From a virus, in IMG/VR virus record IMGVR_UViG_3300047454_000095: a stretch of DNA of 64,000 nucleotides. The stretch is one strand, 5' to 3'. The notes beneath the pieces are model-generated. The model saw only the letters and a program-made list of their open reading frames with translations. It was not told the origin of the DNA and did not search any database. Below, in pieces: positions 1-64,000 of the stretch; positions within the stretch are counted from its first letter, which is position 1, and the number at the start of each line of letters is the position of its first letter. Position numbers and translations under genes: made by a program.

Positions 1-170
1 TCTTCAAGTGGAACTTCTTCCAACTCTTTAGCCATTGCTTTTACAAGTTCGTTTGGAACAAGGTTGTCAATAGTTAATAAACTATAACTTGGGTGACTAC
101 GATACTTTTGTTGTAGTTCGTATGTGTTTGAAAAATTCTTTTCAATATGATCTAAAAGTTGCTGTTTCAT
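1..170 (-). CDS. 5' part of a CDS running off the window edge (MKQQLLDHIEKNFSNTYELQQKYRSHPSYSLLTIDNLVP...); possibly a 2OG-Fe(II) oxygenase-like protein
   Basis: Not in the ORF track. Open frame from ATG at 170 to the edge, with TAAATA 5 nt upstream. The product guess rests only on N-terminal resemblance; no catalytic motif is visible. Confidence 0.45.
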   Translation of the reverse strand, partial: MKQQLLDHIEKNFSNTYELQQKYRSHPSYSLLTIDNLVPNELVKAMAKELEEVPLE

Positions 171-178
171 ACAAGTAT

Positions 179-880
179 TTAAACAAGGTCAGTAAAACGA
201 GGTTCTTGTTTTGGTCCGCGATCAATAGTTCTCTTAGGCCAGTTGTGTCTATAAGAACTTTTATAATGTGTAATTTTTGCATGTAGTTGTGGTTTCTTAA
301 AACGCCAATTATTATAAATTTTACAATCAAATAATTTAAATCGTGTGTTTTGTATTGTTACAATTTCGTTGGTCCAATTTGTAGGCAAGTTACCTCTAAG
401 AAAATAATTCATTTCTCTTTGATCACTTCTTCCTTGTTTTGTACCGTCTATCTTATTCATACGTTGACACCATATGTCTACAAATTTTAATGTTGATTCT
501 GTTTTTCTAAAGAACATTACACCTGCATTAATAGGTTGATCATTAAAAAACTTTACACCTCTTACAGTTACACCGATATCATAACTACCTCTATCTTGAA
601 TACCATGCAAACTTTGCCAAAGGATTGTATCAGCGTCCATCCAAACTACATACTCTCCTGCATTAACTTTGCTGAGAGCATCTTTGACCATAAAAGGTTT
701 ACTTGGAATTTTTCTGCCTGCGTCTTCGTATACTTCACCAACAAAAGGTTCGCCATATCCTAATTCACCTAAATCATACACATGATATTTTTGTCTTAGA
801 TCAATAAGTGAACGTACTAATACATCACACATATTCTTAAATTTTTTATTTGCGGCAGTTATTACTAATATATCATTCAT
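179..880 (-). CDS. Glycosyltransferase (GT-A fold, nucleotide-diphospho-sugar transferase-like)
   Basis: VVWMDADT DxD motif, INAGVMFF and SDQREMN segments typical of GT-A enzymes. Confidence 0.7.
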   Translation of the reverse strand: MNDILVITAANKKFKNMCDVLVRSLIDLRQKYHVYDLGELGYGEPFVGEVYEDAGRKIPSKPFMVKDALSKVNAGEYVVWMDADTILWQSLHGIQDRGSYDIGVTVRGVKFFNDQPINAGVMFFRKTESTLKFVDIWCQRMNKIDGTKQGRSDQREMNYFLRGNLPTNWTNEIVTIQNTRFKLFDCKIYNNWRFKKPQLHAKITHYKSSYRHNWPKRTIDRGPKQEPRFTDLV

Positions 881-1589
881 TTTCTAATACCGTTAGTTTT
901 TTGTAATTAAACAATTTACATTTATACTCTGTTAGTAAAGGTTGCACAGTTCTATTGTCTTCAATAAAATATACAAACTGTTTTGACAAGTGCGGCATAA
1001 GTGTATCTAATGTATTTGTAATACTACTATCACTATGATGTCCATCATCAATTGCAATGTCTATTGTTCTACCTTTTAGAATTTCGTTAATTTTTTCTTG
1101 GTTATCTGCAAATTGATCGTACTCATAAAGTTCAGGTGCCTTATGTTGAAATGCTCCTTTGTCTTTTAAGAATTGTAAATTATTTTGTGTATGACTTACG
1201 TCAATATCTAATCCAATAATATCTGCATTAGGAAACAATTGACTCCATATTGCTAATCCTGTGCCTTTCAATATACCACATTCTACAATAGTTTTTATGT
1301 TAGTACGGTCCATTAAATGTTTACTATAGTAAGTTGCATATCCATGACGGGTCATACGATCACCTCCTGACATACCTGCAGGATTTAATTTTGTTTTAGG
1401 TGCAAGTGGACTTACTTTGTTACGTGGCACAGTGTTATGATAGCCACCAAAGTTTTCTTCCATTTGTTGCAACCATTGTACTGATCCTACTTTAATCATA
1501 CGTTCCCTTTTGTGTAGTTTAGATTGTGCTAAACCTATTTTCAATATTTCTTCTTCCTTTGGCCATTCCTCATCAAAGTATCTGGTCAT
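873..1589 (-). CDS. Class I SAM-dependent methyltransferase (sugar O-methyltransferase-like)
   Basis: IVECGILKGTGL motif I, IIGLDID motif II, DIAIDDGHH. Confidence 0.7.
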   Translation of the reverse strand: MTRYFDEEWPKEEEILKIGLAQSKLHKRERMIKVGSVQWLQQMEENFGGYHNTVPRNKVSPLAPKTKLNPAGMSGGDRMTRHGYATYYSKHLMDRTNIKTIVECGILKGTGLAIWSQLFPNADIIGLDIDVSHTQNNLQFLKDKGAFQHKAPELYEYDQFADNQEKINEILKGRTIDIAIDDGHHSDSSITNTLDTLMPHLSKQFVYFIEDNRTVQPLLTEYKCKLFNYKKLTVLENE

Positions 1590-2371
1590 GCTAAAACTGG
1601 TTCCTTGGTAGTTGTTAAATTAATATCTAACATTTCTCCAAACTTTAAATTATCAGGAGTTTTGTAACAACCGCCTCCTGGCCAAAAAGTAAGTTCACCT
1701 AATTTAGGCTGTCCTTCCCAATATAAATCAACTCTAATATATTTCCATCTTGCAGATATCTTTTCTGCTATCTTTTTCATTTCAAAAAAGTTTTCTAAGC
1801 CATCAAATGGTTCTTGTTCTACGTGTTTCATTGTGTGTACTAAATGCAATGGTGTAGTTTTTCCATTAGGATCTAATATAGATTCTTTCTTTTTACCACC
1901 ATGTCTATCCCAAGTCATAGTTACCCATTTTACTTCACCATGCACACAATTAAATTTATAGTCAACGCCTGTGCCTTCTAATTTAACTTCTTTAACTACG
2001 CCAGGTGTAATAAGTCTATATGCCCATTCGCCTTTGCCTTTTCCGTAAGGCTTAGATGCTTTTGCTTTACAAAATTCTTCTGCTTCTAATTCTTCTTGTT
2101 TGTTATTAGCAAAACGCACACCACCTGAGCCGTTGTTTGCTTTAATAACCATAGGGTATGTTGTTGTGTTAGGTATAATTAAATCATTGCCAAAGTCTTT
2201 AGAAATAAAATCTTTGACTGCTAATTTATCACAACAAGTAATTTGATCTTTGTCTTGATCGTAAATTTTTAACCAAGCAATTTTTTCGTTGAATGTTTTT
2301 GGATTATCTATGTTAGGCCAAGTACCTAACTTCTTTTTATGCCAGTGAGTTGCTTCGTGCTTAATGCTCAT
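1586..2371 (-). CDS. TupA-like ATP-grasp protein (polysaccharide-modifying ligase family)
   Basis: NPKTFNEKIAWLK, DKLAVK, VIKANNGSG, DYKFNC, IRVDLY and ELTFWPGGG motifs. Start moved to the ATG at 2371, which overlaps the end of the upstream gene. Confidence 0.8.
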   Translation of the reverse strand: MSIKHEATHWHKKKLGTWPNIDNPKTFNEKIAWLKIYDQDKDQITCCDKLAVKDFISKDFGNDLIIPNTTTYPMVIKANNGSGGVRFANNKQEELEAEEFCKAKASKPYGKGKGEWAYRLITPGVVKEVKLEGTGVDYKFNCVHGEVKWVTMTWDRHGGKKKESILDPNGKTTPLHLVHTMKHVEQEPFDGLENFFEMKKIAEKISARWKYIRVDLYWEGQPKLGELTFWPGGGCYKTPDNLKFGEMLDINLTTTKEPVLA

Positions 2372-3071
2372 GATATAGTTCTCTAATGATATCAATTTTT
2401 TGTTGATATGCATTAAGACCTACAATATCTTCTTCAATAGTTTCCTCTGGAGCAAAGATGTAACAAGTTTTACTTTTTACTAAGATAGGATGGTATCTTA
2501 AATTATGGAAATAAGAAATCATTTCATTTACATCTTGATTAGGTTCAAACACTACCCACGGTCTAAACTTTTCTATTGTTTTCATTGCGCCTTGTATTAC
2601 AGGCCATTCATAGCCTTGCACATCAATTTTTATTAAACTACATGACTCTAAATTTTCGTCATCTAATTTTTTTACTCTAATAGTATATGAATGTTTTTTC
2701 TTTTTATTTACAATGTGTGCATTACCACAGTTATCATCACTGTCTACAAATTCTGCTTCTGTGTTTTCGTTACCAAGACCATATTCACGTATATCACCTT
2801 CGCCTTGCATATTTTTATACAAGCATTCTAAATTACGTGGACTTGGTTCGTAACTAATAACTTTTTTAAATTTGTCTTTAAATGGATACGACCATATACC
2901 AATGTTTGCACCTACATCAATAAATGTTTTGAATTCTTTAATATTTTCTAAAATTTTGCTACGAACACGTTCTTCGTATGTTGGGTTATTTTGATCTTCG
3001 TTATCAGCAACATGACTTGTAATTTTTATTTCGTTATCAGGTACCCACCAACCGTTATCTAAGTGCTTCAT
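2361..3071 (-). CDS. FkbM-family methyltransferase
   Basis: FIDVGANIG, YEPSPRN, LIKIDVQGYE. Confidence 0.85.
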   Translation of the reverse strand: MKHLDNGWWVPDNEIKITSHVADNEDQNNPTYEERVRSKILENIKEFKTFIDVGANIGIWSYPFKDKFKKVISYEPSPRNLECLYKNMQGEGDIREYGLGNENTEAEFVDSDDNCGNAHIVNKKKKHSYTIRVKKLDDENLESCSLIKIDVQGYEWPVIQGAMKTIEKFRPWVVFEPNQDVNEMISYFHNLRYHPILVKSKTCYIFAPEETIEEDIVGLNAYQQKIDIIRELYHEH

Positions 3072-3520
3072 ATTGTAGCGTCTTCCATACCTGCTACACG
3101 TAACTTAACAATGTTAGTAATTTGCCATTGCTTCTGATCTAAGCCTTTAGTAATACCTAACCATTTGTTACGCATTAGTGCAAATTCATTAATGATCTTT
3201 TCCATATCAACTACATCTGCTTCACCGTCAACATACTTTTCTACATCACGACTTGACAATGCTCGTTGATAATTTTCAAGATACTTCTTAAAAAACGTAC
3301 TACGTAATCTACGTAATTCGATGTTAAGATATTCTAATATTGCTTCAAGTTCTTGTAACTGATTAAAACGTTGTTCGACAAGGCCGGGCATTTCTGCCGC
3401 GGCCTTCTCAAGACTTCCGAATATACGGATTTCTTTTTTAGCCTGTAATAACTGATCGTTATAATAGTCTAACGCCTCAGGTATTTTACTAATATCTTTT
3501 GATATTTGGCTATACCACAT
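3068..3520 (-). CDS. uvsY: UvsY-like recombination mediator
   Basis: Helical ~150 aa protein with YLENYQRALSSRDVEKYVDGE, next to uvsX. Start placed at the ATG just after the upstream stop. Confidence 0.75.
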   Translation of the reverse strand: MWYSQISKDISKIPEALDYYNDQLLQAKKEIRIFGSLEKAAAEMPGLVEQRFNQLQELEAILEYLNIELRRLRSTFFKKYLENYQRALSSRDVEKYVDGEADVVDMEKIINEFALMRNKWLGITKGLDQKQWQITNIVKLRVAGMEDATI

Positions 3521-3522
3521 AG

Positions 3523-3750
3523 TTAATCCCAATCGTCATCGTCAGCAGTCAATTCCTCATCAATATCAAGATAGTAGTTAATTGCCGCATCAAGATGATC
3601 ATCTGTACCTAAACTCTCTTTAAGTGCTTCATCGGACACACCATAATCTGCAAGTAAGTCAACAAATCTTTCTGCTAACGTTTCTATTTGCTTTTTATCT
3701 GTATGTTCTTTAAAAAGATTCCAGGTATCTACGATTTGTGAACTATCCAT
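3523..3750 (-). CDS. Small acidic hypothetical protein between uvsX and uvsY
   Basis: 75 aa ORF packed tightly into the operon. Confidence 0.6.
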   Translation of the reverse strand: MDSSQIVDTWNLFKEHTDKKQIETLAERFVDLLADYGVSDEALKESLGTDDHLDAAINYYLDIDEELTADDDDWD

Positions 3751-3757
3751 ACTTAAC

Positions 3758-4843
3758 TTACTCCTCTGTGACTGGTTCGATTGTTTCGGGTGCCTCTTCC
3801 TCTACATCAGTAATTACCTCTGACTGAACTTCACTGAACTCGTTCATGACTCTGTCAAGTAAAGGTCCGCCGGCTTCCCATGCTTTACGATATTCCTTAA
3901 TTTCTTCTCCATCTTTGGATACAAATTTAAGTCTGTTACCGTCTTTCTTAAGCATATCTTTTTTCTCAAACAAATCAACAAGTCCACTGTAAGGATTCAT
4001 TCCTGTTTCATATGGAATTTTAACTTGTACACCTTCGAACGGTTTTGCGTAACGTGTCTTCATTACTTTACAACCTGCTCTAATACCACGTACTTCGCTA
4101 ATCTTATTACCTGCTTCATCTTCTTTTAGTTTCAATTTCTTCATTGCTACTACAATAGATGACGCATAGATAAATCCTTGTCCACCACTAATTTTATCAT
4201 CAGGGTCAAACATATCTTGCGATGCATACGTATGGTTAGTACATACAAGTCCTACATTGTGTGAGCCAATCATGTTAACTGTGTTTCTTACAAGTGATGT
4301 AAGTGCCTTAGGTTTTCTACCCATGTCACCCTTCATATCACCTTTGTTAAACTGGTCAACATCAGTTGGTGTTAACAACATACCTAAACTATCAATTACA
4401 AATAATACTTTAGGACGTTCTTCTTCCGACATTTCTTTGTAATCTGCCATAAACGTTGACACTGTTTTAGCAACATCATCAATCATTGACATATTAAGTT
4501 TTAGTAGTTTGCTTTCGCTTGTATCAACATCAAGTGCTTGTAGCCAAGTTTCATCAAGTGCGTTCTCACTGTCAATTAGTACAACAAAGATACCTTGATC
4601 TTGTGCCGCCTTTACAATGTTACCTGCACAGATATAACTCTTACCTGCTCCTGACTCTCCTGCAAATACAGTTACCTTACCTAATGGAACACCTTTGTGG
4701 AAGTCGCCACTAATAAGATAATTTAAGGCATAGTTTCCTGTACTAATCCAATCAGTAGGATCGTTAAAACCACTACTCATGCCTGTGATCGATTTAGTCA
4801 AGTTTTTACGAAACTTGGAAACGTCAAATGCTTTATTAGCCAT
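3758..4843 (-). CDS. uvsX: RecA-like recombinase UvsX
   Basis: Walker A GESGAGKS, VLIDSENALD, FVIDSLG, GGQGFIYASS; AGGAG Shine-Dalgarno upstream. Confidence 0.95.
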   Translation of the reverse strand: MANKAFDVSKFRKNLTKSITGMSSGFNDPTDWISTGNYALNYLISGDFHKGVPLGKVTVFAGESGAGKSYICAGNIVKAAQDQGIFVVLIDSENALDETWLQALDVDTSESKLLKLNMSMIDDVAKTVSTFMADYKEMSEEERPKVLFVIDSLGMLLTPTDVDQFNKGDMKGDMGRKPKALTSLVRNTVNMIGSHNVGLVCTNHTYASQDMFDPDDKISGGQGFIYASSIVVAMKKLKLKEDEAGNKISEVRGIRAGCKVMKTRYAKPFEGVQVKIPYETGMNPYSGLVDLFEKKDMLKKDGNRLKFVSKDGEEIKEYRKAWEAGGPLLDRVMNEFSEVQSEVITDVEEEAPETIEPVTEE

Positions 4844-4864
4844 ATTATCTCCTTATTCAGATAA

Positions 4865-4886
4865 TGTGTGGGGTTGCCCCCACACA
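4865..4886 (-). terminator. Hairpin between gp32 and uvsX (weak terminator or stability element)
   Basis: Minus strand TGTGTGGGG-GCAA-CCCCACACA: 9-bp stem, GNRA loop, followed by only TTAT. Confidence 0.55.
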
Positions 4887-4899
4887 CTGTACTGCTATA

Positions 4900-5886
4900 T
4901 TAGTTTTGACGTGAACGGATCATTGCAAGAATGTCTTCCGCACTATTGTCTGCTTTAGGTTCTGCCGCTGGTGCAGTTTGTGCCACTGCCGCTGGAGCCG
5001 CCTCTGCTACTGGAGCCGGAGTTGCCTCAGGTGCCGGAGCAGTTGTTGCCGCTGGAGCAGTTGCTGGTGCTCTATTTTGTGGATCACCAGTTCTCGCCGC
5101 CATTCCCGCTGGACGGAAATATTGACCAAAACGTTCTGCGTCATATGCTTCACCATCTACAGATGCTTGGAACATTTCTTGCATTACTTTTACTTCAACC
5201 TCTGAAGGCTTCTTAGGTAAAAAGTCTGACAAGTTGTATAGACCATTCTTCTCAACGGCCGCAGTTTCAACTTCAGTTAAAGGACGCTCTCTACGTGCCC
5301 AGTTACTTGTAGAATAATCTGCATAACCACCTTTAGAAGTTTTTACGATTCTAAAGTCTACACCTGAAGTGTAATCAGTTGGCAGTTCTTCCATATCTGG
5401 ATCCATTAACGCACTTTTAATAAGTTGGAAAATTTGTGGACCAATAATAAAACGTCTAATTGGATTTTCTGGAGTACCATCTTCAGACAGTCCGTTTTCA
5501 GTTACAAAGCCTTGGAATACGTATGAACGTTTCTTCCAATACTTACGACCCATATCTTCTAAAGTAGGATCTTTAAACCAACCTCGAACTTCGTTTAAGA
5601 TTGCACATGACTCACCATACATTTCCATGCAAGGGATTTGCACTTGTACTGGTCTTGAGTCAGTTTCGCCTTTTAAACCTGCGAAAGGTAGTTTGATCAT
5701 CAAACGTTCTTTCCAAAAGAAAGTGTTTGTGTCGTCCCCATCAGGTAAGAAACGGACAGTTGACTGTTCGCCTTCCTTTAAGTTCCAAAATGGGTAAATT
5801 GCGTTGTCGCCGCCGCTTGAAGAATTACCGCTTGTGCGTGATTCTTGTTCTTTCAGTTTAGCTCTTATTTCTGCTAATGTTGCCAT
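4900..5886 (-). CDS. gp32: Single-stranded DNA-binding protein, T4 gp32-like
   Basis: VRFLP, YWKKRSY, IIGPQIF, GYADYSTS; Ala/Pro linker and short C-terminal helix; AGGAGG Shine-Dalgarno. Confidence 0.9.
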   Translation of the reverse strand: MATLAEIRAKLKEQESRTSGNSSSGGDNAIYPFWNLKEGEQSTVRFLPDGDDTNTFFWKERLMIKLPFAGLKGETDSRPVQVQIPCMEMYGESCAILNEVRGWFKDPTLEDMGRKYWKKRSYVFQGFVTENGLSEDGTPENPIRRFIIGPQIFQLIKSALMDPDMEELPTDYTSGVDFRIVKTSKGGYADYSTSNWARRERPLTEVETAAVEKNGLYNLSDFLPKKPSEVEVKVMQEMFQASVDGEAYDAERFGQYFRPAGMAARTGDPQNRAPATAPAATTAPAPEATPAPVAEAAPAAVAQTAPAAEPKADNSAEDILAMIRSRQN

Positions 5887-5954
5887 TGTTAAGCCTCCTA
5901 TATAATTTGCCTTTGGCTGTTATTGTATTGCCTTGATTGTGCAGTACTGTAAAC

Positions 5955-5984
5955 AGTATAACACAAACTTACTTATAAAGTCAA
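5955..5984 (-). promoter_or_regulatory. Sigma70-type promoter for the gp32-uvsX-uvsY operon
   Basis: TTGACT-N18-TATACT with extended -10 TGn. Confidence 0.7.
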
Positions 5985-6008
5985 GTGGAACTTTGTCAAA
6001 AAAGTGAA

Positions 6009-8192
6009 TTAGTTATCCAAACCTGCTAAATGTTTGATTCTTTCCATCTCACCATCTTGGTTAGTAACTAACTTTTTCATAATGACTGCCGCAGGAGCAA
6101 GACTTTCGTCTCCATATTTTTTCTCACATGCTGTAAGTACTGCTGTTTCACCTTTTGGAAAATTGTTAGTTGTGTAATCAAAATGACCTTTGATGAATTC
6201 ATCTAAGCCAAGTTCTTTCTTCTCACCTCTTTCTTCTGCGTCCCCATCTGCTTTTGATATTGAACCATCTGGACCAATTTTAACGTCCATGGTATCATCG
6301 TCAGTGGGTTCTTTTTCGGCCATCAGTTCATCTGCTGTCCAAAAATCTTCTACTTTAAGTCCTGCCATTTTGATAGCATCTTCAAGTGTGTGTTCTTCAC
6401 CGTCTGGTGTTTTGAACTTATCACCTTTCTTCATGCCTGCCGCTTTTGCTTTTTGTACTGCTTGTGCAAATGCATTGCCTTCAAAAGTTGTTGACTCGTC
6501 TTGTATTAATTCTTTTTGATGTTTTTCAAGTTCTTCGATTGAATCAAAAGTACCTGTTTCCTTACCGTCTTTGTAAGAAATAAATTTACCATCTTTATGT
6601 TTTGCCGCAAGTCCGTATTTGTTCATGCCCATGCTTGATACTTCATTTGGACCTTGCTCATGTTTTGAATTAGCAACTACATCATCTAAGTGTGAAGCAA
6701 AGTCACCATGCATGTCCATGCTTTCATCTTCAACACCATTGTAGTTGTCAAAGAATTCTGCGTCACCATGTTTTTCAATAAACTCTTCTCTGCTTAGATT
6801 TTCAGCATCATCTTCTAATGCTTTTTTAACTGCACCTTCTTCTACATCTGCACTTTCATCAGCGTCACCGTTCATAACTTTATCAATAATTCTTGCATTA
6901 TGGTCACTGTCATCATTGCCTGTAATTTTTTCAAGTTCTTCCATACACGCTTTTGTAATTGGCATTTGGTTATAAAACTTTAAATCCCACGGATCGTTCA
7001 AGTATGCATCACCGTATTTTGCTTCCATTGCTTCATCTTCATTTTCTTCAATAAAGTCTGTAGCAATACCTGAGTCCAATGCCCACTTTACATAACCTTT
7101 TGGCATTGTGCCGTAACCGCCTTCGTACTTAGAATACTTTTCAATCCACGCATTAATTTTGTCTCCCATTTCATCTGAAACTTCTGGATCCATTGGATCG
7201 TCATCTTCACCTAAAAGATTTTCTGGAGTAAGTGCTTCTGATTTAGTTCCTTCTTTAACAAGATTGTAAATGTAAGGAAATACACCTTTCAAGTCTTCGT
7301 TAAACTGACGAATAGTTAATTCATCAATCCAATTTGAACTTACATCTTCTGGTACTTCTTCCATTACTGTTTCTTGGAAGTTTGCCATTGCTTCTTTGTA
7401 ATAACTATTTCTTTGTAACTTATGTACAGTTTCTTTTACAGAGTCAATTCTTTCATTAACGATGTCCATGTAACCAGCAAGACCCTCTGCCATTACACTT
7501 GATCTGTTCATGTAAGTTTTGAAAGTACGTAACTTAGAAAGTTCTTCGCTGAGTGAAACGATATGCTTTCCAAATGCATCGTACTGATTTCCGCCTTCGC
7601 TAACATGTTGTGCCATTGCTCTTGCACCATTTAAATGTTTGAAAGGATATTTGTATCTTTCGCCTTCTGGGCTCTCTACATATATGCTATGAATTCTTTG
7701 TGTTCTTCCTGCAGGATTTTCAAAATCAACTGCCTCATTATGTTTAACAATGATCTTTGCATTGCCAACATCTTGGAAACTTGTTTTAGAAGTTCCGTAT
7801 AGTCTCGATTCACTCATTTGGTTTTCTCCGGGTCTGTTTTTTGAGAGGTAATCGTAATCTCTCTTGTCTAAGTTACTTTTAGTTATATCTCTTGTATCAA
7901 AATTCAGCATTCTCTTTTTAGCAAACTGTCGCATTTCTTTCATAAAAGCGTACCAGTTTTGCTTAATAGACTCTGTAGCATCTGTAAGCAAATCGTTGTT
8001 ATAAAGCATAGTTAGACTTTTTTCATCTAACGTTACGTTAACTTTATTACCGTTGCTAAACTCAAAATCGAAGAAACGTGCTTTTTCAGGCACATTTGTA
8101 ATGGTACTTGCTTCATCACCAATAGTAATCTTGGGATATCTACCTCTGATCTTGTTAAACAGTTCTTCTGCAATTTTTTCCAAGTTTATCAT
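6009..8192 (-). CDS. Large acidic hypothetical protein, possibly an internal head/core protein
   Basis: 727 aa, D/E-rich, ends ERIKHLAGLDN; TAAATA 5 nt before the ATG. Confidence 0.5.
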   Translation of the reverse strand: MINLEKIAEELFNKIRGRYPKITIGDEASTITNVPEKARFFDFEFSNGNKVNVTLDEKSLTMLYNNDLLTDATESIKQNWYAFMKEMRQFAKKRMLNFDTRDITKSNLDKRDYDYLSKNRPGENQMSESRLYGTSKTSFQDVGNAKIIVKHNEAVDFENPAGRTQRIHSIYVESPEGERYKYPFKHLNGARAMAQHVSEGGNQYDAFGKHIVSLSEELSKLRTFKTYMNRSSVMAEGLAGYMDIVNERIDSVKETVHKLQRNSYYKEAMANFQETVMEEVPEDVSSNWIDELTIRQFNEDLKGVFPYIYNLVKEGTKSEALTPENLLGEDDDPMDPEVSDEMGDKINAWIEKYSKYEGGYGTMPKGYVKWALDSGIATDFIEENEDEAMEAKYGDAYLNDPWDLKFYNQMPITKACMEELEKITGNDDSDHNARIIDKVMNGDADESADVEEGAVKKALEDDAENLSREEFIEKHGDAEFFDNYNGVEDESMDMHGDFASHLDDVVANSKHEQGPNEVSSMGMNKYGLAAKHKDGKFISYKDGKETGTFDSIEELEKHQKELIQDESTTFEGNAFAQAVQKAKAAGMKKGDKFKTPDGEEHTLEDAIKMAGLKVEDFWTADELMAEKEPTDDDTMDVKIGPDGSISKADGDAEERGEKKELGLDEFIKGHFDYTTNNFPKGETAVLTACEKKYGDESLAPAAVIMKKLVTNQDGEMERIKHLAGLDN

Positions 8193-8205
8193 ATTAATAT
8201 TTATC

Positions 8206-9795
8206 CTAATAGACGCCTGTTACAAATATAGGCATAGGCGCCTCATATTCCTGATCTGCATCCAATTGTCTGAATGTATTGTACACTCTTGGATCCCAAT
8301 CCTTTAAAACTTCCATCATGCGTATGTTCAATAGCACTGCACTTACAAGATCGTCAGTTTCACCTGGCTTTGCTTTGAAACTTGTGCCTGATGCTACATA
8401 GCCTTTCATTTCTGATATCAATGCTTTGCTGTTTATCTGCATTTTGTCATTCTCAACCATGTTCTTGAACTTAGAACAAGCACTGATTTTACTTCTATGT
8501 GTAGTGTTAAATCCTTTACGGAACTTTCTAATGTGTCCTTTACGTATTGGTTCACTTACAAATAGTCCTGGTATGTTTTCTTCGCCTACATCATTTACAA
8601 CTAACAATGCCGCTTCACCAATAGTATTGTTTTCAATGCTCCAATAAATGTTGTTTGCATTTGGTGCTCTACATTCAGCATTGATATAATCTGCAATATC
8701 TTTTAAAACTCTAATTTGTCCTGGTATAGGTGTAGTATTGTGTCTCCACTCTGCAACTTGTTTGTAACTTGGTAATTCAAATACTTGTATCGCGGCATAG
8801 TCTCCACCTGTACCCATGCTTGGATCTAAACTAATACAATATGTTTGATCCCTTTCAAGTTTTTTGTACCAACGTGTCTGCCCCATATTCTCAACAGGTT
8901 CATTACCTTCAAGTCCTGCTAACTTAATACTATTAATAAGTGTTTCGTCAAATACTAAGAATTCACAACCATACTCACGTCTAAATCTTTCTTCGCCAAT
9001 ACGACCAATCTCTGCTTTTTTCCATGCTTCATCTCTGTCTGGGTGTTCTTCCCACTTAACAGTAAAACCATGAAATCCATTTATACCTACTTCACTTTCA
9101 TTACCATGTTCATCAAATTTGTTTTGACTTTCTTTCCATATAGTAGCAAAAGTATCTTCGTCTGAGTTAGGTGTGCTTGTAAGAATAGCACGACCACCTG
9201 TTGCAAGTGTAGGAGATATTGAAGTCCAAAATTCATCTGCAATAGTAGGTTGCACAAACGCAAACTCATCACAGTATAGTAATGATATGGACATACCACG
9301 TCCTGTGTTTCCTGTTGTAGTAGCACTTACAATTCTACTTCCGTTTTCAAATTCAATTGAACCTTTGTTGTAGTTTGTAACACCTGCTCTAATATGATCA
9401 GGACACATTTCGTAAACGTATCTAATACGTTGCATAATTTCTTGAGCACCTGTATACTTGTGTGCCGCAATAAGAATAGTTTGGTCTGGATGAAACATTG
9501 CGTACCAGGCAAGGTACACAGCCGCACAGGTTGTCTTACCTGTTTGTCTTGGTAACATATTAATATTGAATCTATGATTGTGATAACTGTGCATCAATCC
9601 TACTTGGTACTTGTAAGGATCAAATAACAATTTTCCTTTGACTGGATGTTGGATATATGCAAAGTTACTTGCGAAATATAAGTAACCTTGATTATCATCA
9701 GTACAAAGCATCAGATCATTGATCTGTTCATTTGTATATGTTTCTCTTGTATTAGCCTTTTTGGTTAATACGCCATCTAAACTTTTATTTGCCAT
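8206..9795 (-). CDS. gp17: Terminase large subunit (T4 gp17-like)
   Basis: PRQTGKTT Walker A, LLYCDEFAF Walker B, STPN, nuclease motifs LDPSMGTGGDY and DDLV. Start moved to MANK at 9795. Confidence 0.95.
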   Translation of the reverse strand: MANKSLDGVLTKKANTRETYTNEQINDLMLCTDDNQGYLYFASNFAYIQHPVKGKLLFDPYKYQVGLMHSYHNHRFNINMLPRQTGKTTCAAVYLAWYAMFHPDQTILIAAHKYTGAQEIMQRIRYVYEMCPDHIRAGVTNYNKGSIEFENGSRIVSATTTGNTGRGMSISLLYCDEFAFVQPTIADEFWTSISPTLATGGRAILTSTPNSDEDTFATIWKESQNKFDEHGNESEVGINGFHGFTVKWEEHPDRDEAWKKAEIGRIGEERFRREYGCEFLVFDETLINSIKLAGLEGNEPVENMGQTRWYKKLERDQTYCISLDPSMGTGGDYAAIQVFELPSYKQVAEWRHNTTPIPGQIRVLKDIADYINAECRAPNANNIYWSIENNTIGEAALLVVNDVGEENIPGLFVSEPIRKGHIRKFRKGFNTTHRSKISACSKFKNMVENDKMQINSKALISEMKGYVASGTSFKAKPGETDDLVSAVLLNIRMMEVLKDWDPRVYNTFRQLDADQEYEAPMPIFVTGVY

Positions 9796-9811
9796 TGTAT
9801 AGTATTTACTC

Positions 9812-9839
9812 AAAAAAATAGGACCCGAAGGTCCTATTT
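9812..9839 (-). terminator. Rho-independent terminator with a C(UUCG)G loop
   Basis: AAATAGGACC-TTCG-GGTCCTATTT followed by TTTT. Confidence 0.9.
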
Positions 9840-9868
9840 GAGTTTACTTGAGTAAAAGTAATTTTATA

Positions 9869-10255
9869 TTATGTGGCTATTAATGTTGCCGCAACTGTTA
9901 CTAATGTACCGCTTGTATCAATGTTGTTAGGTCCAACTGCTGTTACTGTGCTTGTTGGATAGTTTGCCGCTGTTCCAATTGTTCTAATACGTGTTTGTAA
10001 GTCTGCCGCTGATGCTTGATTATCACACACAACAGTCATTGTGCCACTGTTGTCGTCTGTAGTACAATAAATTAAAGGATTAATTTCTTTACAAATTTGC
10101 TCAACTGTTTCGTTAATAGCATCGTCTTCACCTCTTAGATCAACTGCTGTACCGTTTGCAATTTTTACTAAAATTTTAAATGGAATAGCACCTGGGAAAA
10201 AAACATTTCCTGCTGTTGATAATCCTGATCCGTGTACTCTTGTTATTCCAGCCAT
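9869..10255 (-). CDS. Small virion-type protein (candidate capsid decoration protein)
   Basis: 128 aa, T/A/G-rich, GGAG Shine-Dalgarno, strong terminator downstream; function inferred only from context. Confidence 0.4.
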   Translation of the reverse strand: MAGITRVHGSGLSTAGNVFFPGAIPFKILVKIANGTAVDLRGEDDAINETVEQICKEINPLIYCTTDDNSGTMTVVCDNQASAADLQTRIRTIGTAANYPTSTVTAVGPNNIDTSGTLVTVAATLIAT

Positions 10256-10265
10256 CTATCTCTCC

Positions 10266-11099
10266 TTAGTGTCCGCCGCAACTACTTGCGTATAATTTTT
10301 CAAGTTGTTTTGCTTCGCAACCCATTTCAGTATATTTCTTCATGATATCTGCTTTAGACATACCTTTGTCTGCACATTTTTTCATTTCTTTACCGCTTGG
10401 TAATTGTACTTTTTTACCTTCGCCTTCTTCAATACTTTCTTTTTTAGCATCTTTATCTTTGATTGCTTTTTTCATTGGCTCTTTTTTGTCGCCATCTTTG
10501 TCCATATCTAAGAAGTCTGGTTTTGCTTTTGCTTCGTTTGTTTCTAAATCAGCAACACGGTCTTCATCACATTCGCATGGATCTTCTTTACAATCATCAC
10601 ATTCTTCTTCGTTCATAAACTCTGAAAGTTTAGCAGAAAGTTCTGCACGTAACTCATCTTCAAGTGCCATTGGATTATCTCCGCCTGCAACTTTTGGATA
10701 AGATTTTTTCTGTGCGCCATCGTGTCCTGTAGCAATGTCTTTTGTCATAAAGTTATGGTCTTGATATTTTTCATCTGGTGAATTATCATAGTCGCCACTT
10801 GCTTCAGTGTCAGTGTCATCACAAGCCATGTCGTCCATTGGCTTTGGTTCGTCACTTACAAGACTCATCATTGATTTCATGTCATCATGTGGATCCATTG
10901 GACCCATCATAGGTGCTTTAGGTTTGATTGCAGTTGGAATGTCTGCAATATCACTTGCACCTTCTTTGCCTTTTAAAGCATTCATTAATTTAATTACGTC
11001 TTCAGCATTATCGCCTGACATATTAATTGACGCCGACGCCGCTTCATTCATTGCTTCGTCCAACGCTACTATTTTTTTGTAAATTTCGTTTAATTTCAT
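10266..11099 (-). CDS. Acidic/charged hypothetical protein, prohead core-like
   Basis: D/E/K-rich; KPDFLDMDKDGDKKEPMKKA segment. Confidence 0.45.
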   Translation of the reverse strand: MKLNEIYKKIVALDEAMNEAASASINMSGDNAEDVIKLMNALKGKEGASDIADIPTAIKPKAPMMGPMDPHDDMKSMMSLVSDEPKPMDDMACDDTDTEASGDYDNSPDEKYQDHNFMTKDIATGHDGAQKKSYPKVAGGDNPMALEDELRAELSAKLSEFMNEEECDDCKEDPCECDEDRVADLETNEAKAKPDFLDMDKDGDKKEPMKKAIKDKDAKKESIEEGEGKKVQLPSGKEMKKCADKGMSKADIMKKYTEMGCEAKQLEKLYASSCGGH

Positions 11100-11101
11100 A
11101 A

Positions 11102-11677
11102 TTAACTCCCTATTGGACTTTTGGTTCCGATATCAGCGGTTGCGTCCATCTGTTTTTTATCTGTAGCACCTTCTTCAGGTAACTCAATTGCTTTACCAGT
11201 AAATCTTTCTTTAGATGCAGTTTCTAACTCTTTAAGTAGGTCCATAACTCTGTTACTGCCTACATCTTTTTGAGCACTTTCACCACCCATATCTTCTTTA
11301 GTAAGTTTTGTTTCATATGGTGCATTTTGATCAACTTCTTGATATAACTCTTGAGGTTCGTTTGGATTACGTACTACTATGTGTGATTGCGGAATACCTA
11401 ATTGGTAACCTAAGTACTCTTGTAACATTTCAGTGTGTGTAGGGTATGTTACTTCGCACTCGTAGTAAGTTACTTCTTCATTCTGCAATGCAGGAAAGTC
11501 CAACGGACGTTCTTGGATTGGTGTTTTCTTACCCGGCGTACAGTTTTGTACACCAAATTTTCTTAGAGCAGTTTCTAACTTGTCTGCTATACCTGTGTTA
11601 TCACCAGCAATACCAATTTTAAAAGGATAAACTTTACCATTGTATGCTTCTGTTAAATAATCGCTATATTTTTTCAT
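11102..11677 (-). CDS. Hypothetical late protein
   Basis: 191 aa, TAAATA promoter and AGGGA Shine-Dalgarno upstream. Confidence 0.6.
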   Translation of the reverse strand: MKKYSDYLTEAYNGKVYPFKIGIAGDNTGIADKLETALRKFGVQNCTPGKKTPIQERPLDFPALQNEEVTYYECEVTYPTHTEMLQEYLGYQLGIPQSHIVVRNPNEPQELYQEVDQNAPYETKLTKEDMGGESAQKDVGSNRVMDLLKELETASKERFTGKAIELPEEGATDKKQMDATADIGTKSPIGS

Positions 11678-11698
11678 AATTGTGTTTTCCCTACTAAA

Positions 11699-12196
11699 CT
11701 ATTTATCCATGTTCTTGAGTTTTTCTAACAAACTATTACGGTCTGTAACTACATATCCTTCGCCTGAAACAACGCCATCTGGTGAATCTCCACCATCTTT
11801 ATCCTGTTTTTCCTTCTTAAGTTGTAGTTCAACCATTTTAAGTTTCTTGTCTAATTTTGCAACTTTAGCATCAAGGTTAGTTTTTAGCATATTACCTGCT
11901 ACTTCAAACACCCTACCACTATATCTGCTTTCAACATTCATACCCAAGTCCATTAGATCTTCATATGCATTCATAGACTTCTCAGCAACTTCGTTTAGTT
12001 CCTTATCTGCTAATTCGCCTAAGCCTTTCACTTGTGGTAATGCCGCAGTAATTTTATCCATCTCAGCAATACTACGTTGAGTTTCTTCATGCTCTACAAT
12101 AGCATGTTTCTTTTCTGCTTTAGCAGATTGTTCCTTGTCTTTCTGAACAATCTCTTTGCTGTCTGGCATATTAAGTAATTCTTCTAATTTCTTCAT
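11699..12196 (-). CDS. gp16: Terminase small subunit (gp16-like)
   Basis: Helical; RVFEVAGNMLKT resembles the RAYEVAGQLIK motif of T4-like gp16 proteins; C-terminal coiled coil. Confidence 0.65.
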   Translation of the reverse strand: MKKLEELLNMPDSKEIVQKDKEQSAKAEKKHAIVEHEETQRSIAEMDKITAALPQVKGLGELADKELNEVAEKSMNAYEDLMDLGMNVESRYSGRVFEVAGNMLKTNLDAKVAKLDKKLKMVELQLKKEKQDKDGGDSPDGVVSGEGYVVTDRNSLLEKLKNMDK

Positions 12197-12226
12197 ATTT
12201 TGGATTCCATTAAATGCTACTATTAT

Positions 12227-12667
12227 TTAGCCTTTGCGTTGGCCAGAGTGGAACATATCCTTCTCTGTAACAACCCTAAAAAAGATGCCTTTATCCTTGC
12301 ACCATGCCCTTGCGGCCTGCCATTTAGCCATGTTTAGTGCAACAGCCATTTGCTTTTGTTTATTTCTGCCTGCACTTTCCATAGTTGTTTGATTGTCTGG
12401 CTTAACTTCTATAACTTCTGCACGTTGTTTACCATTCTTATCCATGTAACTAATAAAGAAGTCTGGTACATACACCGTTGCTTTTCCTGTGAAAGGATTT
12501 ACATAAGGTATCTTTACTGCTTCACTTGCCCACTTGGCAACGTTAGGATTTTCATCGCAGAATTTCATAAATGCGAATTCCCAACTTGATCTATATAATG
12601 GTGTTTTGCGACCGATATACTTGTCTGGAAACTTTAAGTTGTAACGTCCTTGGGCGTACTTGGCCAT
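12227..12667 (-). CDS. gp4: Head completion nuclease (gp4 / TnsA-like)
   Basis: YRSSWE, WASE, YVPDF, IEVKP, KWQAARAWC motifs. Confidence 0.9.
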   Translation of the reverse strand: MAKYAQGRYNLKFPDKYIGRKTPLYRSSWEFAFMKFCDENPNVAKWASEAVKIPYVNPFTGKATVYVPDFFISYMDKNGKQRAEVIEVKPDNQTTMESAGRNKQKQMAVALNMAKWQAARAWCKDKGIFFRVVTEKDMFHSGQRKG

Positions 12668-12668
12668 G

Positions 12669-13034
12669 TTACACTCCTATGTTTCGTGCTTCAGTCCTGT
12701 TTTGTATGTCAACTACTCTGTAACCTAATGTACTAATTTTTTCTCTGTTATAGTTTAGTACTTCTGTTACAACACTACTCAACTGAACACTGTCTGTTTT
12801 CTTTAGAGTATCAAGTAATTCAAAAACATTTACGTCATCAAGTTTTGCTTGTTGTAACATTACTGTTCCTACAGCAATGGCAGAAGTTTTTTCAAATCCT
12901 CTGCTTGTAAAAAATCCTATTACAGCATCAACTTGGTTAGTAGGAAAATTAATAAAGTCAGTAAAATACTGATTGTAAAATCTCTTTACATCATTTGAAC
13001 TATCATCTTTTACTACTTTAGGTAGGTTACTCAT
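12669..13034 (-). CDS. Hypothetical late protein
   Basis: 121 aa, coupled to neighbours. Confidence 0.6.
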   Translation of the reverse strand: MSNLPKVVKDDSSNDVKRFYNQYFTDFINFPTNQVDAVIGFFTSRGFEKTSAIAVGTVMLQQAKLDDVNVFELLDTLKKTDSVQLSSVVTEVLNYNREKISTLGYRVVDIQNRTEARNIGV

Positions 13035-14401
13035 TATCCTGTCCTTACAATGTTAGGCAAGTTAGCAAGTGTTTTGCTATTTGCCGCTTCTTTATATGCC
13101 GAACTTGCAGTGTCCCATGCGGCGTTAATCGCATTGACACTTGCATCACCCCCTGCGGCTAAATGATCTTTTTTGTGTGTTGTTGATTTAGATAAGTCTG
13201 CTAACTTGTCTGGATTGTCTTGAAGTTCTTTTGTAACGTCTGCAAGACTTGTACTCTGTACTGCTTTTTGTATTGCCGCCACAGCACTTACACCAGCAAC
13301 TGCTGTTGCAACATCTTTTAGTGATCCACTGCCACTACCTTTAGGAAAAAATGTATTTGCAACTCCGCCAACATTTATTCCGCCAACATCTCCAATGGCT
13401 CCTTTAATAATTCCAAAGCCTTCTTGTCTAATTCCGTCTTTAGATAAATCCTTAACATTTCTTGCAGTGTTGGCCGCTTTTAAAACTGTACCTAACAATG
13501 CTCCTGGTGACTTAAATGCATCGCCTGATGTAATATCTCCAAACACATCTGCCGCACCTGATGCAACACCACCAACACCAAATAGACTTGATGTTCCGCC
13601 TCCACCTAATGAAAGTGGACTTGGTGTTTTATCATAATGTTCTGTTGCAAAACCTTTTGGTGCTGTACCTTCTGACACTGCACCTCTTGTGTACCATACT
13701 GTTTCAAACTGAACACTCATTGTACTTTGTGCAACACCGGCACCATCTGTTTGATCCATTGTGTCATGTTGCCAACTATTAATAATAGGATTGACAAGTG
13801 TAAATGCTGTATAACGTTTACGTGACATTTGATATACAACAATGCTATCAAAGAAAGGATCTATACTATCGTTATCAAAACCATATCTATATTTCGACTG
13901 TGGAGAGTTTGCATCAGCAAATGTGTTTGCTCTGTTGTATGCAGAAGCAGTCGTGTTAGGACTTCCTGCTGTATCAGTTGATGCATAGTTTCCATCTTTA
14001 AAATAATATCTGTAGTATGCTTCCCACATTGCAGTTGTAAGACCATAGTTGTCATCATGGAAAGTAAAATTACAAGGACTGTAGTCTATGCGTTTTTGTA
14101 AAATTCTTTTTCTATTGTATTGATGTTTTACTTCTGTAGTAACATCAAACTTAGGCAAGTCAACACTCTTAACTAACATATTAATAGTGTTACTGTGTTT
14201 CTCTGATAGTTGTGGAATAATTGAAGAAGCCTTTCTATTAATGTTGAATGCAACATGATAAAGAAACTTACTCTTAGGTGCATACTTAAATGCATCATCT
14301 ACATATAATCTTGAAGCATGTTGATAGTCTGCAAGGTTACCTTTTGGACTTAATGCTCCAGATACTAAATTGTCAAGAAATGGGGTTAACTTATTTGCCA
14401 T
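13034..14401 (-). CDS. Tail-tube-fold paralog (baseplate tube initiator, gp19/gp54-like) with low-complexity C-terminal extension
   Basis: VKSVDLPKF...QYNRKR...CNFTFHDD...STMSVQF tube-fold pattern; adjacent to the tube gene. Confidence 0.65.
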   Translation of the reverse strand: MANKLTPFLDNLVSGALSPKGNLADYQHASRLYVDDAFKYAPKSKFLYHVAFNINRKASSIIPQLSEKHSNTINMLVKSVDLPKFDVTTEVKHQYNRKRILQKRIDYSPCNFTFHDDNYGLTTAMWEAYYRYYFKDGNYASTDTAGSPNTTASAYNRANTFADANSPQSKYRYGFDNDSIDPFFDSIVVYQMSRKRYTAFTLVNPIINSWQHDTMDQTDGAGVAQSTMSVQFETVWYTRGAVSEGTAPKGFATEHYDKTPSPLSLGGGGTSSLFGVGGVASGAADVFGDITSGDAFKSPGALLGTVLKAANTARNVKDLSKDGIRQEGFGIIKGAIGDVGGINVGGVANTFFPKGSGSGSLKDVATAVAGVSAVAAIQKAVQSTSLADVTKELQDNPDKLADLSKSTTHKKDHLAAGGDASVNAINAAWDTASSAYKEAANSKTLANLPNIVRTG

Positions 14402-14438
14402 ACTAATATTTATCTAAAAAATAAAGTGGGTATAGAAT

Positions 14439-14463
14439 AAAAAAGGCGCACTCGGCGCCTTTT
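14439..14463 (-). terminator. Rho-independent terminator after the tail tube gene
   Basis: AAAAGGCGC-CGAGT-GCGCCTTTTTT. Confidence 0.8.
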
Positions 14464-14493
14464 CTACGTTTATTTTAAAACTCTTAAACTTGA

Positions 14494-15123
14494 TTATACT
14501 GCGCCACCGCCAGTAACAAGTGTGTTGATAGTTCTGCCTACAGCAGTACCAATACCTGTTCCTTGTGGTGTTTGTATCGCATTATCGTATCTAATACTTA
14601 ATGCAACACTAACTACTTCTGATGTCGCGTATGCTAATTGATTGTAGTTTGCACTTTCTAAATAACAACCGTATAACTCAAATGTTTCAAGCACATTAAC
14701 TGTGTTTGCACCGTTACCACCATCTAAAATTTCAATACGTGTAACGAATTTGTAGTCCGCGCCTGATGCCGCACCTGATTGTTCAAAGAAATCAAACTGT
14801 TTCTGCAACTGCTCGCCAACAAGTTTCTGAACGTTGTTACTTACATCTTCACGTAAGTTTAATGTAATTGGTTCCCAAGTATGTTTTCCTGCAAGGAATA
14901 CTTTTGAGTTGTATACATCAAGTGTAATCTGTTCAAAAGTTACGTTAGGTCTTGTTACATCGACAACCTGTTTAGTTAACTCTGTAGTTGGTGTTGACAC
15001 TCCAAAATTTTCCAGTGACACCCTGAAGCGGTACTGCAATTTTGGCATTAACAAACCTTGTGAACCTGCACTCGCGTTGCTGTCCAAAGGTACTGTTAGT
15101 CTTGAAAGTGATGAAATTGCCAT
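14494..15123 (-). CDS. gp19: Tail tube protein (gp19-like)
   Basis: PKLQYRFRV, AGKHTWEPITLNLRED, FELYGCY, IRYDNA; directly downstream of the sheath gene. Confidence 0.9.
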   Translation of the reverse strand: MAISSLSRLTVPLDSNASAGSQGLLMPKLQYRFRVSLENFGVSTPTTELTKQVVDVTRPNVTFEQITLDVYNSKVFLAGKHTWEPITLNLREDVSNNVQKLVGEQLQKQFDFFEQSGAASGADYKFVTRIEILDGGNGANTVNVLETFELYGCYLESANYNQLAYATSEVVSVALSIRYDNAIQTPQGTGIGTAVGRTINTLVTGGGAV

Positions 15124-15154
15124 TTATTTGCTCCTATTACTTTTATTTATCATA

Positions 15155-18100
15155 TTATAGGCCCGCTATTTCTCCAGTGTTTTTAAGTCTTAATGGAATG
15201 TAAATAAACTCCACTGCTTTCACTGGTTCAATTGCAATGTCTACATAAAGTTCGTTTCTATCAATTCTTGATGGAGTGTTGTTACTTTCGTCACACACTA
15301 CTAAGAAATCATATAACGCTCTTTGTCCTACAAGCTCAAGCATTAAACTATCTGCTTGTTGTTTGATCTCGTCTCTTGTGATCTTATCGTTAGGCTCAAA
15401 AATGTAAGGCTTCGCAAGTTTGTTTAACTGTCCACGTAAGTAAATTACTAAACGTGCAACGTTAATTCTATCTAAAGAACTTGCATTCTTCGCTCTTGTC
15501 TTTTGACCAAAGTTAACAAGACCTGCACCAGTTAAGAATGTTACTGGGTTAACCTTGTTACTGTACAATGTATCTCTTTGACCTTCGTTAAGAGCAACTG
15601 TTTTAAACTCGCCTTCGTTATCAATAAAGCCTGCACTTGAAGCGTTAGTAATTCCACCACGTCTTGTTCCTGCTGGAGCAAACCATGGGTAACTAACTTG
15701 ATCACTTAATGCAATAGTTCTAAGTATACCATGTGATGCTGGAACAACTACGTTGTTACCTGCATTGTCACTTGTGAATAAACTTGGATAAAACACACCT
15801 AAGTATTCGTCACTTGTTACTAATCCATTGTCGTTATCTTCAACAGCACCGTTAACGTTTGTTGCCCAGTTGTTAATTCCTGTGGCATCACTTGCTAATC
15901 TCATTGGAGAGTCACCAACAACAAATGCTGTTAAGCCTCTGTCATTGTTCAATGTAACCATTTCACCAATCAGCTCTGGATAACCAGGTGTTGCTAATAA
16001 GTTAAAGATTCTTGATTCGTTATCTCTAATGTCTTGGTTGCTGTTCATCATTGCCTGTAATGCTTGTACAACAACTTTACGCTGTGCCTTACGACCGAAT
16101 GTACCTGAACCATCTGCTTGGTTAGCACTTTCAGTTACCCATCTGTGTGGATAGTAAGACGCCATTGACTCGTCGCCAGTACGTGCATTATCTTCTGCAA
16201 GATCGATTGAATTACGTACAAATTTCTTAACGTTAAATCCAGAACGTCTTAAGTTCCATAACAACATACCTTTTGGATATAGTGCTGGATCTGGAGCATC
16301 TGGGTCTAAGTAATTACTTGCCGCTAAATCTGCAATAGTACCTGCTGATCCACTGTTAACACCTGAAGTGTTATAACGTGCATCTGCAAACAACACACCA
16401 TTCTCTGTAGTCTGGTCTGTGCTATCTCTTAATACCCATTTCAATGTAGTTCCATTGTATTGGTAAATTACTGGATAGTTTTCTAAGTCTGCTGTACTAA
16501 CCCAAAGGTCGCCATTTACAAGTGCTGAACCATCTGATTGTGTAGTTGGTTCTGTTGCACTAACAATTGGACCATTTGGTGAACTGTTTGGATATCCTGA
16601 AGAACTGTCTTGGTAACCTACCCAAGTAGTTCCGTTGTGTAACATAATATCAACTTCGTCAACAACTGAGTTGTACCATAATTGACCATCAAGTGCTAAT
16701 GCACTCGGTGCATCATCGCCTGCTGTGTATGATAGTACTTGCCAGTTTGAAGCCATATACTGTTTAGGATTAGTTGAACTGTCTGTTCCTGGTACATAGT
16801 ATAAGTTTGCTGTACCTGTGTTTGCATCAACATAAGGAGTAAATCCTGCTAATGTTAATCCACCATCTGTATCAACAATTCTAATTTCTCCACCATCGTT
16901 GTGTTCAATAACAATTCTGTTTGAAGCGTCTACACTTGCTACAATGTTAGTAAATCCAGCACTGTTAATTTTTCCTGCAATTTCTTCAGCGTCTGCCGCC
17001 GCGCCTGTTGCATTTGTACTAACTGTTACTGCCGCACTCATTGTTGCTGAGTTTGTAGTTGACTCACTCATTGTAAATGTGTAAGTACCGCTTGAAACTT
17101 GATCTGCGATAATTGCTGATGAAATCTTAGTAGATCCAGTAGCAACTCTTTTAAAGATTTTAAAGTCATACTCAACATCTGCTGATTCAGTAACGTTTGT
17201 TTGTGCATAGTAAGTATCAACTGAAAGGTTTACACCTCCGCCTGTTGAATCTAAGTTTTTCAATGCTGTTGCGTTATCTGCATATAATGGAACACTCTTG
17301 TTGTCCCATAGTTCAGTAGTTCCATTCCACTCTTTAACAGAAAGTTTAGCACCTAAGTTTGCGTCAGTAGTTTTAAACCAAATACTTCCGCTTGGTCTTG
17401 GTGTTGTGTCTGTTGTTTTGTATTCTGGAACACCAGTGTGAGGTGCTATTTCTAATTTAGGTGCATTGTAAGTTGCCGCTGTTAAACCTAATTCAGCCGC
17501 TAAACCTGTACCGTCTGCAATTACAAGAGCAACACCAGTTGAGAAAATGTTCAATCTGCTGTTTACTGCACTTGCTGTTACGCCTGCAATACCTGCACCA
17601 TTAATATCACTAACAACATCTGCTAATGCTGTGCCTGATGCTGTAATTGTGTTACTATTAATAGTTAAAGTTTTACCACCTGTTACAGTTGGATTGCTTG
17701 TTGCCGCAACTGCTGTTGGCCAACTTGCCTGCCATGCGTCAGTTCCAACTTTAACCCAAGTACCACTTGTGTTTTTGTAGTACGTTTTGTTAATTGTAGT
17801 TGTTGCCACTGTTGCATAGTCACCAATTTTACCAACTGATGCTAAAGGAATACCAGTTGCTTGTCCGCCTACTAATTTAGTTGCGTCTGTAATTACTGTT
17901 GGTGTTTTTAATGTAAATGTTTGACCACCTGTTGCTGTAGCAGGATTGCCATTCCATTCAAAAATGCCCATTCTACTAATTTGCGTATCAAACCAGTAAG
18001 TTCCATCAGCCGGATCAGCCGCTGGTGCATTCGCAGTTGCTTGAAGTTCGTTCAAGTCAATGTCTGCTCTTACAACAAAAGCTCTGTTGGAAACTCCTAA

Positions 18101-18403
18101 GTATGAGTAAGCCGCTTGTAGTCCATATTCATTAATCTCTGATCCATGAATTGGATTGTTGTTGTTATCTGTATAAAACAAAGGATCTCCGAAAGTTTCG
18201 GATAAATCTCTTTGTGATGTAAGCAAGAACGGAACTCCAGCGTTTGCTTTCGTTGTTCCCCTTGCTGTACCTGTGCCACTTGCGTTCGCTTTATCTTGCG
18301 CCGTAGCAACAAAAATCATTGGGGTAGTGCCTGGTTCAGCAGGTGTATAGAAACTTTCATCTATAACGCTGACCTGTACTCCGGGTGATACTAAGTTTGC
18401 CAT
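15155..18403 (-). CDS. gp18: Contractile tail sheath protein (gp18-like), enlarged
   Basis: SPGVQVSVIDES N-terminus, WFAPAGTRRG, LDRINVARL, FEPND, IEPVKAVEFIYI. Start at MANL, with AGGAG Shine-Dalgarno. Confidence 0.95.
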   Translation of the reverse strand: MANLVSPGVQVSVIDESFYTPAEPGTTPMIFVATAQDKANASGTGTARGTTKANAGVPFLLTSQRDLSETFGDPLFYTDNNNNPIHGSEINEYGLQAAYSYLGVSNRAFVVRADIDLNELQATANAPAADPADGTYWFDTQISRMGIFEWNGNPATATGGQTFTLKTPTVITDATKLVGGQATGIPLASVGKIGDYATVATTTINKTYYKNTSGTWVKVGTDAWQASWPTAVAATSNPTVTGGKTLTINSNTITASGTALADVVSDINGAGIAGVTASAVNSRLNIFSTGVALVIADGTGLAAELGLTAATYNAPKLEIAPHTGVPEYKTTDTTPRPSGSIWFKTTDANLGAKLSVKEWNGTTELWDNKSVPLYADNATALKNLDSTGGGVNLSVDTYYAQTNVTESADVEYDFKIFKRVATGSTKISSAIIADQVSSGTYTFTMSESTTNSATMSAAVTVSTNATGAAADAEEIAGKINSAGFTNIVASVDASNRIVIEHNDGGEIRIVDTDGGLTLAGFTPYVDANTGTANLYYVPGTDSSTNPKQYMASNWQVLSYTAGDDAPSALALDGQLWYNSVVDEVDIMLHNGTTWVGYQDSSSGYPNSSPNGPIVSATEPTTQSDGSALVNGDLWVSTADLENYPVIYQYNGTTLKWVLRDSTDQTTENGVLFADARYNTSGVNSGSAGTIADLAASNYLDPDAPDPALYPKGMLLWNLRRSGFNVKKFVRNSIDLAEDNARTGDESMASYYPHRWVTESANQADGSGTFGRKAQRKVVVQALQAMMNSNQDIRDNESRIFNLLATPGYPELIGEMVTLNNDRGLTAFVVGDSPMRLASDATGINNWATNVNGAVEDNDNGLVTSDEYLGVFYPSLFTSDNAGNNVVVPASHGILRTIALSDQVSYPWFAPAGTRRGGITNASSAGFIDNEGEFKTVALNEGQRDTLYSNKVNPVTFLTGAGLVNFGQKTRAKNASSLDRINVARLVIYLRGQLNKLAKPYIFEPNDKITRDEIKQQADSLMLELVGQRALYDFLVVCDESNNTPSRIDRNELYVDIAIEPVKAVEFIYIPLRLKNTGEIAGL

Positions 18404-18508
18404 ATTTGTTCTCCTGTTGAACTTATTATATGTATTTAGCAACGTAGACGTAAAAGTATGCTAAACACCATGTCAAAAAGGGCATCAAAAGGGTAGGTAA
18501 ATACTAAC

Positions 18509-18847
18509 ATGAGACCTTTATGCAAATGCGGTAAAAGACCTGTTGCTGTTAACTACAGAAAAGGCAACAAGACTTTTTATAGAACCAAGTGTGATGTATG
18601 TATTCGCAACAAGGGCAAAGAACTGGGTGAACCTAAGTGGTACCAAGCAGGTTATAGACAAAAAACACATTGTGAGAAGTGTAACTTTAAAGCCACGTTT
18701 AGAGAACAAATGAGAGTGTTTCACATAGACGGTGATCTAAACAACAATCGTCCAAGTAATATGAAAACTATCTGTGCTAACTGCCAGATTGCTATGCAGA
18801 GAGAAGGTTCCCGCTGGAAACAAGGTGATCTTGAACCTGATTTTTAA
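18509..18847 (+). CDS. Zn-finger/HNH endonuclease-like protein
   Basis: CxC, CxxC, CxxC, FHIDGDLNNNRPSN and CxxC motifs; TAAATA 5 nt before the ATG. Confidence 0.75.
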   Translation: MRPLCKCGKRPVAVNYRKGNKTFYRTKCDVCIRNKGKELGEPKWYQAGYRQKTHCEKCNFKATFREQMRVFHIDGDLNNNRPSNMKTICANCQIAMQREGSRWKQGDLEPDF

Positions 18848-19403
18848 GATCTAACAACGTACCGTTATTATCAATAGTGTGTGTAAATTTTGTGTGTGCC
18901 CATGCCCATTCAGATGCATGTACATCTTTGGGTTCAACACCAACATCTTGATATATTCTAAACCAAATAGGATCCTGCCCACGTTTTACACGCCAAACTT
19001 GTCCACCAACTTCATATAGCATTTTTGCTTCATTTGGAAAACGTACATCTGGAATAACAAAGTGTGTATTAGGATTATCAATAATATGCTTTTTAGTAAG
19101 GCTTACCCAGATACCATCATAGAAGCCTTCACGCATACATTCTGTACCAAATTCTTGTAGTACAAGTCTTGGAGTAATTTCTCTACCAGTTTCCTGCGTC
19201 CAATATTGATCTACTTGCTCACGCCATGCTCTTGATTTGTCAGTTTTGCCATCAAGCAGTTCTCTATCCCAACTGAACATAGATGCTACTGCGTCTTTAA
19301 GTTTGTCAGCAAACGATATTTTTACAAAGTTATGGTTATCTATTAGATTTTGAGCGACTGTGTCTTTACCAGATCCGATTAATCCGCAAATGCCTATTAG
19401 CAC
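18792..19403 (-). CDS. gp1: Deoxynucleoside monophosphate kinase (gp1-like)
   Basis: GLIGSGKDT P-loop, SFADKLK, PRLVLQEFGTE, DVRFPNE; GTG start with GAGGAG. Confidence 0.92.
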   Translation of the reverse strand: MLIGICGLIGSGKDTVAQNLIDNHNFVKISFADKLKDAVASMFSWDRELLDGKTDKSRAWREQVDQYWTQETGREITPRLVLQEFGTECMREGFYDGIWVSLTKKHIIDNPNTHFVIPDVRFPNEAKMLYEVGGQVWRVKRGQDPIWFRIYQDVGVEPKDVHASEWAWAHTKFTHTIDNNGTLLDLKNQVQDHLVSSGNLLSA

Positions 19404-19438
19404 AAAGAATACTCCTCTATAAGTTTAATTTAAGTTAT

Positions 19439-19467
19439 AGTATAGTATAAATTTATGCTTTTGTCAA
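19439..19467 (-). promoter_or_regulatory. Sigma70-type promoter for dNMP kinase
   Basis: TTGACA-N17-TATACT. Confidence 0.8.
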
Positions 19468-19474
19468 GTACTTT

Positions 19475-20233
19475 TTAACCAATACTGAAACCGTAGCCTT
19501 GACCACCTGCAACCTGTAATTTTAGATCTTCTTCAAGTTTGTCCATTTCGGCTTGTGCTTCTGCTTTGAGTGCATCACCATTAAGTGTTGATCCACCCTG
19601 TGGTCCTGCGATTGTGGCAAATTTACTTCTTGCTTCTCCAAGCATAAACTTACATTTAGCAAGTGTGTAATCTTTGATCCATTGCTTTGCAAGATAGTCT
19701 GTAAGTATTTGGAAGTCTGGTCTGTAGTTGTATGCTTGTAATAATACCTGTTCGCCTGTTCTTGGTCTTTGTAGAACAGTTAATTTTTTAGTTGCTGTGT
19801 TCCAAGTAAATTCAATAAATGAACCAAACATTCTTCCTACAAGTTCTTGGTAACCAGCGAATAGATTGTATGTTGCTAAACCACCCATGTTAGAACTTGA
19901 TAACAAGTAAGTGTTTGTGTATGCTAAATTGAATGGCTCAAATAATGTTCCACCATCTCCGCCACCTGTTCTTGATCCAATTGAACGTCTAAACATCTGT
20001 CTAACTTCTACTACTTCATCTGGTAGTGTATATTCATTCTGGTCAAGTACCAACTCAAGAAACATATATGACTCTTCAACAGAATTATCACTTCTTTGAC
20101 GGAATTTGTCAAATGATGCTTTGATTGCTATTTCGTAATGTTCTGGATCAAGTTCAACATCAACCATGCCTCCGCCAAGCATAGCGTTTACATAATCGAA
20201 TACTTCTTGTTTTGCTGTTGTTATATTGGCCAT
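19475..20233 (-). CDS. gp13: Neck protein (gp13-like head-tail adaptor)
   Basis: LGGGMVDVEL, LGEARSKF, GPQGGSTLNGDAL. Confidence 0.85.
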   Translation of the reverse strand: MANITTAKQEVFDYVNAMLGGGMVDVELDPEHYEIAIKASFDKFRQRSDNSVEESYMFLELVLDQNEYTLPDEVVEVRQMFRRSIGSRTGGGDGGTLFEPFNLAYTNTYLLSSSNMGGLATYNLFAGYQELVGRMFGSFIEFTWNTATKKLTVLQRPRTGEQVLLQAYNYRPDFQILTDYLAKQWIKDYTLAKCKFMLGEARSKFATIAGPQGGSTLNGDALKAEAQAEMDKLEEDLKLQVAGGQGYGFSIG

Positions 20234-20252
20234 AATCTTTCGTCTCCATTAG

Positions 20253-20273
20253 TATTTATGCGTTCGATAAATA
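20253..20273. promoter_or_regulatory. Back-to-back late promoters (TAAATA on each strand)
   Basis: TAAATA on minus at 20253-20258 and on plus at 20268-20273, between divergent gp13 and gp14. Confidence 0.65.
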
Positions 20274-20281
20274 CAAGTACT

Positions 20282-21445
20282 ATGCCGAGAATAAGTTTAT
20301 ATAAACCCGAGAAGGGCAAAGACTACGATTTCCTTGATAAGACTATTACAGAGATGTTTACAGTCGGGGGAACCGACGTTTTTGTACACAAATACTTAGG
20401 TCCTAAGAATCCTGATGAAGCAGATGCTACACCTTCTGCTCCAAGATATGATGCTGTAAAAGAAACTAATATTCAAGACATGCTTTTCATGGAAAACCGT
20501 GATAGAAAGTATGATCCAGATATTTACGTTTTGCGTGGGATCTACAATGTACAAGATGTTGACTTTGATATGAGTCAGTTTGGTTTATTCTTAACCAACG
20601 ACACATTGTTTATGACTATTCCAATCAACTATAGTGTAAAAACACTTGGTAGAAAAATTATGCCAGGTGATGTATTTGAAATGCCACACTTAAAAGATGA
20701 ACATGCATTAAATGATTACCAAGTAGCACTAAAACGTTTCTATGTAGTTGAAGATGTAAACAGAGCGGCAGAAGGATTTTCACAAAGTTGGTATCCACAC
20801 TTGTACAGAGTCAAGATGAAGCAAATTGTTGACTCACAAGAGTTCAAGGATATACTTGATTTACCAACAGAAGAAGGTAGTTCACAAACATTACGTGATG
20901 TACTTTCTACATACGATAAAGAAATGCAAATTAACGATGCTATTCTTAATCAAGCAGAAGCAGACTCACCAGAATCTGGTTATGATACAACTTCATTATA
21001 CACATTACAAACAGATGCACAAGGTAAACCAGAACTTGTAACTGCCGACGAAGCAACAATTGACGCAAGTGTTAATGCCGGAAACTTAGATGCAAGTAGA
21101 GTAAATCAAACACCAGACAGAGAAGGTTACAGTGGTTACTTACTTGGCGATGGTATTCCACCAAATGGAGAAGCATTTGGACATGGTATAGGTTTCCCAA
21201 CAAACACAGCAAAAGGTGATTACTTTTTAAGGACTGATCTTATGCCAAATAGATTGTTTAGATTTGACGGACAACGTTGGGTCAAAATGGAAGATAAAGT
21301 ACGTATGACATTATCTAACAAAGATAATAGAAATACACATAAAACTGGATTCATTAATAATACTAATTCAGGAACCATTGCTGGTGAAACTATTCCAGAA
21401 AGACAAAGTTTAAGTAAAGCAATGAAACCAAAGGCGGATAATTAA
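20282..21445 (+). CDS. gp14: Neck protein (gp14-like) with C-terminal extension
   Basis: D-x-LF-x-ENRDRKYD, FGLFL, PGDVFEMP, WYPHLYRVK. Start moved to MPRISLY. Confidence 0.75.
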   Translation: MPRISLYKPEKGKDYDFLDKTITEMFTVGGTDVFVHKYLGPKNPDEADATPSAPRYDAVKETNIQDMLFMENRDRKYDPDIYVLRGIYNVQDVDFDMSQFGLFLTNDTLFMTIPINYSVKTLGRKIMPGDVFEMPHLKDEHALNDYQVALKRFYVVEDVNRAAEGFSQSWYPHLYRVKMKQIVDSQEFKDILDLPTEEGSSQTLRDVLSTYDKEMQINDAILNQAEADSPESGYDTTSLYTLQTDAQGKPELVTADEATIDASVNAGNLDASRVNQTPDREGYSGYLLGDGIPPNGEAFGHGIGFPTNTAKGDYFLRTDLMPNRLFRFDGQRWVKMEDKVRMTLSNKDNRNTHKTGFINNTNSGTIAGETIPERQSLSKAMKPKADN

Positions 21446-21615
21446 TGAAACACAATGTAGCAGGATTAATTTTTGGAATTTTAGGTGTAATTTTTTTAGC
21501 AAAAGATATGGGTATGCATGGGAATAGTTTATTTGGTGTTAGTGAAATGACATGGATGTGGTTTACAATGGCAGTTGTACATTTCTTCCTTAACGATTGT
21601 GGGTGTAAAAAATAA
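21445..21615 (+). CDS. 56-aa two-helix membrane protein
   Basis: Not in the ORF track. MKHNVAGLIFGILGVIFLAKDMGMHGNSLFGVSEMTWMWFTMAVVHFFLNDCGCKK; TAATG overlaps at both ends. Confidence 0.75.
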   Translation: MKHNVAGLIFGILGVIFLAKDMGMHGNSLFGVSEMTWMWFTMAVVHFFLNDCGCKK

Positions 21616-23033
21616 TGCAACATTTTTATGATGGACAGATAAGAAGATATATTACTCAGATGATTAGACTCATGAGTAATTTTTCTTACAAAGACGGTGA
21701 CGGTAAACTTACACAAGTTCCGGTAATGTACGGAGATATTACACGTCAGGTTGGTCATATTCTTAGAGATAACAGTGAAAACAAAATTCCAAGTGCGCCA
21801 CGTATAGGTGTTTACATTACAGGATTAGAATTAGATAGAGATAGACTTGCAGATGCTTCATTTGTTGGTAAAGTACACTTGCGTGAAAGAGATTATGACG
21901 AAACAAATAACGAATATTTAAACACACAAGGTAAAAATGTAACAGTAGAGCGTTTAATGCCTACACCTTACAAGTTAACTGTTTCCGCTGACATATGGTC
22001 AACTAACACAGAACAAAAATTACAAATTATGGAACAGATATTAATGCTGTTTAATCCAAGTTTAGAAATACAAACAACAGACAACTACATTGACTGGACA
22101 AGTTTAAGTGTAGTTGATTTAGAAAGTGTTAATTTTAGTAGTAGGTCAATGCCTACAGGTACTGAAAGCGAGATTGATGTTGGATCGTTAACATTTACTA
22201 CACCTATATACATTTCACCACCTGTCAAAGTTAAAAAACTTGGTGTTATAACAAACATTATAATGAGTATGTTTAACGAAGACACAGGTAACGTTGACCT
22301 TGGTGCTACTATGCCTGAACTTAAACGTTACAATGACGAATTCGGCGAAGGCGTGTTTATGGAAGACAAAGACGGAACTACTACACGTAAAGATACAGCA
22401 GGACTTGCCATTACAGCATACAATGATTACGATTTACTTGTGTTAGGTAACACTGCACAACTTATACATAGAGGTGTTGTTGGTAATACTAACTGGAATG
22501 GTTTCTTTGAAGCGTTACCAGGTACATTTAGATCAGGTCTAAGTCAACTACAATTAACAAGATTAGATATTAATCAAAGTGTCAACGGTACTGTTGCAGT
22601 TAATCCAACAGATGAAACAACATTAATTATTAATTGGGACGAAGATACTATTCCAAGTGATATGGTCCTTACTGGTTCAACAGGCGATAGGAATAAGATA
22701 GATTATATTATTGATCCAACTAACTTTAATCCAACTACTATTAAATCAAACGGTGTTAGAGTATTATTATTAGGTTCTATTGGTAGTGCAACAAATACTG
22801 ATGGTGCTGATGCTTGGAAAAACAATGACGGTACAGACTTTATTGCAAGTGAAAATGATATAGTAGAATGGACTGGTACAAAATGGCAAATACTGTTTGA
22901 TTCAAGTACAGTATCTGACATCAAATTTGTAACTAACCTAAATACAAGTATCCAATACAAATGGACAGGTACAGAATGGGTCAAATCCATTGAAGGCGAG
23001 TACCGGAATGGAGCGTGGCGCATACAATTTTAA
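21615..23033 (+). CDS. gp15: Tail terminator / sheath stabiliser (gp15-like) with C-terminal extra domain
   Basis: FYDGQIRRY, VPVMYG, PTPYKL, QIMEQILMLFNPS. Confidence 0.85.
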   Translation: MQHFYDGQIRRYITQMIRLMSNFSYKDGDGKLTQVPVMYGDITRQVGHILRDNSENKIPSAPRIGVYITGLELDRDRLADASFVGKVHLRERDYDETNNEYLNTQGKNVTVERLMPTPYKLTVSADIWSTNTEQKLQIMEQILMLFNPSLEIQTTDNYIDWTSLSVVDLESVNFSSRSMPTGTESEIDVGSLTFTTPIYISPPVKVKKLGVITNIIMSMFNEDTGNVDLGATMPELKRYNDEFGEGVFMEDKDGTTTRKDTAGLAITAYNDYDLLVLGNTAQLIHRGVVGNTNWNGFFEALPGTFRSGLSQLQLTRLDINQSVNGTVAVNPTDETTLIINWDEDTIPSDMVLTGSTGDRNKIDYIIDPTNFNPTTIKSNGVRVLLLGSIGSATNTDGADAWKNNDGTDFIASENDIVEWTGTKWQILFDSSTVSDIKFVTNLNTSIQYKWTGTEWVKSIEGEYRNGAWRIQF

Positions 23034-23045
23034 ATAATTACTTGT

Positions 23046-23486
23046 ATGAGCGACAAAATCAATTGCAGTGGTGCATTATTTTATGCACTAAAAACTAAAC
23101 GTTTTTTATTCTTACATAGAACTCAAAGCAAACAGAACAATGTTTGGGGTTTGGTAGGTGGCCGTGGTGCTGTTGACGAATCGCCTATTGATGCTTTACA
23201 TAGAGAAATCAAAGAAGAAATTGGTACTACACCAAAATCAGTAAAAACTATACCTTTAGAAACTTTTGTCAGCACCGACGAAAAGTTCAATTTCCATACA
23301 TACCTAATAGTTGTTAAAGAAGAATTTATTCCTGATCTAAATGAAGAACATGATGGTTATTCTTGGGCAAGTTTTAGTAAGTATCCAAAGCCTTTGCATC
23401 AAGGTTTAAGAAACACACTACAAAACAAAACTAATATTACAAAGTTGCAGACAGTGTTTGAGTTGATTGACATATTAGAGAGTTAA
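23046..23486 (+). CDS. NUDIX hydrolase
   Basis: Nudix box GG...ES...ALHREIKEEIG; LNEEHDGY. Confidence 0.9.
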   Translation: MSDKINCSGALFYALKTKRFLFLHRTQSKQNNVWGLVGGRGAVDESPIDALHREIKEEIGTTPKSVKTIPLETFVSTDEKFNFHTYLIVVKEEFIPDLNEEHDGYSWASFSKYPKPLHQGLRNTLQNKTNITKLQTVFELIDILES

Positions 23487-23487
23487 C

Positions 23488-24738
23488 ATGATAAAAGTTT
23501 ACGGCGACATAATGCTGGACAGTTGGATTATTGGGAAAGCCAGTAGAATTAGTCCTGAAGCGCCTGTACCAGTACTAAAAGAAATTGAAAGAAAAAACAG
23601 TATAGGTGGTGCGGCTAATCTTGCACTTAATCTTAGCAACATTGTTGACAACGTTTCTTTGTTTGGTGCAGTAGGTATGGACGACGAAGGTTTTGATGTT
23701 CTAAAAATACTTGAAACAACAAATAATATAGATTGTAGCATACAATCAGATGCAGAAATTACAACTACTAAAACAAGATTAGTAGGCCAACGTGGACAAC
23801 ACATCATGCGTTGGGATAAAGAGAAAAAATACAAAGGTAAAGCACAAGCAAGATTCCTTGAAAGTGTTAACGAAGAAGATATTGTATGTTTAAGTGATTA
23901 TAACAAAGGTACCATTGGTACACATTTAGTAGAAAAACTTAATAATAAAAAATGCAAAGTTTTAGTTGATCCTAAACAAGGACCAGAAGTATACAAAGGT
24001 GCATTTCTTGTGAAACCAAACATGAAAGAATACAAAACATGGTTTGGAAAATTTAATAGAGAAGTTGCTTTCTTTGCAATCAAAGAACATGGTTGGAAAT
24101 ATCTTGTAGTAACAGACGGTGCTAATGGTATACACGTTTTAAGTGATGAATTACAATATCAACACTACAAAGAACCTGTAAGAGAAGTTGCAGATGTAAC
24201 TGGTGCTGGTGATACTGTACTTGCCGTTATTGCTTATGGTATTAAAAGAGGTATGGATGTGTTTGCCGCATGTAAGTTAGCCTGTTATGCTGGTGCAAGA
24301 TCAGTAGAACACAGAGGTGTGTATGCAATACAAACAGAAGATTTAAAAAGACAAGTAGTTTGGACCAATGGCGTGTTTGATATACTACATGAAGGACATT
24401 TTAGACTGTTAAGACATGCAAGATCAAAAGGTAGAAAACTTATTGTAGGTATTAACAGCGATGCAAGTACAAAAAGACTCAAGGGAGAAGGCAGACCTAT
24501 TAACAATCAATTACAACGTAAAATGAATCTTGAACTTTTACCATGGATTGACGAAGTTGTAATATTTGATGAAGATACTCCCATTAATTGTATTGAAAGA
24601 TTTCAACCAGACTTAATTATTAAGGGTGGAGATTACACTGTTGAAACAGTTGTAGGTCATGAACTTGCAGAAGTAGAAATTTTTCCAACAGTAAAAGATC
24701 AATCAACAACAAGTATTATAGAGAAGATGAAAATATGA
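23488..24738 (+). CDS. hldE: Bifunctional heptose-7-phosphate kinase / heptose-1-phosphate adenylyltransferase
   Basis: RISPEAPVP, GGAAN, DVTGAGDT (PfkB-type kinase) fused to TNGVFDILHEGH, GINSDAS, KGGDY (nucleotidyltransferase). Confidence 0.92.
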   Translation: MIKVYGDIMLDSWIIGKASRISPEAPVPVLKEIERKNSIGGAANLALNLSNIVDNVSLFGAVGMDDEGFDVLKILETTNNIDCSIQSDAEITTTKTRLVGQRGQHIMRWDKEKKYKGKAQARFLESVNEEDIVCLSDYNKGTIGTHLVEKLNNKKCKVLVDPKQGPEVYKGAFLVKPNMKEYKTWFGKFNREVAFFAIKEHGWKYLVVTDGANGIHVLSDELQYQHYKEPVREVADVTGAGDTVLAVIAYGIKRGMDVFAACKLACYAGARSVEHRGVYAIQTEDLKRQVVWTNGVFDILHEGHFRLLRHARSKGRKLIVGINSDASTKRLKGEGRPINNQLQRKMNLELLPWIDEVVIFDEDTPINCIERFQPDLIIKGGDYTVETVVGHELAEVEIFPTVKDQSTTSIIEKMKI

Positions 24739-25559
24739 GAATTTTAGTTACAGGTTACCAAGGATTTATTGGTTCAAATGTAGCATCATACCTAAAAGCA
24801 AAAGGACATGATGTGGAAGGCTTCCCTTGGGAAATTAATAAGTTTCCAGATGCTCAACAATACGATAGAATTATACATTTGGGTGCAATTTCAAGTACAA
24901 CTGAACGTGATGTTGAAAAGATTATGCAACACAACTATGAGTACACAATGAAGTTGATTGAAATTTGTGATATGATGGGTACTTCTTTACAATATGCAAG
25001 TTCGGCAAGTGTGTATGGAGAACTAACACACTTTAGAGAGGACTTAGAGTTAGATCCTCGCAGTCCTTATGCTTGGACAAAGTACCTTGTTGATAGATTT
25101 GTAACACAACACCTAAATGAGTTTAGAGTTAACATACAAGGCTTTAGATATTTCAATGTTTATGGTCACGGAGAAGAACACAAAGGCGATATGATGAGCC
25201 CAATTAGTAAGTTTACTAAACAAGCCAAAGAAACTGGTGTTATAAAAGTGTTCGAAGGTAGTGGTAAGTTTAAACGTGATTTTATTTGTGTTGAAGATGT
25301 TGCAGTGATGCATGAAAAAATGCTTGATGTTGATAAAAGTGGTATTTGGAACATTGGTAGTGGCGTTGCTACTTCATTTTTACAAGTTGCACAAGTTATT
25401 GCAAACAAGTATGGTGCAAAGATTGAAGAAATACCAATGCCGGAAAACATTAAGGCACAATATCAAAAATATACGTGTGCTGACAATGACAAATTAAAAG
25501 AAACTATTGAGCATAAGTGCTTTAGTGTAGGAGAATGGGTAAATGGCCAACCAAACTGA
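24735..25559 (+). CDS. hldD: ADP-L-glycero-D-manno-heptose 6-epimerase-like SDR
   Basis: TGYQGFIG, HLGAISST, ASSASVYG, YAWTK, RYFNVYG; coupled to hldE. Confidence 0.85.
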   Translation: MRILVTGYQGFIGSNVASYLKAKGHDVEGFPWEINKFPDAQQYDRIIHLGAISSTTERDVEKIMQHNYEYTMKLIEICDMMGTSLQYASSASVYGELTHFREDLELDPRSPYAWTKYLVDRFVTQHLNEFRVNIQGFRYFNVYGHGEEHKGDMMSPISKFTKQAKETGVIKVFEGSGKFKRDFICVEDVAVMHEKMLDVDKSGIWNIGSGVATSFLQVAQVIANKYGAKIEEIPMPENIKAQYQKYTCADNDKLKETIEHKCFSVGEWVNGQPN

Positions 25560-26244
25560 TTGTAAAGTTGAATGGTGGAGCGTTGTTCCTGGACTTACTA
25601 AAGTCGAACCAATCAAAGATGCAACAAAATTCATGCCTGAATGGTTCAAACATGCACCTAAGTACTTGACTGAGGACTTTGCAGACAAAGGCACTATCAA
25701 GAACTGTCCTGGTTTCATAGATTTATATAAAAATGCGTATGTTGTACCTATGTGGTGCGACTTTCACATCAAAGCAGACAATAAAAACTTTGCATGGCAC
25801 TCAAGTAATGAAAACTTTACTATGAGCCTGCACACTGACAAGCAATTTTTAGAACATGCACCACAAAATGCCAAAGATGACTTTGTATGTGTTGCAAAAA
25901 CTGATTGTCCTTGGCGTGTGCGTACAAGTCCTGGCTGGGCAATGATGCAATTACCAATGTTTTATGATTTTAACGAATATTTTACGTGTATGCCTGGTAT
26001 AACACACACGGAATGGAGCCATCAGATTAACCAACAACTGTTAATCAAAAAAGAAGGCGAATTTTTGCTTGAAAAAGGCACTCCATTAGCAATGTACGTA
26101 CCAATAAAGATTGCAAACCTTGAAACTACGGTACAAGATGAAGATGAAGAAAAATATCGTGCAAGTTTTGTAAGTAATCTAATATTTCAGAGTAAGTTTA
26201 AAGGTGCTTACAAGAAATTTAAAGAAGTATGGAGTAAAAAATGA
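25543..26244 (+). CDS. Hypothetical protein
   Basis: 233 aa with TIKNCPG and KGTPLAMY segments; coupled to neighbours. Confidence 0.6.
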   Translation: MANQTDCKVEWWSVVPGLTKVEPIKDATKFMPEWFKHAPKYLTEDFADKGTIKNCPGFIDLYKNAYVVPMWCDFHIKADNKNFAWHSSNENFTMSLHTDKQFLEHAPQNAKDDFVCVAKTDCPWRVRTSPGWAMMQLPMFYDFNEYFTCMPGITHTEWSHQINQQLLIKKEGEFLLEKGTPLAMYVPIKIANLETTVQDEDEEKYRASFVSNLIFQSKFKGAYKKFKEVWSKK

Positions 26245-26645
26245 GTAGACTTGAAGGTAAAGTAGAAAAGGGTTGGGGCTACGAACTAATATGGGCAACA
26301 ACTGACAAGTATTGTGGCAAACTTATGGTATTTGAAAAAGCAGGCAAGAAATTCTCAATGCATTTTCATAAAGAGAAGGACGAATCATGGTTTGTCAACT
26401 CAGGACGCTTCGAAGTTAAATGGATTGATACAAAAGACGCTGTGTTATACAGCAAAGAATTAAATCCTGGGGATACATGGCACAATCCACCACTACAACC
26501 ACACCAGTTAATTGCTCTTGAAGACAATAGTAGTATTAGTGAAGTTAGTACTGCTGATTCAGTGGAAGATAATTACAGAATTATACCTGGTGATAGCCAA
26601 AAAGAAGTAATTAAGAAAAATTCTCCGCCACCCACAATGCCTTAG
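26241..26645 (+). CDS. Cupin-fold protein (sugar isomerase-like)
   Basis: KGWGYE, SMHFHKEKDESW, HQL, EVST cupin metal motifs. Confidence 0.75.
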   Translation: MSRLEGKVEKGWGYELIWATTDKYCGKLMVFEKAGKKFSMHFHKEKDESWFVNSGRFEVKWIDTKDAVLYSKELNPGDTWHNPPLQPHQLIALEDNSSISEVSTADSVEDNYRIIPGDSQKEVIKKNSPPPTMP

Positions 26646-29600
26646 GCTTGTGCTTCAGACCATCTAAGAATAACGTTACCAGTAATTGCCGCACCCGACG
26701 TTTTATAAACGTTAATGGCTAACACGTCTGGTCCATTCGGGAATGTACCCCTACCACCCAATGTAGTATTTGTAAGTTCTTTAATAAATGCAAGATCCAG
26801 CGTTGATCTTTCTCCAGGTTGTGCAATGAATGAGAAGATTGTTTCTCCTGGTTGTGCATATGGTGGATTTCTAAATATAAACGTTACAGTGCCAGCGGCA
26901 TTAATGGTTGTATTAGCGGACTGTGAGAAGTTAACCTTATAATAATAAGTTCCTGACGCTCCAAAACGTTCTTCTGTAATACTTGTTACCTGTGTACCTG
27001 ATGGCCAGTTACTATCTGAAGCCGCAACCTCTGTACCTGGTGTAACTCCTGCAGTATCTAAACTTGATTTATCTAAGTATAAGAAGTTAGAGTTAACAAA
27101 CGCATCACCTTGGTTGGATACTGTAAATGTAGTTGCAGTTCTGTTAATGTTTGCATTAGTATTATTACTAATTCTAATATAACCGTACTGTGATCCACTT
27201 GGAGCATATACCTGTGTTACTGTAGAGTTAGCAGGAATACTTGTACCTGTAATAGGTGCACCAAGAATATCGCTTGGATTATCAAATGCATCGTCAATGT
27301 TTGGTGAAGGTCCGTTATTACTACGTGCAATAAAGATGTAATTTCTATTACTTCTATTGTTATAAATTGTACTTGATAATAATGTTGCTGTTTGTTCGTC
27401 TTCTACTGTAACTGCTGTTGTAGTTTCTTGTGTATCTGAAGACCAGTTAACAGAACCACCTGGTGCAATCTGTGCGAAACTTGGTTGTCCACCTTGTGCA
27501 ACACCTGAAATACCTGCCCAACCAATATCATTTGGATTCAATGGATAGTTTTGTGGATTAAGCACACCTTCAATAACAATACCACCTGTGTCTGAACCTG
27601 CTGGTTGATCCGTTGTAACCTCAAGTCCTTCAAGTAGCAACTGTGCTCTGTTTAAAAGTTCTCTTTCTCCTAAGTCACCAACAAGTGCGTTACTAACACT
27701 TGGTGCCAATCTAATCAAGAAAGATGTATATCTTGTAGTACTAATACTAACACCTGTCGCTTTGTAACTGAATAAGTATCCTCTATCACTGTCAAATCCA
27801 CCGTCTGTAATAAACGCTGATCCCCAGTGTGATATGTTTGGACTAATTGTATTACTTACTAACACAACTCCTGTGTTTCTATCGTGTGTTGCCGCCACTC
27901 CGCCAGTGTATGTTCTTGTTGCACCTGATGCAAAGTTTGTCATCGGTGAACTTCTTGTACAACCTGTTAAATTTTTACCATCAACACCTGTGAAACGTAT
28001 CATCTCAGCATCAATGTAAACAATACCACCTTCGGGTGGGAAGAACGAAGCGTCTTGTAATGGTATAATAGTTTGTGAATCTGTAATATCACTTGCTAAT
28101 TTACCACTTGGACCTTCGTTTGTAATTTCATAACGTACAGGCATGTTACCTGTTCTCATAAATGCTTCTGTGTTAACGTTACTGTTACGCATTCTGTGAC
28201 AGAATACAAAGTTACCATCAGCACCACGTAGCATGTAGTCAATAAAACCAGCACCATACCATGAATACTGTATACCTACCATCTGCATTTTTGATATATC
28301 TAAGTTGTATCCACTTGGACCAGTACCGTCCATTCTATCTCTGTTAAAATCTTTCTGTTCTGTTTTCTTATCTTTAACTAAACAAATCTTACTTGCTTGT
28401 ACATCAGTAACACCTCTAAAGTCTGGTGTTAGATACATTGTTGTATTGTTAACAACCTGTGATACAACGTGTGTCATACCTTTTAACACAATTCTATCAC
28501 CTGCTTTTAATTGTTCTCTAAATCTTGTGTTAGTACCTGTACATGTGTTTGAGTCAACATTAATATTAACTGTACCTGCTAACTGTAATGTTGCAGTTCT
28601 TTGTACAGCACTAAATTGTGTTCCATCATATTCAAAGAAAATACCGTTCTGATCATCAAATGCTCCTGAACGTACAGTTGCACCGTGGAACTTGTTAACC
28701 GATACTTGACATTCTGATGTAAGTTCTGGTGTTGTACTTCCTAATGCACCTTGTGCAACAATCTCAAATGTATTTTCATCGTTGATATCTGTAACTGTAT
28801 ATGTGCCATTATAGCCTACAGTCTTAACACCAATGATTCTAACCACACCACCAATTTGTAATCCGTGTTCTGTTTCGTCAGTTGTTACTGTAATAATTGC
28901 ACCTTGAGCAGTACTTGCCGATGTAATATTAAGAATGTTATAACTTGGAGCAAACAAAGCACCCGTTGTATACATAATACCCTTACCTGACTGGTATCTA
29001 ATATACTTTTTACTCTGTCTAATTGCTTGTGACCCGTGTTGTGGTCCACCTGTTCCTAACTGCACACCACCATCATATGGTCTGTGTATAAAGAACGAAT
29101 CTGGTCTTGGATAAACGTTACCAATAATAGGTTCATCATTGTTAGTACCTGTATCAATGTTTCCTGGTGATCTACATTGGTATTCAAGTTGTGTTAAACT
29201 TGGAACTGCTGTAGCACTAAATGGTCCTGATGCAAGTTCATGATTGTTTACACCATCGCCTGATGTTGTTGTAACTGCAAAAGAGTTACCTGGAACAAGT
29301 CCATGTGGTGTTTGGAATGTAATTCTAATACTTGCTAATGCACTGTAAGTAACAACACTTGAGCCTGCAATAGGTGCTGTTGTTTCTTCTGACATTGTAA
29401 CAGAACTGTAAGTGTTTAATGTTTCACCTGAAACTGCTGTACCACTAACATTAATACCAACAAAGTCACCTTCTGTTGATTCTTGTGTACAACGTAATGT
29501 TAAATCGTTTGTAGGAGTAGCGCCACCAAGTTGATCACCTGGAATAATAATTCTGTTACCTACTTCATAACTTGATCCGTCATCAGTTGCAACAACAAGA

Positions 29601-32600
29601 CTGTATGTTCCGCCACTTCTTGTAACTGTAAAGATTGCACCCGAACCTGAATTGTTTTGATTATTACCTTGGATTGCTGTTACACTGCCACTTCCTGTAG
29701 CACCTGTACCAGTAAATGAAACTCCTGTAATTCCTCCACCTGAGTCAACACTTGTAATAGTAATTGTTAAATCGTTTGTTGGACTTGCACCACTTAAATT
29801 AGTTCCGTTGATTACAATCTCTTGATCAACACCGTAATTAAATCCTGCACTGTCAATACTAACTGTGTAAGTACCACCTGCTAATCCAATTTGGAATTGT
29901 ACACCGTTACCAACTACTCTTTGAATGTTAATTACGTTTGGATAAGATTTAGTATTAACTGCTGTACCTGAAATACTTGTTCCTGTAATAGCACCGTTAA
30001 CATCAACTGATGAAATTGTAATTGTTAAATTGTTTACACCGTCAGTACCACCTAACTCTGAACCAAGTATTGTAAAGTTCTCTGCCGCCAAGTAACCTGA
30101 ACCTGCGTTAGTAACAGTAATTGAATAAACTGTACCAATTCTCTGTACGTTAAACGAAGCATCAACACCGTTAACTGTTGTAGAAGTGTTTGCAGGATTA
30201 CTGTAAGTTACATCTGCGTCAACTGCTGTACCTGTTGCACTTACACTTGTAATTGATCCGCCAGCACCAATACCAGTAACTGTCATAACACAATCGTTTG
30301 TACTATCAGCGCCACCTAAATCGAAACCACTAATTTTAATTACATCACCAACAGTATAACCTGTTGATGTATCTGGTGATGCCATTGAAACTGTATAAGC
30401 ATTATTAGTATATACAACATCAAAATTACCATCACTACCAAGTCCGCCTGATAAGTTACCTTCTTGATTAAAGAATGTACCATTACCATCAAAGCCTACA
30501 CCTGATTCTGTAAATGTTAATACTTCTCCAAGAGTGTCAACAGTATCAATAAGAATTGTTAAATCGTTTGCACCGTCAGCACCTCCAAGTTGTTGTCCAC
30601 CAATTTGTATTCTATCACCAACTTTATAATCTGTACCAGCGGCGTTTAGTGCTGTTGTATATACACCAGATGTTCTTGTAACATCAAAACTTGCACCGTT
30701 ACCAATTGAAGTATCATTATTACCAGTAACTCCTACATAGTTTACTGTGTTACCAACAAGAATTCTTGTTGTTGCTTCTGATAATGTTAAATCATTACCT
30801 GCAACATTTGTTACGAAAGTTGCTGTACCATCACCTCTATCAAGACCAGCACCAACTTCAACTGCTGTAGCATCTTCAACTGTAATTTGTGTTGAACCTT
30901 GTGCTATATCTGATGTCAATACAGGCGTATCAATAATTGATCCTGTACCTGTTACACCAGTAACCTGAGAACCTAATGGTATACCGCCTGGTACTGCTAC
31001 AAGTGGAGCACCAAGTGCCGGTACTGCACCAGTAAATGTAATTCTGTCTGCTCCGGTTGCCGCCGCCAATGGCATAGTAAATGATCCTGATGAACCTTGT
31101 GTAGTAACTTCGAATGTTGGAGTGTCACCCTGAATACTTGCACCTGTGTAAAATGCCGCTTGTCTTAAAATTGTATAGAACGTTACAAGTGATGTACCTG
31201 CTGATATTCCAACTTTAGCCTTTGCGTAATATGTAAAAGTTGTATTATCAACAACACTGTTAATAATAAATGTACCTTCAGCACGACCGTTACCTGCAAC
31301 CTCTCCTGCTAAACCTCTAATAGTAATTGGATTACCTTCTTCAAATCCATGTGGTGCAGTTGTTGTTACAGTAATTAAGGATTGACCAACTCCGCTACTG
31401 CCTGATGATGCATCAGTAGTAACACCTGCAACCCCTGTATCAGTGCCTGGTACTTCGTATGTTGATGGATAACCACGCATTGTACCAATCGCTTGCCACT
31501 TGGTAGGCTGTAGTCCGTACTCAAAGTCAGCGTCAAGCATTGATAGAGCGTTTGCAACTCTGTGTCTTTCAATTGCGTCAGTACCAAAGTCATATGGTCT
31601 AACTTTTAAGTCACCTTGATCAACAAAAATTTGTAATGTATCTGTGTCTGACCATACAGTAACTTTTTCTTCTGATGGTAAAACTGAAAGTCCACCTGTA
31701 ATTACATCTGTAAGTATTTTTGCTAATTCTGTAACACGATCCTGAGCACCTAATTCGCTTGCCGCACCTAAGAAATATTGTGTAGTTTCCGGAGTACCTG
31801 TTTGTTTAGTTGGATATACTGTTTTAGGTAAGATGTAATTGTTAATTAAATCTCGCATAAAGTTTTTCGCGGCAATTTCTTGCTCACGTGTACCGTCAAT
31901 CTGTGGTGTAGGACCTACCCAATATTTTGATGCTGTATCTCTTACATATTCATTACCACCGTAACGTAAATCTTTTAACATTGCATCAATGTTATATCCT
32001 GTATCTCTTTCACACTTAGGTGAATTGTAAGTATAACCGTCCCATATACTTCCTGCTGTTGCGTTAGTAACGTTATCTACAATCCAAGCACGTACTTCGT
32101 CTTTAATAAATTCTTTGTTGTTTAAAATTAATGCTCTTGAACCTGTAAGGAATTCTGTGTTTGTTGTATCAGTATCAAATAATACTTGTGTAATTGTATC
32201 AGTATTTTCAAGAAACTTTTGAAAGTAAAAGTATGTTGGTGTAAATTCTACTGACTCATATGCATATCTTACTCCTGCGCCTTTACCTGGATCACTAAAA
32301 TTAAATAGAACCTGGTTAACAGTTGTATCAGTAATTAGTAGTAAATTATCTTGTGTAACTTTTGTTGGAAAAATTGCTCTACTAATTTCCGCTCTATGAA
32401 AGTCTGGCATTGCATCAAGACCTGAAACAATAACAGTACCAATAGTATCAACAAGTACTTTTTTTACCTGTGCCGCCGCTGTTGATTCAGAAACGTATTC
32501 ATCATTTTTATATTGATAAGTTACTGCTGGTGATTGTTTAGTTGTATAATCAGTATTTGTTAAAATGTAGTTGTTAATAATATCAACACACTTTGCCTTT

Positions 32601-33256
32601 GCCGCTTTCTCTGGCAACCTATCGCCGTCAATTTGTGGTAATGCTCCATCCCAATATGTTGAAGCAAGATAACGTGCTTGTTCGTTACCGTTGTATCTTA
32701 AATCGTGTAATAATCCACCTGGTTGATCTTGTACAGGATTATAAGTGTCACCACCAATAAGGTTGTAACCCATATCTCTTTCACACTTGTCATCACTGTC
32801 ATTTGTGTAACCATACATCACACTCTTTGTACCATCTGCTGATGCACTTTGGAATGCGTGTGCTAATTGATTTGTACTTGTACCTGCGTTAATTGTAATT
32901 GTGTTTGCATCTGGAACAGCATCAACTTTAATGATATCAGGAGTAGTTGAATGAGGAATTGCTTGTTGATCAAAAGTAATTGCACCTGCTTCAAACTTAA
33001 TATAGTCACCTACTTGATAAGGGTGACCTGTAATAGTAAGTGTCATTACACCTGTTGTAGGTTCGTAAGTTGCACTTGTTGGTGTATGAACACCTGCTGT
33101 TACTTGTCTTGTAATTGCATCGTTAATCCAAGCACGAGTTTCGTCTTTTAGAAACTCAACGTTTTGTTGGATTAGGTAGTAAGCATTCGGGTGATAGTTT
33201 CCACTAATAGGAATTCCTGTATGGAAAATATAATCATTAATTTTAGTCTTTGCCAT
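26642..33256 (-). CDS. 2204-aa virion structural protein (fiber/baseplate type)
   Basis: T/G/S-rich; KCERDxGY...DLRYxGN modules; five tandem beta repeats; TTxPHG motifs. Confidence 0.7.
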   Translation of the reverse strand: MAKTKINDYIFHTGIPISGNYHPNAYYLIQQNVEFLKDETRAWINDAITRQVTAGVHTPTSATYEPTTGVMTLTITGHPYQVGDYIKFEAGAITFDQQAIPHSTTPDIIKVDAVPDANTITINAGTSTNQLAHAFQSASADGTKSVMYGYTNDSDDKCERDMGYNLIGGDTYNPVQDQPGGLLHDLRYNGNEQARYLASTYWDGALPQIDGDRLPEKAAKAKCVDIINNYILTNTDYTTKQSPAVTYQYKNDEYVSESTAAAQVKKVLVDTIGTVIVSGLDAMPDFHRAEISRAIFPTKVTQDNLLLITDTTVNQVLFNFSDPGKGAGVRYAYESVEFTPTYFYFQKFLENTDTITQVLFDTDTTNTEFLTGSRALILNNKEFIKDEVRAWIVDNVTNATAGSIWDGYTYNSPKCERDTGYNIDAMLKDLRYGGNEYVRDTASKYWVGPTPQIDGTREQEIAAKNFMRDLINNYILPKTVYPTKQTGTPETTQYFLGAASELGAQDRVTELAKILTDVITGGLSVLPSEEKVTVWSDTDTLQIFVDQGDLKVRPYDFGTDAIERHRVANALSMLDADFEYGLQPTKWQAIGTMRGYPSTYEVPGTDTGVAGVTTDASSGSSGVGQSLITVTTTAPHGFEEGNPITIRGLAGEVAGNGRAEGTFIINSVVDNTTFTYYAKAKVGISAGTSLVTFYTILRQAAFYTGASIQGDTPTFEVTTQGSSGSFTMPLAAATGADRITFTGAVPALGAPLVAVPGGIPLGSQVTGVTGTGSIIDTPVLTSDIAQGSTQITVEDATAVEVGAGLDRGDGTATFVTNVAGNDLTLSEATTRILVGNTVNYVGVTGNNDTSIGNGASFDVTRTSGVYTTALNAAGTDYKVGDRIQIGGQQLGGADGANDLTILIDTVDTLGEVLTFTESGVGFDGNGTFFNQEGNLSGGLGSDGNFDVVYTNNAYTVSMASPDTSTGYTVGDVIKISGFDLGGADSTNDCVMTVTGIGAGGSITSVSATGTAVDADVTYSNPANTSTTVNGVDASFNVQRIGTVYSITVTNAGSGYLAAENFTILGSELGGTDGVNNLTITISSVDVNGAITGTSISGTAVNTKSYPNVINIQRVVGNGVQFQIGLAGGTYTVSIDSAGFNYGVDQEIVINGTNLSGASPTNDLTITITSVDSGGGITGVSFTGTGATGSGSVTAIQGNNQNNSGSGAIFTVTRSGGTYSLVVATDDGSSYEVGNRIIIPGDQLGGATPTNDLTLRCTQESTEGDFVGINVSGTAVSGETLNTYSSVTMSEETTAPIAGSSVVTYSALASIRITFQTPHGLVPGNSFAVTTTSGDGVNNHELASGPFSATAVPSLTQLEYQCRSPGNIDTGTNNDEPIIGNVYPRPDSFFIHRPYDGGVQLGTGGPQHGSQAIRQSKKYIRYQSGKGIMYTTGALFAPSYNILNITSASTAQGAIITVTTDETEHGLQIGGVVRIIGVKTVGYNGTYTVTDINDENTFEIVAQGALGSTTPELTSECQVSVNKFHGATVRSGAFDDQNGIFFEYDGTQFSAVQRTATLQLAGTVNINVDSNTCTGTNTRFREQLKAGDRIVLKGMTHVVSQVVNNTTMYLTPDFRGVTDVQASKICLVKDKKTEQKDFNRDRMDGTGPSGYNLDISKMQMVGIQYSWYGAGFIDYMLRGADGNFVFCHRMRNSNVNTEAFMRTGNMPVRYEITNEGPSGKLASDITDSQTIIPLQDASFFPPEGGIVYIDAEMIRFTGVDGKNLTGCTRSSPMTNFASGATRTYTGGVAATHDRNTGVVLVSNTISPNISHWGSAFITDGGFDSDRGYLFSYKATGVSISTTRYTSFLIRLAPSVSNALVGDLGERELLNRAQLLLEGLEVTTDQPAGSDTGGIVIEGVLNPQNYPLNPNDIGWAGISGVAQGGQPSFAQIAPGGSVNWSSDTQETTTAVTVEDEQTATLLSSTIYNNRSNRNYIFIARSNNGPSPNIDDAFDNPSDILGAPITGTSIPANSTVTQVYAPSGSQYGYIRISNNTNANINRTATTFTVSNQGDAFVNSNFLYLDKSSLDTAGVTPGTEVAASDSNWPSGTQVTSITEERFGASGTYYYKVNFSQSANTTINAAGTVTFIFRNPPYAQPGETIFSFIAQPGERSTLDLAFIKELTNTTLGGRGTFPNGPDVLAINVYKTSGAAITGNVILRWSEAQA
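29440..30710 (-). repeat. Five tandem ~95-aa beta-rich repeats inside the 2204-aa protein
   Basis: Recurring FxVxRxxGxYT...GxxYxVGxxIxIxGxxLGG...NDLTI pattern; boundaries approximate. Confidence 0.75.
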
Positions 33257-33261
33257 TTACG

Positions 33262-34296
33262 TTAAACTCCTAATGCAATAGCCAACGCTGTTGCTGTACT
33301 ATCTACGTATGCTTTGTTTGTCAATTCTTTTTCAGTCACCGGTCTTTGTTGTCCTATTGCTTTTGTGAACGTTGCGTCCGCAGGAGTTACATTTCCTATT
33401 ACAGTACTATTTAACCCATTTGAGGCATTCAACGCTAAGAACGAACCATCTCTTGCAGTAGTTTGTCCTATCGACATGTTATTTATTGATCCTATACCAC
33501 CTGTATCTAATGTTAATACTCCTGTTCCGCTTGGTGTAATTGTAACATTATCATCAACTGGACTTAATGTTACTGTATCTGTAGCAGTCAACGTCAATGC
33601 ATTTACATACATATTGCTCATTGTACCCTGTCCTACAGGGTTAATTATTACACTACCATATGCACCTTGTGGAGCAATCTGAATTTCTGCATCTTGACCT
33701 GTAAATGTAACATCACCGATAACATTTAAACTACTAAATGCACCCACACCTGTAATGGTTGGATCTGATGTAGTTATAGTTCCGTAAATAGTACCGTCAC
33801 CAGTAGCGTAATATAATGTCTCTGGTGCAAGTGCTGGAACCTTAAATGTTACAACCCCATTGGATTTACCTTGTGCTTGTAATTCTGTTAGTGTTTCATT
33901 GGTGTTTGGATCTACATAACTTAAACCATCGCTATAAAATATAACAGGAACAAGATTAATTAATGTTGCTGATTGTGCAGTTGGATCAACATAAAAAATA
34001 TTAAAAGTTAAGAAAGGAAAGTTTGCTAAATCAAATGAATACGTTGTACCTCTTACTAAACTAAATGAAGGGTTTTCCGCTGGAATTTGTGTACCTGTGT
34101 TGTATGTTGTATTCTCAATAAATGCAGATGAATTACCTTCACCTGACTGTCTCATGTAGAATCTATTTTCAACAATTTCTTCTTCTACAACAGAATATGT
34201 TAGACTTTTAAGTGTAACGTTACCTTCAGCATCAACACTAAATCCAGGACTCTTAAATCCGTGTTCTGCTTCTAACGGTATGTAGTTTACAGCCAT
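33262..34296 (-). CDS. Virion structural/fiber-like protein
   Basis: Beta-repeat C-terminal half, ends KAYVD...ALAIALGV. Confidence 0.6.
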   Translation of the reverse strand: MAVNYIPLEAEHGFKSPGFSVDAEGNVTLKSLTYSVVEEEIVENRFYMRQSGEGNSSAFIENTTYNTGTQIPAENPSFSLVRGTTYSFDLANFPFLTFNIFYVDPTAQSATLINLVPVIFYSDGLSYVDPNTNETLTELQAQGKSNGVVTFKVPALAPETLYYATGDGTIYGTITTSDPTITGVGAFSSLNVIGDVTFTGQDAEIQIAPQGAYGSVIINPVGQGTMSNMYVNALTLTATDTVTLSPVDDNVTITPSGTGVLTLDTGGIGSINNMSIGQTTARDGSFLALNASNGLNSTVIGNVTPADATFTKAIGQQRPVTEKELTNKAYVDSTATALAIALGV

Positions 34297-34311
34297 ACTA
34301 TATTCTCCTCA

Positions 34312-34731
34312 TTATGCAGGTACCAATACGTTTTGTGTTTGATAATAGTTTGCACTGAATACACATTTTGCACCACGTCCTGGTGCTGAATCATCTAATG
34401 GTTTTGCATTAACAATAATGTTTACGTAACTGTCATTAACTGTAGCAGTTACATCAAGAATTTGATTTCCTAAGTTGCTACGTCCATATACAACTAATTC
34501 TGCTGTGCTTGGACCAGCAACTACTAAACACTTAACAATCTCTTTTTGAAATGTGCTTAGATCAGCAACAATAGTGTATTCTGCCGCACAAAAATCACCT
34601 ACAAGCCATCTGTCAAGCAGTGTATCTTCTGTGATTTTCTTCCATGGTCCGTGATAACTTAAATTAGTACCGTTTTTCATTAGTACTGTGTTCTTTAAGC
34701 CTTTACCGAAAAATTTACCAATATCAAACAT
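34312..34731 (-). CDS. Hypothetical late/virion protein
   Basis: TAAATA promoter and GAGG Shine-Dalgarno. Confidence 0.55.
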   Translation of the reverse strand: MFDIGKFFGKGLKNTVLMKNGTNLSYHGPWKKITEDTLLDRWLVGDFCAAEYTIVADLSTFQKEIVKCLVVAGPSTAELVVYGRSNLGNQILDVTATVNDSYVNIIVNAKPLDDSAPGRGAKCVFSANYYQTQNVLVPA

Positions 34732-34768
34732 AATAGTCCTCTTTAGTATATTTATCGCTTAAGAAGAT

Positions 34769-36583
34769 TTAATTTTTGACTGTAATAAGTTTAGAATATT
34801 CGGGCAAATATAGGTATTCTACGTCGGATTTAGCAAGTGTACGTACAGCATCATCCAATGTTTCAACTAAAGGTTCACCACCTAAATTAAAACTTGTGTT
34901 AAACACCATAGGAACACCTGTTTTTTCTTTAAATGCTTTAATTAAATTGTAGTAGTTTTTGTTCTGCTTTTCGTTCACCGTTTGTATACGACAAGTTCCG
35001 TCTACGTGTATAATAGCAGGAATCTTTTGTTCAATGCCTGGTTGACAGTTTACAGCATACATCATTGTAGGTGAACTTTTCATACCGCGTAAGTCAAACC
35101 ATTCATGTACATCTTCTTCAAGAATAGTTCCAGCAAATGGTCTGAAATATTCTCTGCGTTTTACTTTGTTTACATGATCCTTACCATCTGGATCTGTTGG
35201 ATCATATAAGAAACTTCTGTTACCTAAAGCACGTGGACCGTTCTCACTTTGACCTTGGAATACAGCAACAATATTCTTATCAGAGATTAAATCAACAATA
35301 TATCCATCTGAAGTATCAAATACTTCTGCTTCATGCTTCTCTGCTATAATGCTAATTTCTTCGTCAGTATAATGATAATGTGGTCCGTTGTATAATGTAT
35401 CAACTGCTTCGTGTCTACTGCTGTCGTTTGTAATAAGTCTATGCTGAATCATTGCCGCACCCATTGCCGTACCAGCGTCATTACTAACAGGCTCAACATA
35501 TAAATTAATGCCTTCGTCTTTTAGTTCTTCTAAGTACCAATAATTTGCAACACAGTTTAATCCATAACCACCACTAAGAACAATATTCTTATTACCAGTC
35601 ATCTTAACTGCTTTTCTAATTAAGTCAGCAACTTGTTTTTGCGTTTGTGTTTGCACAGCATACGCCATGTCTCTTCTGTTATCTAATTTTGTAACATCTT
35701 CTTCTTGACCTTGACGGTCTCTTGTTTCTTCAATAAAGTTTTTATTAACATAAGCACCATTAGGGTATGTTGGAATAATTACATTTCTATTTGATAACGG
35801 ATTTGTTAAATCTTCTGTAAACAATTTAGGAATATTATTGTTTTCTTTACCATATGGAAATAGTCCCATAGTCTTACCTGCTTCAATAAAACTAAAGCCA
35901 CAGTATTCAGTTACTGCTTCATATGTTTTTACAATACCTGCTGTTTCACTAATAACAATTTCAGGTATAGTTCCGTCACCTTCACCGAAAAAGTCTGCGT
36001 TAAACTTTGGATATTCAGCACCAACAAGTGGACCATAAGTACCTAAATGTTTGTACACTGTTTTAATAGTTGCAGGATATTCACAAGTGTAAATGCTTTC
36101 TGTTTCCCAAAGTGTAGTTGGATTGTTAGGATCACCGCCCATGTTTGCAGTAAAGAAAGTTCCAGCACCATCTACGATAACTGCTGTTGCAGTATCAAAT
36201 CCTGAATTATAAAAACTTAATCCAGCATGTAGTTTGTGATGAAAATAACTTAGGTCAATTACTTGTGGGTGTTTAGGAAGTAACTTAGGATCTCTATCAA
36301 TAAGTCCTAACTTACGTGCAATACCTGTATAAACATCGTCTCCTGTAAAGTCAACTTGACCTGCTGTTGCTTCTAAACTTTGTGTATGTGCAATACAAAT
36401 ATAATCTAACTTGTCAGTATAATCAAGTATTTTCATCATAGATGCATACGGACCTCCGTCATACTTGTGTCTACTTAAACGTTCTTCTTCAATAGAAAAT
36501 ACTACTTCTCCGTCTTGAAGTAAACATACTCCTCCGTTATGTCCTCTGGCTATTCCTGCTATCCACAATGTTGGTTTCTTCAT
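34769..36583 (-). CDS. O-carbamoyltransferase (NodU/CmcH/TobZ family)
   Basis: EEERLSRHK, HHKLHA, VDGAG, GKTMGL, LSGGYGLNC, NDAG, GPRALGNRS, FRPFA, NTSFN. Confidence 0.93.
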   Translation of the reverse strand: MKKPTLWIAGIARGHNGGVCLLQDGEVVFSIEEERLSRHKYDGGPYASMMKILDYTDKLDYICIAHTQSLEATAGQVDFTGDDVYTGIARKLGLIDRDPKLLPKHPQVIDLSYFHHKLHAGLSFYNSGFDTATAVIVDGAGTFFTANMGGDPNNPTTLWETESIYTCEYPATIKTVYKHLGTYGPLVGAEYPKFNADFFGEGDGTIPEIVISETAGIVKTYEAVTEYCGFSFIEAGKTMGLFPYGKENNNIPKLFTEDLTNPLSNRNVIIPTYPNGAYVNKNFIEETRDRQGQEEDVTKLDNRRDMAYAVQTQTQKQVADLIRKAVKMTGNKNIVLSGGYGLNCVANYWYLEELKDEGINLYVEPVSNDAGTAMGAAMIQHRLITNDSSRHEAVDTLYNGPHYHYTDEEISIIAEKHEAEVFDTSDGYIVDLISDKNIVAVFQGQSENGPRALGNRSFLYDPTDPDGKDHVNKVKRREYFRPFAGTILEEDVHEWFDLRGMKSSPTMMYAVNCQPGIEQKIPAIIHVDGTCRIQTVNEKQNKNYYNLIKAFKEKTGVPMVFNTSFNLGGEPLVETLDDAVRTLAKSDVEYLYLPEYSKLITVKN

Positions 36584-36584
36584 A

Positions 36585-37517
36585 TTAAAATCCTACGTAT
36601 CCTATGTGATTATAATCAACTACCTCTTTTAAAATTGCTTCTTCGAAACTTAAAAGGTCGCGATTTTCATCTTTTAGTTTATCTAATAGTTCAACTGTAC
36701 TATGTTGTTTATCGTTATTTTTGCTTTTAAGGCCCAAACTTGGACGAACTACTTCGTTCAAGTAATCATAATGTTGCCAATGACTTGGGTGTGGTTCCAT
36801 CCAATCTTCATTTGTATTTGGGTCGTAAAAATCATAATGTTTTTCTTTACGTTTCCAAGCAAACAAACCTAAAGGTTCTAACCAATTTGTTTTATCTATG
36901 TTTTCGTAAACTTTTAATTCAGGTCTTTCTTTATATACGTCAACAGTATCAGTTGGTGTTTCTCCAAAGTCATTTATGTTTGGCATGTCTGTACCTAACT
37001 TATTCATATGTCCAATACTTGTCATACGCCATGTACAACCTGTGCTTTCTAATAATCCTTGTGTAAGTATTATTGCATTTTGTCCGTGCATATAATAACT
37101 ATGTTCGTCCCAGAATGTATTAATCCAGTCGTCATTATAGCAAACTTCTCTATTCATGTAATTAAAAATACTGCCTTTAGTTTTCCAACCTATTTCGTCA
37201 GTGTTTCTAATTGCATCGCCTCGCTTACCTTTAAACTCTACAGTTCTAAAAGTATGCCAGTCGTTACGTGTATGTGTACTCCATTGTACAATTACTGTAT
37301 CGTCTTTTGTAAGATTGTTTTTTACGTGGCATTCTGCAACACGTTCTGCAATAGCACGATTGCCTAAACCAGGAAAGCCCCAGTTCTCATAATGATCGAA
37401 TTCATAACCTAAGAAATCAGCATACGTTGGCCACGCATACATGGTAAAACTACAACCAAATACAAATAGTCTATTCTTTTTGTTCTGGTGCTTCTGGGAT
37501 TTCAACTCTTGTTCCAT
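36585..37517 (-). CDS. SGNH/GDSL-like hydrolase-fold protein
   Basis: FGCSFT block-I-like motif, GLGN, C-terminal EPHP. Confidence 0.5.
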   Translation of the reverse strand: MEQELKSQKHQNKKNRLFVFGCSFTMYAWPTYADFLGYEFDHYENWGFPGLGNRAIAERVAECHVKNNLTKDDTVIVQWSTHTRNDWHTFRTVEFKGKRGDAIRNTDEIGWKTKGSIFNYMNREVCYNDDWINTFWDEHSYYMHGQNAIILTQGLLESTGCTWRMTSIGHMNKLGTDMPNINDFGETPTDTVDVYKERPELKVYENIDKTNWLEPLGLFAWKRKEKHYDFYDPNTNEDWMEPHPSHWQHYDYLNEVVRPSLGLKSKNNDKQHSTVELLDKLKDENRDLLSFEEAILKEVVDYNHIGYVGF

Positions 37518-38454
37518 CTTTAACCATACTGTTCACTGACTTAACAACTAAATCTTCTATAGTGTCATTCATTGCCATAATACCTTCATTAGTTCTGTCA
37601 GACCATTCATCTATTGTAATCCTAATAGGACTATAAACTCTTGCACCTTCGCCCATGTCAAGGATGTCAAACTTAGGATTTTCAGGATAAGAAATATTTT
37701 CTTTGAATGTTGAACCAACAACAATAGTTGCTGAACAATCTAAAGCATTAACAATATGTCCGCCTACACTATCACAACCTAAGAAGTGATCTGCGGCTTG
37801 AATAATTCCACACCAGAATCTTAAATCAATGTTTTGTGGAATAGCAACAGGTGCTTTTACACCATGCTTCTGGAACTCAATAGCAATTTCACTCATAAAG
37901 ATTACACCAAAGTCTTTAGAAAGTTTTTTAACAATGTTTACTACGTTCTCTGGATCAAAACTTCTTCCGCTTGGATCACCAATCATTCCGTTTTCGTTAA
38001 CAGTTCCTCTACCAAATGGTTGGAACACAATTACTTTATCTTTTTTAGTTTTTTCTTTTACTTCTTGAATTAACTTAACACCTGACATTGCTTCTTGTTG
38101 GCTAAGTTTAATTGTAGGTCTTGGTAAATCTCTTACACCTTTATTATTAATTTCAATGTCATAACACTGTCCTAAAGACGCTTTCTGATTATAATATTCC
38201 CATACTCTATATGGTTCAGGTGTTTTTAATTCACGATCAATTAACTTATCTTCAAATAAGTTTTTGTGAAATACATCGTATGCTTTTTTGTGTAGTACAG
38301 GGTGTCCTTTATAAAAGTCCATTCCTCCTTCACATACGATAATAAAATCGTCATCTGGGTTTTCTTTATGATAGAGTTCTAAAGCAGGAATACTTGTAAT
38401 AACTCTGCCTGCTCCACCGTTAATAAAAAATGCTGTGTTTCGTTTTGTTGACAT
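37471..38454 (-). CDS. GT-B glycosyltransferase, GT9 (heptosyltransferase)-like
   Basis: GGAGRVITSIPAL and ADHFLGCDSVGGH resemble GT9 GGxGD...P and ADxFIGNDSGPMH. Confidence 0.6.
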   Translation of the reverse strand: MSTKRNTAFFINGGAGRVITSIPALELYHKENPDDDFIIVCEGGMDFYKGHPVLHKKAYDVFHKNLFEDKLIDRELKTPEPYRVWEYYNQKASLGQCYDIEINNKGVRDLPRPTIKLSQQEAMSGVKLIQEVKEKTKKDKVIVFQPFGRGTVNENGMIGDPSGRSFDPENVVNIVKKLSKDFGVIFMSEIAIEFQKHGVKAPVAIPQNIDLRFWCGIIQAADHFLGCDSVGGHIVNALDCSATIVVGSTFKENISYPENPKFDILDMGEGARVYSPIRITIDEWSDRTNEGIMAMNDTIEDLVVKSVNSMVKDGTRVEIPEAPEQKE

Positions 38455-38484
38455 TATATTTTATAGTTCCTTTTATGCAATTAC

Positions 38485-39318
38485 TTATTGTGTAGTTGGT
38501 TTTGTTTCGTCATTCGTGACATAGTCCCAAAAGAAGTGTTGTTGTCCTGTGCGTGGTACTTGTACTACCCACTTGCCATCAACTAATACTCCGCTCGGAC
38601 TACTTGTTGGTAAGTCTTCTCTTTCACCAAACTTATCACAGCAACTATCGACAGTAATAATAGGAATACCATATTGTGAACTCATCATACGTAGGTGTAC
38701 GTCATGCCATTCCATCCATAAACTGTCTTGACTGTTTCCTCTATCTCCATTTGTAGCATGTAATATAACTTCTACTTGATGTATACTTGCCATTAATGGT
38801 AGACTTGGTGCGTTAAATCTAAATCCATTACCCCAAAAATCATTACATATCATTCCGCATGTTCTCACACCGTCAAGATAATGTGTTTTAGTTGTTCCTG
38901 GTGGATCTGCTAATACTTGATCCCAACTATGATGTGGACTATCTTCCCCACCAACGATATATTGTTTGTTAGTTGCTCCAAGTAATTCGCCTTGTTTATC
39001 GTAATATCTAATTTGATTTTTTCTAATACTTCCTCTATGCTCAACATCAACCCATAATGTACCAAGTGCAATACCCATTCCTTTTGAGTTTGCATGTGTA
39101 ATTACTCTGTATGCAGATTTGGCTAAATCAGGCATACCATTTTCTAATACTAAATCAAAGTTTGGAAAATAACCTGATAGTGAACCTTCAGGTGTTAGTA
39201 ACCAGTCGCAGTTATTTTCTGCGGCCCAGTCAATTGCCTTAATGATACTTGCTTCATTCTTTTCAAGATTCTGTGTTACAGGTATTTGAGCACCCGCAAA
39301 TCTAACTGTATTACTCAT
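38485..39318 (-). CDS. Carbon-nitrogen hydrolase (nitrilase superfamily)
   Basis: Complete E-K-C triad: TPEGSLSGY, NKQY, MICNDFW. Confidence 0.9.
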   Translation of the reverse strand: MSNTVRFAGAQIPVTQNLEKNEASIIKAIDWAAENNCDWLLTPEGSLSGYFPNFDLVLENGMPDLAKSAYRVITHANSKGMGIALGTLWVDVEHRGSIRKNQIRYYDKQGELLGATNKQYIVGGEDSPHHSWDQVLADPPGTTKTHYLDGVRTCGMICNDFWGNGFRFNAPSLPLMASIHQVEVILHATNGDRGNSQDSLWMEWHDVHLRMMSSQYGIPIITVDSCCDKFGEREDLPTSSPSGVLVDGKWVVQVPRTGQQHFFWDYVTNDETKPTTQ

Positions 39319-39363
39319 ACAATTATTTAAGTATTGGGTGTAGTGTTTAGTGTGAGATTTGGC

Positions 39364-40323
39364 TTATGCAGTACCGCATGGCGAACGTGGAACATCTACT
39401 TTCCAAGCCGCATAACGTTGGCATTTGTGAACTTTAAATGTAGCACCTGTACCAGCATCAGCACCGCCGTCTTTTGCTTCGTACGTGAATGTAGCACCAG
39501 CAAATTCTTTTGCCGCTCTTCCTTCTACAATATCTTTACCATCGTTGATTGCTTGGTTACTACTTAAAGTTAAAGCAGTAATAGCACCACTGTTAACTGT
39601 TTTTACTGTAGCAATAAGATGATCAGCAATAATATAATTGTCTAAGTCTGCTTTTGCAAATTTAATTTTGTCACCTACTTCGTAATTAGAACCACCAGCA
39701 GTAATATCAACAGCAAAACTATCTCCAAAACTTACTGGAATATCTCTTAATGCTTGTCTATATGTTGCCCATTCTGTTTTAATTCCCGTAGGCATATCTG
39801 AAGTTGTTTTATCGTCTGACCAACCTAATAAAGATGTTCTGTGTCTACGTAAGTGAGCCCAAGTAATGTGTGGTTGTTTCCACGGATAGTGTGGCATTCC
39901 ACCTTTTGTACTACTTGCTACTTTAATAAATTCATCGTTGCTGTTACACTCGATGTCAAATTTTTCGTATGTATGATGTGGATCTGGATCAACGTATGTA
40001 ACATACTCTACACCATTTGGTAATGTTTCTGTAATAGTTTCGTGTTCATCTTCTTCAACATCTGCTTCCATTAGTGAACAAATAATTGGATGCTCTCTAC
40101 AATCTACTAAAACTTTTCTTAAGTTAATAGGTGCATTAAAGTCCATTCCTTGTTCTTCGTCCATGTATCCTGCAGGTGCAATCTTGTTTGTTGCTTTATC
40201 AATGAACACCCACATAGTCTCAGGACCTTCGTAAGTGTGTGTACCTTGTAATTGTTCGTTATCAAACTGACCCAGGTATTCATCTGGTTTAGGATAGTTA
40301 AATGTGTGTCTAATATTTGCCAT
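39364..40323 (-). CDS. Tail fiber assembly chaperone-like protein with extra C-terminal beta module
   Basis: LRRHRTSLLGWSD...W..YRQALRDIP motif; paralog of 41816-42520. Confidence 0.65.
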   Translation of the reverse strand: MANIRHTFNYPKPDEYLGQFDNEQLQGTHTYEGPETMWVFIDKATNKIAPAGYMDEEQGMDFNAPINLRKVLVDCREHPIICSLMEADVEEDEHETITETLPNGVEYVTYVDPDPHHTYEKFDIECNSNDEFIKVASSTKGGMPHYPWKQPHITWAHLRRHRTSLLGWSDDKTTSDMPTGIKTEWATYRQALRDIPVSFGDSFAVDITAGGSNYEVGDKIKFAKADLDNYIIADHLIATVKTVNSGAITALTLSSNQAINDGKDIVEGRAAKEFAGATFTYEAKDGGADAGTGATFKVHKCQRYAAWKVDVPRSPCGTA

Positions 40324-40335
40324 GTTTTTTCCTTA

Positions 40336-41058
40336 TTAGTAGTAAACTACGTAAACTAAGCCTCCTGCTCCTGGTGAACCACAACAACAAACTTCTCCGT
40401 ATGCTTGTGCAGACATACCGCCACCACCTGGAAATAATCCAAAGCCTTGCGATCCGCCCCAACCACAACATCCGTTTGGTCCGTTTCTAAATCCGCCTCT
40501 ACCATATGTATCAGCAACCATCATGTTACCTCTATCATGGCAGTATTGACTTAATTGTGAAGTTGAATTCGTGCTACCAATACCAAAGTCCATTCCTGAG
40601 TGTCCGTGTACACAGTATCTCATTCTACAACATGAATAACATGTTCTGTACATGAAACATTCTGTACGCATAACTCTTCCTCCACATGCTCTTGCACACC
40701 AGTTACCTGATCTACATACATATGAATCACAACCTTGTTGACAGTTTCCTTTTTGTCTACAGCAAGTTGAACCTGCCGCACAAATTGTCATTTGTTGTCC
40801 AGGCTCTGTTTCCACAGCCTTTTGACCATAACTTCCACCTGTTGATGGATATCCCATTTGACAACAGCAACCGCCGTCGCCAGCCGCGCCACCGCCCCAT
40901 ATTTCGAAAGTTGCATATGATACGCCCGCCGGTACCGTCCACAAACAACATCTTCCGCCGTTGTTTGGAGAAGTAGTACTTGTGTTATAAACTGCAAGTT
41001 CTGCTGGAACCGCTTTGCTTTCTTCATAACCGAATAAAAAATCTCTTAATGTTGACAT
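40336..41058 (-). CDS. Cys/Gly-rich protein 3 (24 Cys in 240 aa), candidate fiber-tip protein
   Basis: NNGGRCCLWTVP, FEIWGGG, CCCQ, FPGGGG; paralog of the two below. Confidence 0.7.
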   Translation of the reverse strand: MSTLRDFLFGYEESKAVPAELAVYNTSTTSPNNGGRCCLWTVPAGVSYATFEIWGGGAAGDGGCCCQMGYPSTGGSYGQKAVETEPGQQMTICAAGSTCCRQKGNCQQGCDSYVCRSGNWCARACGGRVMRTECFMYRTCYSCCRMRYCVHGHSGMDFGIGSTNSTSQLSQYCHDRGNMMVADTYGRGGFRNGPNGCCGWGGSQGFGLFPGGGGMSAQAYGEVCCCGSPGAGGLVYVVYY

Positions 41059-41073
41059 ACTACTATATACTCC

Positions 41074-41814
41074 TTATGTTGCAGTGTAGTAAACTGTTAC
41101 TAATCCGCCCATTCCTTTCGCTCCGCAATAACATGTTTCGTTGTGTGTTACTCCAGAAGCACCACCCCCTCCTGGGAATACTCCGTGGTCTCCTTGTCCT
41201 TGTCCATCTGTTTTGTAACAACCTGAACGTGACATTCTTGTAACTCCTGTAAATGGTGCACTTGGCATAAACTGGTGCATGTCTGATGCACAGTGAGCTG
41301 AGCCATGTCCGCCACCTGTTGTACCACACATTGCCAATGTAGCACCGTTAACACAACCGCAGTTAAACATTTGACATCCACTGTATGAACAGTTTTGACT
41401 CCAAAAACATTTGGAAGCCGCTTCTGATCCACCTGATGAACACATACAAAATGCACTCGGTCCACATACGTAACTTGGGAATCCTCTACAACTGTAACAT
41501 CTTGAGTGACAGCATGTACTACCACCTGCACAAATTGTAAATGTTTCTCCCGCTGATACTGTTATAATTCGTCTACCATAAGAACCTGATCCACCTGACC
41601 AACCTTGTTGGCAACAGCACACTCCAGCACCTGGACCACCGCCACCCCAAACTTCAAAAGCCGCCCATTCAGCACCTGTTGGTACTGTCCACTGGCAACA
41701 TTTACCACCGTTGTTTTGATCGGTAACGTTTGTCGCGTATACTCTTAATGAAGTTAAAGGAGCAGATGCCCCTGAAGATGTTCCGTATTGTAATAAGGTT
41801 CTTAAACTTGACAT
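41074..41814 (-). CDS. Cys/Gly-rich protein 2 (23 Cys in 246 aa)
   Basis: NNGGKCCQWTVP, FEVWGGG, CCCQ, FPGGGG. Confidence 0.7.
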   Translation of the reverse strand: MSSLRTLLQYGTSSGASAPLTSLRVYATNVTDQNNGGKCCQWTVPTGAEWAAFEVWGGGGPGAGVCCCQQGWSGGSGSYGRRIITVSAGETFTICAGGSTCCHSRCYSCRGFPSYVCGPSAFCMCSSGGSEAASKCFWSQNCSYSGCQMFNCGCVNGATLAMCGTTGGGHGSAHCASDMHQFMPSAPFTGVTRMSRSGCYKTDGQGQGDHGVFPGGGGASGVTHNETCYCGAKGMGGLVTVYYTAT

Positions 41815-41815
41815 A

Positions 41816-42520
41816 TTATTCGTCGTCCTCTACTGATGCAATATCTGCGCCTGGCTCTACTGGAAAGTTTACCATGTGTGCTGGAAACTCATCTGCTTCG
41901 CCGTGTTTAAATAATGCTGGTAAATCACGTAATTTTTGTCTGTATGTAGTCCAAAGTGCTTTAGTAGCATCTGGCATATCATCAGCAATCTTACTATCTG
42001 AACCTGCTAACATATTGTTTCTTACAATAATTAACTGATCCCATGATGTCCAAGGTTGTTTCCATTTCATAGTCCATGTACCGCCAGTATATTTTCCGTC
42101 AGTTAATGTACCATCTTTATTGTAAACACACTCGTCTAATTCATATGTATGATCAACATCAGTTGGGTCTGGTCTTTCGTATGTAGTACCATCTGGTAAG
42201 TCTACAACAATGTTTGTTTGACCAACAACTGTATCCCATTCTGTTTGTGCATCAAATAATGAACACATAGTTGGATCAGTGTTGCAGTCTACTTCAACTT
42301 TATATTGATCTTCTGGTACAGGAAAATCTGCACCGTTTTCTTCTTCTGTTAGTACAAGACGTGATGTATCACTACGCCCTGTATCTTTATCTATAAAAAT
42401 CCAAATCTTGTCCGGCCCGTTGTATTTTGCATTTGCGGTTTTGCCGTCTGCATTTGTTTGGGCAAGATAGTCATCTGGAAGATTATAACTAAAGTCTTTT
42501 TGTATAATTGTATTTGGCAT
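41816..42520 (-). CDS. Tail fiber assembly chaperone-like protein
   Basis: VRNNMLAGSD...WTTYRQKLRDLP motif. Confidence 0.65.
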   Translation of the reverse strand: MPNTIIQKDFSYNLPDDYLAQTNADGKTANAKYNGPDKIWIFIDKDTGRSDTSRLVLTEEENGADFPVPEDQYKVEVDCNTDPTMCSLFDAQTEWDTVVGQTNIVVDLPDGTTYERPDPTDVDHTYELDECVYNKDGTLTDGKYTGGTWTMKWKQPWTSWDQLIIVRNNMLAGSDSKIADDMPDATKALWTTYRQKLRDLPALFKHGEADEFPAHMVNFPVEPGADIASVEDDE

Positions 42521-42540
42521 TATATTTTCTCCATTATCCT

Positions 42541-43272
42541 TTAACTATAACTAACTTTCACCGCACCTGCTTGTCCCCAGCCGCCCCAGCAACATGGTTC
42601 TCCGCAAGCCGCTCCACCGCCGCCGCCTCCTCCTGGGAAAGCCGCTAAACAGTTGAAACATGAACCAGTGTTTGTAAAGTTACCCGCACACCAGTCTTTA
42701 GTTCTTCTTGACACACCAAAGTGAGCAGGACCTGTTACAAAGTTCCACATTTGGTTATGACAATACTGACTTCTTTTTGAACTTCCTGTAATTTGTGGAA
42801 GTCCCCAATCACCTGTGCCACACTGCCATACAAATGATGGGTGACAAGTGTATGCATCAGTAAAGCAACATGCTTTACCTCCACAACCACCTGGTGCACA
42901 AGTTGTTGGAATACTTGAACCAGTAACAAAACTCGGATAGCCGTTTCCGCCTATACATCCGTGACAGCAACACGTAGTTGAACCGCCTGCACAGATTGTA
43001 TATTGACACCCTGCCGTACTTTGAATTGTTCTGATTGCGTAAGATCCGCCTGCCGCCGGTCTATTTGGAAACTGACAACAACATCCTCCATGGCCTCCGC
43101 CACCTCCGCCCCATAACTCAAAAGTTATGTTGACTTTGTTTGCTGGTAAGGTCCAAAGACAACACCTACCACCGTTACCGATGCCCGTACTATCATTCCA
43201 TACCCAAAAGTTTCTTGTGACTCCTGCTTTCGCTGGTTCCACGTCTGAAAGAAAATTACGTAGTGTTGACAT
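42541..43272 (-). CDS. Cys/Gly-rich protein 1 (24 Cys in 243 aa)
   Basis: GNGGRCCLWTLP, FELWGGG, CCCQ, FPGGGG. Confidence 0.7.
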   Translation of the reverse strand: MSTLRNFLSDVEPAKAGVTRNFWVWNDSTGIGNGGRCCLWTLPANKVNITFELWGGGGGGHGGCCCQFPNRPAAGGSYAIRTIQSTAGCQYTICAGGSTTCCCHGCIGGNGYPSFVTGSSIPTTCAPGGCGGKACCFTDAYTCHPSFVWQCGTGDWGLPQITGSSKRSQYCHNQMWNFVTGPAHFGVSRRTKDWCAGNFTNTGSCFNCLAAFPGGGGGGGAACGEPCCWGGWGQAGAVKVSYS

Positions 43273-43292
43273 GTTATTCTTTTCCTATTATC

Positions 43293-43619
43293 TTACGTTC
43301 CACTAATAATCCAGCCGTAAGTTGCACCTGTGTAAACAAGTGTTACTGCCGCATTATTAATATCTAATGTTAAATCTTCGCTTAAATTCTGGATTTTCGC
43401 GCCGTTACGTCCCACAGTTAAGTTTGAACTTGCAAACGCACCCGTTACGTCGACAATTTGAACTGTATCGTTTTCTAACAAACTTGTGCTAAGAGGTAGA
43501 GTTACCGTAAAGCCTCCACCTGTACACAAAATTCTGTCATTAACAACAGCATTATATGTCGTACTAACGGTTCTGAGTACAGTACCAGCGGTTCCAGTTG
43601 TAGTTATGTATCTTCCCAT
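43293..43619 (-). CDS. Small beta-rich virion protein
   Basis: FTVTLP...VQIVD...LTVGRNG...L.Y.G..GW pattern seen in phage tail proteins. Confidence 0.6.
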   Translation of the reverse strand: MGRYITTTGTAGTVLRTVSTTYNAVVNDRILCTGGGFTVTLPLSTSLLENDTVQIVDVTGAFASSNLTVGRNGAKIQNLSEDLTLDINNAAVTLVYTGATYGWIISGT

Positions 43620-43641
43620 TGTTTTATCCTTCTATATGTAT

Positions 43642-43959
43642 TTATGCCGCAGTCTCAATACCGAACGCGACTGCACTAACATTTCCTGAACTTGATCTAA
43701 CGACCAACTTCTTCCCTGCGTCCATTACTATCCCCGATCTCTCAAGTACACCGTGTGCCAAGACTTCCGTCTCCCACTCTATATACTCTGCGCCTGTTGG
43801 GGTATCAGCCGCCGCAACTGCCATTTGCACACCAATTGCTTGATTTCCTCTATTACACACCGAACACGTTACAACTGCATAGTTGTCAGTTGGCACAGTA
43901 TATACGGTAGTGTTAGTTCCAGCGACCAAATCGCTCGCTCCTAATCTTCCTGTTGCCAT
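43642..43959 (-). CDS. Small virion protein
   Basis: 105 aa beta-sandwich-like; resembles 57939-58268. Confidence 0.55.
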   Translation of the reverse strand: MATGRLGASDLVAGTNTTVYTVPTDNYAVVTCSVCNRGNQAIGVQMAVAAADTPTGAEYIEWETEVLAHGVLERSGIVMDAGKKLVVRSSSGNVSAVAFGIETAA

Positions 43960-43972
43960 GGTTTAATCTCCT

Positions 43973-46900
43973 TTATCCCATCAAAAACATATTTAGCGCC
44001 ACAGGTGCACCATCAACTCCACCTTGGAAATTGAATTGTGCTTTTACGTTAATCGGAACTACTGTAGTTGTAGTAATTTCCTGTCCGGAAATCTGTACAA
44101 GACCTGCAATAATTTGGTTAACGTTAAGAGTGGATGCACCACCACCAATCTGTGACGTGATATATGTTCTAATTGCTCTTTGTGTTGGTACAATACTGTC
44201 GCTGTTTGCGGCAAATGTACCATCGGTGCTAAATTCGTTGACTGTTGCGCCTGTGTTACCAAGTGCAATGTTACCCAATGACAGTTCTTGCAATCCACTA
44301 ATGTTAAATGCATCAGCGTTAAGTGTCGCAACACCTGTTGACTGTTCAACGTTAAACAGTCCACCTACTCTAAAGTTACCATCTTGGTCAGTTGACGTAA
44401 AGAATACTCTTCCGCCACCGCCCTCAACGGCTTCACTTGCTGGAACTGGGTCCTGCAATGGTAAGTTTGGATAATTTGTTGTAGTAAAGTTACCTGTACC
44501 AATGTCTAAGAAGTCATGTCCTGTTAGACGTACTTGTGAGTATCTTAATCTAATCTCTGAACTTTCTGTATGCACTGGTGCATTGTCTACTGGAATGTCT
44601 GGACTTACTTGCAACTGTGCAGTAAATGGTCCTGACGCTCCGCCTAATAAATTTGTAACAGCAACAAGTTTGTAAAACACTGTTGGCTGATTTGAAAACA
44701 CAACGTTTGAACCTGCTCTTGGTGTTGTGGTTAATCCTGATACTTGTACAAACTTACCACTTTGTAAGTTGTCCATAAATCCACCACCATATGTTACTTT
44801 ACCACCAGTTGTATATGTACCTTGTGCTGTTGTATCAATTGTTTCTGTTAGTGTTGGATTTGAATATAGATCAAAATTGTCTGCGTCAATAACTTTTACA
44901 TAGAAAGTTGTTGGATCAAACAATCTAATCATTCCTAATACTTCTTTGATGTTTACTTTAGTTCCATCTAATGTAATACCATGTGCTGTTGCTGTAACTC
45001 TACATGGATTAGATTTAGCAACACCTGTAATATTTTTCTCAATAGTTGTTGCAGTAACAAGTGCAGTTGCAGTATCAAAGCCATCACCTCTACCTGCGTT
45101 AGTTGCTCCAGCAAACGTTGGCTGACCTAATACACCGTCACCAACTCTAATTTCAAATGGTGCTTCGATAGTATTGTTTGGATCAGTAATTGTCATTGTT
45201 ACTGAACTGTCATAACCTTGTCCTGGTTCAATAATTCTAACCTGATTAATTAATCCGTCTTGTACTCTACATCTACCAATTGCTTGTACACTTGTACTTG
45301 AACCGTCACCAGTTGGTGTACTAAATGTTAGTCTTGGTTCAATTTCATAAGTTGTTGTACTGTCAAGTAATGATACAATCGCTTCACCAATAATGTTATC
45401 CCAACCAGGTGTACCATCACTGTATTTTCTTACAGTTGCAACTTTTGTACCTGCATTGAATGTATCAATGTAAGCATATTGTCCTGTACCTAATCCTGAT
45501 ACAATCCAAATAGCCATTCCAGCAAGTTCACCTGATGTATTTGTATCCGTGTTTGAAATTGTAATCTGTGTTGTGTTACCAATCTGTGCCGCGTTACCTG
45601 CTGTGTTATAATCCTTACCACCGAAGTTATCACTTGTGTTAAGCAATCTTACTTCCATGATTCCGCCTGTTCTGTATGTTGGTGTTACAGTTCCTAAACC
45701 AAAACCGTCGCCAGTAATAGTAATGACTGCATTACCGCCGTTAGTATCATAATCTCTACCAGCATTTAAATACTCCACTGCTATGACTCTTGATGCATCA
45801 GTCATTACCTGAGCAATTTGAGCCTGTTTATCTTTGTTATCTGTGTATGCAATAATTGGAACTTCTGTTGAGTCAACTCCTTCTGCTACACAACCAAATG
45901 TACCATATGAACTGTTACCGTTCGTAGCACGTATCTTACCGCCGTTCTCTGCAAGGTATCCAATGTGTCCGTAGTATGAGAACACGGAAACAAGTTCTGT
46001 TCTACCTAAGTTTGTACACCATACACCAATACCATCTGATAGTACTTGTGTAAAGTCGTTAGCAACGATCGAATCGTTACCACCTGCGTGTAAGTCACCG
46101 TCAATTTTTAATCCAACACAACCTGTACCAAAGTTTGTTACGTTTTGTACATAACAAGATTTGTTAATAATCCAAACATCTTTGTGTGCAGTACCCCAAC
46201 CTGGATCCAACGATACATAAGCACCTGCACTTGGACGTTTAGTTCCATAAGTGTTTACTGAACCAAGTACACCACTTAATCCAGTTAGTGTCATGTTTCT
46301 AATACCTGTACCATTACGTACATAGTACATGTCATTTAGTGTTGAACCGTTTGCAGAGTTAATATATAATTCTGCGGCTCTTAAACCTTTGTAGTTTCCT
46401 GTGTAAATTATGTCATGTTGTATTGCTTCAATGTAACGTCTAACATCACGTTTACAAGAATTTTTAAGTGCAGTTGTAAAAGAGTAAGCAGGATAATCAA
46501 TTGCAATCTTACTAACTACTTCTTCAACTAAGAATTCTTTATTTGCTTCAAGTCTAATAACTGCGTCAGTGTAACCTGCTGTCTTAACAGGATCGTTAAC
46601 ACCTGCAAAAGCAACATCTGAACCGTTTGCATTTAATACAAAGTCAATTTTATTTTTAATTGCTGTAGCAACTGCCGCCGCCGCTGTTCCTGCCGCACCT
46701 GAACCTGCCGGTGCCGCTGTGTCTTGTGCTTTAACTGCTGGATATACTTTAGTACCTAATGAACAAGTCCAAGTAATGTTAGCAACCTGTACAACGTTAG
46801 TTGCTACTGCACCATGTGCCGCATCTGTTGTTATTGAAACTATACCTGTAACATTATCGTAAGCGGCCGCTGTAACGTTTACAGTAGTTCCGCTAAATGT

Positions 46901-49315
46901 AACTGTACCTCCACTTGTATAAGTGTGAGCGTAACTGTTTGCACCTGTCATTATATCTAAAGTAGTTGCTGATGCATTCGATGAAAGTACAACAAAACTG
47001 GTTTGAGTACTTGTTACTGCTGAGTTTGTAATAACATCATCTACAATACTTGCCAAGTGTGTAAGTCCTGCTAATGAATAAACACTATCGCCTGAATTTG
47101 TTAACTGTCCTGCTGGTGAAACTTTAGTTGAACGTAGTTCGTCACCAACCACAGCACAACCTTCTGGTACAACCATTGGAAGTACTTCGTTAAATTGTCC
47201 TGTCTTAAGGAAAAGCGTGTCGTTTGCAATTAATTGTGCTGGGACACCAGTTGTGTTACCTGCGGTCAAAGCCGCTGTAGCAATAGCTCTAAGAGCGTTT
47301 AAGATGCCTTGTGCTTCAGGTTCTTCAACTCTTGTAGAATCTGTTACACGTAAAGTTGGAGTAGCAACACTTCTTAATGCTTGGTAATCGCTTGATGGTG
47401 CATCTTGTGTAATTACATCATCAAGTAACGTTGTAACGAATGTAAGTGTCGCCGCAAATTCAGCAGTGATGCCATCATTACTTACATAGTATTGATCTGC
47501 CGCACTGTCAAAATATGCAAGTGTTTCTAATCTTGTTTTCTTATTACCACCATGTGATAAATCCCAAATAAGTGCATCAACAAATGTACCTATGTCTCTA
47601 CGCCAGTTAGCCGCAGTGTATGTAAATGAACCTGTGAAAGGAGCAATTGATCCAACAATCTGTGTATCAACCCAACTTAACACTTCGTCTTGAATGAATG
47701 CTTTGTTAATTTTCATTAACTGTGTTGCGTTAGGTTTTCTTGCACCTTTTTCAATTTGCTGTAAACCAAATTGTACAGTTCTAAAAGGTTTGTCAAGTGT
47801 AACACCTGCCGCTGGAACATCTTTATCAACTCCATCAAGTGCAGTATAATAAACTGCATCAAGTTGACCAAAGAATGACCATTCTGGATCTGTTCCTGAT
47901 TCGTTAACTTTTAATACTTGTCCTGGTTGACCAACTGGTAATCTTGTTGGACCTGATCCACCGTAGTAAACAAGGTCACCACGTGTAGTTAAGTTACCTG
48001 CTTCAGCACCACCGTTTAATAAATTCCAGTAGTTACCTGCTGTGTCTTGGTCTGGTCTATTTTGTCCTGCACCAACTTGCTCTGAAGTGTGTGGAGCAAC
48101 ACAAACATATGAGTTAACATCGTTAATACCTCTAACAACATCACCCTTGTCATAGTAAACTGCGTTTGTCCAAGCACCTTTCCAGTATAAACCTTCATTA
48201 AGTTTATCCCAGTATACGTTGTCTGGTGGTCTGTTACCTGTACCATCTGCAAGTGCAATAAATGTCCAACCTCCAAGTCTAACTACATCGCCGATCTTAT
48301 AAGCCGTTGCGTTATTGTAATCACCCTTGAAAGAAAATCCTGTTGTAAATAAATCCCAATCACTTGCGTTGTTGTATGGAATAATATTAAAGTTGTTTGT
48401 TTTTGAAACGTAAGTGTAACCACCATAAGTAACAACGTCACCTGGTTGGAAGTTTACATTGTTCTGCCAACTGTCTTCAAATTCTAATCCTGGAATAAAG
48501 ATAGACCATTTTGCTTCATCAGCCGCAAGTGTTGCACCTGCTGTGTGGAACGTTCCACAAATCCATAAGTCTGAACCATACTTAACAACATCATTGTTTT
48601 TGTATCTTGTTCCTGTAGTCCAGTCACCTAAGTATTCAATACCTTTGTGTAAGTAATCCCACTTGGCTTGATCTTCTTCAAGTCCTGCTGTGTTGTCAGC
48701 GCCTGCTGTATGTCCAGTGTTACAAACATAAACTTGTCCACCGTAACGTACAACGTCACCTTTCTTATATCTTGTTGTTGCAATCCAAGCGTTTAACCAA
48801 GTTAAACCGTTTGCAAATAAATCCCATTTACTTTGATCTAATTCTAATCCGTCACCTACTGATGCGCCAGATGTGTGTGCTTCTGTACACAAGTACATAA
48901 CGCCACCATAACGGACAATGTCATTAACTTTATATCTTGTTGAAACACCCCAATCACCTAACCAGTCAAATCCTTCACAGAATAAATCCCATTTAGATTG
49001 ATCTAATTCTAAGCCATCTGATGTAGTTGTTGCAGAAGTGTGACCTGTGTTTGCAACATATAAGTACCCGCCGTACTTAACAATGTCATTAGGTTTGTAA
49101 ACTGTTGATAATGCCCAGTTACCTTTCCACTCAGTACCATCTGCCATCTTGTCAAAGTTAGAGATGTCTGTGTCGAAGTTAGAACTTGTGTGGCCAGTAT
49201 TAACAATATATGTACGACCACCGTAGCGGACTACATCGTCTTTAAAGTATTCTTTGGCTGAGACCCATGATCCCTTCCAAATAAACCTAATTCTACCTAA
49301 TTTAAACTCTGCCAT
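43973..49315 (-). CDS. 1780-aa fiber/baseplate structural protein with eight N-terminal W-x-G-x-W...YGG repeats
   Basis: Carbohydrate-binding-like repeats, beta-helix-like middle, SQVRLTGHDFL C-terminal module. Confidence 0.7.
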   Translation of the reverse strand: MAEFKLGRIRFIWKGSWVSAKEYFKDDVVRYGGRTYIVNTGHTSSNFDTDISNFDKMADGTEWKGNWALSTVYKPNDIVKYGGYLYVANTGHTSATTTSDGLELDQSKWDLFCEGFDWLGDWGVSTRYKVNDIVRYGGVMYLCTEAHTSGASVGDGLELDQSKWDLFANGLTWLNAWIATTRYKKGDVVRYGGQVYVCNTGHTAGADNTAGLEEDQAKWDYLHKGIEYLGDWTTGTRYKNNDVVKYGSDLWICGTFHTAGATLAADEAKWSIFIPGLEFEDSWQNNVNFQPGDVVTYGGYTYVSKTNNFNIIPYNNASDWDLFTTGFSFKGDYNNATAYKIGDVVRLGGWTFIALADGTGNRPPDNVYWDKLNEGLYWKGAWTNAVYYDKGDVVRGINDVNSYVCVAPHTSEQVGAGQNRPDQDTAGNYWNLLNGGAEAGNLTTRGDLVYYGGSGPTRLPVGQPGQVLKVNESGTDPEWSFFGQLDAVYYTALDGVDKDVPAAGVTLDKPFRTVQFGLQQIEKGARKPNATQLMKINKAFIQDEVLSWVDTQIVGSIAPFTGSFTYTAANWRRDIGTFVDALIWDLSHGGNKKTRLETLAYFDSAADQYYVSNDGITAEFAATLTFVTTLLDDVITQDAPSSDYQALRSVATPTLRVTDSTRVEEPEAQGILNALRAIATAALTAGNTTGVPAQLIANDTLFLKTGQFNEVLPMVVPEGCAVVGDELRSTKVSPAGQLTNSGDSVYSLAGLTHLASIVDDVITNSAVTSTQTSFVVLSSNASATTLDIMTGANSYAHTYTSGGTVTFSGTTVNVTAAAYDNVTGIVSITTDAAHGAVATNVVQVANITWTCSLGTKVYPAVKAQDTAAPAGSGAAGTAAAAVATAIKNKIDFVLNANGSDVAFAGVNDPVKTAGYTDAVIRLEANKEFLVEEVVSKIAIDYPAYSFTTALKNSCKRDVRRYIEAIQHDIIYTGNYKGLRAAELYINSANGSTLNDMYYVRNGTGIRNMTLTGLSGVLGSVNTYGTKRPSAGAYVSLDPGWGTAHKDVWIINKSCYVQNVTNFGTGCVGLKIDGDLHAGGNDSIVANDFTQVLSDGIGVWCTNLGRTELVSVFSYYGHIGYLAENGGKIRATNGNSSYGTFGCVAEGVDSTEVPIIAYTDNKDKQAQIAQVMTDASRVIAVEYLNAGRDYDTNGGNAVITITGDGFGLGTVTPTYRTGGIMEVRLLNTSDNFGGKDYNTAGNAAQIGNTTQITISNTDTNTSGELAGMAIWIVSGLGTGQYAYIDTFNAGTKVATVRKYSDGTPGWDNIIGEAIVSLLDSTTTYEIEPRLTFSTPTGDGSSTSVQAIGRCRVQDGLINQVRIIEPGQGYDSSVTMTITDPNNTIEAPFEIRVGDGVLGQPTFAGATNAGRGDGFDTATALVTATTIEKNITGVAKSNPCRVTATAHGITLDGTKVNIKEVLGMIRLFDPTTFYVKVIDADNFDLYSNPTLTETIDTTAQGTYTTGGKVTYGGGFMDNLQSGKFVQVSGLTTTPRAGSNVVFSNQPTVFYKLVAVTNLLGGASGPFTAQLQVSPDIPVDNAPVHTESSEIRLRYSQVRLTGHDFLDIGTGNFTTTNYPNLPLQDPVPASEAVEGGGGRVFFTSTDQDGNFRVGGLFNVEQSTGVATLNADAFNISGLQELSLGNIALGNTGATVNEFSTDGTFAANSDSIVPTQRAIRTYITSQIGGGASTLNVNQIIAGLVQISGQEITTTTVVPINVKAQFNFQGGVDGAPVALNMFLMG

Positions 49316-49354
49316 TGTTATTTCCTAACGTTACATTTGTATTTATCATATCTG

Positions 49355-52300
49355 TTATTTCCCATGTCCCATTTCTTGTGGTGTAGTAGGATCGATGAGA
49401 TTCTCATCGTGATCAAGTCCGAAGTTTGTACCTGCTACAAACATACTGTGAGCCGCCATATCACCATCTATTGATTTTTGGAAGTTCATTTGGGTAGTAA
49501 CATTGATTTTTCTACTTGCTTCAGAACTAATTGCTCTACCTTGTATTCTAACTTCACCAGCGATAACTGCGTTAACGTTAACGTTTGTGCCACCGCCGCT
49601 AATTCTACTATCTACATATCCTGCAATAGCCCTTTGTGTAGGCACAATTTCGTTACTATTTGCTGTAAATGTTGTATCAGTACTAAATTCTCTAATAACA
49701 GCATTTGTACCACCAAGTGTAACTCCGCCTAATCGTAATTCACTTAACCCATCTAACTCAAAGTATGATGCGTTTAGTGTAACAATACCAGTTGCCTGTT
49801 CAACTGTAAACAATTCACCAACCCTAAAGTTACCATCTTGGTCAGTACTTGTGTAGAATACTCTACCACCGCCTTTGTTTTCAGTTTCTTGGAATTCTCT
49901 TATATCATAACCTTCAATTGGTGTTAGTAACGGATACTGTGAATTGTATAAGTTACCTTTACCAATTTCTAAGAAGTCGTGTCCTGTTAATCTTACCTGT
50001 GAATATTTTTGTCTAATAGTTAAAGTAGTTTCATGTTCAGGAGATTCTGCTCTATCAATGTTTGGAGTAATACCAAGCGTTGCTGTAAAGTTTGGCGCAC
50101 TTCCTGTAACATTTGTAATAGTTTGTACAGCATAGAACACATCATTAATACCATCAATGTATAAGTTGTCACCTGGTCCAGGTTCTCTTGTTAAATCTTT
50201 AACTGTAATGCTTGTACCAATTTGATACATGTCTGCATAACCATCACCTGATACTGTAACACCAATGTTAATATATCCTGTACCTCTGTTTGTAAATTCA
50301 ACTTGTCCAACACAACCATCTGCCATTCTAACATCATAGTAAACATCTCTTGTGTTATCTGGATCAATAATTGTCATTGTTGGAGGTGTTGATCCGTAAC
50401 CTGATCCTGCTTCTTGTATGTAGAATGTAAGTAATTTACCACCACTTGCTCCTAACACAGTTGCTCTTGTTGTTGCACCTGTTTTTAAAGTTGCTAATGA
50501 TGAAATAGATCCATTTGTTGTTGGATAAAATATTGGACCTGTTGATGTTGCACTTGGTATCATACCATTAAACGATCCGCCTAATGAAGTTTTACTTGTC
50601 CAGTAAACGCCATCGTCTGATTGAACAACTCCACCACTTGCTGAAATCCCTAAGAACACACCTTGATTGTATGCAATGTAAATGTTATCTGAAACGTCTG
50701 TGTTATTACCTGCAATCCATACAGTACTTGCAGTCGCTATCGAAGCGTCTGTGAAACTGTGGAAGAATTTATTATTTACAGTTGATAAATCGTTTGGTGA
50801 ATCAAAAGTTGAAGCAACAAATTTACCTGCACCATACACAAGGTCACAAACATCATGTTGTACACCACCAATGTCTGGCCCAGCAGTCCATGTAACACCA
50901 TCGTCAACACTTTCCCAAGTGTCGCCTGCTTCGTTACAAATTACCCATTTGCCATTTCCATAAGCCATAAATTCTGCGTTACTTACACCTGCTGTAACTT
51001 CTGTCCAGTTAGCACCATCGTCTGCACTTCTATAAATTTTATCTGTTCCAGGACCAATAGCACATATAACATTGTTACCAACTTCTATCTTAGTAAATGT
51101 TTGACTGTAACTTAATAAGTTAGTTGCTGAATCGCCCCAACTTGTTCCGTCATTGGATTGTTTAACTCTACCATTACCGTCAACTGCAACATATTGTGAT
51201 GCGCCTCTAACAACTCCAATGTAAGTTAAATCTTGATATGAACTTGCTTCAGTAAATGAAGTTCCGTCATCAGTCCAAACAATGCTATTGTTACCAACAA
51301 CAACTGTTCTTTTGTTATCACCAATCTTAGTAGTAGCACTCTGGACAGCCGCACTGTTACTTGGAAGTGTTGCACTATTCTGTGTGAAAGTTGGCGAAGT
51401 AAATGTAAGTCTTGGTGTAATCTCATAACGTGTTGTTTCATCTAACACTGTTGCAATAGGCTCACCTGGTAAATGATGTTGCCAACCTGGCAATCCATCT
51501 ATAGGTCTTGCAACTGTCATTGTTTTGTCACCAGCAGTAACTGAATCAATAGTAAATGTAACGTTACTACCTGTTCCGCCAATTGCCGCCGCTTGTATTG
51601 TAATAATATCTCCAACTTGGTTTTTTGTACCTGGAGCAGTAATTGATATTCCTACAAGTCCTGTTGCGTCAATACTTACTGTAACTGTTGGTGGTGTTGT
51701 ATCTGCTCTACTGCTTGTACCAACTTTATCTGTGTATACACCTTCAGTAAGTGTTGCATCTTGTCCACTTGTTACAGTTGATGTTACTGCACCACCGTTG
51801 TTCCAGTCGTAACTTGTAATATAAGCGTATTGTCCTCTGCCTTCACCTTCAATAATTGTAATTAATTTGTTTAAGTAGTATTCTTCATTGTTAACATCTT
51901 GGTTAGCAATTTGTATGCTTGTTTCATTACCACTTTGTGCTCTGTTGTTTGCGTATGTATATCCGTCACCACCTGCAAAACTTGAGTCACCTGGATCAGT
52001 AACTCTAATTTCTTGTACTGCACCATCTCTAAATTCTGTTAATAAACCTGTCGCACCAGAACCTGAACCTGTAATGTTTACAGTACCAGTTGTGTAATGC
52101 GTACCTGTTGTAGTATATCCAACTGCAAATAATTTGTTTTCATCGTTGTATACTTTACCTACTGTTGCTTCTGTTGCGTAGTTGTCTACCTTAGCACTAA
52201 TAGGTGTTTCGTTGTTGTCAAATCCTAATGCAACTGAACCGTATTCACCATATGAGTTGTTACCATTTGTTGCACGTACCTTACCACCGTCAGTACACAA

Positions 52301-55300
52301 GTAACCAATGTAACAATAATATGTAAACACTGATACAAGTTCTGACAACCCGTCTGCGTTACACCAGTAACCAATACCGTCTTGTATAATTTGTGTAAAG
52401 TCGTTAGCAACAATAGATTTGTTACCACCGTTGTGTAATGTTCCATCAACTTTCATACCAACACACTTGCTACCAAACGTTGAACAGTTTTGTACGTATG
52501 TTGATTTAGTTGTTACCCAAACAGATTGATCGTCTGGTCCTGCACCTGGATCAAGTGCAACAAAGGCGTTACCTGGAGTAACCCTTCTAATTAAGTTTGC
52601 ATCTGGATCTGTAAATTCACCTTCAAGTCCTGACATTGTTAAGTTTCTAATACCACAACCGTTTCTAACACGGAACATGTCATTGCCTTTAGTTTCAGCA
52701 GTTGCTACTACTGATGTTGAACGTAATTCGTCACCTACAATAGCAACATCTTTTGGAACAGTAATCGGACAAATTTCTTCGTAACGTCCTGTTTTAACAA
52801 GTATTGTTGCTGGTGCTCTTGTACCTTCATCTTCTAAAATATATTGTGTAGCATACTTAATTGATTTAAATGGAGACGTTGCTGATAGTCCTCTACCTGC
52901 ACTGTTAGCGTCAACACCGTCTGGAGAAACAAAGTAAACTTTATCTGTTTGTTCTAATGATTCCCAATTTAAATCTGTGTCTGCTTTAACTTTAAGTGCA
53001 TCACCTGGATTATTAATTCCTAATCTTGCAGTACTTGTTGAACCATGTGTTCTGATATCACCATAGTATTGAAGTACGTTTGTGTTACCACCTTCAACAA
53101 CTGTTTGCCAAAAATCTTGTTGTGTATAATCAATGTCTAAGTCTGGTCTTGAACCTGATGTACTTGCACTGTGTCTCTTAATACAACGATAAAGTGTTCC
53201 AACGTATGTTACAATATCACCTAACATATATTCGTTGGTTACTGGAGAAGCATTTACTAATACTGTTTCTGCCCAGTTACCTCTAAACTTATCGCCGTCG
53301 ATTAATGTTTGCCAGTAGTTGTCTGAATATTGTGTTGTCAGATAAGACTGATCATACATACCACTGTGTGCGTTACAAACAAGATAGTTTTTCTTGTATG
53401 CATCTCTTGGTACAATGTACTGTACATATCTTTCAGTTGCCGCGGCAAATCCTGAAACGTATGCCGCCAAGTCTGCAACTTGAGTACCATCTAACCACCA
53501 TGTTTGACCATTGTCAACATAGTTGTATTGTCCACCTGTATGGTGACCATTTTCGCTTGTACTAATATACAATGCATGTGTAAGATTAGATGAATCGTTT
53601 TGATAAAACTTATAAGTGTTACCTTCTTTTAATGTTAAGGCACCTATAAGTACACCGTTAACATAATATCTATTTCCACTGCCTGGATTACCAACTGTAA
53701 TTGTTACATTTTCAGTTGACTTTGCATCATCTGGTTCGTTACCTACATTATCTCTAAGTGCATGATACAACCAACCGCCGAATCTTACAATGTCTCCTGT
53801 TCTGTAAGCGGTAGCGGAATTCCAATCTGTTGCAGTTTCTCTTAAGTCTGGGTTTTGATTATACTGTGAACCTAATCTGTAACCCTGTACAGTTAATTCC
53901 CAGTCACCTGTGTCTTGAGTAATTCCGTTTGCACTTGGTATGCTGTTAGTACTAATTTGTAATGCAGTATAAGTGTAACCACCGTAACGTACAATGTCGC
54001 CTGGCTGATAAACTTCTGCTTCACTCCATTGTGTTTCATATTCATAACCTGGTAACCAGATACTAAAGAAACTTTCTGCGAATGTTACATCTGAATTGTG
54101 TCCTGTGGTACAATACCACATTGTAGGACCAAACCTTACAATGTCACCAACTTTATATTTTTCTCTTTTAGAAAGTGTTTGGTTTCCTGTTCCGCCTTCT
54201 GCAAGTCTATTGTTTCTATTTGCAAGAGCATCATCTTTTTCAAAGTATAATTTAACACTATTGCCGTCAACAAGTCTTACATAGTAATAAGTGTTGTCAA
54301 CAAGATTGTCAGCCGCTGTTCCGTCTGATGTATATTGAACTAAATCACCATCTGATAGTCCATGACTTGTTGCTGTAACAACTCCGCCTGTAACACTTTC
54401 AACTGCTATATCTGCTTTACTAACCCAGTGTCCTTTATACTCAATACCTGAAAGGAAAATTTCCCATGACGTTTGATCTTCTTCAAGACCAAGTCCATCA
54501 TCGTTAGCACTAAAATGTCCTGTAGTACAACGATAAGTTATACCACCATAGCGTACTAAATCATCTTCTACATATCTTACTCTTGGCTTCCAAGTATCTT
54601 TCCATTGATCTGCTCTTGTAACAATTTCCCATTTCGTTATGTCTGCTTCAAGACCTGCAATGGTAGTTGAACTTGTATGCTCCTGTGTTGCAATGTAAAC
54701 TCTACCACCGTATTTTACTGTGTCTCCGATTGCATAGTTTACTTGAGGTAACCATTCGTATAACCAATTTTGGTCTGCTACCATTAACTTCCAGTTACCA
54801 AAGTCGCTTTCACCTAACTGACCTTGTTCTTGAATATTAATGTATGCACCTTTGTCTTCACTGTCTACAGTTCTGTCAAAGTAATAAATTTTGTCTGGAG
54901 CAGTTAAAGGAACTGTCCATCTAATTCTTCTGCTTGATGCTGATGCAAATCCACTTAGATAAGATGAAAGCGGTGCTTCAATACCATCAAGATAATATGT
55001 AAATCCTTCTGTGTAATAATCTACTAATGCTGTTTCATGTTTGTCGCCATCTTCATACTTACTAAATGCAAGTGGATGAATTTGACTTCCAAACGTTGCG
55101 TTAGTTGCATCGTCTTGATTAAATTCGTATGTTGATCCTTTATTAAAAGTTAAAATATTTTTCTCAGTACCATTTAAATAAATTGTACCTGTAGCAGATT
55201 GTCCTCTACCTGTTGGAAAAATACTTCCAGAATCGTAATCTATTGTAACTGCAACTTCTGTTGCACCTTCTGGTACAGAGTATGCAGAAGAAGTATGTCC

Positions 55301-55588
55301 AATAATTGCCGCATATACTTGACCACCATAACGAACAATGTCATTAACTCTGTAGTAGTAATTAGGTTTCCACGCATCAAGCCATTCATAACCATCAGAC
55401 ATTTGTGTCCATTTAGGTAATGTAGCATTTAAGTAGTCTACGTAAAAGTCTGGATCAGAGGTATGTCCGTTTAAGCAAACAAACGTTTTACCACCATATG
55501 ATACTATGTCGTCTTTAATATATTGCTTAGATGTTTGCCAAGGGCCTGTCCATCTAAAGCGGATTCTATCAAGTTTAAATTCAGCCAT
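49355..55588 (-). CDS. 2077-aa paralog of the 1780-aa protein with inserted domains
   Basis: MAEFKL N-terminus, same repeats and C-terminal module. Confidence 0.7.
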   Translation of the reverse strand: MAEFKLDRIRFRWTGPWQTSKQYIKDDIVSYGGKTFVCLNGHTSDPDFYVDYLNATLPKWTQMSDGYEWLDAWKPNYYYRVNDIVRYGGQVYAAIIGHTSSAYSVPEGATEVAVTIDYDSGSIFPTGRGQSATGTIYLNGTEKNILTFNKGSTYEFNQDDATNATFGSQIHPLAFSKYEDGDKHETALVDYYTEGFTYYLDGIEAPLSSYLSGFASASSRRIRWTVPLTAPDKIYYFDRTVDSEDKGAYINIQEQGQLGESDFGNWKLMVADQNWLYEWLPQVNYAIGDTVKYGGRVYIATQEHTSSTTIAGLEADITKWEIVTRADQWKDTWKPRVRYVEDDLVRYGGITYRCTTGHFSANDDGLGLEEDQTSWEIFLSGIEYKGHWVSKADIAVESVTGGVVTATSHGLSDGDLVQYTSDGTAADNLVDNTYYYVRLVDGNSVKLYFEKDDALANRNNRLAEGGTGNQTLSKREKYKVGDIVRFGPTMWYCTTGHNSDVTFAESFFSIWLPGYEYETQWSEAEVYQPGDIVRYGGYTYTALQISTNSIPSANGITQDTGDWELTVQGYRLGSQYNQNPDLRETATDWNSATAYRTGDIVRFGGWLYHALRDNVGNEPDDAKSTENVTITVGNPGSGNRYYVNGVLIGALTLKEGNTYKFYQNDSSNLTHALYISTSENGHHTGGQYNYVDNGQTWWLDGTQVADLAAYVSGFAAATERYVQYIVPRDAYKKNYLVCNAHSGMYDQSYLTTQYSDNYWQTLIDGDKFRGNWAETVLVNASPVTNEYMLGDIVTYVGTLYRCIKRHSASTSGSRPDLDIDYTQQDFWQTVVEGGNTNVLQYYGDIRTHGSTSTARLGINNPGDALKVKADTDLNWESLEQTDKVYFVSPDGVDANSAGRGLSATSPFKSIKYATQYILEDEGTRAPATILVKTGRYEEICPITVPKDVAIVGDELRSTSVVATAETKGNDMFRVRNGCGIRNLTMSGLEGEFTDPDANLIRRVTPGNAFVALDPGAGPDDQSVWVTTKSTYVQNCSTFGSKCVGMKVDGTLHNGGNKSIVANDFTQIIQDGIGYWCNADGLSELVSVFTYYCYIGYLCTDGGKVRATNGNNSYGEYGSVALGFDNNETPISAKVDNYATEATVGKVYNDENKLFAVGYTTTGTHYTTGTVNITGSGSGATGLLTEFRDGAVQEIRVTDPGDSSFAGGDGYTYANNRAQSGNETSIQIANQDVNNEEYYLNKLITIIEGEGRGQYAYITSYDWNNGGAVTSTVTSGQDATLTEGVYTDKVGTSSRADTTPPTVTVSIDATGLVGISITAPGTKNQVGDIITIQAAAIGGTGSNVTFTIDSVTAGDKTMTVARPIDGLPGWQHHLPGEPIATVLDETTRYEITPRLTFTSPTFTQNSATLPSNSAAVQSATTKIGDNKRTVVVGNNSIVWTDDGTSFTEASSYQDLTYIGVVRGASQYVAVDGNGRVKQSNDGTSWGDSATNLLSYSQTFTKIEVGNNVICAIGPGTDKIYRSADDGANWTEVTAGVSNAEFMAYGNGKWVICNEAGDTWESVDDGVTWTAGPDIGGVQHDVCDLVYGAGKFVASTFDSPNDLSTVNNKFFHSFTDASIATASTVWIAGNNTDVSDNIYIAYNQGVFLGISASGGVVQSDDGVYWTSKTSLGGSFNGMIPSATSTGPIFYPTTNGSISSLATLKTGATTRATVLGASGGKLLTFYIQEAGSGYGSTPPTMTIIDPDNTRDVYYDVRMADGCVGQVEFTNRGTGYINIGVTVSGDGYADMYQIGTSITVKDLTREPGPGDNLYIDGINDVFYAVQTITNVTGSAPNFTATLGITPNIDRAESPEHETTLTIRQKYSQVRLTGHDFLEIGKGNLYNSQYPLLTPIEGYDIREFQETENKGGGRVFYTSTDQDGNFRVGELFTVEQATGIVTLNASYFELDGLSELRLGGVTLGGTNAVIREFSTDTTFTANSNEIVPTQRAIAGYVDSRISGGGTNVNVNAVIAGEVRIQGRAISSEASRKINVTTQMNFQKSIDGDMAAHSMFVAGTNFGLDHDENLIDPTTPQEMGHGK

Positions 55589-55627
55589 TGTTTCTACTTT
55601 CCTGCGTGTTCATATTGTATTTAACCA

Positions 55628-55996
55628 TTATGGAGATGTCCCATTTGGAAAATCGTAATTCTGATTGATTCTAACAATTAAATTGCCTTCTTCGTCAACA
55701 TAATATATTAGGTTTCTATCGTCCCATCTAAATTGTTCATATCTTAAGTTATCATATGATGTGTTATGTTCTTCATCTCTACCTTCAAAAAACTCAATTC
55801 CTCTTTGAAAATCTGGATAATTTTCTGTTGGATCTCCAGGCTTGTTTAATTGTACACCGTCAGTTGCTTTCAACTGATCTGATTTAATCAGGTACAAATC
55901 ACCCTCGTCTGTTCGACGTAATCCATAAAAGAATCTACTTCCTTTTACTGTTTTTAGTAGTGTTCCTACTTCTGTACCTTGATAAAAACTTGCCAT
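55628..55996 (-). CDS. Hypothetical virion protein (paralog of 57479-57937)
   Basis: FYGLRRTD...FFEGRD...YEQFRWDD. Confidence 0.65.
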   Translation of the reverse strand: MASFYQGTEVGTLLKTVKGSRFFYGLRRTDEGDLYLIKSDQLKATDGVQLNKPGDPTENYPDFQRGIEFFEGRDEEHNTSYDNLRYEQFRWDDRNLIYYVDEEGNLIVRINQNYDFPNGTSP

Positions 55997-56005
55997 TATA
56001 AATCC

Positions 56006-57463
56006 TTACGCGATGTTAATTGTGTTCCCCATGTTACTGTGTGCAGTACATTGATAATACAATGTTGCTGGTGCGTCCATTGGTACTGTGAAAGTAATAA
56101 CTCCACTTGATGCACCGTTGTTTGCTACGCCGCTTGAGTAAGCACCGCCACCGTTTGAAACTCTAATTTGTAAAGGGTGTCCGCCTCCACTGTTATTAAT
56201 AAAGTAATAAGTTTGTCCTTTTTTCAAATACAAAACTGGATCATTAGTTGTGTTTGGAAAACCTGGACCAGTAAATGTGTAGTCTGATGTTCCGTTTGAT
56301 CCAACGTTCCATGTTGTTGCAGGACCATTTTGCATAACATAACTTGTTCCGTTGTATGCAAGTGTGTAACCAACTGCTTGGTTAGCATTACTTACATCTG
56401 TTAATGCGTTAAGTGTAGTTGCACCAACTGTACCGTTGTAGTTAATTGTTAGTGTATCGCCTACAACTTCAGTTGCAATACCTGTACCACCAGCAACTGT
56501 AAGTGTGTCAGTTAATCCTGATGCTGTTGTGCTACCAGTATCACCTGTAAATGTTGCAAACAAGTTTTGGTCTGTTGATTGATCAACAACAAATTCTAAT
56601 GCGTTACCAGCACCGTTAACTTTAACAAATCTATTTGCCGCACCTGTAAAGTTTACTGGTGTATCAGATAAGTTTAAGAAAGCACCGCCAAATAATGTTG
56701 GCTTGTTAGTAAAGTTTGTGTAATCTAAAAAGTATGCACTGTCAAATCCATCTAATGTATCAGCGTCAGTACCGCCACCACCTGATGCAATATCAGTTCC
56801 TGGTGCCCATTGTGCGCCGTCCCATTTAAGAACATCACCTGTACTTGCTGACGAACTTGATACATCACTTAATGAACCAATTGTAATTGCCGCAACTTCT
56901 GCCGCTGTAACTGCTGTTGAAAATTCTAATGCTGTTGCACCTGAGTTTACTCTTACAAGTTTGCCATTTGCTGATGAAAAGTTAGATGGCGTATCTGTTA
57001 ATGCAGTGAATGTAGTAGAACCACCTCCACCACCGCCAGCGCCTGGTTGGAATCTTGAGTTAGAAGTATTCCAAACAAGAACTTCTCCATCGTTAATTCC
57101 TGCTGTGGTTACATCTGATAAACTGTTAATGCTTGAAGTAGTGTCTAACATTTTGACCCAAGCGTTACTGTGAGCATAGTAAACTGCCGCGTCTGCTGTA
57201 ACTTTTGCTAACATGCCGTCGTAGGTTGTAGGACTTGGTAAACCGGCAAAGTTGTTATACAAGAAAGTTATTTTATTGCTTCCAGTTGCTGTACTTGGAT
57301 ATGAATTTAATACTCCGTTTTGGACAACGCTGAGTACTGATCCGTCTCCTAATGCTGTATATAACTCGTTAAAGTTATTATTTAATTTTGTAGCGCCTGC
57401 TCTAAGGTTATCACCTTGTCCATCATTTGGTAGAACACCTACATTTACTATTTGTTTTGCCAT
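56006..57463 (-). CDS. Baseplate/fiber protein with gp9/gp10-like N-terminus and C-terminal cupredoxin-like domain
   Basis: VNVGVLPNDGQGDNLRAGATKLNNNFNELY; C-terminal HPL...YYQCTAHSNMG. Confidence 0.65.
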   Translation of the reverse strand: MAKQIVNVGVLPNDGQGDNLRAGATKLNNNFNELYTALGDGSVLSVVQNGVLNSYPSTATGSNKITFLYNNFAGLPSPTTYDGMLAKVTADAAVYYAHSNAWVKMLDTTSSINSLSDVTTAGINDGEVLVWNTSNSRFQPGAGGGGGGSTTFTALTDTPSNFSSANGKLVRVNSGATALEFSTAVTAAEVAAITIGSLSDVSSSSASTGDVLKWDGAQWAPGTDIASGGGGTDADTLDGFDSAYFLDYTNFTNKPTLFGGAFLNLSDTPVNFTGAANRFVKVNGAGNALEFVVDQSTDQNLFATFTGDTGSTTASGLTDTLTVAGGTGIATEVVGDTLTINYNGTVGATTLNALTDVSNANQAVGYTLAYNGTSYVMQNGPATTWNVGSNGTSDYTFTGPGFPNTTNDPVLYLKKGQTYYFINNSGGGHPLQIRVSNGGGAYSSGVANNGASSGVITFTVPMDAPATLYYQCTAHSNMGNTINIA

Positions 57464-57478
57464 TTTTTGCTCCTACTC

Positions 57479-57937
57479 CTACGTTTGATCAAATGTAATG
57501 TTGTTGTTGTCCATTGTAAGGTTTGTGTTATCCCATTCCTTATCACTGTCAACGATTACAGTGTTGTCGCCTGCATATTCAACGGCACCATCTGCTAATC
57601 CTTGGTTAATTCTTACAACAAGTTCGCCGTCATCATTTACATAATAAAATAAATTTGCATCGTCCCAACGAAATTGTTCATAATTTAAATTCTTGTACGT
57701 CAAGTTATGTGCTGAATCTCTTCCTTCAAAGAACTCTGCACCTTCATCAAAGTCTGGAAAGTTATCAACTACGTCACCTTCCTTGTTAATTTGAATAGTG
57801 TCTGTCAAACTTAATTGATCTAACTTACCTAAAAACAATTCTCCAGAGTCAGTTCTACGTAATCCGTAAAAGTATCTTTCTCCAAGATTGTCTTCAATGG
57901 TTTGTGTAATTGACTGACCTTCATAAAAAACTGACAT
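57479..57937 (-). CDS. Hypothetical virion protein (paralog of 55628-55996)
   Basis: Shared motifs as above. Confidence 0.65.
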   Translation of the reverse strand: MSVFYEGQSITQTIEDNLGERYFYGLRRTDSGELFLGKLDQLSLTDTIQINKEGDVVDNFPDFDEGAEFFEGRDSAHNLTYKNLNYEQFRWDDANLFYYVNDDGELVVRINQGLADGAVEYAGDNTVIVDSDKEWDNTNLTMDNNNITFDQT

Positions 57938-57938
57938 A

Positions 57939-58268
57939 CTACACTATCTCCACGTAACTCATAACTGCATCTAAACTTCCGTCAATGTCTGATTGAATAG
58001 ACAGTTCATTCTCTGATGCAAGAATAATTTTTTCACCACCGTTCAATACTTTTAAAGTTGCGTTCGGTGGAATCAAAACATTTTTTAAGTAAAATGCTTC
58101 AATTGATGTATCGTCTGCAATTAAAACGCTGGTACTTACAACGGATTCAGTTAAGTTGGCTAACGAAAGGCCAACGATCGTTGCTGTTGTACTTGGACCA
58201 GCCTTGTAAACAGGAACTTTCACTGTTCCAATTTCTTTAATTGCTTTTGTTCTAAAAAATGTTGCCAT
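57939..58268 (-). CDS. Small virion protein
   Basis: 109 aa beta-rich, AGGA Shine-Dalgarno. Confidence 0.6.
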   Translation of the reverse strand: MATFFRTKAIKEIGTVKVPVYKAGPSTTATIVGLSLANLTESVVSTSVLIADDTSIEAFYLKNVLIPPNATLKVLNGGEKIILASENELSIQSDIDGSLDAVMSYVEIV

Positions 58269-58280
58269 CTTATTTCCTTA

Positions 58281-61200
58281 TTATCCTATTACCACTGCCA
58301 TTTTAATAGCAATTTCTTCTGCATCTTGTGCGGACACAGCACCTGAACTACCTGCAACTGAAACCCACTGACCTGCTTGATCGTAAATCTCAACCCTGTC
58401 ATCCTGTGTATTAAAACGCATCATTCCTGTTTCTGGTGTTGGATGTCTATTTGACAAAGTACCAGTTGGAATAACAAATCCGCCAGTTCCTTCAATCTTG
58501 AAGTAACCAGTACCAGTTTGAGCAAGAGTAGTAATTGCGCCTGCTACAGTATTAGTTATCGAATTTTGATTGAATCCAAAATTTTCTACAACAACTTTAC
58601 CAGTTCCGTTCGCCAAAAGGTTCAAATCAGCGTTTGTAGTAATGGTTCTTACTGTATTTCCTTCGATTTCAATGTCATCGACTAATATTTTATTTACATT
58701 AAACCTTGTTGCGTTTGCATCAGCAATCTGTGTTCCACCTGCGTAAAAACGTATAGTATCATCGTCTGCACCCGGTGTTGCTTCTGCTGTAATATATGTA
58801 TCTTGGTCAACATCACGCACACCATTTAATGTGATCCACTGTCCATCATAACCTTCAAACACATCTGTGTCTGTGTTATAACGTATCATACCATTTACGC
58901 CTGTACCTGGACGTTGTGCTGTTGTACCTTTTGGTATTGTTAATGAACCTGTTGAATTAATCTCAACTGTTTCACTGCCTGGATTAAGAACAATGTCTCC
59001 TGGTGCTGAAATAATGTTTGCTTTGAAACTTAAATCATCAACAACAATACTTCCTGTTCCACTTGCACGTAATTCTAAGTCTTGGTTTGTGTTAGTTGTT
59101 TGAATAACATTAGTATTAATGTTAATATCATCAATCTGTGCCTCACCTGTGTAAACTTTTTTCCATTCATGTGTTGAAATACCTAAGTCAAATGTTCCGT
59201 CTTGGCTTGGTACAAGGTTACTTGCAATACCTGCAACAATTTGTATGCTATCACTTGCTTCATCACCAATGGTAATGTTACCACCTATTGTAACATCTCC
59301 TGTTACATCTAAGTTTCCTGTGATGTTTACATTGTCTGCAAAGTTAATAATACCGTCAGCACTGTCAATGTTCAAGTTTCCACTTAAACTTTCTACAGTG
59401 TTGCCACTTAATCTTGTGTTACCTGTTTGAATCTTGTCGCCGTCAATAATAGTTGTACTTGTGCCAGTGCTAAATCTAACACTTTGTAAAGTATCAACGT
59501 TAAAGTTTGCGTTAGTAAATGTAACAGTACCAGATGCTTGATCAACATGGAATACATCACCAACTCTAAAGTCACCTTTATGGTCAACTGAACTAAAGTA
59601 AATGTTTGCGTCATTTAATTTTGTAACTTCTTGACTTTGTACAACTGTTGTTGAATCATTATCAACTGCTTTACCGTTACCAATGTATGCAAGGTTCTGA
59701 GAAATAAGGTACATAACAACGCCGTTACCGTCGCCGTATATTCCATAGTTACCATAAACACATGCACTACCAATTGATCTAATCTCACAACCAAAGTCTG
59801 AGAAGTCAACCAGTTCCATTCCAGTTGCATAAGCACCGCCACCAAAGCCGATTGTCTGATCTAAAATAGTTTCGTCAGTAAGTGTTGTTGAAGTATCTGT
59901 ACCGTTAAATCTTAATAATAATTTTGTGTTGTTATCATTTGAAACTTCGTTCAATGGTGGTGTGTATGAACCTGCTGTGTATCTTGCATTGTCTGAAATT
60001 CTAAAATCATCTACATAACCGTTGAAAGCATTTGAAGCATCATACACTGCACCAATAATAAACGGCTTACTTGTTCCAAGTGTGCTACTAAATGCATTAT
60101 CACTATCAACTCTTGCACCGTTAACATATAAATTAATTGTATTACTTGAACGTGATACTGCAATATGTGTCCATGTTGTTGCTGATAACGTTCCGCCGGA
60201 TAATATCTCTGCACCATTGTAATAAACTTTTACTGTACCACCTACGTGATATATGTATAAGCCTGTGTCAGTTGCTGTACCGGCTCTCATATCAACTAAT
60301 GACTGTGTACCTGTTACGTTGTTTCCGTAGAACCAACCTTCAATAGTAAAGTTTGCTGTTCCTAAACCAAAGTCTGGATCATTTGCAATGCTGATATAGT
60401 CGCCGGTGCCGTCAAGTTGTAAACTACCAGTGCCGAATTTTTTAATTGTTGTATCTACTTGTGCTTGTCCTGAAACAACTACTGTCTTTCCACCACGTTC
60501 AAATTTGGTTTCAAGTCCTGCCGCGTTACCGTTCAAGTAAATGTAGTTTCCATCTACTTCATTTACTGTTGCACTAATTACAGTTCCGCCTGCTTGTGTG
60601 TATTGAAACACTTCAGACGCTGTTGGTGTTCCAACAAGTCCGCTTAATTTAACTTTAGTACGTCCTGTACCTTTTAATCCTGTAGTACCATTAACACCTT
60701 GTATCGCTTTGTCGGCAAAATATACAAAAGAGTTTAGCCATTCAATTCTTGCACCATTGGTTGCGTATAATCCAACTGCTCCAGGAACAATAAATGTTAC
60801 TGCATGGAATAACATACTTGCTTCTTTTGATCCTGTTACTGCTACAGAGCCATCTAAGTATGCACCACGTCCTGCATCTCCTTGATCAAAGCCTCTTGGA
60901 TCACTTGCACTTGTTACACTACCTTTTGTTATTACAGTTACGTTTTTAACATAAGGTGATCTTGAAGTAACATTAAAGTTACTTGCAAATCTAAAAGCAT
61001 ATCCATTGTCATTAATGCTATCGTAGTAAAAATCTTTGATTGACAAGTTCATAACACTTGTTTCACCTTGCAATACAAAACAATCATTGTTGTTTGTTCC
61101 TGCTGTAGGTGTAATGTTTACTGATCTAATACCTTCACCTAAGATTGCAACACCCGCTGGTACTGTTAAAGGAAATACTTCTTCATAATCACCTGGGTAA

Positions 61201-61991
61201 ATGTGAATAGTGTCTCCTGCACTTGCAGAAGTTAATGCTTTTGTAATAGTTGTGTATGGTGCTTGTGGATGATTACCAGCATTTGTATCATTACCATTCT
61301 TAGCAACATAATAAATGTTGCCTGGAGTTGCTGTTAAGTCCAAGTCTGATAATGTAATACTGTTTGCAACAACTGTTGTTGCTGTTACATCATCAAAGTA
61401 ACCATGATTCCACTTTTTAGTTGCGTCACCAATGGTGTATATGTTTGTTGCATCTGGTATTAGGTTACTGGCAATGTCTGCATTTATTGTAATACTATCT
61501 GTATCGTCATCACCAATAGTAATATCACCGTCTGCACTGATGTTACCAGTTGCATGTAAGTTACCAGTAACGTTTGTATTACCTACAAAGTTAATAGTAC
61601 CTGTCCCGTTAGGACGAAATTCTAAGTTTTGGTTAGTTCCTAATGTGCGAATTACACTACCGTCTATTTCAATATCATCAATTTGTAATCTATCTTGGTA
61701 AATTACGCTGTTTGGTGTTGCAATATTGAACTGACTTGCTGTAGTAGAGATAGTATTAGTACCACCGTTGATTGTTATGTTACCAATCGGTAATGTAGTG
61801 TCTAAAATATCTAATGATTGTATTCTTGCTGAACCGTTTATATCGAGCTCGGCTGTAGGCGTTGATGTCTTAATTCCAATACGGCTATTATTAACATCTA
61901 AATAAAGTAGGTCTGTTTCAAACGCTAAATCCACTCCTTGACGAAGCAAATTTGCCTTTAAAAGCGGACCAGATATACGACCAACTGCCAC
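58281..61991 (-). CDS. 1236-aa fiber-like protein with a concanavalin-A/LamG-like domain
   Basis: GTG start with AGGAG; FGTGSLQLDG...FTIEGW...WTHIAV...YVDDFRIS (about 59900-60450); two P-x-GT...R(Y/F)NT modules. Confidence 0.75.
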   Translation of the reverse strand: MAVGRISGPLLKANLLRQGVDLAFETDLLYLDVNNSRIGIKTSTPTAELDINGSARIQSLDILDTTLPIGNITINGGTNTISTTASQFNIATPNSVIYQDRLQIDDIEIDGSVIRTLGTNQNLEFRPNGTGTINFVGNTNVTGNLHATGNISADGDITIGDDDTDSITINADIASNLIPDATNIYTIGDATKKWNHGYFDDVTATTVVANSITLSDLDLTATPGNIYYVAKNGNDTNAGNHPQAPYTTITKALTSASAGDTIHIYPGDYEEVFPLTVPAGVAILGEGIRSVNITPTAGTNNNDCFVLQGETSVMNLSIKDFYYDSINDNGYAFRFASNFNVTSRSPYVKNVTVITKGSVTSASDPRGFDQGDAGRGAYLDGSVAVTGSKEASMLFHAVTFIVPGAVGLYATNGARIEWLNSFVYFADKAIQGVNGTTGLKGTGRTKVKLSGLVGTPTASEVFQYTQAGGTVISATVNEVDGNYIYLNGNAAGLETKFERGGKTVVVSGQAQVDTTIKKFGTGSLQLDGTGDYISIANDPDFGLGTANFTIEGWFYGNNVTGTQSLVDMRAGTATDTGLYIYHVGGTVKVYYNGAEILSGGTLSATTWTHIAVSRSSNTINLYVNGARVDSDNAFSSTLGTSKPFIIGAVYDASNAFNGYVDDFRISDNARYTAGSYTPPLNEVSNDNNTKLLLRFNGTDTSTTLTDETILDQTIGFGGGAYATGMELVDFSDFGCEIRSIGSACVYGNYGIYGDGNGVVMYLISQNLAYIGNGKAVDNDSTTVVQSQEVTKLNDANIYFSSVDHKGDFRVGDVFHVDQASGTVTFTNANFNVDTLQSVRFSTGTSTTIIDGDKIQTGNTRLSGNTVESLSGNLNIDSADGIINFADNVNITGNLDVTGDVTIGGNITIGDEASDSIQIVAGIASNLVPSQDGTFDLGISTHEWKKVYTGEAQIDDININTNVIQTTNTNQDLELRASGTGSIVVDDLSFKANIISAPGDIVLNPGSETVEINSTGSLTIPKGTTAQRPGTGVNGMIRYNTDTDVFEGYDGQWITLNGVRDVDQDTYITAEATPGADDDTIRFYAGGTQIADANATRFNVNKILVDDIEIEGNTVRTITTNADLNLLANGTGKVVVENFGFNQNSITNTVAGAITTLAQTGTGYFKIEGTGGFVIPTGTLSNRHPTPETGMMRFNTQDDRVEIYDQAGQWVSVAGSSGAVSAQDAEEIAIKMAVVIG

Positions 61992-62113
61992 CTTTTTCTC
62001 CTATAAACGGGGATCCTGTCCCTCTACCCTGTTAGACAAAAACTTGCCTCTATCGCTGGATAACCACGGTTTGTCCTGCAATTGACTTGGCCAGCCCTTC
62101 ATTGCATTAATAG
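61992..62113 (-). ncRNA. Candidate structured cis-regulatory leader RNA
   Basis: 50 G+C in 62001-62100 in an AT-rich genome; several complementary segments; lies between TAAATA (62114-62119) and a Shine-Dalgarno. Confidence 0.5.
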
Positions 62114-62132
62114 TATTTATCGTTTTTGGATA

Positions 62133-64000
62133 TTAGCCTAAGATAAGGTTCCAAAGGAAGTTAATTGACTCAGCGTATTCTTCAGTAACAGATTCACCAC
62201 CACCTGCCGCTAAAACCCACTGTGTTCCGTTCCAACTTTCAAGGTATCCTCGCTGTGTATTGAAACGTGTAAGACCCTGTTCTGGACTTGTGGGTCTTGC
62301 TGTATCATCACCATATGGAACAACAAGTCCCATAGTTTGATCAAACTTTAAGTAAGAATATATGTCTGCAAGACTAAATGTAAACGGTGTGTTAAGTGTA
62401 TTAGTAATTGTGTTATTCTTAAACACAAGATCTTCCTGACTAATACTACCTAATCCGTTGGATAAAAACTGAATATCTGAATTAGGTGTAGCACTTGTTA
62501 TTGTATTACCATCAATTGAGAAACTATTCTGCGAATCAAGTCTATTTGTTTGCAATGTTATGCCATTAATTGTAGTATTACTTGCATTTCCTGTAACTAA
62601 CGTAAACTGATTGTTGTTTAGATCAATATATGTGTCTCTGTCAGTATCATATAATCCATCAAAACTAACATTACCTCCGCTATAACCTTCAAATATTCCT
62701 AAGTCTGTATTATAACGCAAATCACCCACGTTATCTTTACGTTGTGCGTTTGTACCTGTTGGCAAACCTAAGTTATTAGTTGCTGACATAGTAAGATTAG
62801 TAGTTGGTGCTAATGTTAAATTAGTTATATATGATCCTAATATATTACTTCTTGCAGTAACATTATCAAATACAACATTTCCAGTTCCATTTGCACGTAA
62901 ATCTAAATTTTCGTTTGTATTACTAACACTAATAGTGTTTGCATTGAAGTTAAAACTATCTAATGCTAATTCGTTAAAGTAACCTTTTCTCCAACGTCTT
63001 GTATTTGTACCTAAATCATATTTGTTTGTTGTGTCTGGATATAAGTCTTGTGCAAAAGATGTTGTAAAGTCAACAGTATCACTTGGTTGATCTCCAAGTG
63101 TTACAAGATTTCCGCCAAGTGTTAAATTACCTGTAACATCTACACTTGCCATTCTTGTATTTGTAAGTAAGTTGTGTATGTTTGAAGGAGATGCAAAGTT
63201 AATTGGACCTGCAACGGATCTAATTGTGTTAGGAGAAAGAATTCTTATTGCTCCTGTTTCAATAGTTCCACCATCAATAAAAGATGTATTTGCATTTGTG
63301 CTTACTCTTAAACTTGAAAGTCCTGTTGCATCAACTGTGTCAGCATCAATGCTTGTTGTTCCATCTTTAAGATTTACAAAAAATGTATCTCCAACTTTAA
63401 AGTTACCTTCTTGGTCTTGTGATTGATAGTAAACTTTTCCGTTGTTTAGTTTTGTAACTTCATTTGCAACAATAGTTTGTGTAACATCATTAGTTACGTT
63501 CTTACCTGAACCAATATAAGCAAAGTTGTGTGATATTAGATATGCTAAACAGTCTGCTCCATCTACTTCAATACCTTTATTTCCATAAACACTTGCTGAA
63601 CCAATGGATCTTATTTCACCGCCTTTTATTAATACGCTATCACTACGCCATCTACCAGCGCCATCCACCATGTACATTGCTCTATTAGCGAAATAAGCGA
63701 ATGAATTCAACCACTCAACCCTAACACCGTTTGTCATTGTAATGGCATCAACACCTGGAGTAATAAAAGTTACACTGTGAAACAACATACTTGCTTCATT
63801 TGTATCATGATCACAAACACTACCATCTACAAGTGCGCCTTTACCAGCGTCTCCAGAATCAAAACCTCTTGGATCACTTGCACTTGTTGTTTGTCCTTGT
63901 GTAATAACTGTTACATTTCTAATATATGGACTACGTGATGTAACTTTCATGTCGCCTGCAAATCTAAAAGCATAACCTTTATCATTTGTGCTATCATAAA
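62133..64000 (-). CDS. 3' part of a fiber-like paralog of 58281-61991 (start outside the window)
   Basis: Frame stays open to 64000; shares YAFRFA...TSRSPY...SASDPRGFD.GDAG with its neighbour. Confidence 0.75.
   Translation of the reverse strand, partial: YDSTNDKGYAFRFAGDMKVTSRSPYIRNVTVITQGQTTSASDPRGFDSGDAGKGALVDGSVCDHDTNEASMLFHSVTFITPGVDAITMTNGVRVEWLNSFAYFANRAMYMVDGAGRWRSDSVLIKGGEIRSIGSASVYGNKGIEVDGADCLAYLISHNFAYIGSGKNVTNDVTQTIVANEVTKLNNGKVYYQSQDQEGNFKVGDTFFVNLKDGTTSIDADTVDATGLSSLRVSTNANTSFIDGGTIETGAIRILSPNTIRSVAGPINFASPSNIHNLLTNTRMASVDVTGNLTLGGNLVTLGDQPSDTVDFTTSFAQDLYPDTTNKYDLGTNTRRWRKGYFNELALDSFNFNANTISVSNTNENLDLRANGTGNVVFDNVTARSNILGSYITNLTLAPTTNLTMSATNNLGLPTGTNAQRKDNVGDLRYNTDLGIFEGYSGGNVSFDGLYDTDRDTYIDLNNNQFTLVTGNASNTTINGITLQTNRLDSQNSFSIDGNTITSATPNSDIQFLSNGLGSISQEDLVFKNNTITNTLNTPFTFSLADIYSYLKFDQTMGLVVPYGDDTARPTSPEQGLTRFNTQRGYLESWNGTQWVLAAGGGESVTEEYAESINFLWNLILG

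What the first reader, a model, noticed from the sequence alone, without database searches (positions are those of the whole stretch)
34769..39318. Four-enzyme tailoring operon embedded among virion genes
Seen: directly downstream of the Cys-rich cassette, behind its own TAAATA promoter, lie a nitrilase-family enzyme (intact E-K-C), a GT9-like glycosyltransferase, an SGNH-like protein and a NodU/CmcH carbamoyltransferase, closely packed or overlapping. Established: NodU-type enzymes carbamoylate sugar hydroxyls, and some phage homologs carbamoylate hydroxymethylcytosine; nitrilase-family members hydrolyse or transfer amide/carbamoyl groups. Inference: late timing and position favour a pathway that builds a carbamoylated glycan on virion proteins over DNA modification.
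Basis: partly seen in the sequence, partly recalled or inferred. Interest (0 to 1): 0.7.

Follow-up and report, generated by a model that had tools for sequence, protein, structure and literature searches.

The report
Phage heptose-carbamoyl sugar-tailoring gene cassette
An uncultured marine giant phage carries a compact set of sugar-decorating enzymes, plus its own supply line for the sugar heptose, that most likely builds a carbamoylated heptose decoration late in infection; which molecule receives it (tail fibres, host surface or something else) is still open.

Summary
Four tightly packed minus-strand genes at 34769-39318 encode a nitrilase-family enzyme with an aligned E-K-C triad, a GT9-fold glycosyltransferase, an SGNH-fold protein and a TobZ/NodU-type O-carbamoyltransferase. 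They sit behind a TTAAATA late-promoter-like motif.

The conserved unit is three genes, not four. GT9-SGNH-carbamoyltransferase is contiguous in 68 of 72 testable related viral contigs. It can be inverted in place, or sit behind gp15-NUDIX instead. The nitrilase is confined to one subclade (15 of 70).

The phage encodes HldE and HldD (ADP-heptose synthesis). In cultured cyanomyoviruses the GT9-carbamoyltransferase pair directly abuts heptose genes.

The GT9-like family carries a near-invariant Arg where WaaC has its catalytic Asp. The SGNH-like family is absent from Pfam and PHROGs.

No route to hydroxymethyl-pyrimidine DNA was found in the window or in five long relatives, so DNA modification is disfavoured.

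The phage is a jumbo T4-related myovirus, with its terminase closest to PA5oct. It is not a close cyanophage, and the host is unknown.

The virion-protein target remains an inference (about 40%); host envelope glycan is the main rival. This is a new variant of the known cyanophage "LPS gene" clusters. This scan had already noted the heptose module on this window.

The parts
39324..39329 (-). TAAATA late-promoter-like motif (TTAAATA), 5 nt before the nitrilase ATG
   Evidence: Sequence. The motif is strongly concentrated in intergenic spacers. Metatranscriptome contigs of two studies end at 39306/39307, and upstream contigs begin at 39345-39464; this is a weak hint only.
38485..39318 (-). Nitrilase-superfamily (CN hydrolase) enzyme, P0001; accessory to the cassette
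   Evidence: PF00795 at 36.7 bits and phrog_36475. E44/K118/C158 align to the N-carbamoyl-D-amino-acid hydrolase motifs. The best NCBIfam hit is the NAD+ synthase glutaminase domain. It is present in only 15 of 70 related loci.
37471..38454 (-). GT9-fold glycosyltransferase-like protein, P0002 (phrog_8954), with Arg17 at the WaaC Asp13 position
   Evidence: Fold. 32 of 69 family representatives hit PF01075. hhalign against WaaC/WaaF gives 85% probability, with R17~D13, D228~D261 and R164~K192. G13, G14, G16 and R17 are at least 90% conserved.
36585..37517 (-). SGNH-fold protein of an uncatalogued phage family, P0003
   Evidence: AlphaFold model with pLDDT 85.5. Only SGNH/GDSL matches. G21-C22-S23, G52-N53 and H243-P244 are invariant in 48 sequences. 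No Pfam or PHROG hit. Tandem paralogues occur in 18 of 79 loci.
34769..36583 (-). TobZ/NodU/CmcH-type O-carbamoyltransferase, P0004
   Evidence: PF02543 plus PF16861 and phrog_1601. PDB relatives are GdmN, NovN and TobZ at E 1e-37 to 1e-52. 62-64% identical to the S-SSM7 and Sf-FS3 enzymes.
34749..34755 (-). Canonical ATAAATA late promoter of the next gene (139 aa); marks the downstream edge of the cassette
23046..23486 (+). NUDIX hydrolase that precedes the heptose genes here and precedes the GT9 cassette in other phages
   Evidence: PF00293. L056 has gp15-NUDIX-GT9-SGNH-SGNH-carbamoyltransferase.
23488..24738 (+). HldE-like bifunctional heptose-7-phosphate kinase / heptose-1-phosphate adenylyltransferase
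   Evidence: NF008454 at E 1.7e-100, TIGR02198 and TIGR02199; PfkB plus CTP_transf_like. Homologues are present in 4 of 5 long related records.
24735..25559 (+). HldD-like ADP-glycero-manno-heptose 6-epimerase
   Evidence: TIGR02197 at E 8.3e-71.
25543..26645 (+). Two further genes of the heptose module: a phrog_7084 protein and a cupin (annotated 'cysteine dioxygenase' in cyanophages; weak WbuC-like hit)

Best explanation
This is a mobile sugar-tailoring cassette in an uncultured marine jumbo T4-related myovirus.

Proposed mechanism:
- The phage's HldE and HldD make ADP-heptose from a host-derived heptose phosphate.
- The soluble GT9-fold enzyme transfers the heptose to an acceptor in the cytoplasm.
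- The TobZ/NodU-type enzyme O-carbamoylates a sugar hydroxyl, using carbamoyl phosphate and ATP. Pseudomonas does this on core heptose II (7-O-carbamoyl, WapO).
- The SGNH-fold enzyme adds or removes an ester group on the same glycan.
- In this subclade the nitrilase-family enzyme adds an amide or carbamoyl hydrolysing step, or an ammonia-supplying step.

I take the acceptor to be a virion fibre or baseplate protein, modified before assembly.

Shown here: the folds and families, the catalytic motifs, the conserved gene order, and the genomic link to heptose genes.

Inferred: ADP-heptose as the donor, the order of the steps, late timing, and above all the acceptor.
For: Enzyme identities.

The cassette is a unit:
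- GT9-SGNH-carbamoyltransferase is contiguous in 68 of 72 testable IMG/VR loci spanning 40-99% identity.
- It is kept together when inverted or relocated.

Link to heptose:
- HldE and HldD are in the window.
- HldE is present in 4 of 5 long relatives.
- The GT9-carbamoyltransferase pair is directly followed by heptose genes in S-SSM7, P-SSM2 and S-CAM3.
- The cassette and the heptose genes use the same gp15-NUDIX slot in different phages.

Chemical precedent: 7-O-carbamoyl heptose made by a NodU-type enzyme in the Pseudomonas core (PMC8005017).

Pointers to a protein acceptor:
- All the enzymes lack hydrophobic segments.
- No priming transferase, flippase or polymerase was recognised among the window ORFs that were scanned.
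- The usual neighbours are fibre, chaperone and baseplate genes.
- TibC, a cytoplasmic protein O-heptosyltransferase, is a close structural match at Z 18.2.
- The catalytic Asp that WaaC uses on Kdo is replaced by Arg, so the acceptor is probably not a canonical LPS core.
- The family is acidic, with median pI 6.0 against 9.0 for WaaC. This is a weak pointer.

Transcription: metatranscriptome contigs of four studies carry the cluster at 99% identity or more.
Against: - No data show a glycan on any virion protein of this or any related phage.
- GT9 enzymes with known function act mostly on LPS cores.
- Cultured relatives carry these genes inside large clusters long annotated as LPS genes (PMC3037559).
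- The cassette is not always among fibre genes, nor on their strand.
- The Arg-for-Asp change could mean altered chemistry or even lost activity.
- The promoter motif is one base off consensus, and timing is untested.
- RNA-library contigs may include DNA and give no timing.
- No enrichment of N-x-S/T sequons was seen in the fibre proteins.
- GmhA and GmhB were not found, so the heptose supply is incomplete on the sequence available.
Confidence: 0.42

Rival explanations
1. Host envelope remodelling. The same enzymes add a carbamoylated heptose to a host glycolipid or LPS-type acceptor at the cytoplasmic face of the inner membrane. This changes the cell surface, for example to stop progeny or competing phages adsorbing to infected cells and debris.
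For: - GT9 family members of known function are mainly LPS heptosyltransferases. WaaF and WaaC match at Z 20.0 and 17.8.
- Carbamoyl-heptose is a known LPS core feature (PMC8005017).
- Cultured relatives hold these genes in large 'LPS' clusters alongside many other glycosyltransferases (PMC3037559).
- No GmhA was found, which suggests a host that already makes heptose phosphates, that is, one with heptose in its envelope.
- The window has a second glycan-tailoring cluster at 179-3071.
Against: - Arg replaces the Asp that WaaC uses to activate the Kdo hydroxyl.
- The family is acidic, unlike membrane-associated WaaC.
- No membrane-associated partner genes are in the window.
- For the cyanophage carriers, the host LPS is reported to lack Kdo and heptose (PMC4390846).
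- A late-promoter-like context fits poorly with superinfection exclusion.
Confidence: 0.3
2. DNA hypermodification. The glycosyltransferase and the carbamoyltransferase decorate a hydroxymethylated base in phage DNA to escape restriction.
For: - Phage NodU-type enzymes carbamoylate 5-hydroxymethylcytosine (PMC8670742).
- Phage GT-B enzymes can put heptose on 5hmC (bioRxiv 10.1101/2023.12.21.572611).
- An Arg in the active-site loop could bind a phosphate backbone.
Against: - No thymidylate-synthase-like dCMP/dUMP hydroxymethylase, Tet/JBP dioxygenase or C5-methyltransferase was found in five related records of 72-268 kb. These records are 21-75% complete, and the Tet/JBP control did not ring.
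- None was found among the window ORFs that were scanned.
- In PMC8670742 the DNA-acting enzymes co-occur with thymidylate-synthase homologues, while those on unmodified contigs are flanked by glycosyltransferases, as here.
- The known DNA heptosyltransferase resembles T4 beta-glucosyltransferase, not GT9.
Confidence: 0.08
3. Small-molecule tailoring. The cassette decorates a diffusible metabolite or a nucleotide sugar, such as a heptose-containing natural product, rather than a macromolecule.
For: - All solved relatives of the carbamoyltransferase (TobZ, GdmN, NovN) tailor small molecules.
- In L069 and S-SSM7 the genes lie beside a tryptophan halogenase, 2OG-Fe oxygenases and cupins.
- ADP-heptose feeds heptose natural products (PMC9978623).
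Against: - No scaffold-forming enzyme (NRPS, PKS, cyclase) is in the window or in the loci examined.
- The core trio usually has only structural genes as neighbours.
Confidence: 0.1
4. The GT9-like protein is catalytically dead or has a non-transferase role such as a scaffold or lectin, and the gene cluster has no joint chemistry.
For: - The WaaC catalytic Asp is replaced.
- GT9-fold proteins without known catalysis exist, for example the plant NDH subunit matched at Z 18.2.
Against: - The donor-side motifs are invariant: D228 and H233, with R164-S165 at least 90% conserved.
- The Arg itself is near-invariant across sequences 25-46% identical, which points to selection for function.
- Linkage to a carbamoyltransferase and to heptose-synthesis genes is tight.
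Confidence: 0.07

Closest known systems
Cyanomyovirus 'LPS gene' clusters: T4-GC 302 (hypothetical) plus T4-GC 303 (Nol-like carbamoyltransferase), followed by heptose genes T4-GC 304-308, in P-SSM2, S-SSM7, S-CAM1/3 and Sf-FS3 (PMC3037559)
   Same: - Orthologous GT9-like proteins (47-58% identity) and carbamoyltransferases (47-64%) lie side by side.
- They sit next to tail-fibre genes and ADP-heptose genes.
- Their function is likewise untested.
   Different: - Here an SGNH-fold gene, sometimes two, lies between the pair, and a nitrilase precedes it. tblastn of the collection of deposited phage genomes finds no homologue of the SGNH protein in any of them.
- The heptose genes are 8 kb away and lack gmhA.
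- The carrier is a PA5oct-like jumbo phage without psbA.
- The cyanophage GT9-like proteins have disordered C-terminal tails.
Pseudomonas LPS inner core: WaaC/WaaF heptosyltransferases plus the WapO (PA5005) carbamoyltransferase, which makes 7-O-carbamoyl-L-glycero-D-manno-heptose (PMC8005017)
   Same: A GT9 enzyme, ADP-heptose supply and a NodU-type carbamoyltransferase are encoded together. This provides the chemical precedent for a carbamoylated heptose.
   Different: - That system is bacterial, membrane-associated and acts on Kdo2-lipid A.
- The phage enzyme has Arg where WaaC has Asp13.
- The phage set has no heptose kinases or other core genes, and it has added SGNH and nitrilase enzymes.
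Bacterial autotransporter heptosyltransferases (TibC, AAH)
   Same: - A GT9-related GT-B fold (Z 18.2, rmsd 3.8 over 263 residues).
- Cytoplasmic O-heptosylation of beta-rich adhesin proteins with ADP-heptose. This is the working model for fibre modification.
   Different: - The alignment starts at TibC residue 90, so the TibC N-terminal region has no counterpart.
- The iron site and dodecamer were not tested.
- Sequence identity is only 11-12%.
Phage 5-hydroxymethylcytosine carbamoyltransferase (5cmdC pathway; PMC8670742)
   Same: The same two-domain carbamoyltransferase family (PF02543 plus PF16861), carried by phages.
   Different: That enzyme is linked to thymidylate-synthase-like hydroxymethylases and deaminases. 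None was found here. Here the neighbours are glycosyltransferase-type genes.
SGNH/GDSL hydrolases and glycan O-acetyl-transferases or esterases (TesA, PatB, Axe2)
   Same: The fold (Z 10-12.4), a Ser in block I and a His-Pro in block V, both invariant.
   Different: - Block I reads G-C-S rather than G-D-S.
- The acidic residue sits two, not three, positions before the His.
- The protein has about 100 extra residues.
- No Pfam model detects it.

Membership tests
Glycosyltransferase family 9 (ADP-heptose heptosyltransferases) | Two-Rossmann-domain GT-B fold closest to solved GT9 enzymes | tested here: met
   VIA Z 22.4 (3tov, rmsd 3.8 over 279 residues), 20.0 (WaaF) and 17.8 (WaaC). The next GT-B families score 12.3 or less. 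Foldseek E 6e-10.
Glycosyltransferase family 9 (ADP-heptose heptosyltransferases) | Sequence match to Pfam PF01075 | tested here: inconclusive
   P0002 itself gives no hit at E 0.01 or better. 32 of 69 family representatives do, best E 1.2e-8. hhalign of the family against WaaC/WaaF gives 85% probability and E 6e-6.
Glycosyltransferase family 9 (ADP-heptose heptosyltransferases) | N-terminal catalytic Asp (WaaC Asp13) that activates the acceptor hydroxyl. The role of this residue is taken from my knowledge of WaaC. | tested here: not met
   Arg17 aligns to Asp13. G13, G14, G16 and R17 are at least 90% conserved in 69 sequences of 25-46% identity.
Glycosyltransferase family 9 (ADP-heptose heptosyltransferases) | C-terminal donor-binding motifs (WaaC Asp261 in the D-x-G-x-x-H-L motif; Lys192) | tested here: met
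   D228 and H233 are invariant and align to Asp261 and His266. R164 aligns near Lys192.
Glycosyltransferase family 9 (ADP-heptose heptosyltransferases) | Use of ADP-heptose as donor | not testable with these tools
   Only context is available: HldE and HldD in the window, and adjacency to heptose genes in cultured relatives.
SGNH/GDSL hydrolase superfamily | SGNH flavodoxin-like fold | tested here: met
   pLDDT 85.5. Z 12.4 and rmsd 3.0 over 162 of 179 residues of TesA. All top matches are SGNH enzymes.
SGNH/GDSL hydrolase superfamily | Block I Ser nucleophile and block V His | tested here: met
   G21-C22-S23 and H243-P244 are invariant in 48 sequences. Their positions in the chain match blocks I and V. 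Spatial proximity in the model could not be measured.
SGNH/GDSL hydrolase superfamily | Canonical G-D-S and D-x-x-H spacing, and detection by Pfam SGNH-clan models | tested here: not met
   Block I reads G-C-S. The acidic residue is at -2 from the His. None of the 48 members hits any SGNH-clan Pfam model even at E 1.
Nitrilase (CN hydrolase) superfamily | Pfam PF00795 above the gathering score, and the Glu-Lys-Cys triad | tested here: met
   36.7 bits against a cutoff of 23.2. E44, K118 and C158 align to the catalytic motifs of N-carbamoyl-D-amino-acid hydrolase.
NodU/CmcH/TobZ O-carbamoyltransferases | Kae1-like N-terminal and YrdC-like C-terminal domains, both above Pfam cutoffs | tested here: met
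   PF02543 at 87.8 bits (cutoff 24) and PF16861 at 201.9 bits (cutoff 27). Full-length matches to GdmN, NovN and TobZ. The His/Asp metal motifs and the GPRALGNRS, FRPFA and NTSFN motifs are visible in the alignments.
NodU proper (nodulation factor 6-O-carbamoyltransferase) | NCBIfam equivalog NF041651 above cutoff | tested here: not met
   144.4 bits against a cutoff of 1000. It is a family member, not a NodU orthologue.
Autotransporter heptosyltransferases (TibC/AAH) | TibC-specific N-terminal region | tested here: not met
   The structural alignment covers TibC residues 90-391 only; nothing corresponds to residues 1-89.
Autotransporter heptosyltransferases (TibC/AAH) | Iron site and dodecameric assembly | not tested
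   No oligomer prediction was run, and no metal-site analysis was possible with the outputs available.
Phage 5hmC carbamoylation / DNA sugar hypermodification systems | Co-occurrence with a thymidylate-synthase-like hydroxymethylase, or with a C5-methyltransferase plus a Tet/JBP dioxygenase | tested here: not met
   0 of 5 long related records for each of PF00303, PF00145 and PF12851. None among the window ORFs scanned. Caveats: the records are 21-75% complete, and the PF12851 control did not ring.

The most novel reading that the evidence does not exclude
A large group of marine phages post-translationally heptosylates its own tail-fibre or baseplate proteins. It uses a GT9-derived enzyme that has swapped the catalytic Asp for Arg, then carbamoylates and esterifies the sugar. 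This would be the first heptose- and carbamoyl-bearing virion glycan, and a phage-specific branch of protein glycosylation that tunes host recognition or shields fibres.
Probability: 0.35. Interest if true: 0.8.

Novelty: new variant of a known kind. Interest (0 to 1): 0.55.

Why it matters
The 'LPS genes' of marine T4-like phages, including the carbamoyltransferase and the heptose genes, have been catalogued since 2005-2010 without any assigned function. One paper even asked whether they are stuffer DNA (PMC3037559).

This work contributes three things:
- The core is a discrete, widely spread and mobile three-enzyme cassette tied to ADP-heptose supply. More than 560 IMG/VR stretches encode the SGNH-like protein, and more than 3000 GT9-like proteins were found in the metagenome collection.
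- It contains an uncatalogued SGNH-fold family.
- Its GT9 enzyme has an altered active site.

That gives concrete, cheap experiments on phages that are already in culture. If the acceptor is a virion protein, phage glycosylation would extend well beyond mycobacteriophages and would link phage sugar metabolism to host range. If the acceptor is the host envelope, it would be a late-acting surface-remodelling system.

Tried and rejected
- Megablast of the region against phage records found nothing. The nearest DNA is an IMG/VR fragment at 99% identity.
- An HMM profile of the close GT9-like family found no PDB relatives. The first hhalign, with the shallow alignment, gave only 1.9% probability. 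A deeper alignment was needed.
- Pfam on all 48 SGNH-like members at E 1 found nothing relevant. The atlas lead to DUF6071 could not be confirmed.
- No longer, fused forms of the SGNH-like protein were found; this is weak evidence.
- N-x-S/T sequons are not convincingly enriched in the fibre proteins (z at most 2.1).
- No gmhA-like gene was found in the window by similarity to the cyanophage copies, and no SIS domain in five relatives. No psbA in those relatives. All of these records are incomplete, so the absences are provisional.
- The residue test of PMC8670742 (TobZ W408, G421, R423) could not be applied. The text does not give the discriminating residues, and no TobZ alignment was printed.
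- My initial reading of the phage as a cyanomyovirus was dropped after the terminase and gp15 searches.
- Sigma-70-type promoter and terminator scans were at background level.
- Metatranscriptome contigs show presence in RNA libraries. They cannot give timing, strand or level.
- No complex prediction was run, because the report does not claim that any two of these proteins bind.

Full report
**What is there**

The finding's coordinates match four minus-strand ORFs exactly: 38485-39318 (277 aa), 37471-38454 (327 aa), 36585-37517 (310 aa) and 34769-36583 (604 aa). They are packed with a 30-nt gap, a 47-nt overlap and a 1-nt gap. No terminator-like site lies between them.

A TTAAATA motif lies five bases before the first ATG. 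The window's canonical late motif is ATAAATA. It occurs ten times on this strand, and eight of those lie in the short spacers upstream of gene starts, seven of them within 24 bases of the ATG. TAAATA occurs 39 times on both strands, 13 of them in the 2.7% of the window that is intergenic (binomial P about 1e-11). A canonical ATAAATA follows the last gene of the cluster and serves the next gene, so the cluster is bracketed by late-type motifs. The motif in front of it is one base off consensus, and timing is not shown.

**The four proteins**

- *P0001* is a nitrilase-superfamily enzyme (PF00795, 36.7 bits against a cutoff of 23.2). Its best solved relative is N-carbamoyl-D-amino-acid hydrolase (E 2e-5), with E44, K118 and C158 aligned to the PE, RK and ICND catalytic motifs. 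Its best NCBIfam hit is the glutaminase domain of NAD+ synthase.
- *P0002* has no Pfam hit, but its model (pLDDT 81.6) matches GT9 structures. VIA Z is 22.4 for 3tov, 20.0 for WaaF, 18.2 for TibC and 17.8 for WaaC, then drops to 12.3 or less for other GT-B families.
- *P0003* has no Pfam or PHROG hit. Its model (pLDDT 85.5) matches only SGNH/GDSL enzymes, with Z 12.4 and rmsd 3.0 over 162 of the 179 residues of TesA. G21-C22-S23, G52-N53 and H243-P244 are invariant in 48 homologues of 43-96% identity. These fit SGNH blocks I and V, although block I reads G-C-S rather than G-D-S.
- *P0004* is a two-domain TobZ/NodU/CmcH-type O-carbamoyltransferase (PF16861 201.9 bits, PF02543 87.8 bits). The metal-binding and carbamoyl-adenylate motifs are visible in alignments with GdmN and another solved carbamoyltransferase. 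It is not a NodU orthologue.

**The GT9-like enzyme is atypical**

A search of 1.8 billion representatives found 537 clusters of this family. In an alignment of 69 of them (25-46% identical to P0002), 32 hit PF01075. The family profile aligns to E. coli WaaC/WaaF with 85% probability.

In that alignment the donor-side residues are kept: D228 and H233 are invariant and correspond to WaaC D261 and H266, and R164 lies near K192. The position of WaaC Asp13, which I know as the proposed catalytic base, is occupied by Arg17. Arg17 and the glycines before it are at least 90% conserved. The family therefore belongs to the GT9 fold but fails one defining catalytic feature. That points to a non-canonical acceptor or mechanism rather than decay.

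**What the conserved unit is**

569 IMG/VR stretches encode a relative of the SGNH-like protein, and 79 loci were fetched.
- The GT9-like gene lies directly upstream in 69 of 73 testable loci.
- The carbamoyltransferase lies directly downstream in 73 of 78.
- Both hold in 68 of 72.
- 18 loci have a tandem pair of SGNH paralogues.
- The nitrilase is present in only 15 of 70, all within the clade whose SGNH protein is at least 71% identical to the window's.

In several loci the trio is inverted in place between the same fibre-module genes. In L056 and its relatives it follows gp15 and a NUDIX gene. In the window, that slot holds HldE and HldD. The trio is therefore a discrete cassette. Its orientation and position relative to the fibre genes vary, which weakens the argument from position.

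The collection of deposited phage genomes holds no homologue of the SGNH-like protein in any record. Cultured S-SSM7, P-SSM2, P-SSM5, S-CAM1/3 and Sf-FS3 nevertheless have the GT9-like gene and the carbamoyltransferase side by side. In S-SSM7, P-SSM2 and S-CAM3 that pair lies directly after tail-fibre genes and directly before genes annotated as heptose kinase/adenylyltransferase, phosphoheptose isomerase and epimerase. These are the 'LPS clusters' of Sullivan et al. (PMC3037559), whose function was left open.

**Heptose supply**

On the plus strand at 23046-26645 the window encodes a NUDIX hydrolase, HldE (NF008454, E 1.7e-100), HldD (TIGR02197, E 8e-71), a phrog_7084 protein and a cupin. HldE homologues occur in 4 of 5 long related records. 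No gmhA-like gene was found in the window or in those records, all of which are incomplete.

A second set of glycan-type genes lies at 179-3071: a nucleotide-diphospho-sugar transferase, two methyltransferases including an FkbM type, and a TupA-like ATP-grasp. None of these proteins has a hydrophobic segment.

**Which phage**

The large terminase is 53% identical to that of Pseudomonas jumbo phage PA5oct and 51% to Agrobacterium phage Atu_ph07. gp15 is 32-34% identical to the same group. Related contigs reach 268-380 kb at 47-75% estimated completeness. None of five long relatives has psbA.

This is an uncultured marine jumbo T4-related myovirus of unknown host. It shares its fibre module and this cassette with cyanomyoviruses.

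**What it most likely does**

Carbamoylated heptose has a direct precedent. Heptose II of the Pseudomonas LPS core carries a 7-O-carbamoyl group attributed to the NodU-type enzyme WapO/PA5005 (PMC8005017).

The simplest chemistry is therefore:
- ADP-heptose synthesis by HldE and HldD;
- heptose transfer by the GT9-like enzyme;
- O-carbamoylation by P0004;
- an ester-level edit by the SGNH enzyme.

The role of the nitrilase is least clear. It resembles both decarbamoylases and ammonia-producing glutaminase domains. In Sf-FS3 its homologue sits inside a glycan cluster next to an NAD-synthetase-like amidating enzyme and a UDP-glucose dehydrogenase, which favours an ammonia-supplying or amide-editing step.

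**The acceptor is the open question**

For virion proteins:
- all the enzymes appear soluble;
- there are no lipid-carrier or export genes;
- the usual neighbours are fibre, chaperone and baseplate genes;
- TibC offers a structural precedent for cytoplasmic protein heptosylation;
- the Asp that acts on Kdo has been lost;
- the family is acidic.

For the host envelope:
- this is what GT9 enzymes are known to do;
- the cultured relatives carry large LPS-type clusters;
- the apparent reliance on host heptose phosphates.

DNA modification is disfavoured. No thymidylate-synthase-like, Tet/JBP or C5-methyltransferase gene was found in five relatives. The DNA-acting carbamoyltransferases co-occur with thymidylate-synthase homologues, whereas those on unmodified contigs are flanked by glycosyltransferases (PMC8670742). 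The reported 5hmC heptosyltransferase resembles T4 beta-glucosyltransferase and sits next to such base-modifying genes (bioRxiv 10.1101/2023.12.21.572611).

A small-molecule product cannot be excluded. Some relatives place the genes beside a tryptophan halogenase and 2OG oxygenases.

**Expression**

Metatranscriptome assemblies from four studies carry the cluster at 99% identity or more. Some of their contigs bridge the SGNH/carbamoyltransferase and nitrilase/GT9 junctions. Contigs of two studies end at 39306/39307, and upstream contigs begin at 39345-39464. That is a weak hint of a transcript boundary at the TTAAATA spacer. RNA libraries can contain DNA, and contigs give neither timing nor level.

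**Verdict**

A carbamoyl-heptose tailoring pathway is well grounded, and DNA modification is unlikely. The four-gene 'operon' is really a three-gene cassette plus an accessory gene. The virion-protein target is a reasonable but untested inference.
- This is a new variant of a known kind. The gene pair and the heptose link are already in the literature on cyanophage 'LPS' genes. The SGNH-like family, the Arg-substituted GT9 active site and the behaviour as a cassette are new.

Noticed in passing
window 179-3071 (minus strand): A second cluster of glycan-tailoring genes lies downstream of UvsX. It comprises a nucleotide-diphospho-sugar transferase (PF03407/GT34-like), a Methyltransf_24 protein, a TupA-like ATP-grasp and an FkbM-type methyltransferase. 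Together with the heptose module and the cassette, at least 13 genes of the 64-kb window look sugar-related.
   Followed up: partly
window 8206-9813 and 21615-23033: The phage is not a close cyanomyovirus. The large terminase is 53% identical to Pseudomonas jumbo phage PA5oct, and gp15 is 32-34% identical to PA5oct and Sinorhizobium phage Phosso. Related contigs imply genomes of roughly 350 kb, and none of five has psbA. The host is unknown.
   Followed up: partly
window 23046-23486; L056:8495-8944: The same NUDIX gene follows gp15 in both phages. It precedes HldE/HldD in the window and the GT9-SGNH-SGNH-carbamoyltransferase cassette in L056. It may act on ADP-heptose or on the ADP product.
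   Followed up: no
L022:9090-10891, L056:9998-11799, L061, L083, L077:9180-10870: Tandem paralogues of the SGNH-like gene (32-53% identical to P0003) occur in 18 of 79 loci. In L077 a pair sits next to a family-B DNA polymerase, without the GT9 or carbamoyltransferase genes.
   Followed up: partly
L069:4359-18089: One related contig strings together GT9-like, carbamoyltransferase, an SGNH paralogue, a 2OG-Fe(II) oxygenase, SGNH, a tryptophan halogenase, a cupin, HldE and HldD. This is a natural-product-like assortment, also seen in S-SSM7.
   Followed up: no
L098 (Synechococcus phage Sf-FS3 186147-198938): The nitrilase homologue of this cultured phage lies among fucosyltransferases, a sugar O-methyltransferase, an NH3-dependent NAD synthetase-like gene and a UDP-glucose 6-dehydrogenase. 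This suggests a glutaminase-plus-amidotransferase pair that makes a uronamide.
   Followed up: no
window 12227-12667 (minus strand): An ORF with a TnsA-like endonuclease N-terminal domain (PF08722, E 4e-23) sits between structural genes. It may be a homing or mobile-element remnant.
   Followed up: no
window 39306-39464: Contigs from four metatranscriptome runs all break in this interval, which contains the TTAAATA motif and the nitrilase start. Contigs over the Cys-rich genes upstream are longer.
   Followed up: no
window 33262-34731: The 139-aa and 344-aa genes that follow the cassette are conserved next to it in most related loci. The 344-aa protein ends in a fibre-like 'TNKAYVD' motif, is Thr-rich (13%) and has 9 N-x-S/T sequons against 5 expected. 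Both are candidate acceptors to test.
   Followed up: partly

Follow-up and report, generated by a model that had tools for sequence, protein, structure and literature searches.

Why should a late promoter box of a T4-like phage stand more than a hundred nucleotides away from the gene behind it, and what fills the space between them? The question is raised by one locus of the window (by which we mean the whole 64,000-nucleotide stretch of viral DNA analysed), which carries the structural module of a T4-like myovirus, with tail sheath, tail tube, terminase and large fibre proteins. The locus is made up as follows:

62133..63950, minus strand: upstream gene, 605 amino acids, matching the same baseplate wedge PHROG families as the gene downstream; the promoter box follows 12 nt after its stop codon
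61992-62132: intergenic gap of 141 nt between the 605- and 1236-amino-acid genes, both on the minus strand
62114..62120, minus strand: late promoter box of T4 type, ATAAATA (TAAATA at 62119-62114)
61989..62002, minus strand: translation initiation region, with the SD AGGAG at 62002-61998, the spacer AAAAAG (N6) and GTG at 61991-61989
58281..61991, minus strand: regulated gene, a virion protein of 1236 amino acids (MAVGRISGPLLK...) with a GTG start, of a gp7-like baseplate wedge family with a LamG domain

The preliminary description of this DNA had singled out the gap for its length, with TAAATA at one end and AGGAG-N6-GTG at the other, and these coordinates hold. The leader between the ATAAATA box and the AGGAG-N6-GTG of the 1236-amino-acid gene covers about 115 nt and is unusually long: its box is 122 nt from the start codon, the sole such distance among the copies of ATAAATA in the window, as against 5–24 nt upstream of an ORF start for 6 of the 10 others (8198-8204, 11700-11706, 14407-14413, 15144-15150, 20253-20259 and 49340-49346, all on the minus strand). 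Placement at 5–24 nt fits a late-promoter box, and these positions chart probable late promoters whose leaders are very short; the heptamer itself is depleted in the window (11 copies observed, 23 expected). Going by T4 promoter geometry, transcription of the long leader would start at about A62108. A G+C-enriched stretch of about 105 nt lies inside the gap, between ATAAATA and AGGAG. The even share of G+C (50 in 100) first noticed there is found again in 62000-62099 (0.50, against a background of about 0.36), but it does not set the leader apart, the coding stretch 62200-62299 having the same 0.50. Neither a terminator nor a sigma-70 promoter was found in the gap, and no intrinsic terminator (a G+C-rich stem of 5 bp or more with a run of U after it) within 61800-62300; the hairpin called P4 below has 4–5 bp and lacks the U tract expected of a terminator for the upstream gene. 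Contigs from three RNA libraries, of three different studies, span the junction of leader and coding sequence at 100% identity, though contigs cannot prove transcription. In two of them (X17 and X19) coverage stops at about 62093 on the upstream side, which in contigs cannot show a 5′ end.

The target of the leader had been taken for a receptor-binding fibre. Its 1236-amino-acid product falls instead in PHROG ‘baseplate wedge subunit’ families (E ~1e-188), with Pfam Laminin_G_3, and its middle region matches the ‘gp7 baseplate wedge initiator’ of cultured cyanophages; since the PHROG and cyanophage annotations say baseplate wedge subunit or gp7 ‘wedge initiator’, the fibre label is an assumption. 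The two neighbours appear to be partial paralogues, because both match the same baseplate wedge PHROG families. The structured leader is seen with the downstream paralogue only, the 5′ region of the 605-amino-acid gene running to the window edge.

The family to which the downstream protein belongs numbers thousands of members. Searching with residues 1–200 of the 1236-amino-acid protein, we obtained 69 viral contigs, and a homologous leader is recognisable in all of these down to about 50% protein identity, and in a few below. An RNA-only DNA pattern, GACC...ACYGTGGT....C.GCRA, returned random as well as true matches, every true one having TAAATA upstream and an MA(V/I)GRISGPLLK gene downstream. 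Both searches together gave 105 distinct leaders, later 121. A covariance model, built from 25 clean sequences on a structure set by hand, was run over both strands of 100 sources (827 kb); 99 of these, the window among them, gave a single significant match each, and so did five contigs 188-278 kb long. The motif is present as a single copy and confined to one gene family, that of MA(V/I)GRISGPLLK, in all true instances.

Single-sequence folding of the leader gives a free energy no better than that of shuffles (z = +0.82); the case for structure is a comparative one, not a thermodynamic one. When 100 leaders are aligned to the covariance model, 93% of the pair cells hold standard pairs, compared with 71.8% after shuffling, and the covariation score is 0.51 versus 0.16, none of 500 shuffles being as high; sliding the partners by 1–3 columns, as a control, brings the score to 0.10 or less. 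Covariation among homologous leaders, which had been proposed as a check at the outset, is therefore strong. As the model alignment is fitted to the structure, the counts were repeated free of alignment, using the invariant ACYGUGGU and P4 as anchors, and these tables return the same P2 and Pa pairs. A plain MAFFT alignment, not fitted to any structure, also returns the same pairs, with 92.1% paired versus 85.6% for shuffles (0 of 500). On the raw MAFFT alignment RNAalifold recovered no more than fragments of the structure, and the hand-set structure and covariance model were used instead; mutual information over the anchored blocks was dominated by the split between type A and type B leaders and revealed no new long-range pairs. 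Judged by comparison of sequences, the folded RNA leader in the gap is real and strongly conserved, and it is composed in the window of the following elements, in transcript order:

62077..62106, minus strand: P1 hairpin, with the outer stem UGCAAU/AUUGCA, the inner stem GGC/GUC and the loop GGCCAA (62092-62087)
62063..62076, minus strand: junction and Pa 5′ strand, GGACAAAC followed by C-G-U (62068-62066), the invariant GG (62065-62064) and U62063
62054..62062, minus strand: P2 5′ strand UAUCC (62062-62058), A62057, and the Pa 3′ strand G-C-G (62056-62054)
62032..62053, minus strand: P3 region, a variable and optional hairpin, weak in the window copy, which contains UUUUGUCU
62024..62031, minus strand: P2 3′ strand GGGUA (62029-62025), with G62024 opposite U62063
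62010..62022, minus strand: P4 hairpin GGGA-CAGGA-UCCC, upstream of the SD

P1 starts 8 nt after TAAATA, which by T4 promoter geometry would place it some 2 nt from the 5′ end of the transcript. The pairing of TGCAAT (62106-62101) with ATTGCA (62082-62077), already seen in the preliminary description, proves to be the outer part of this covarying hairpin. P1 occurs in 98 distinct sequences, nearly all of them predicted to form a hairpin of 8–10 bp, with the GNCC of the loop unpaired in 91 of 105 leaders; all eight modelled pairs have double-sided changes, and the mean MFE is -8.5 kcal/mol compared with -3.4 for shuffles. The apical loop reads GACCAA in most relatives and GGCCAA in the window. 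The TGGCCA palindrome noticed there does exist, but it is limited to a few related leaders, almost all others having GACC in the loop. One leader (L053:2916-2994) lacks the P1 hairpin altogether while keeping the pseudoknot core and P4, and so is a natural P1 deletion; the codon before its Gly codon is UUA instead of NUU. In some others P1 carries an insertion of 20–35 nt that makes it a branched element (L086:8154-8295, L147 and L184; L374, L379, L382 and L410), the insertion adding either another arm with GACC or one of the form GAGGGAGAG...CCC.

Downstream of P1, no instance departs from ACYGUGGU, and this holds even for the leaders located by protein search only. P2 exists in several covarying forms (UAACC/GGUUA, UAGCC/GGCUA, CAACC/GGUUG, UCGUC/GACGA and CAGUC/GACUG; UAUCC/GGGUA in the window), with an extra pair, 63-102, across a one-base bulge that is C-G, A-U, G-C or G-U; in the clade of the window C62031 faces A62057 as a mismatch. 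Pa pairs YGU with GCR, and its loop encloses the P2 5′ strand. Without exception its pair Y52-R66 is either U-A (102 leaders) or C-G (16). Pa and P2 thus probably form an H-type pseudoknot core with P3 in its third loop, in which Pa has a single covarying pair that may reflect only one or two evolutionary events. A different pseudoknot, between GCUGG in the P1 loop region and the downstream CCAGC, had been suspected from the window sequence; across 118 relatives it is paired in 43.8% of cells (45.1% in shuffles), with covariation of 0.036 (0.042 in shuffles), and we abandon it. The same applies to the switch that had been built on two mutually exclusive pairings of UUUUGUCU: these are not conserved because UUUUGUCU lies in the variable P3, where it is different or absent in relatives. 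P3 itself may be a GNRA- or UNCG-capped hairpin, two hairpins, or missing altogether (GCAAUGUAAGG). P4, by comparison, is paired in 98% of cells and has double changes in all four of its pairs, with GGCA/UGCC among its variants and CCGUG-AAA-CACGG and CGGUG/CACCG in type B leaders. Several core nucleotides are strongly conserved while unpaired (GUGG, GCAA and UGNAA), which suggests a tertiary fold or a bound partner.

That the conserved element is not an RNA at all, being instead a small ORF, the remnant of a decayed gene or a DNA-level protein-binding site, is hardly credible in the light of these patterns. In the window copy a 33-codon ORF does cross the leader (62003-62102, minus strand, AUG 62102-62100, UAG 62003-62001), but it is not conserved, a 1-nt indel breaking it in a nearly identical relative (131 versus 130 nt). 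The lengths of P1 and P3, moreover, vary by non-multiples of three, and substitutions keep base pairs, not codons.

The leader does not seem to end its interactions at the start codon, as two stretches early in the coding sequence are complementary to parts of it:

61978..61984, minus strand: UUGGUCG, +8..+14 of the coding sequence (codons 3-5, Val-Gly-Arg), complementary to the P1 loop
61959..61970, minus strand: GGU CCG CUU UUA, +22..+33, an island of synonymous constraint complementary to the SD and spacer

Read in reverse complement, the consensus P1 loop CGACCAA matches UUGGUCG exactly; in the window the loop GGCCAA (62092-62087) lies opposite UUGGUC (61984-61979), one of the pairs being G-U. 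Among 116 leaders, three distinct sequences of leader plus coding region have the Gly codon GGA in place of GGU, and these alone have GUCC, not GACC, in the loop. In a wider alignment the GUCC/GGA leaders form two lineages (L058 and L285; L217 with L205, L293 and L309), which have unrelated P1 stems and different core forms. Replacements of G-C and U-A also occur between loop position 6 and position 2 of the coding sequence, this flanking position of the loop helix being mismatched in 13% of sequences, and there is one counter-example (L369) with the loop GCCC opposite GGUC. The Gly codon at the pairing site is GGT in 100 of 101 sequences, while Gly sites further downstream use 3–4 codons freely, a constraint on a synonymous site that fits pairing between the P1 loop and the codon. 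The complementarity of the P1 loop to codons 3-5, which is new in this analysis, is thus supported by independent compensatory changes. We had also considered the UGGU of the core as the main partner of the loop, and rejected it: it is the coding region, and not the core, that compensates the A-to-U change in the loop.

The second stretch, GGT-CCG-CTC-TTA at +22..+33, has a codon entropy of 0.4–1.0 bits, compared with 1.5–2.5 bits for the same amino acids downstream. Its complementarity to the SD and spacer takes the form GAGAGCG/CGCUCUU in type B leaders, AAGAG/CUCUU in type A and AAAAG/CUUUU (+28..+32) in the window, and compensation is partial, CUC becoming UUG where the spacer has ACAA, and CUU where it has AAAG. 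The helix is short and its register differs between the types, with many mismatches in type A, where the pair (-3,+30) is formed in 37 of 64. Profiles of duplex energy along 190 nt of coding sequence have sharp minima at the same two places, -8.1 kcal/mol at +8..+14 and -7.1 kcal/mol (with the SD and spacer) at +22..+33, compared with about -1 to -3 kcal/mol in the background. The predicted probability of the SD being unpaired is about 0.6 in type A leaders, so its closure may be weak. A further complementarity, CAAUAC/GUAUUG, between the 3′ side of P1 and the spacer preceding the SD, gives a marginal signal (-4.90 kcal/mol for the own pairs, -4.55 when permuted). Taken together, these data show an RNA-level constraint inside the first 11 codons.

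Both pairings lie inside the 30S footprint or border on it, so that the leader would keep the initiation region closed and thereby limit or gate translation. The reading that we favour, with moderate confidence, is of a leader that acts in cis to control translation of the gene for a gp7-like wedge protein, presumably made in few copies, by closing its initiation region, either constitutively or until a protein or ligand opens it. The long-range pairings would keep the ribosome-binding region (about -20..+19) closed, limiting or gating initiation on an mRNA made from a late promoter, and the pseudoknot core would be a scaffold, or the docking site of a protein or small ligand that shifts the balance between closed and open forms. 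Limiting translation makes sense for a gp7-like wedge protein, of which few copies are needed and which is expressed from a late promoter, and the GTG start in the clade of the window points in the same direction.

P1, being so near the 5′ end, would probably also guard the mRNA from decay that depends on this end. One could go further and ask whether the leader is nothing but a constitutive stabiliser or processing element, in which the 5′ hairpin and pseudoknot resist RNase E or exonucleases, or mark a processing site, with no role in translation. In all leaders some 2 nt precede P1 in the inferred transcript, and 5′ stem-loops are known to stabilise mRNAs (PMC3014915). A simple hairpin would suffice for this purpose, however, and the invariant junction, the compensated complementarity of loop and codons and the synonymous constraint in the coding sequence would be left unexplained, which makes this alternative unlikely.

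Does the leader belong to any known family? The search of Rfam that had been proposed found no such family, with no match at gathering thresholds in the 64 kb, none at E<=10 in 61700-62500 and none at E<=1 in ten relatives. The resemblance to GEMM riboswitches (RF01051) entertained at first is not borne out by cmscan even at E<=10, and in place of two hairpins with a GNRA tetraloop and its receptor the leader has GACCA in the P1 loop, and GNRA only in the optional P3, which many relatives lack. What stands of the preliminary proposal is an uncharacterised structured cis leader behind a late promoter, outside every Rfam family and strongly covarying; the switch itself does not.

A riboswitch of another kind, whose core would be the aptamer of a small metabolite or second messenger and whose ligand would alter access to the initiation region, deserves separate consideration. 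Its conserved, strongly covarying fold is aptamer-like, and the leader resembles preQ1-I/II/III, SAM-II/V, fluoride, guanidine-III and c-di-GMP-I (GEMM) riboswitches in being a compact pseudoknotted fold with invariant unpaired nucleotides near the SD, as in the preQ1, SAM-II and fluoride classes. It differs from them in lacking a covariance-model match and a GNRA tetraloop-receptor pair, in having the SD outside the pseudoknot, and in preceding a single gene family. T4-like cyanophages carry riboswitch-like and other cis-regulatory RNAs, namely glnA, manA, wcaG and PhotoRC-II, all of which have Rfam models, belong to the same broad aquatic T4-like group and also came from comparative genomics of marine metagenomes (PMC2864571, PMC10665884). 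Their covariance models give no match to the leader, and they precede metabolic or photosynthesis genes, whereas our leader precedes a structural one. Against a riboswitch there are also the failure to match any Rfam family even at E<=10, the confinement to one gene family with one copy per genome, where several linked gene families would be expected, a product that is a virion protein without a metabolic link, and the lack of a terminator and of a conserved anti-SD within the aptamer-like core. A search for an expression platform found no terminator and no conserved alternative to the core, only the complementarity of SD and spacer to +26..+32, with its partial compensation. We consider a riboswitch quite unlikely: a motif found before a single gene, in a single copy and with no terminator, is more in keeping with a translational leader dedicated to that gene than with a metabolite riboswitch.

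Compact pseudoknotted motifs whose junction nucleotides are conserved are common near phage genes, and the leader could be a new self-cleaving ribozyme that trims polycistronic late transcripts. We regard this as very improbable, as the leader matches no Rfam ribozyme family (hammerhead, twister, pistol, hatchet or HDV-like), no candidate cleavage site is evident, and the promoter directly upstream already sets a defined 5′ end.

Closer parallels to the favoured translational leader are found among mRNA operators. The leader pseudoknot of T4 gene 32, an autogenous operator, is likewise gene-specific and of H-type; it precedes the initiation region within the 5′ leader and is conserved in relatives (PMC3014915). 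Our leader probably has the same arrangement, with one variable pair in support of Pa, but no sequence relation to it, and the nucleic-acid-binding product of gene 32 explains its own regulation, as opposed to the virion wedge or fibre product here; unlike gene 32, our leader also has P1, P4 and a pairing from a loop to the coding region. For this last feature the leaders of Escherichia coli rpsO (S15) and of the MS2 maturation gene offer a comparison: there, bases of a hairpin loop or of an upstream segment pair with sequence at the start codon or beyond it, and ribosome access depends on how the leader folds. The rpsO pseudoknot pairs with the early coding region, and the product of the MS2 maturation gene is an attachment protein present in few copies. 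Neither system is related to ours in sequence or host, and S15 entrapment and MS2 kinetic control are properties of those systems. By this analysis the leader described here belongs to no Rfam family, nor to the gene 32, rpsO or MS2 systems, and may work like such leader operators. The partner of its core could be a protein (autogenous as in T4 gene 32, or acting by entrapment as S15), a small ligand, or nothing at all.

The motif marks a clade of uncultured aquatic T4-like phages, since cultured cyanophages share only the middle domain of the protein and P-HM1 lacks the leader. Searches by blastn and tblastn with the leader or N-terminus of the window found no match in a collection of cultured phages; when the protein of a relative was compared with cultured phages, the middle domain alone matched cyanophage gp7, and the P-HM1 gp7 region has no copy of the leader motif. 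The nearest virus record (G001) is a fragment without the leader region. Type B leaders are found on contigs of 188-278 kb (G002-G006, of L027, L040, L052, L037 and L111), to which CheckV assigns a completeness of 53-76%, and since contigs of this length are rated as only that complete, some of the phages in this clade appear to have genomes of jumbo size. Distant homologues of the gene (about 40–55% identity over a short N-terminal segment) have other G+C-rich hairpin leaders behind TAAATA (L065:2909-3003, and upstream of the match in L060 and L061). Leader-based control of the wedge gene may be older than the present motif.

A screen of IMG/VR by Fremin, Bhatt and Kyrpides in 2023, which drew on the same type of data as ours, yielded 8,495 unnamed candidate structured RNAs, with cis-regulatory candidates within 25 nt of phage genes such as GP20 and GP32 (PMC10690425). 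The main text of that paper makes no mention of baseplate or tail genes, and the leader may be an unnamed entry among the 8,495 candidates listed with it (PMC10690425). The motif is widespread, with more than 100 distinct versions from viral metagenome contigs, and is a candidate for a new Rfam family. Its covariation is unusually clear, and the link between a 5′ hairpin loop and the first codons lends itself to testing, as the combinations of loop GACC or GUCC with codon GGU or GGA, which are synonymous, make a clean genetic test possible.

In conclusion, structured leaders that regulate phage structural genes are, to our knowledge, rare, and this one offers a compact model of how a phage may control when, or in what amount, a protein of the baseplate or of host recognition is made. 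It is tempting, if rather unlikely to be correct, to see in the pseudoknot core a sensor of a host metabolite, an ion, or a phage or host protein such as unassembled wedge subunits, the binding of which would open the pairings of the P1 loop and of the SD with their codons. If so, the output of a wedge-initiating or host-contacting protein would be coupled to the state of the infected cell, and the leader would represent a new class of regulatory RNA specific to the virion genes of abundant aquatic myoviruses.
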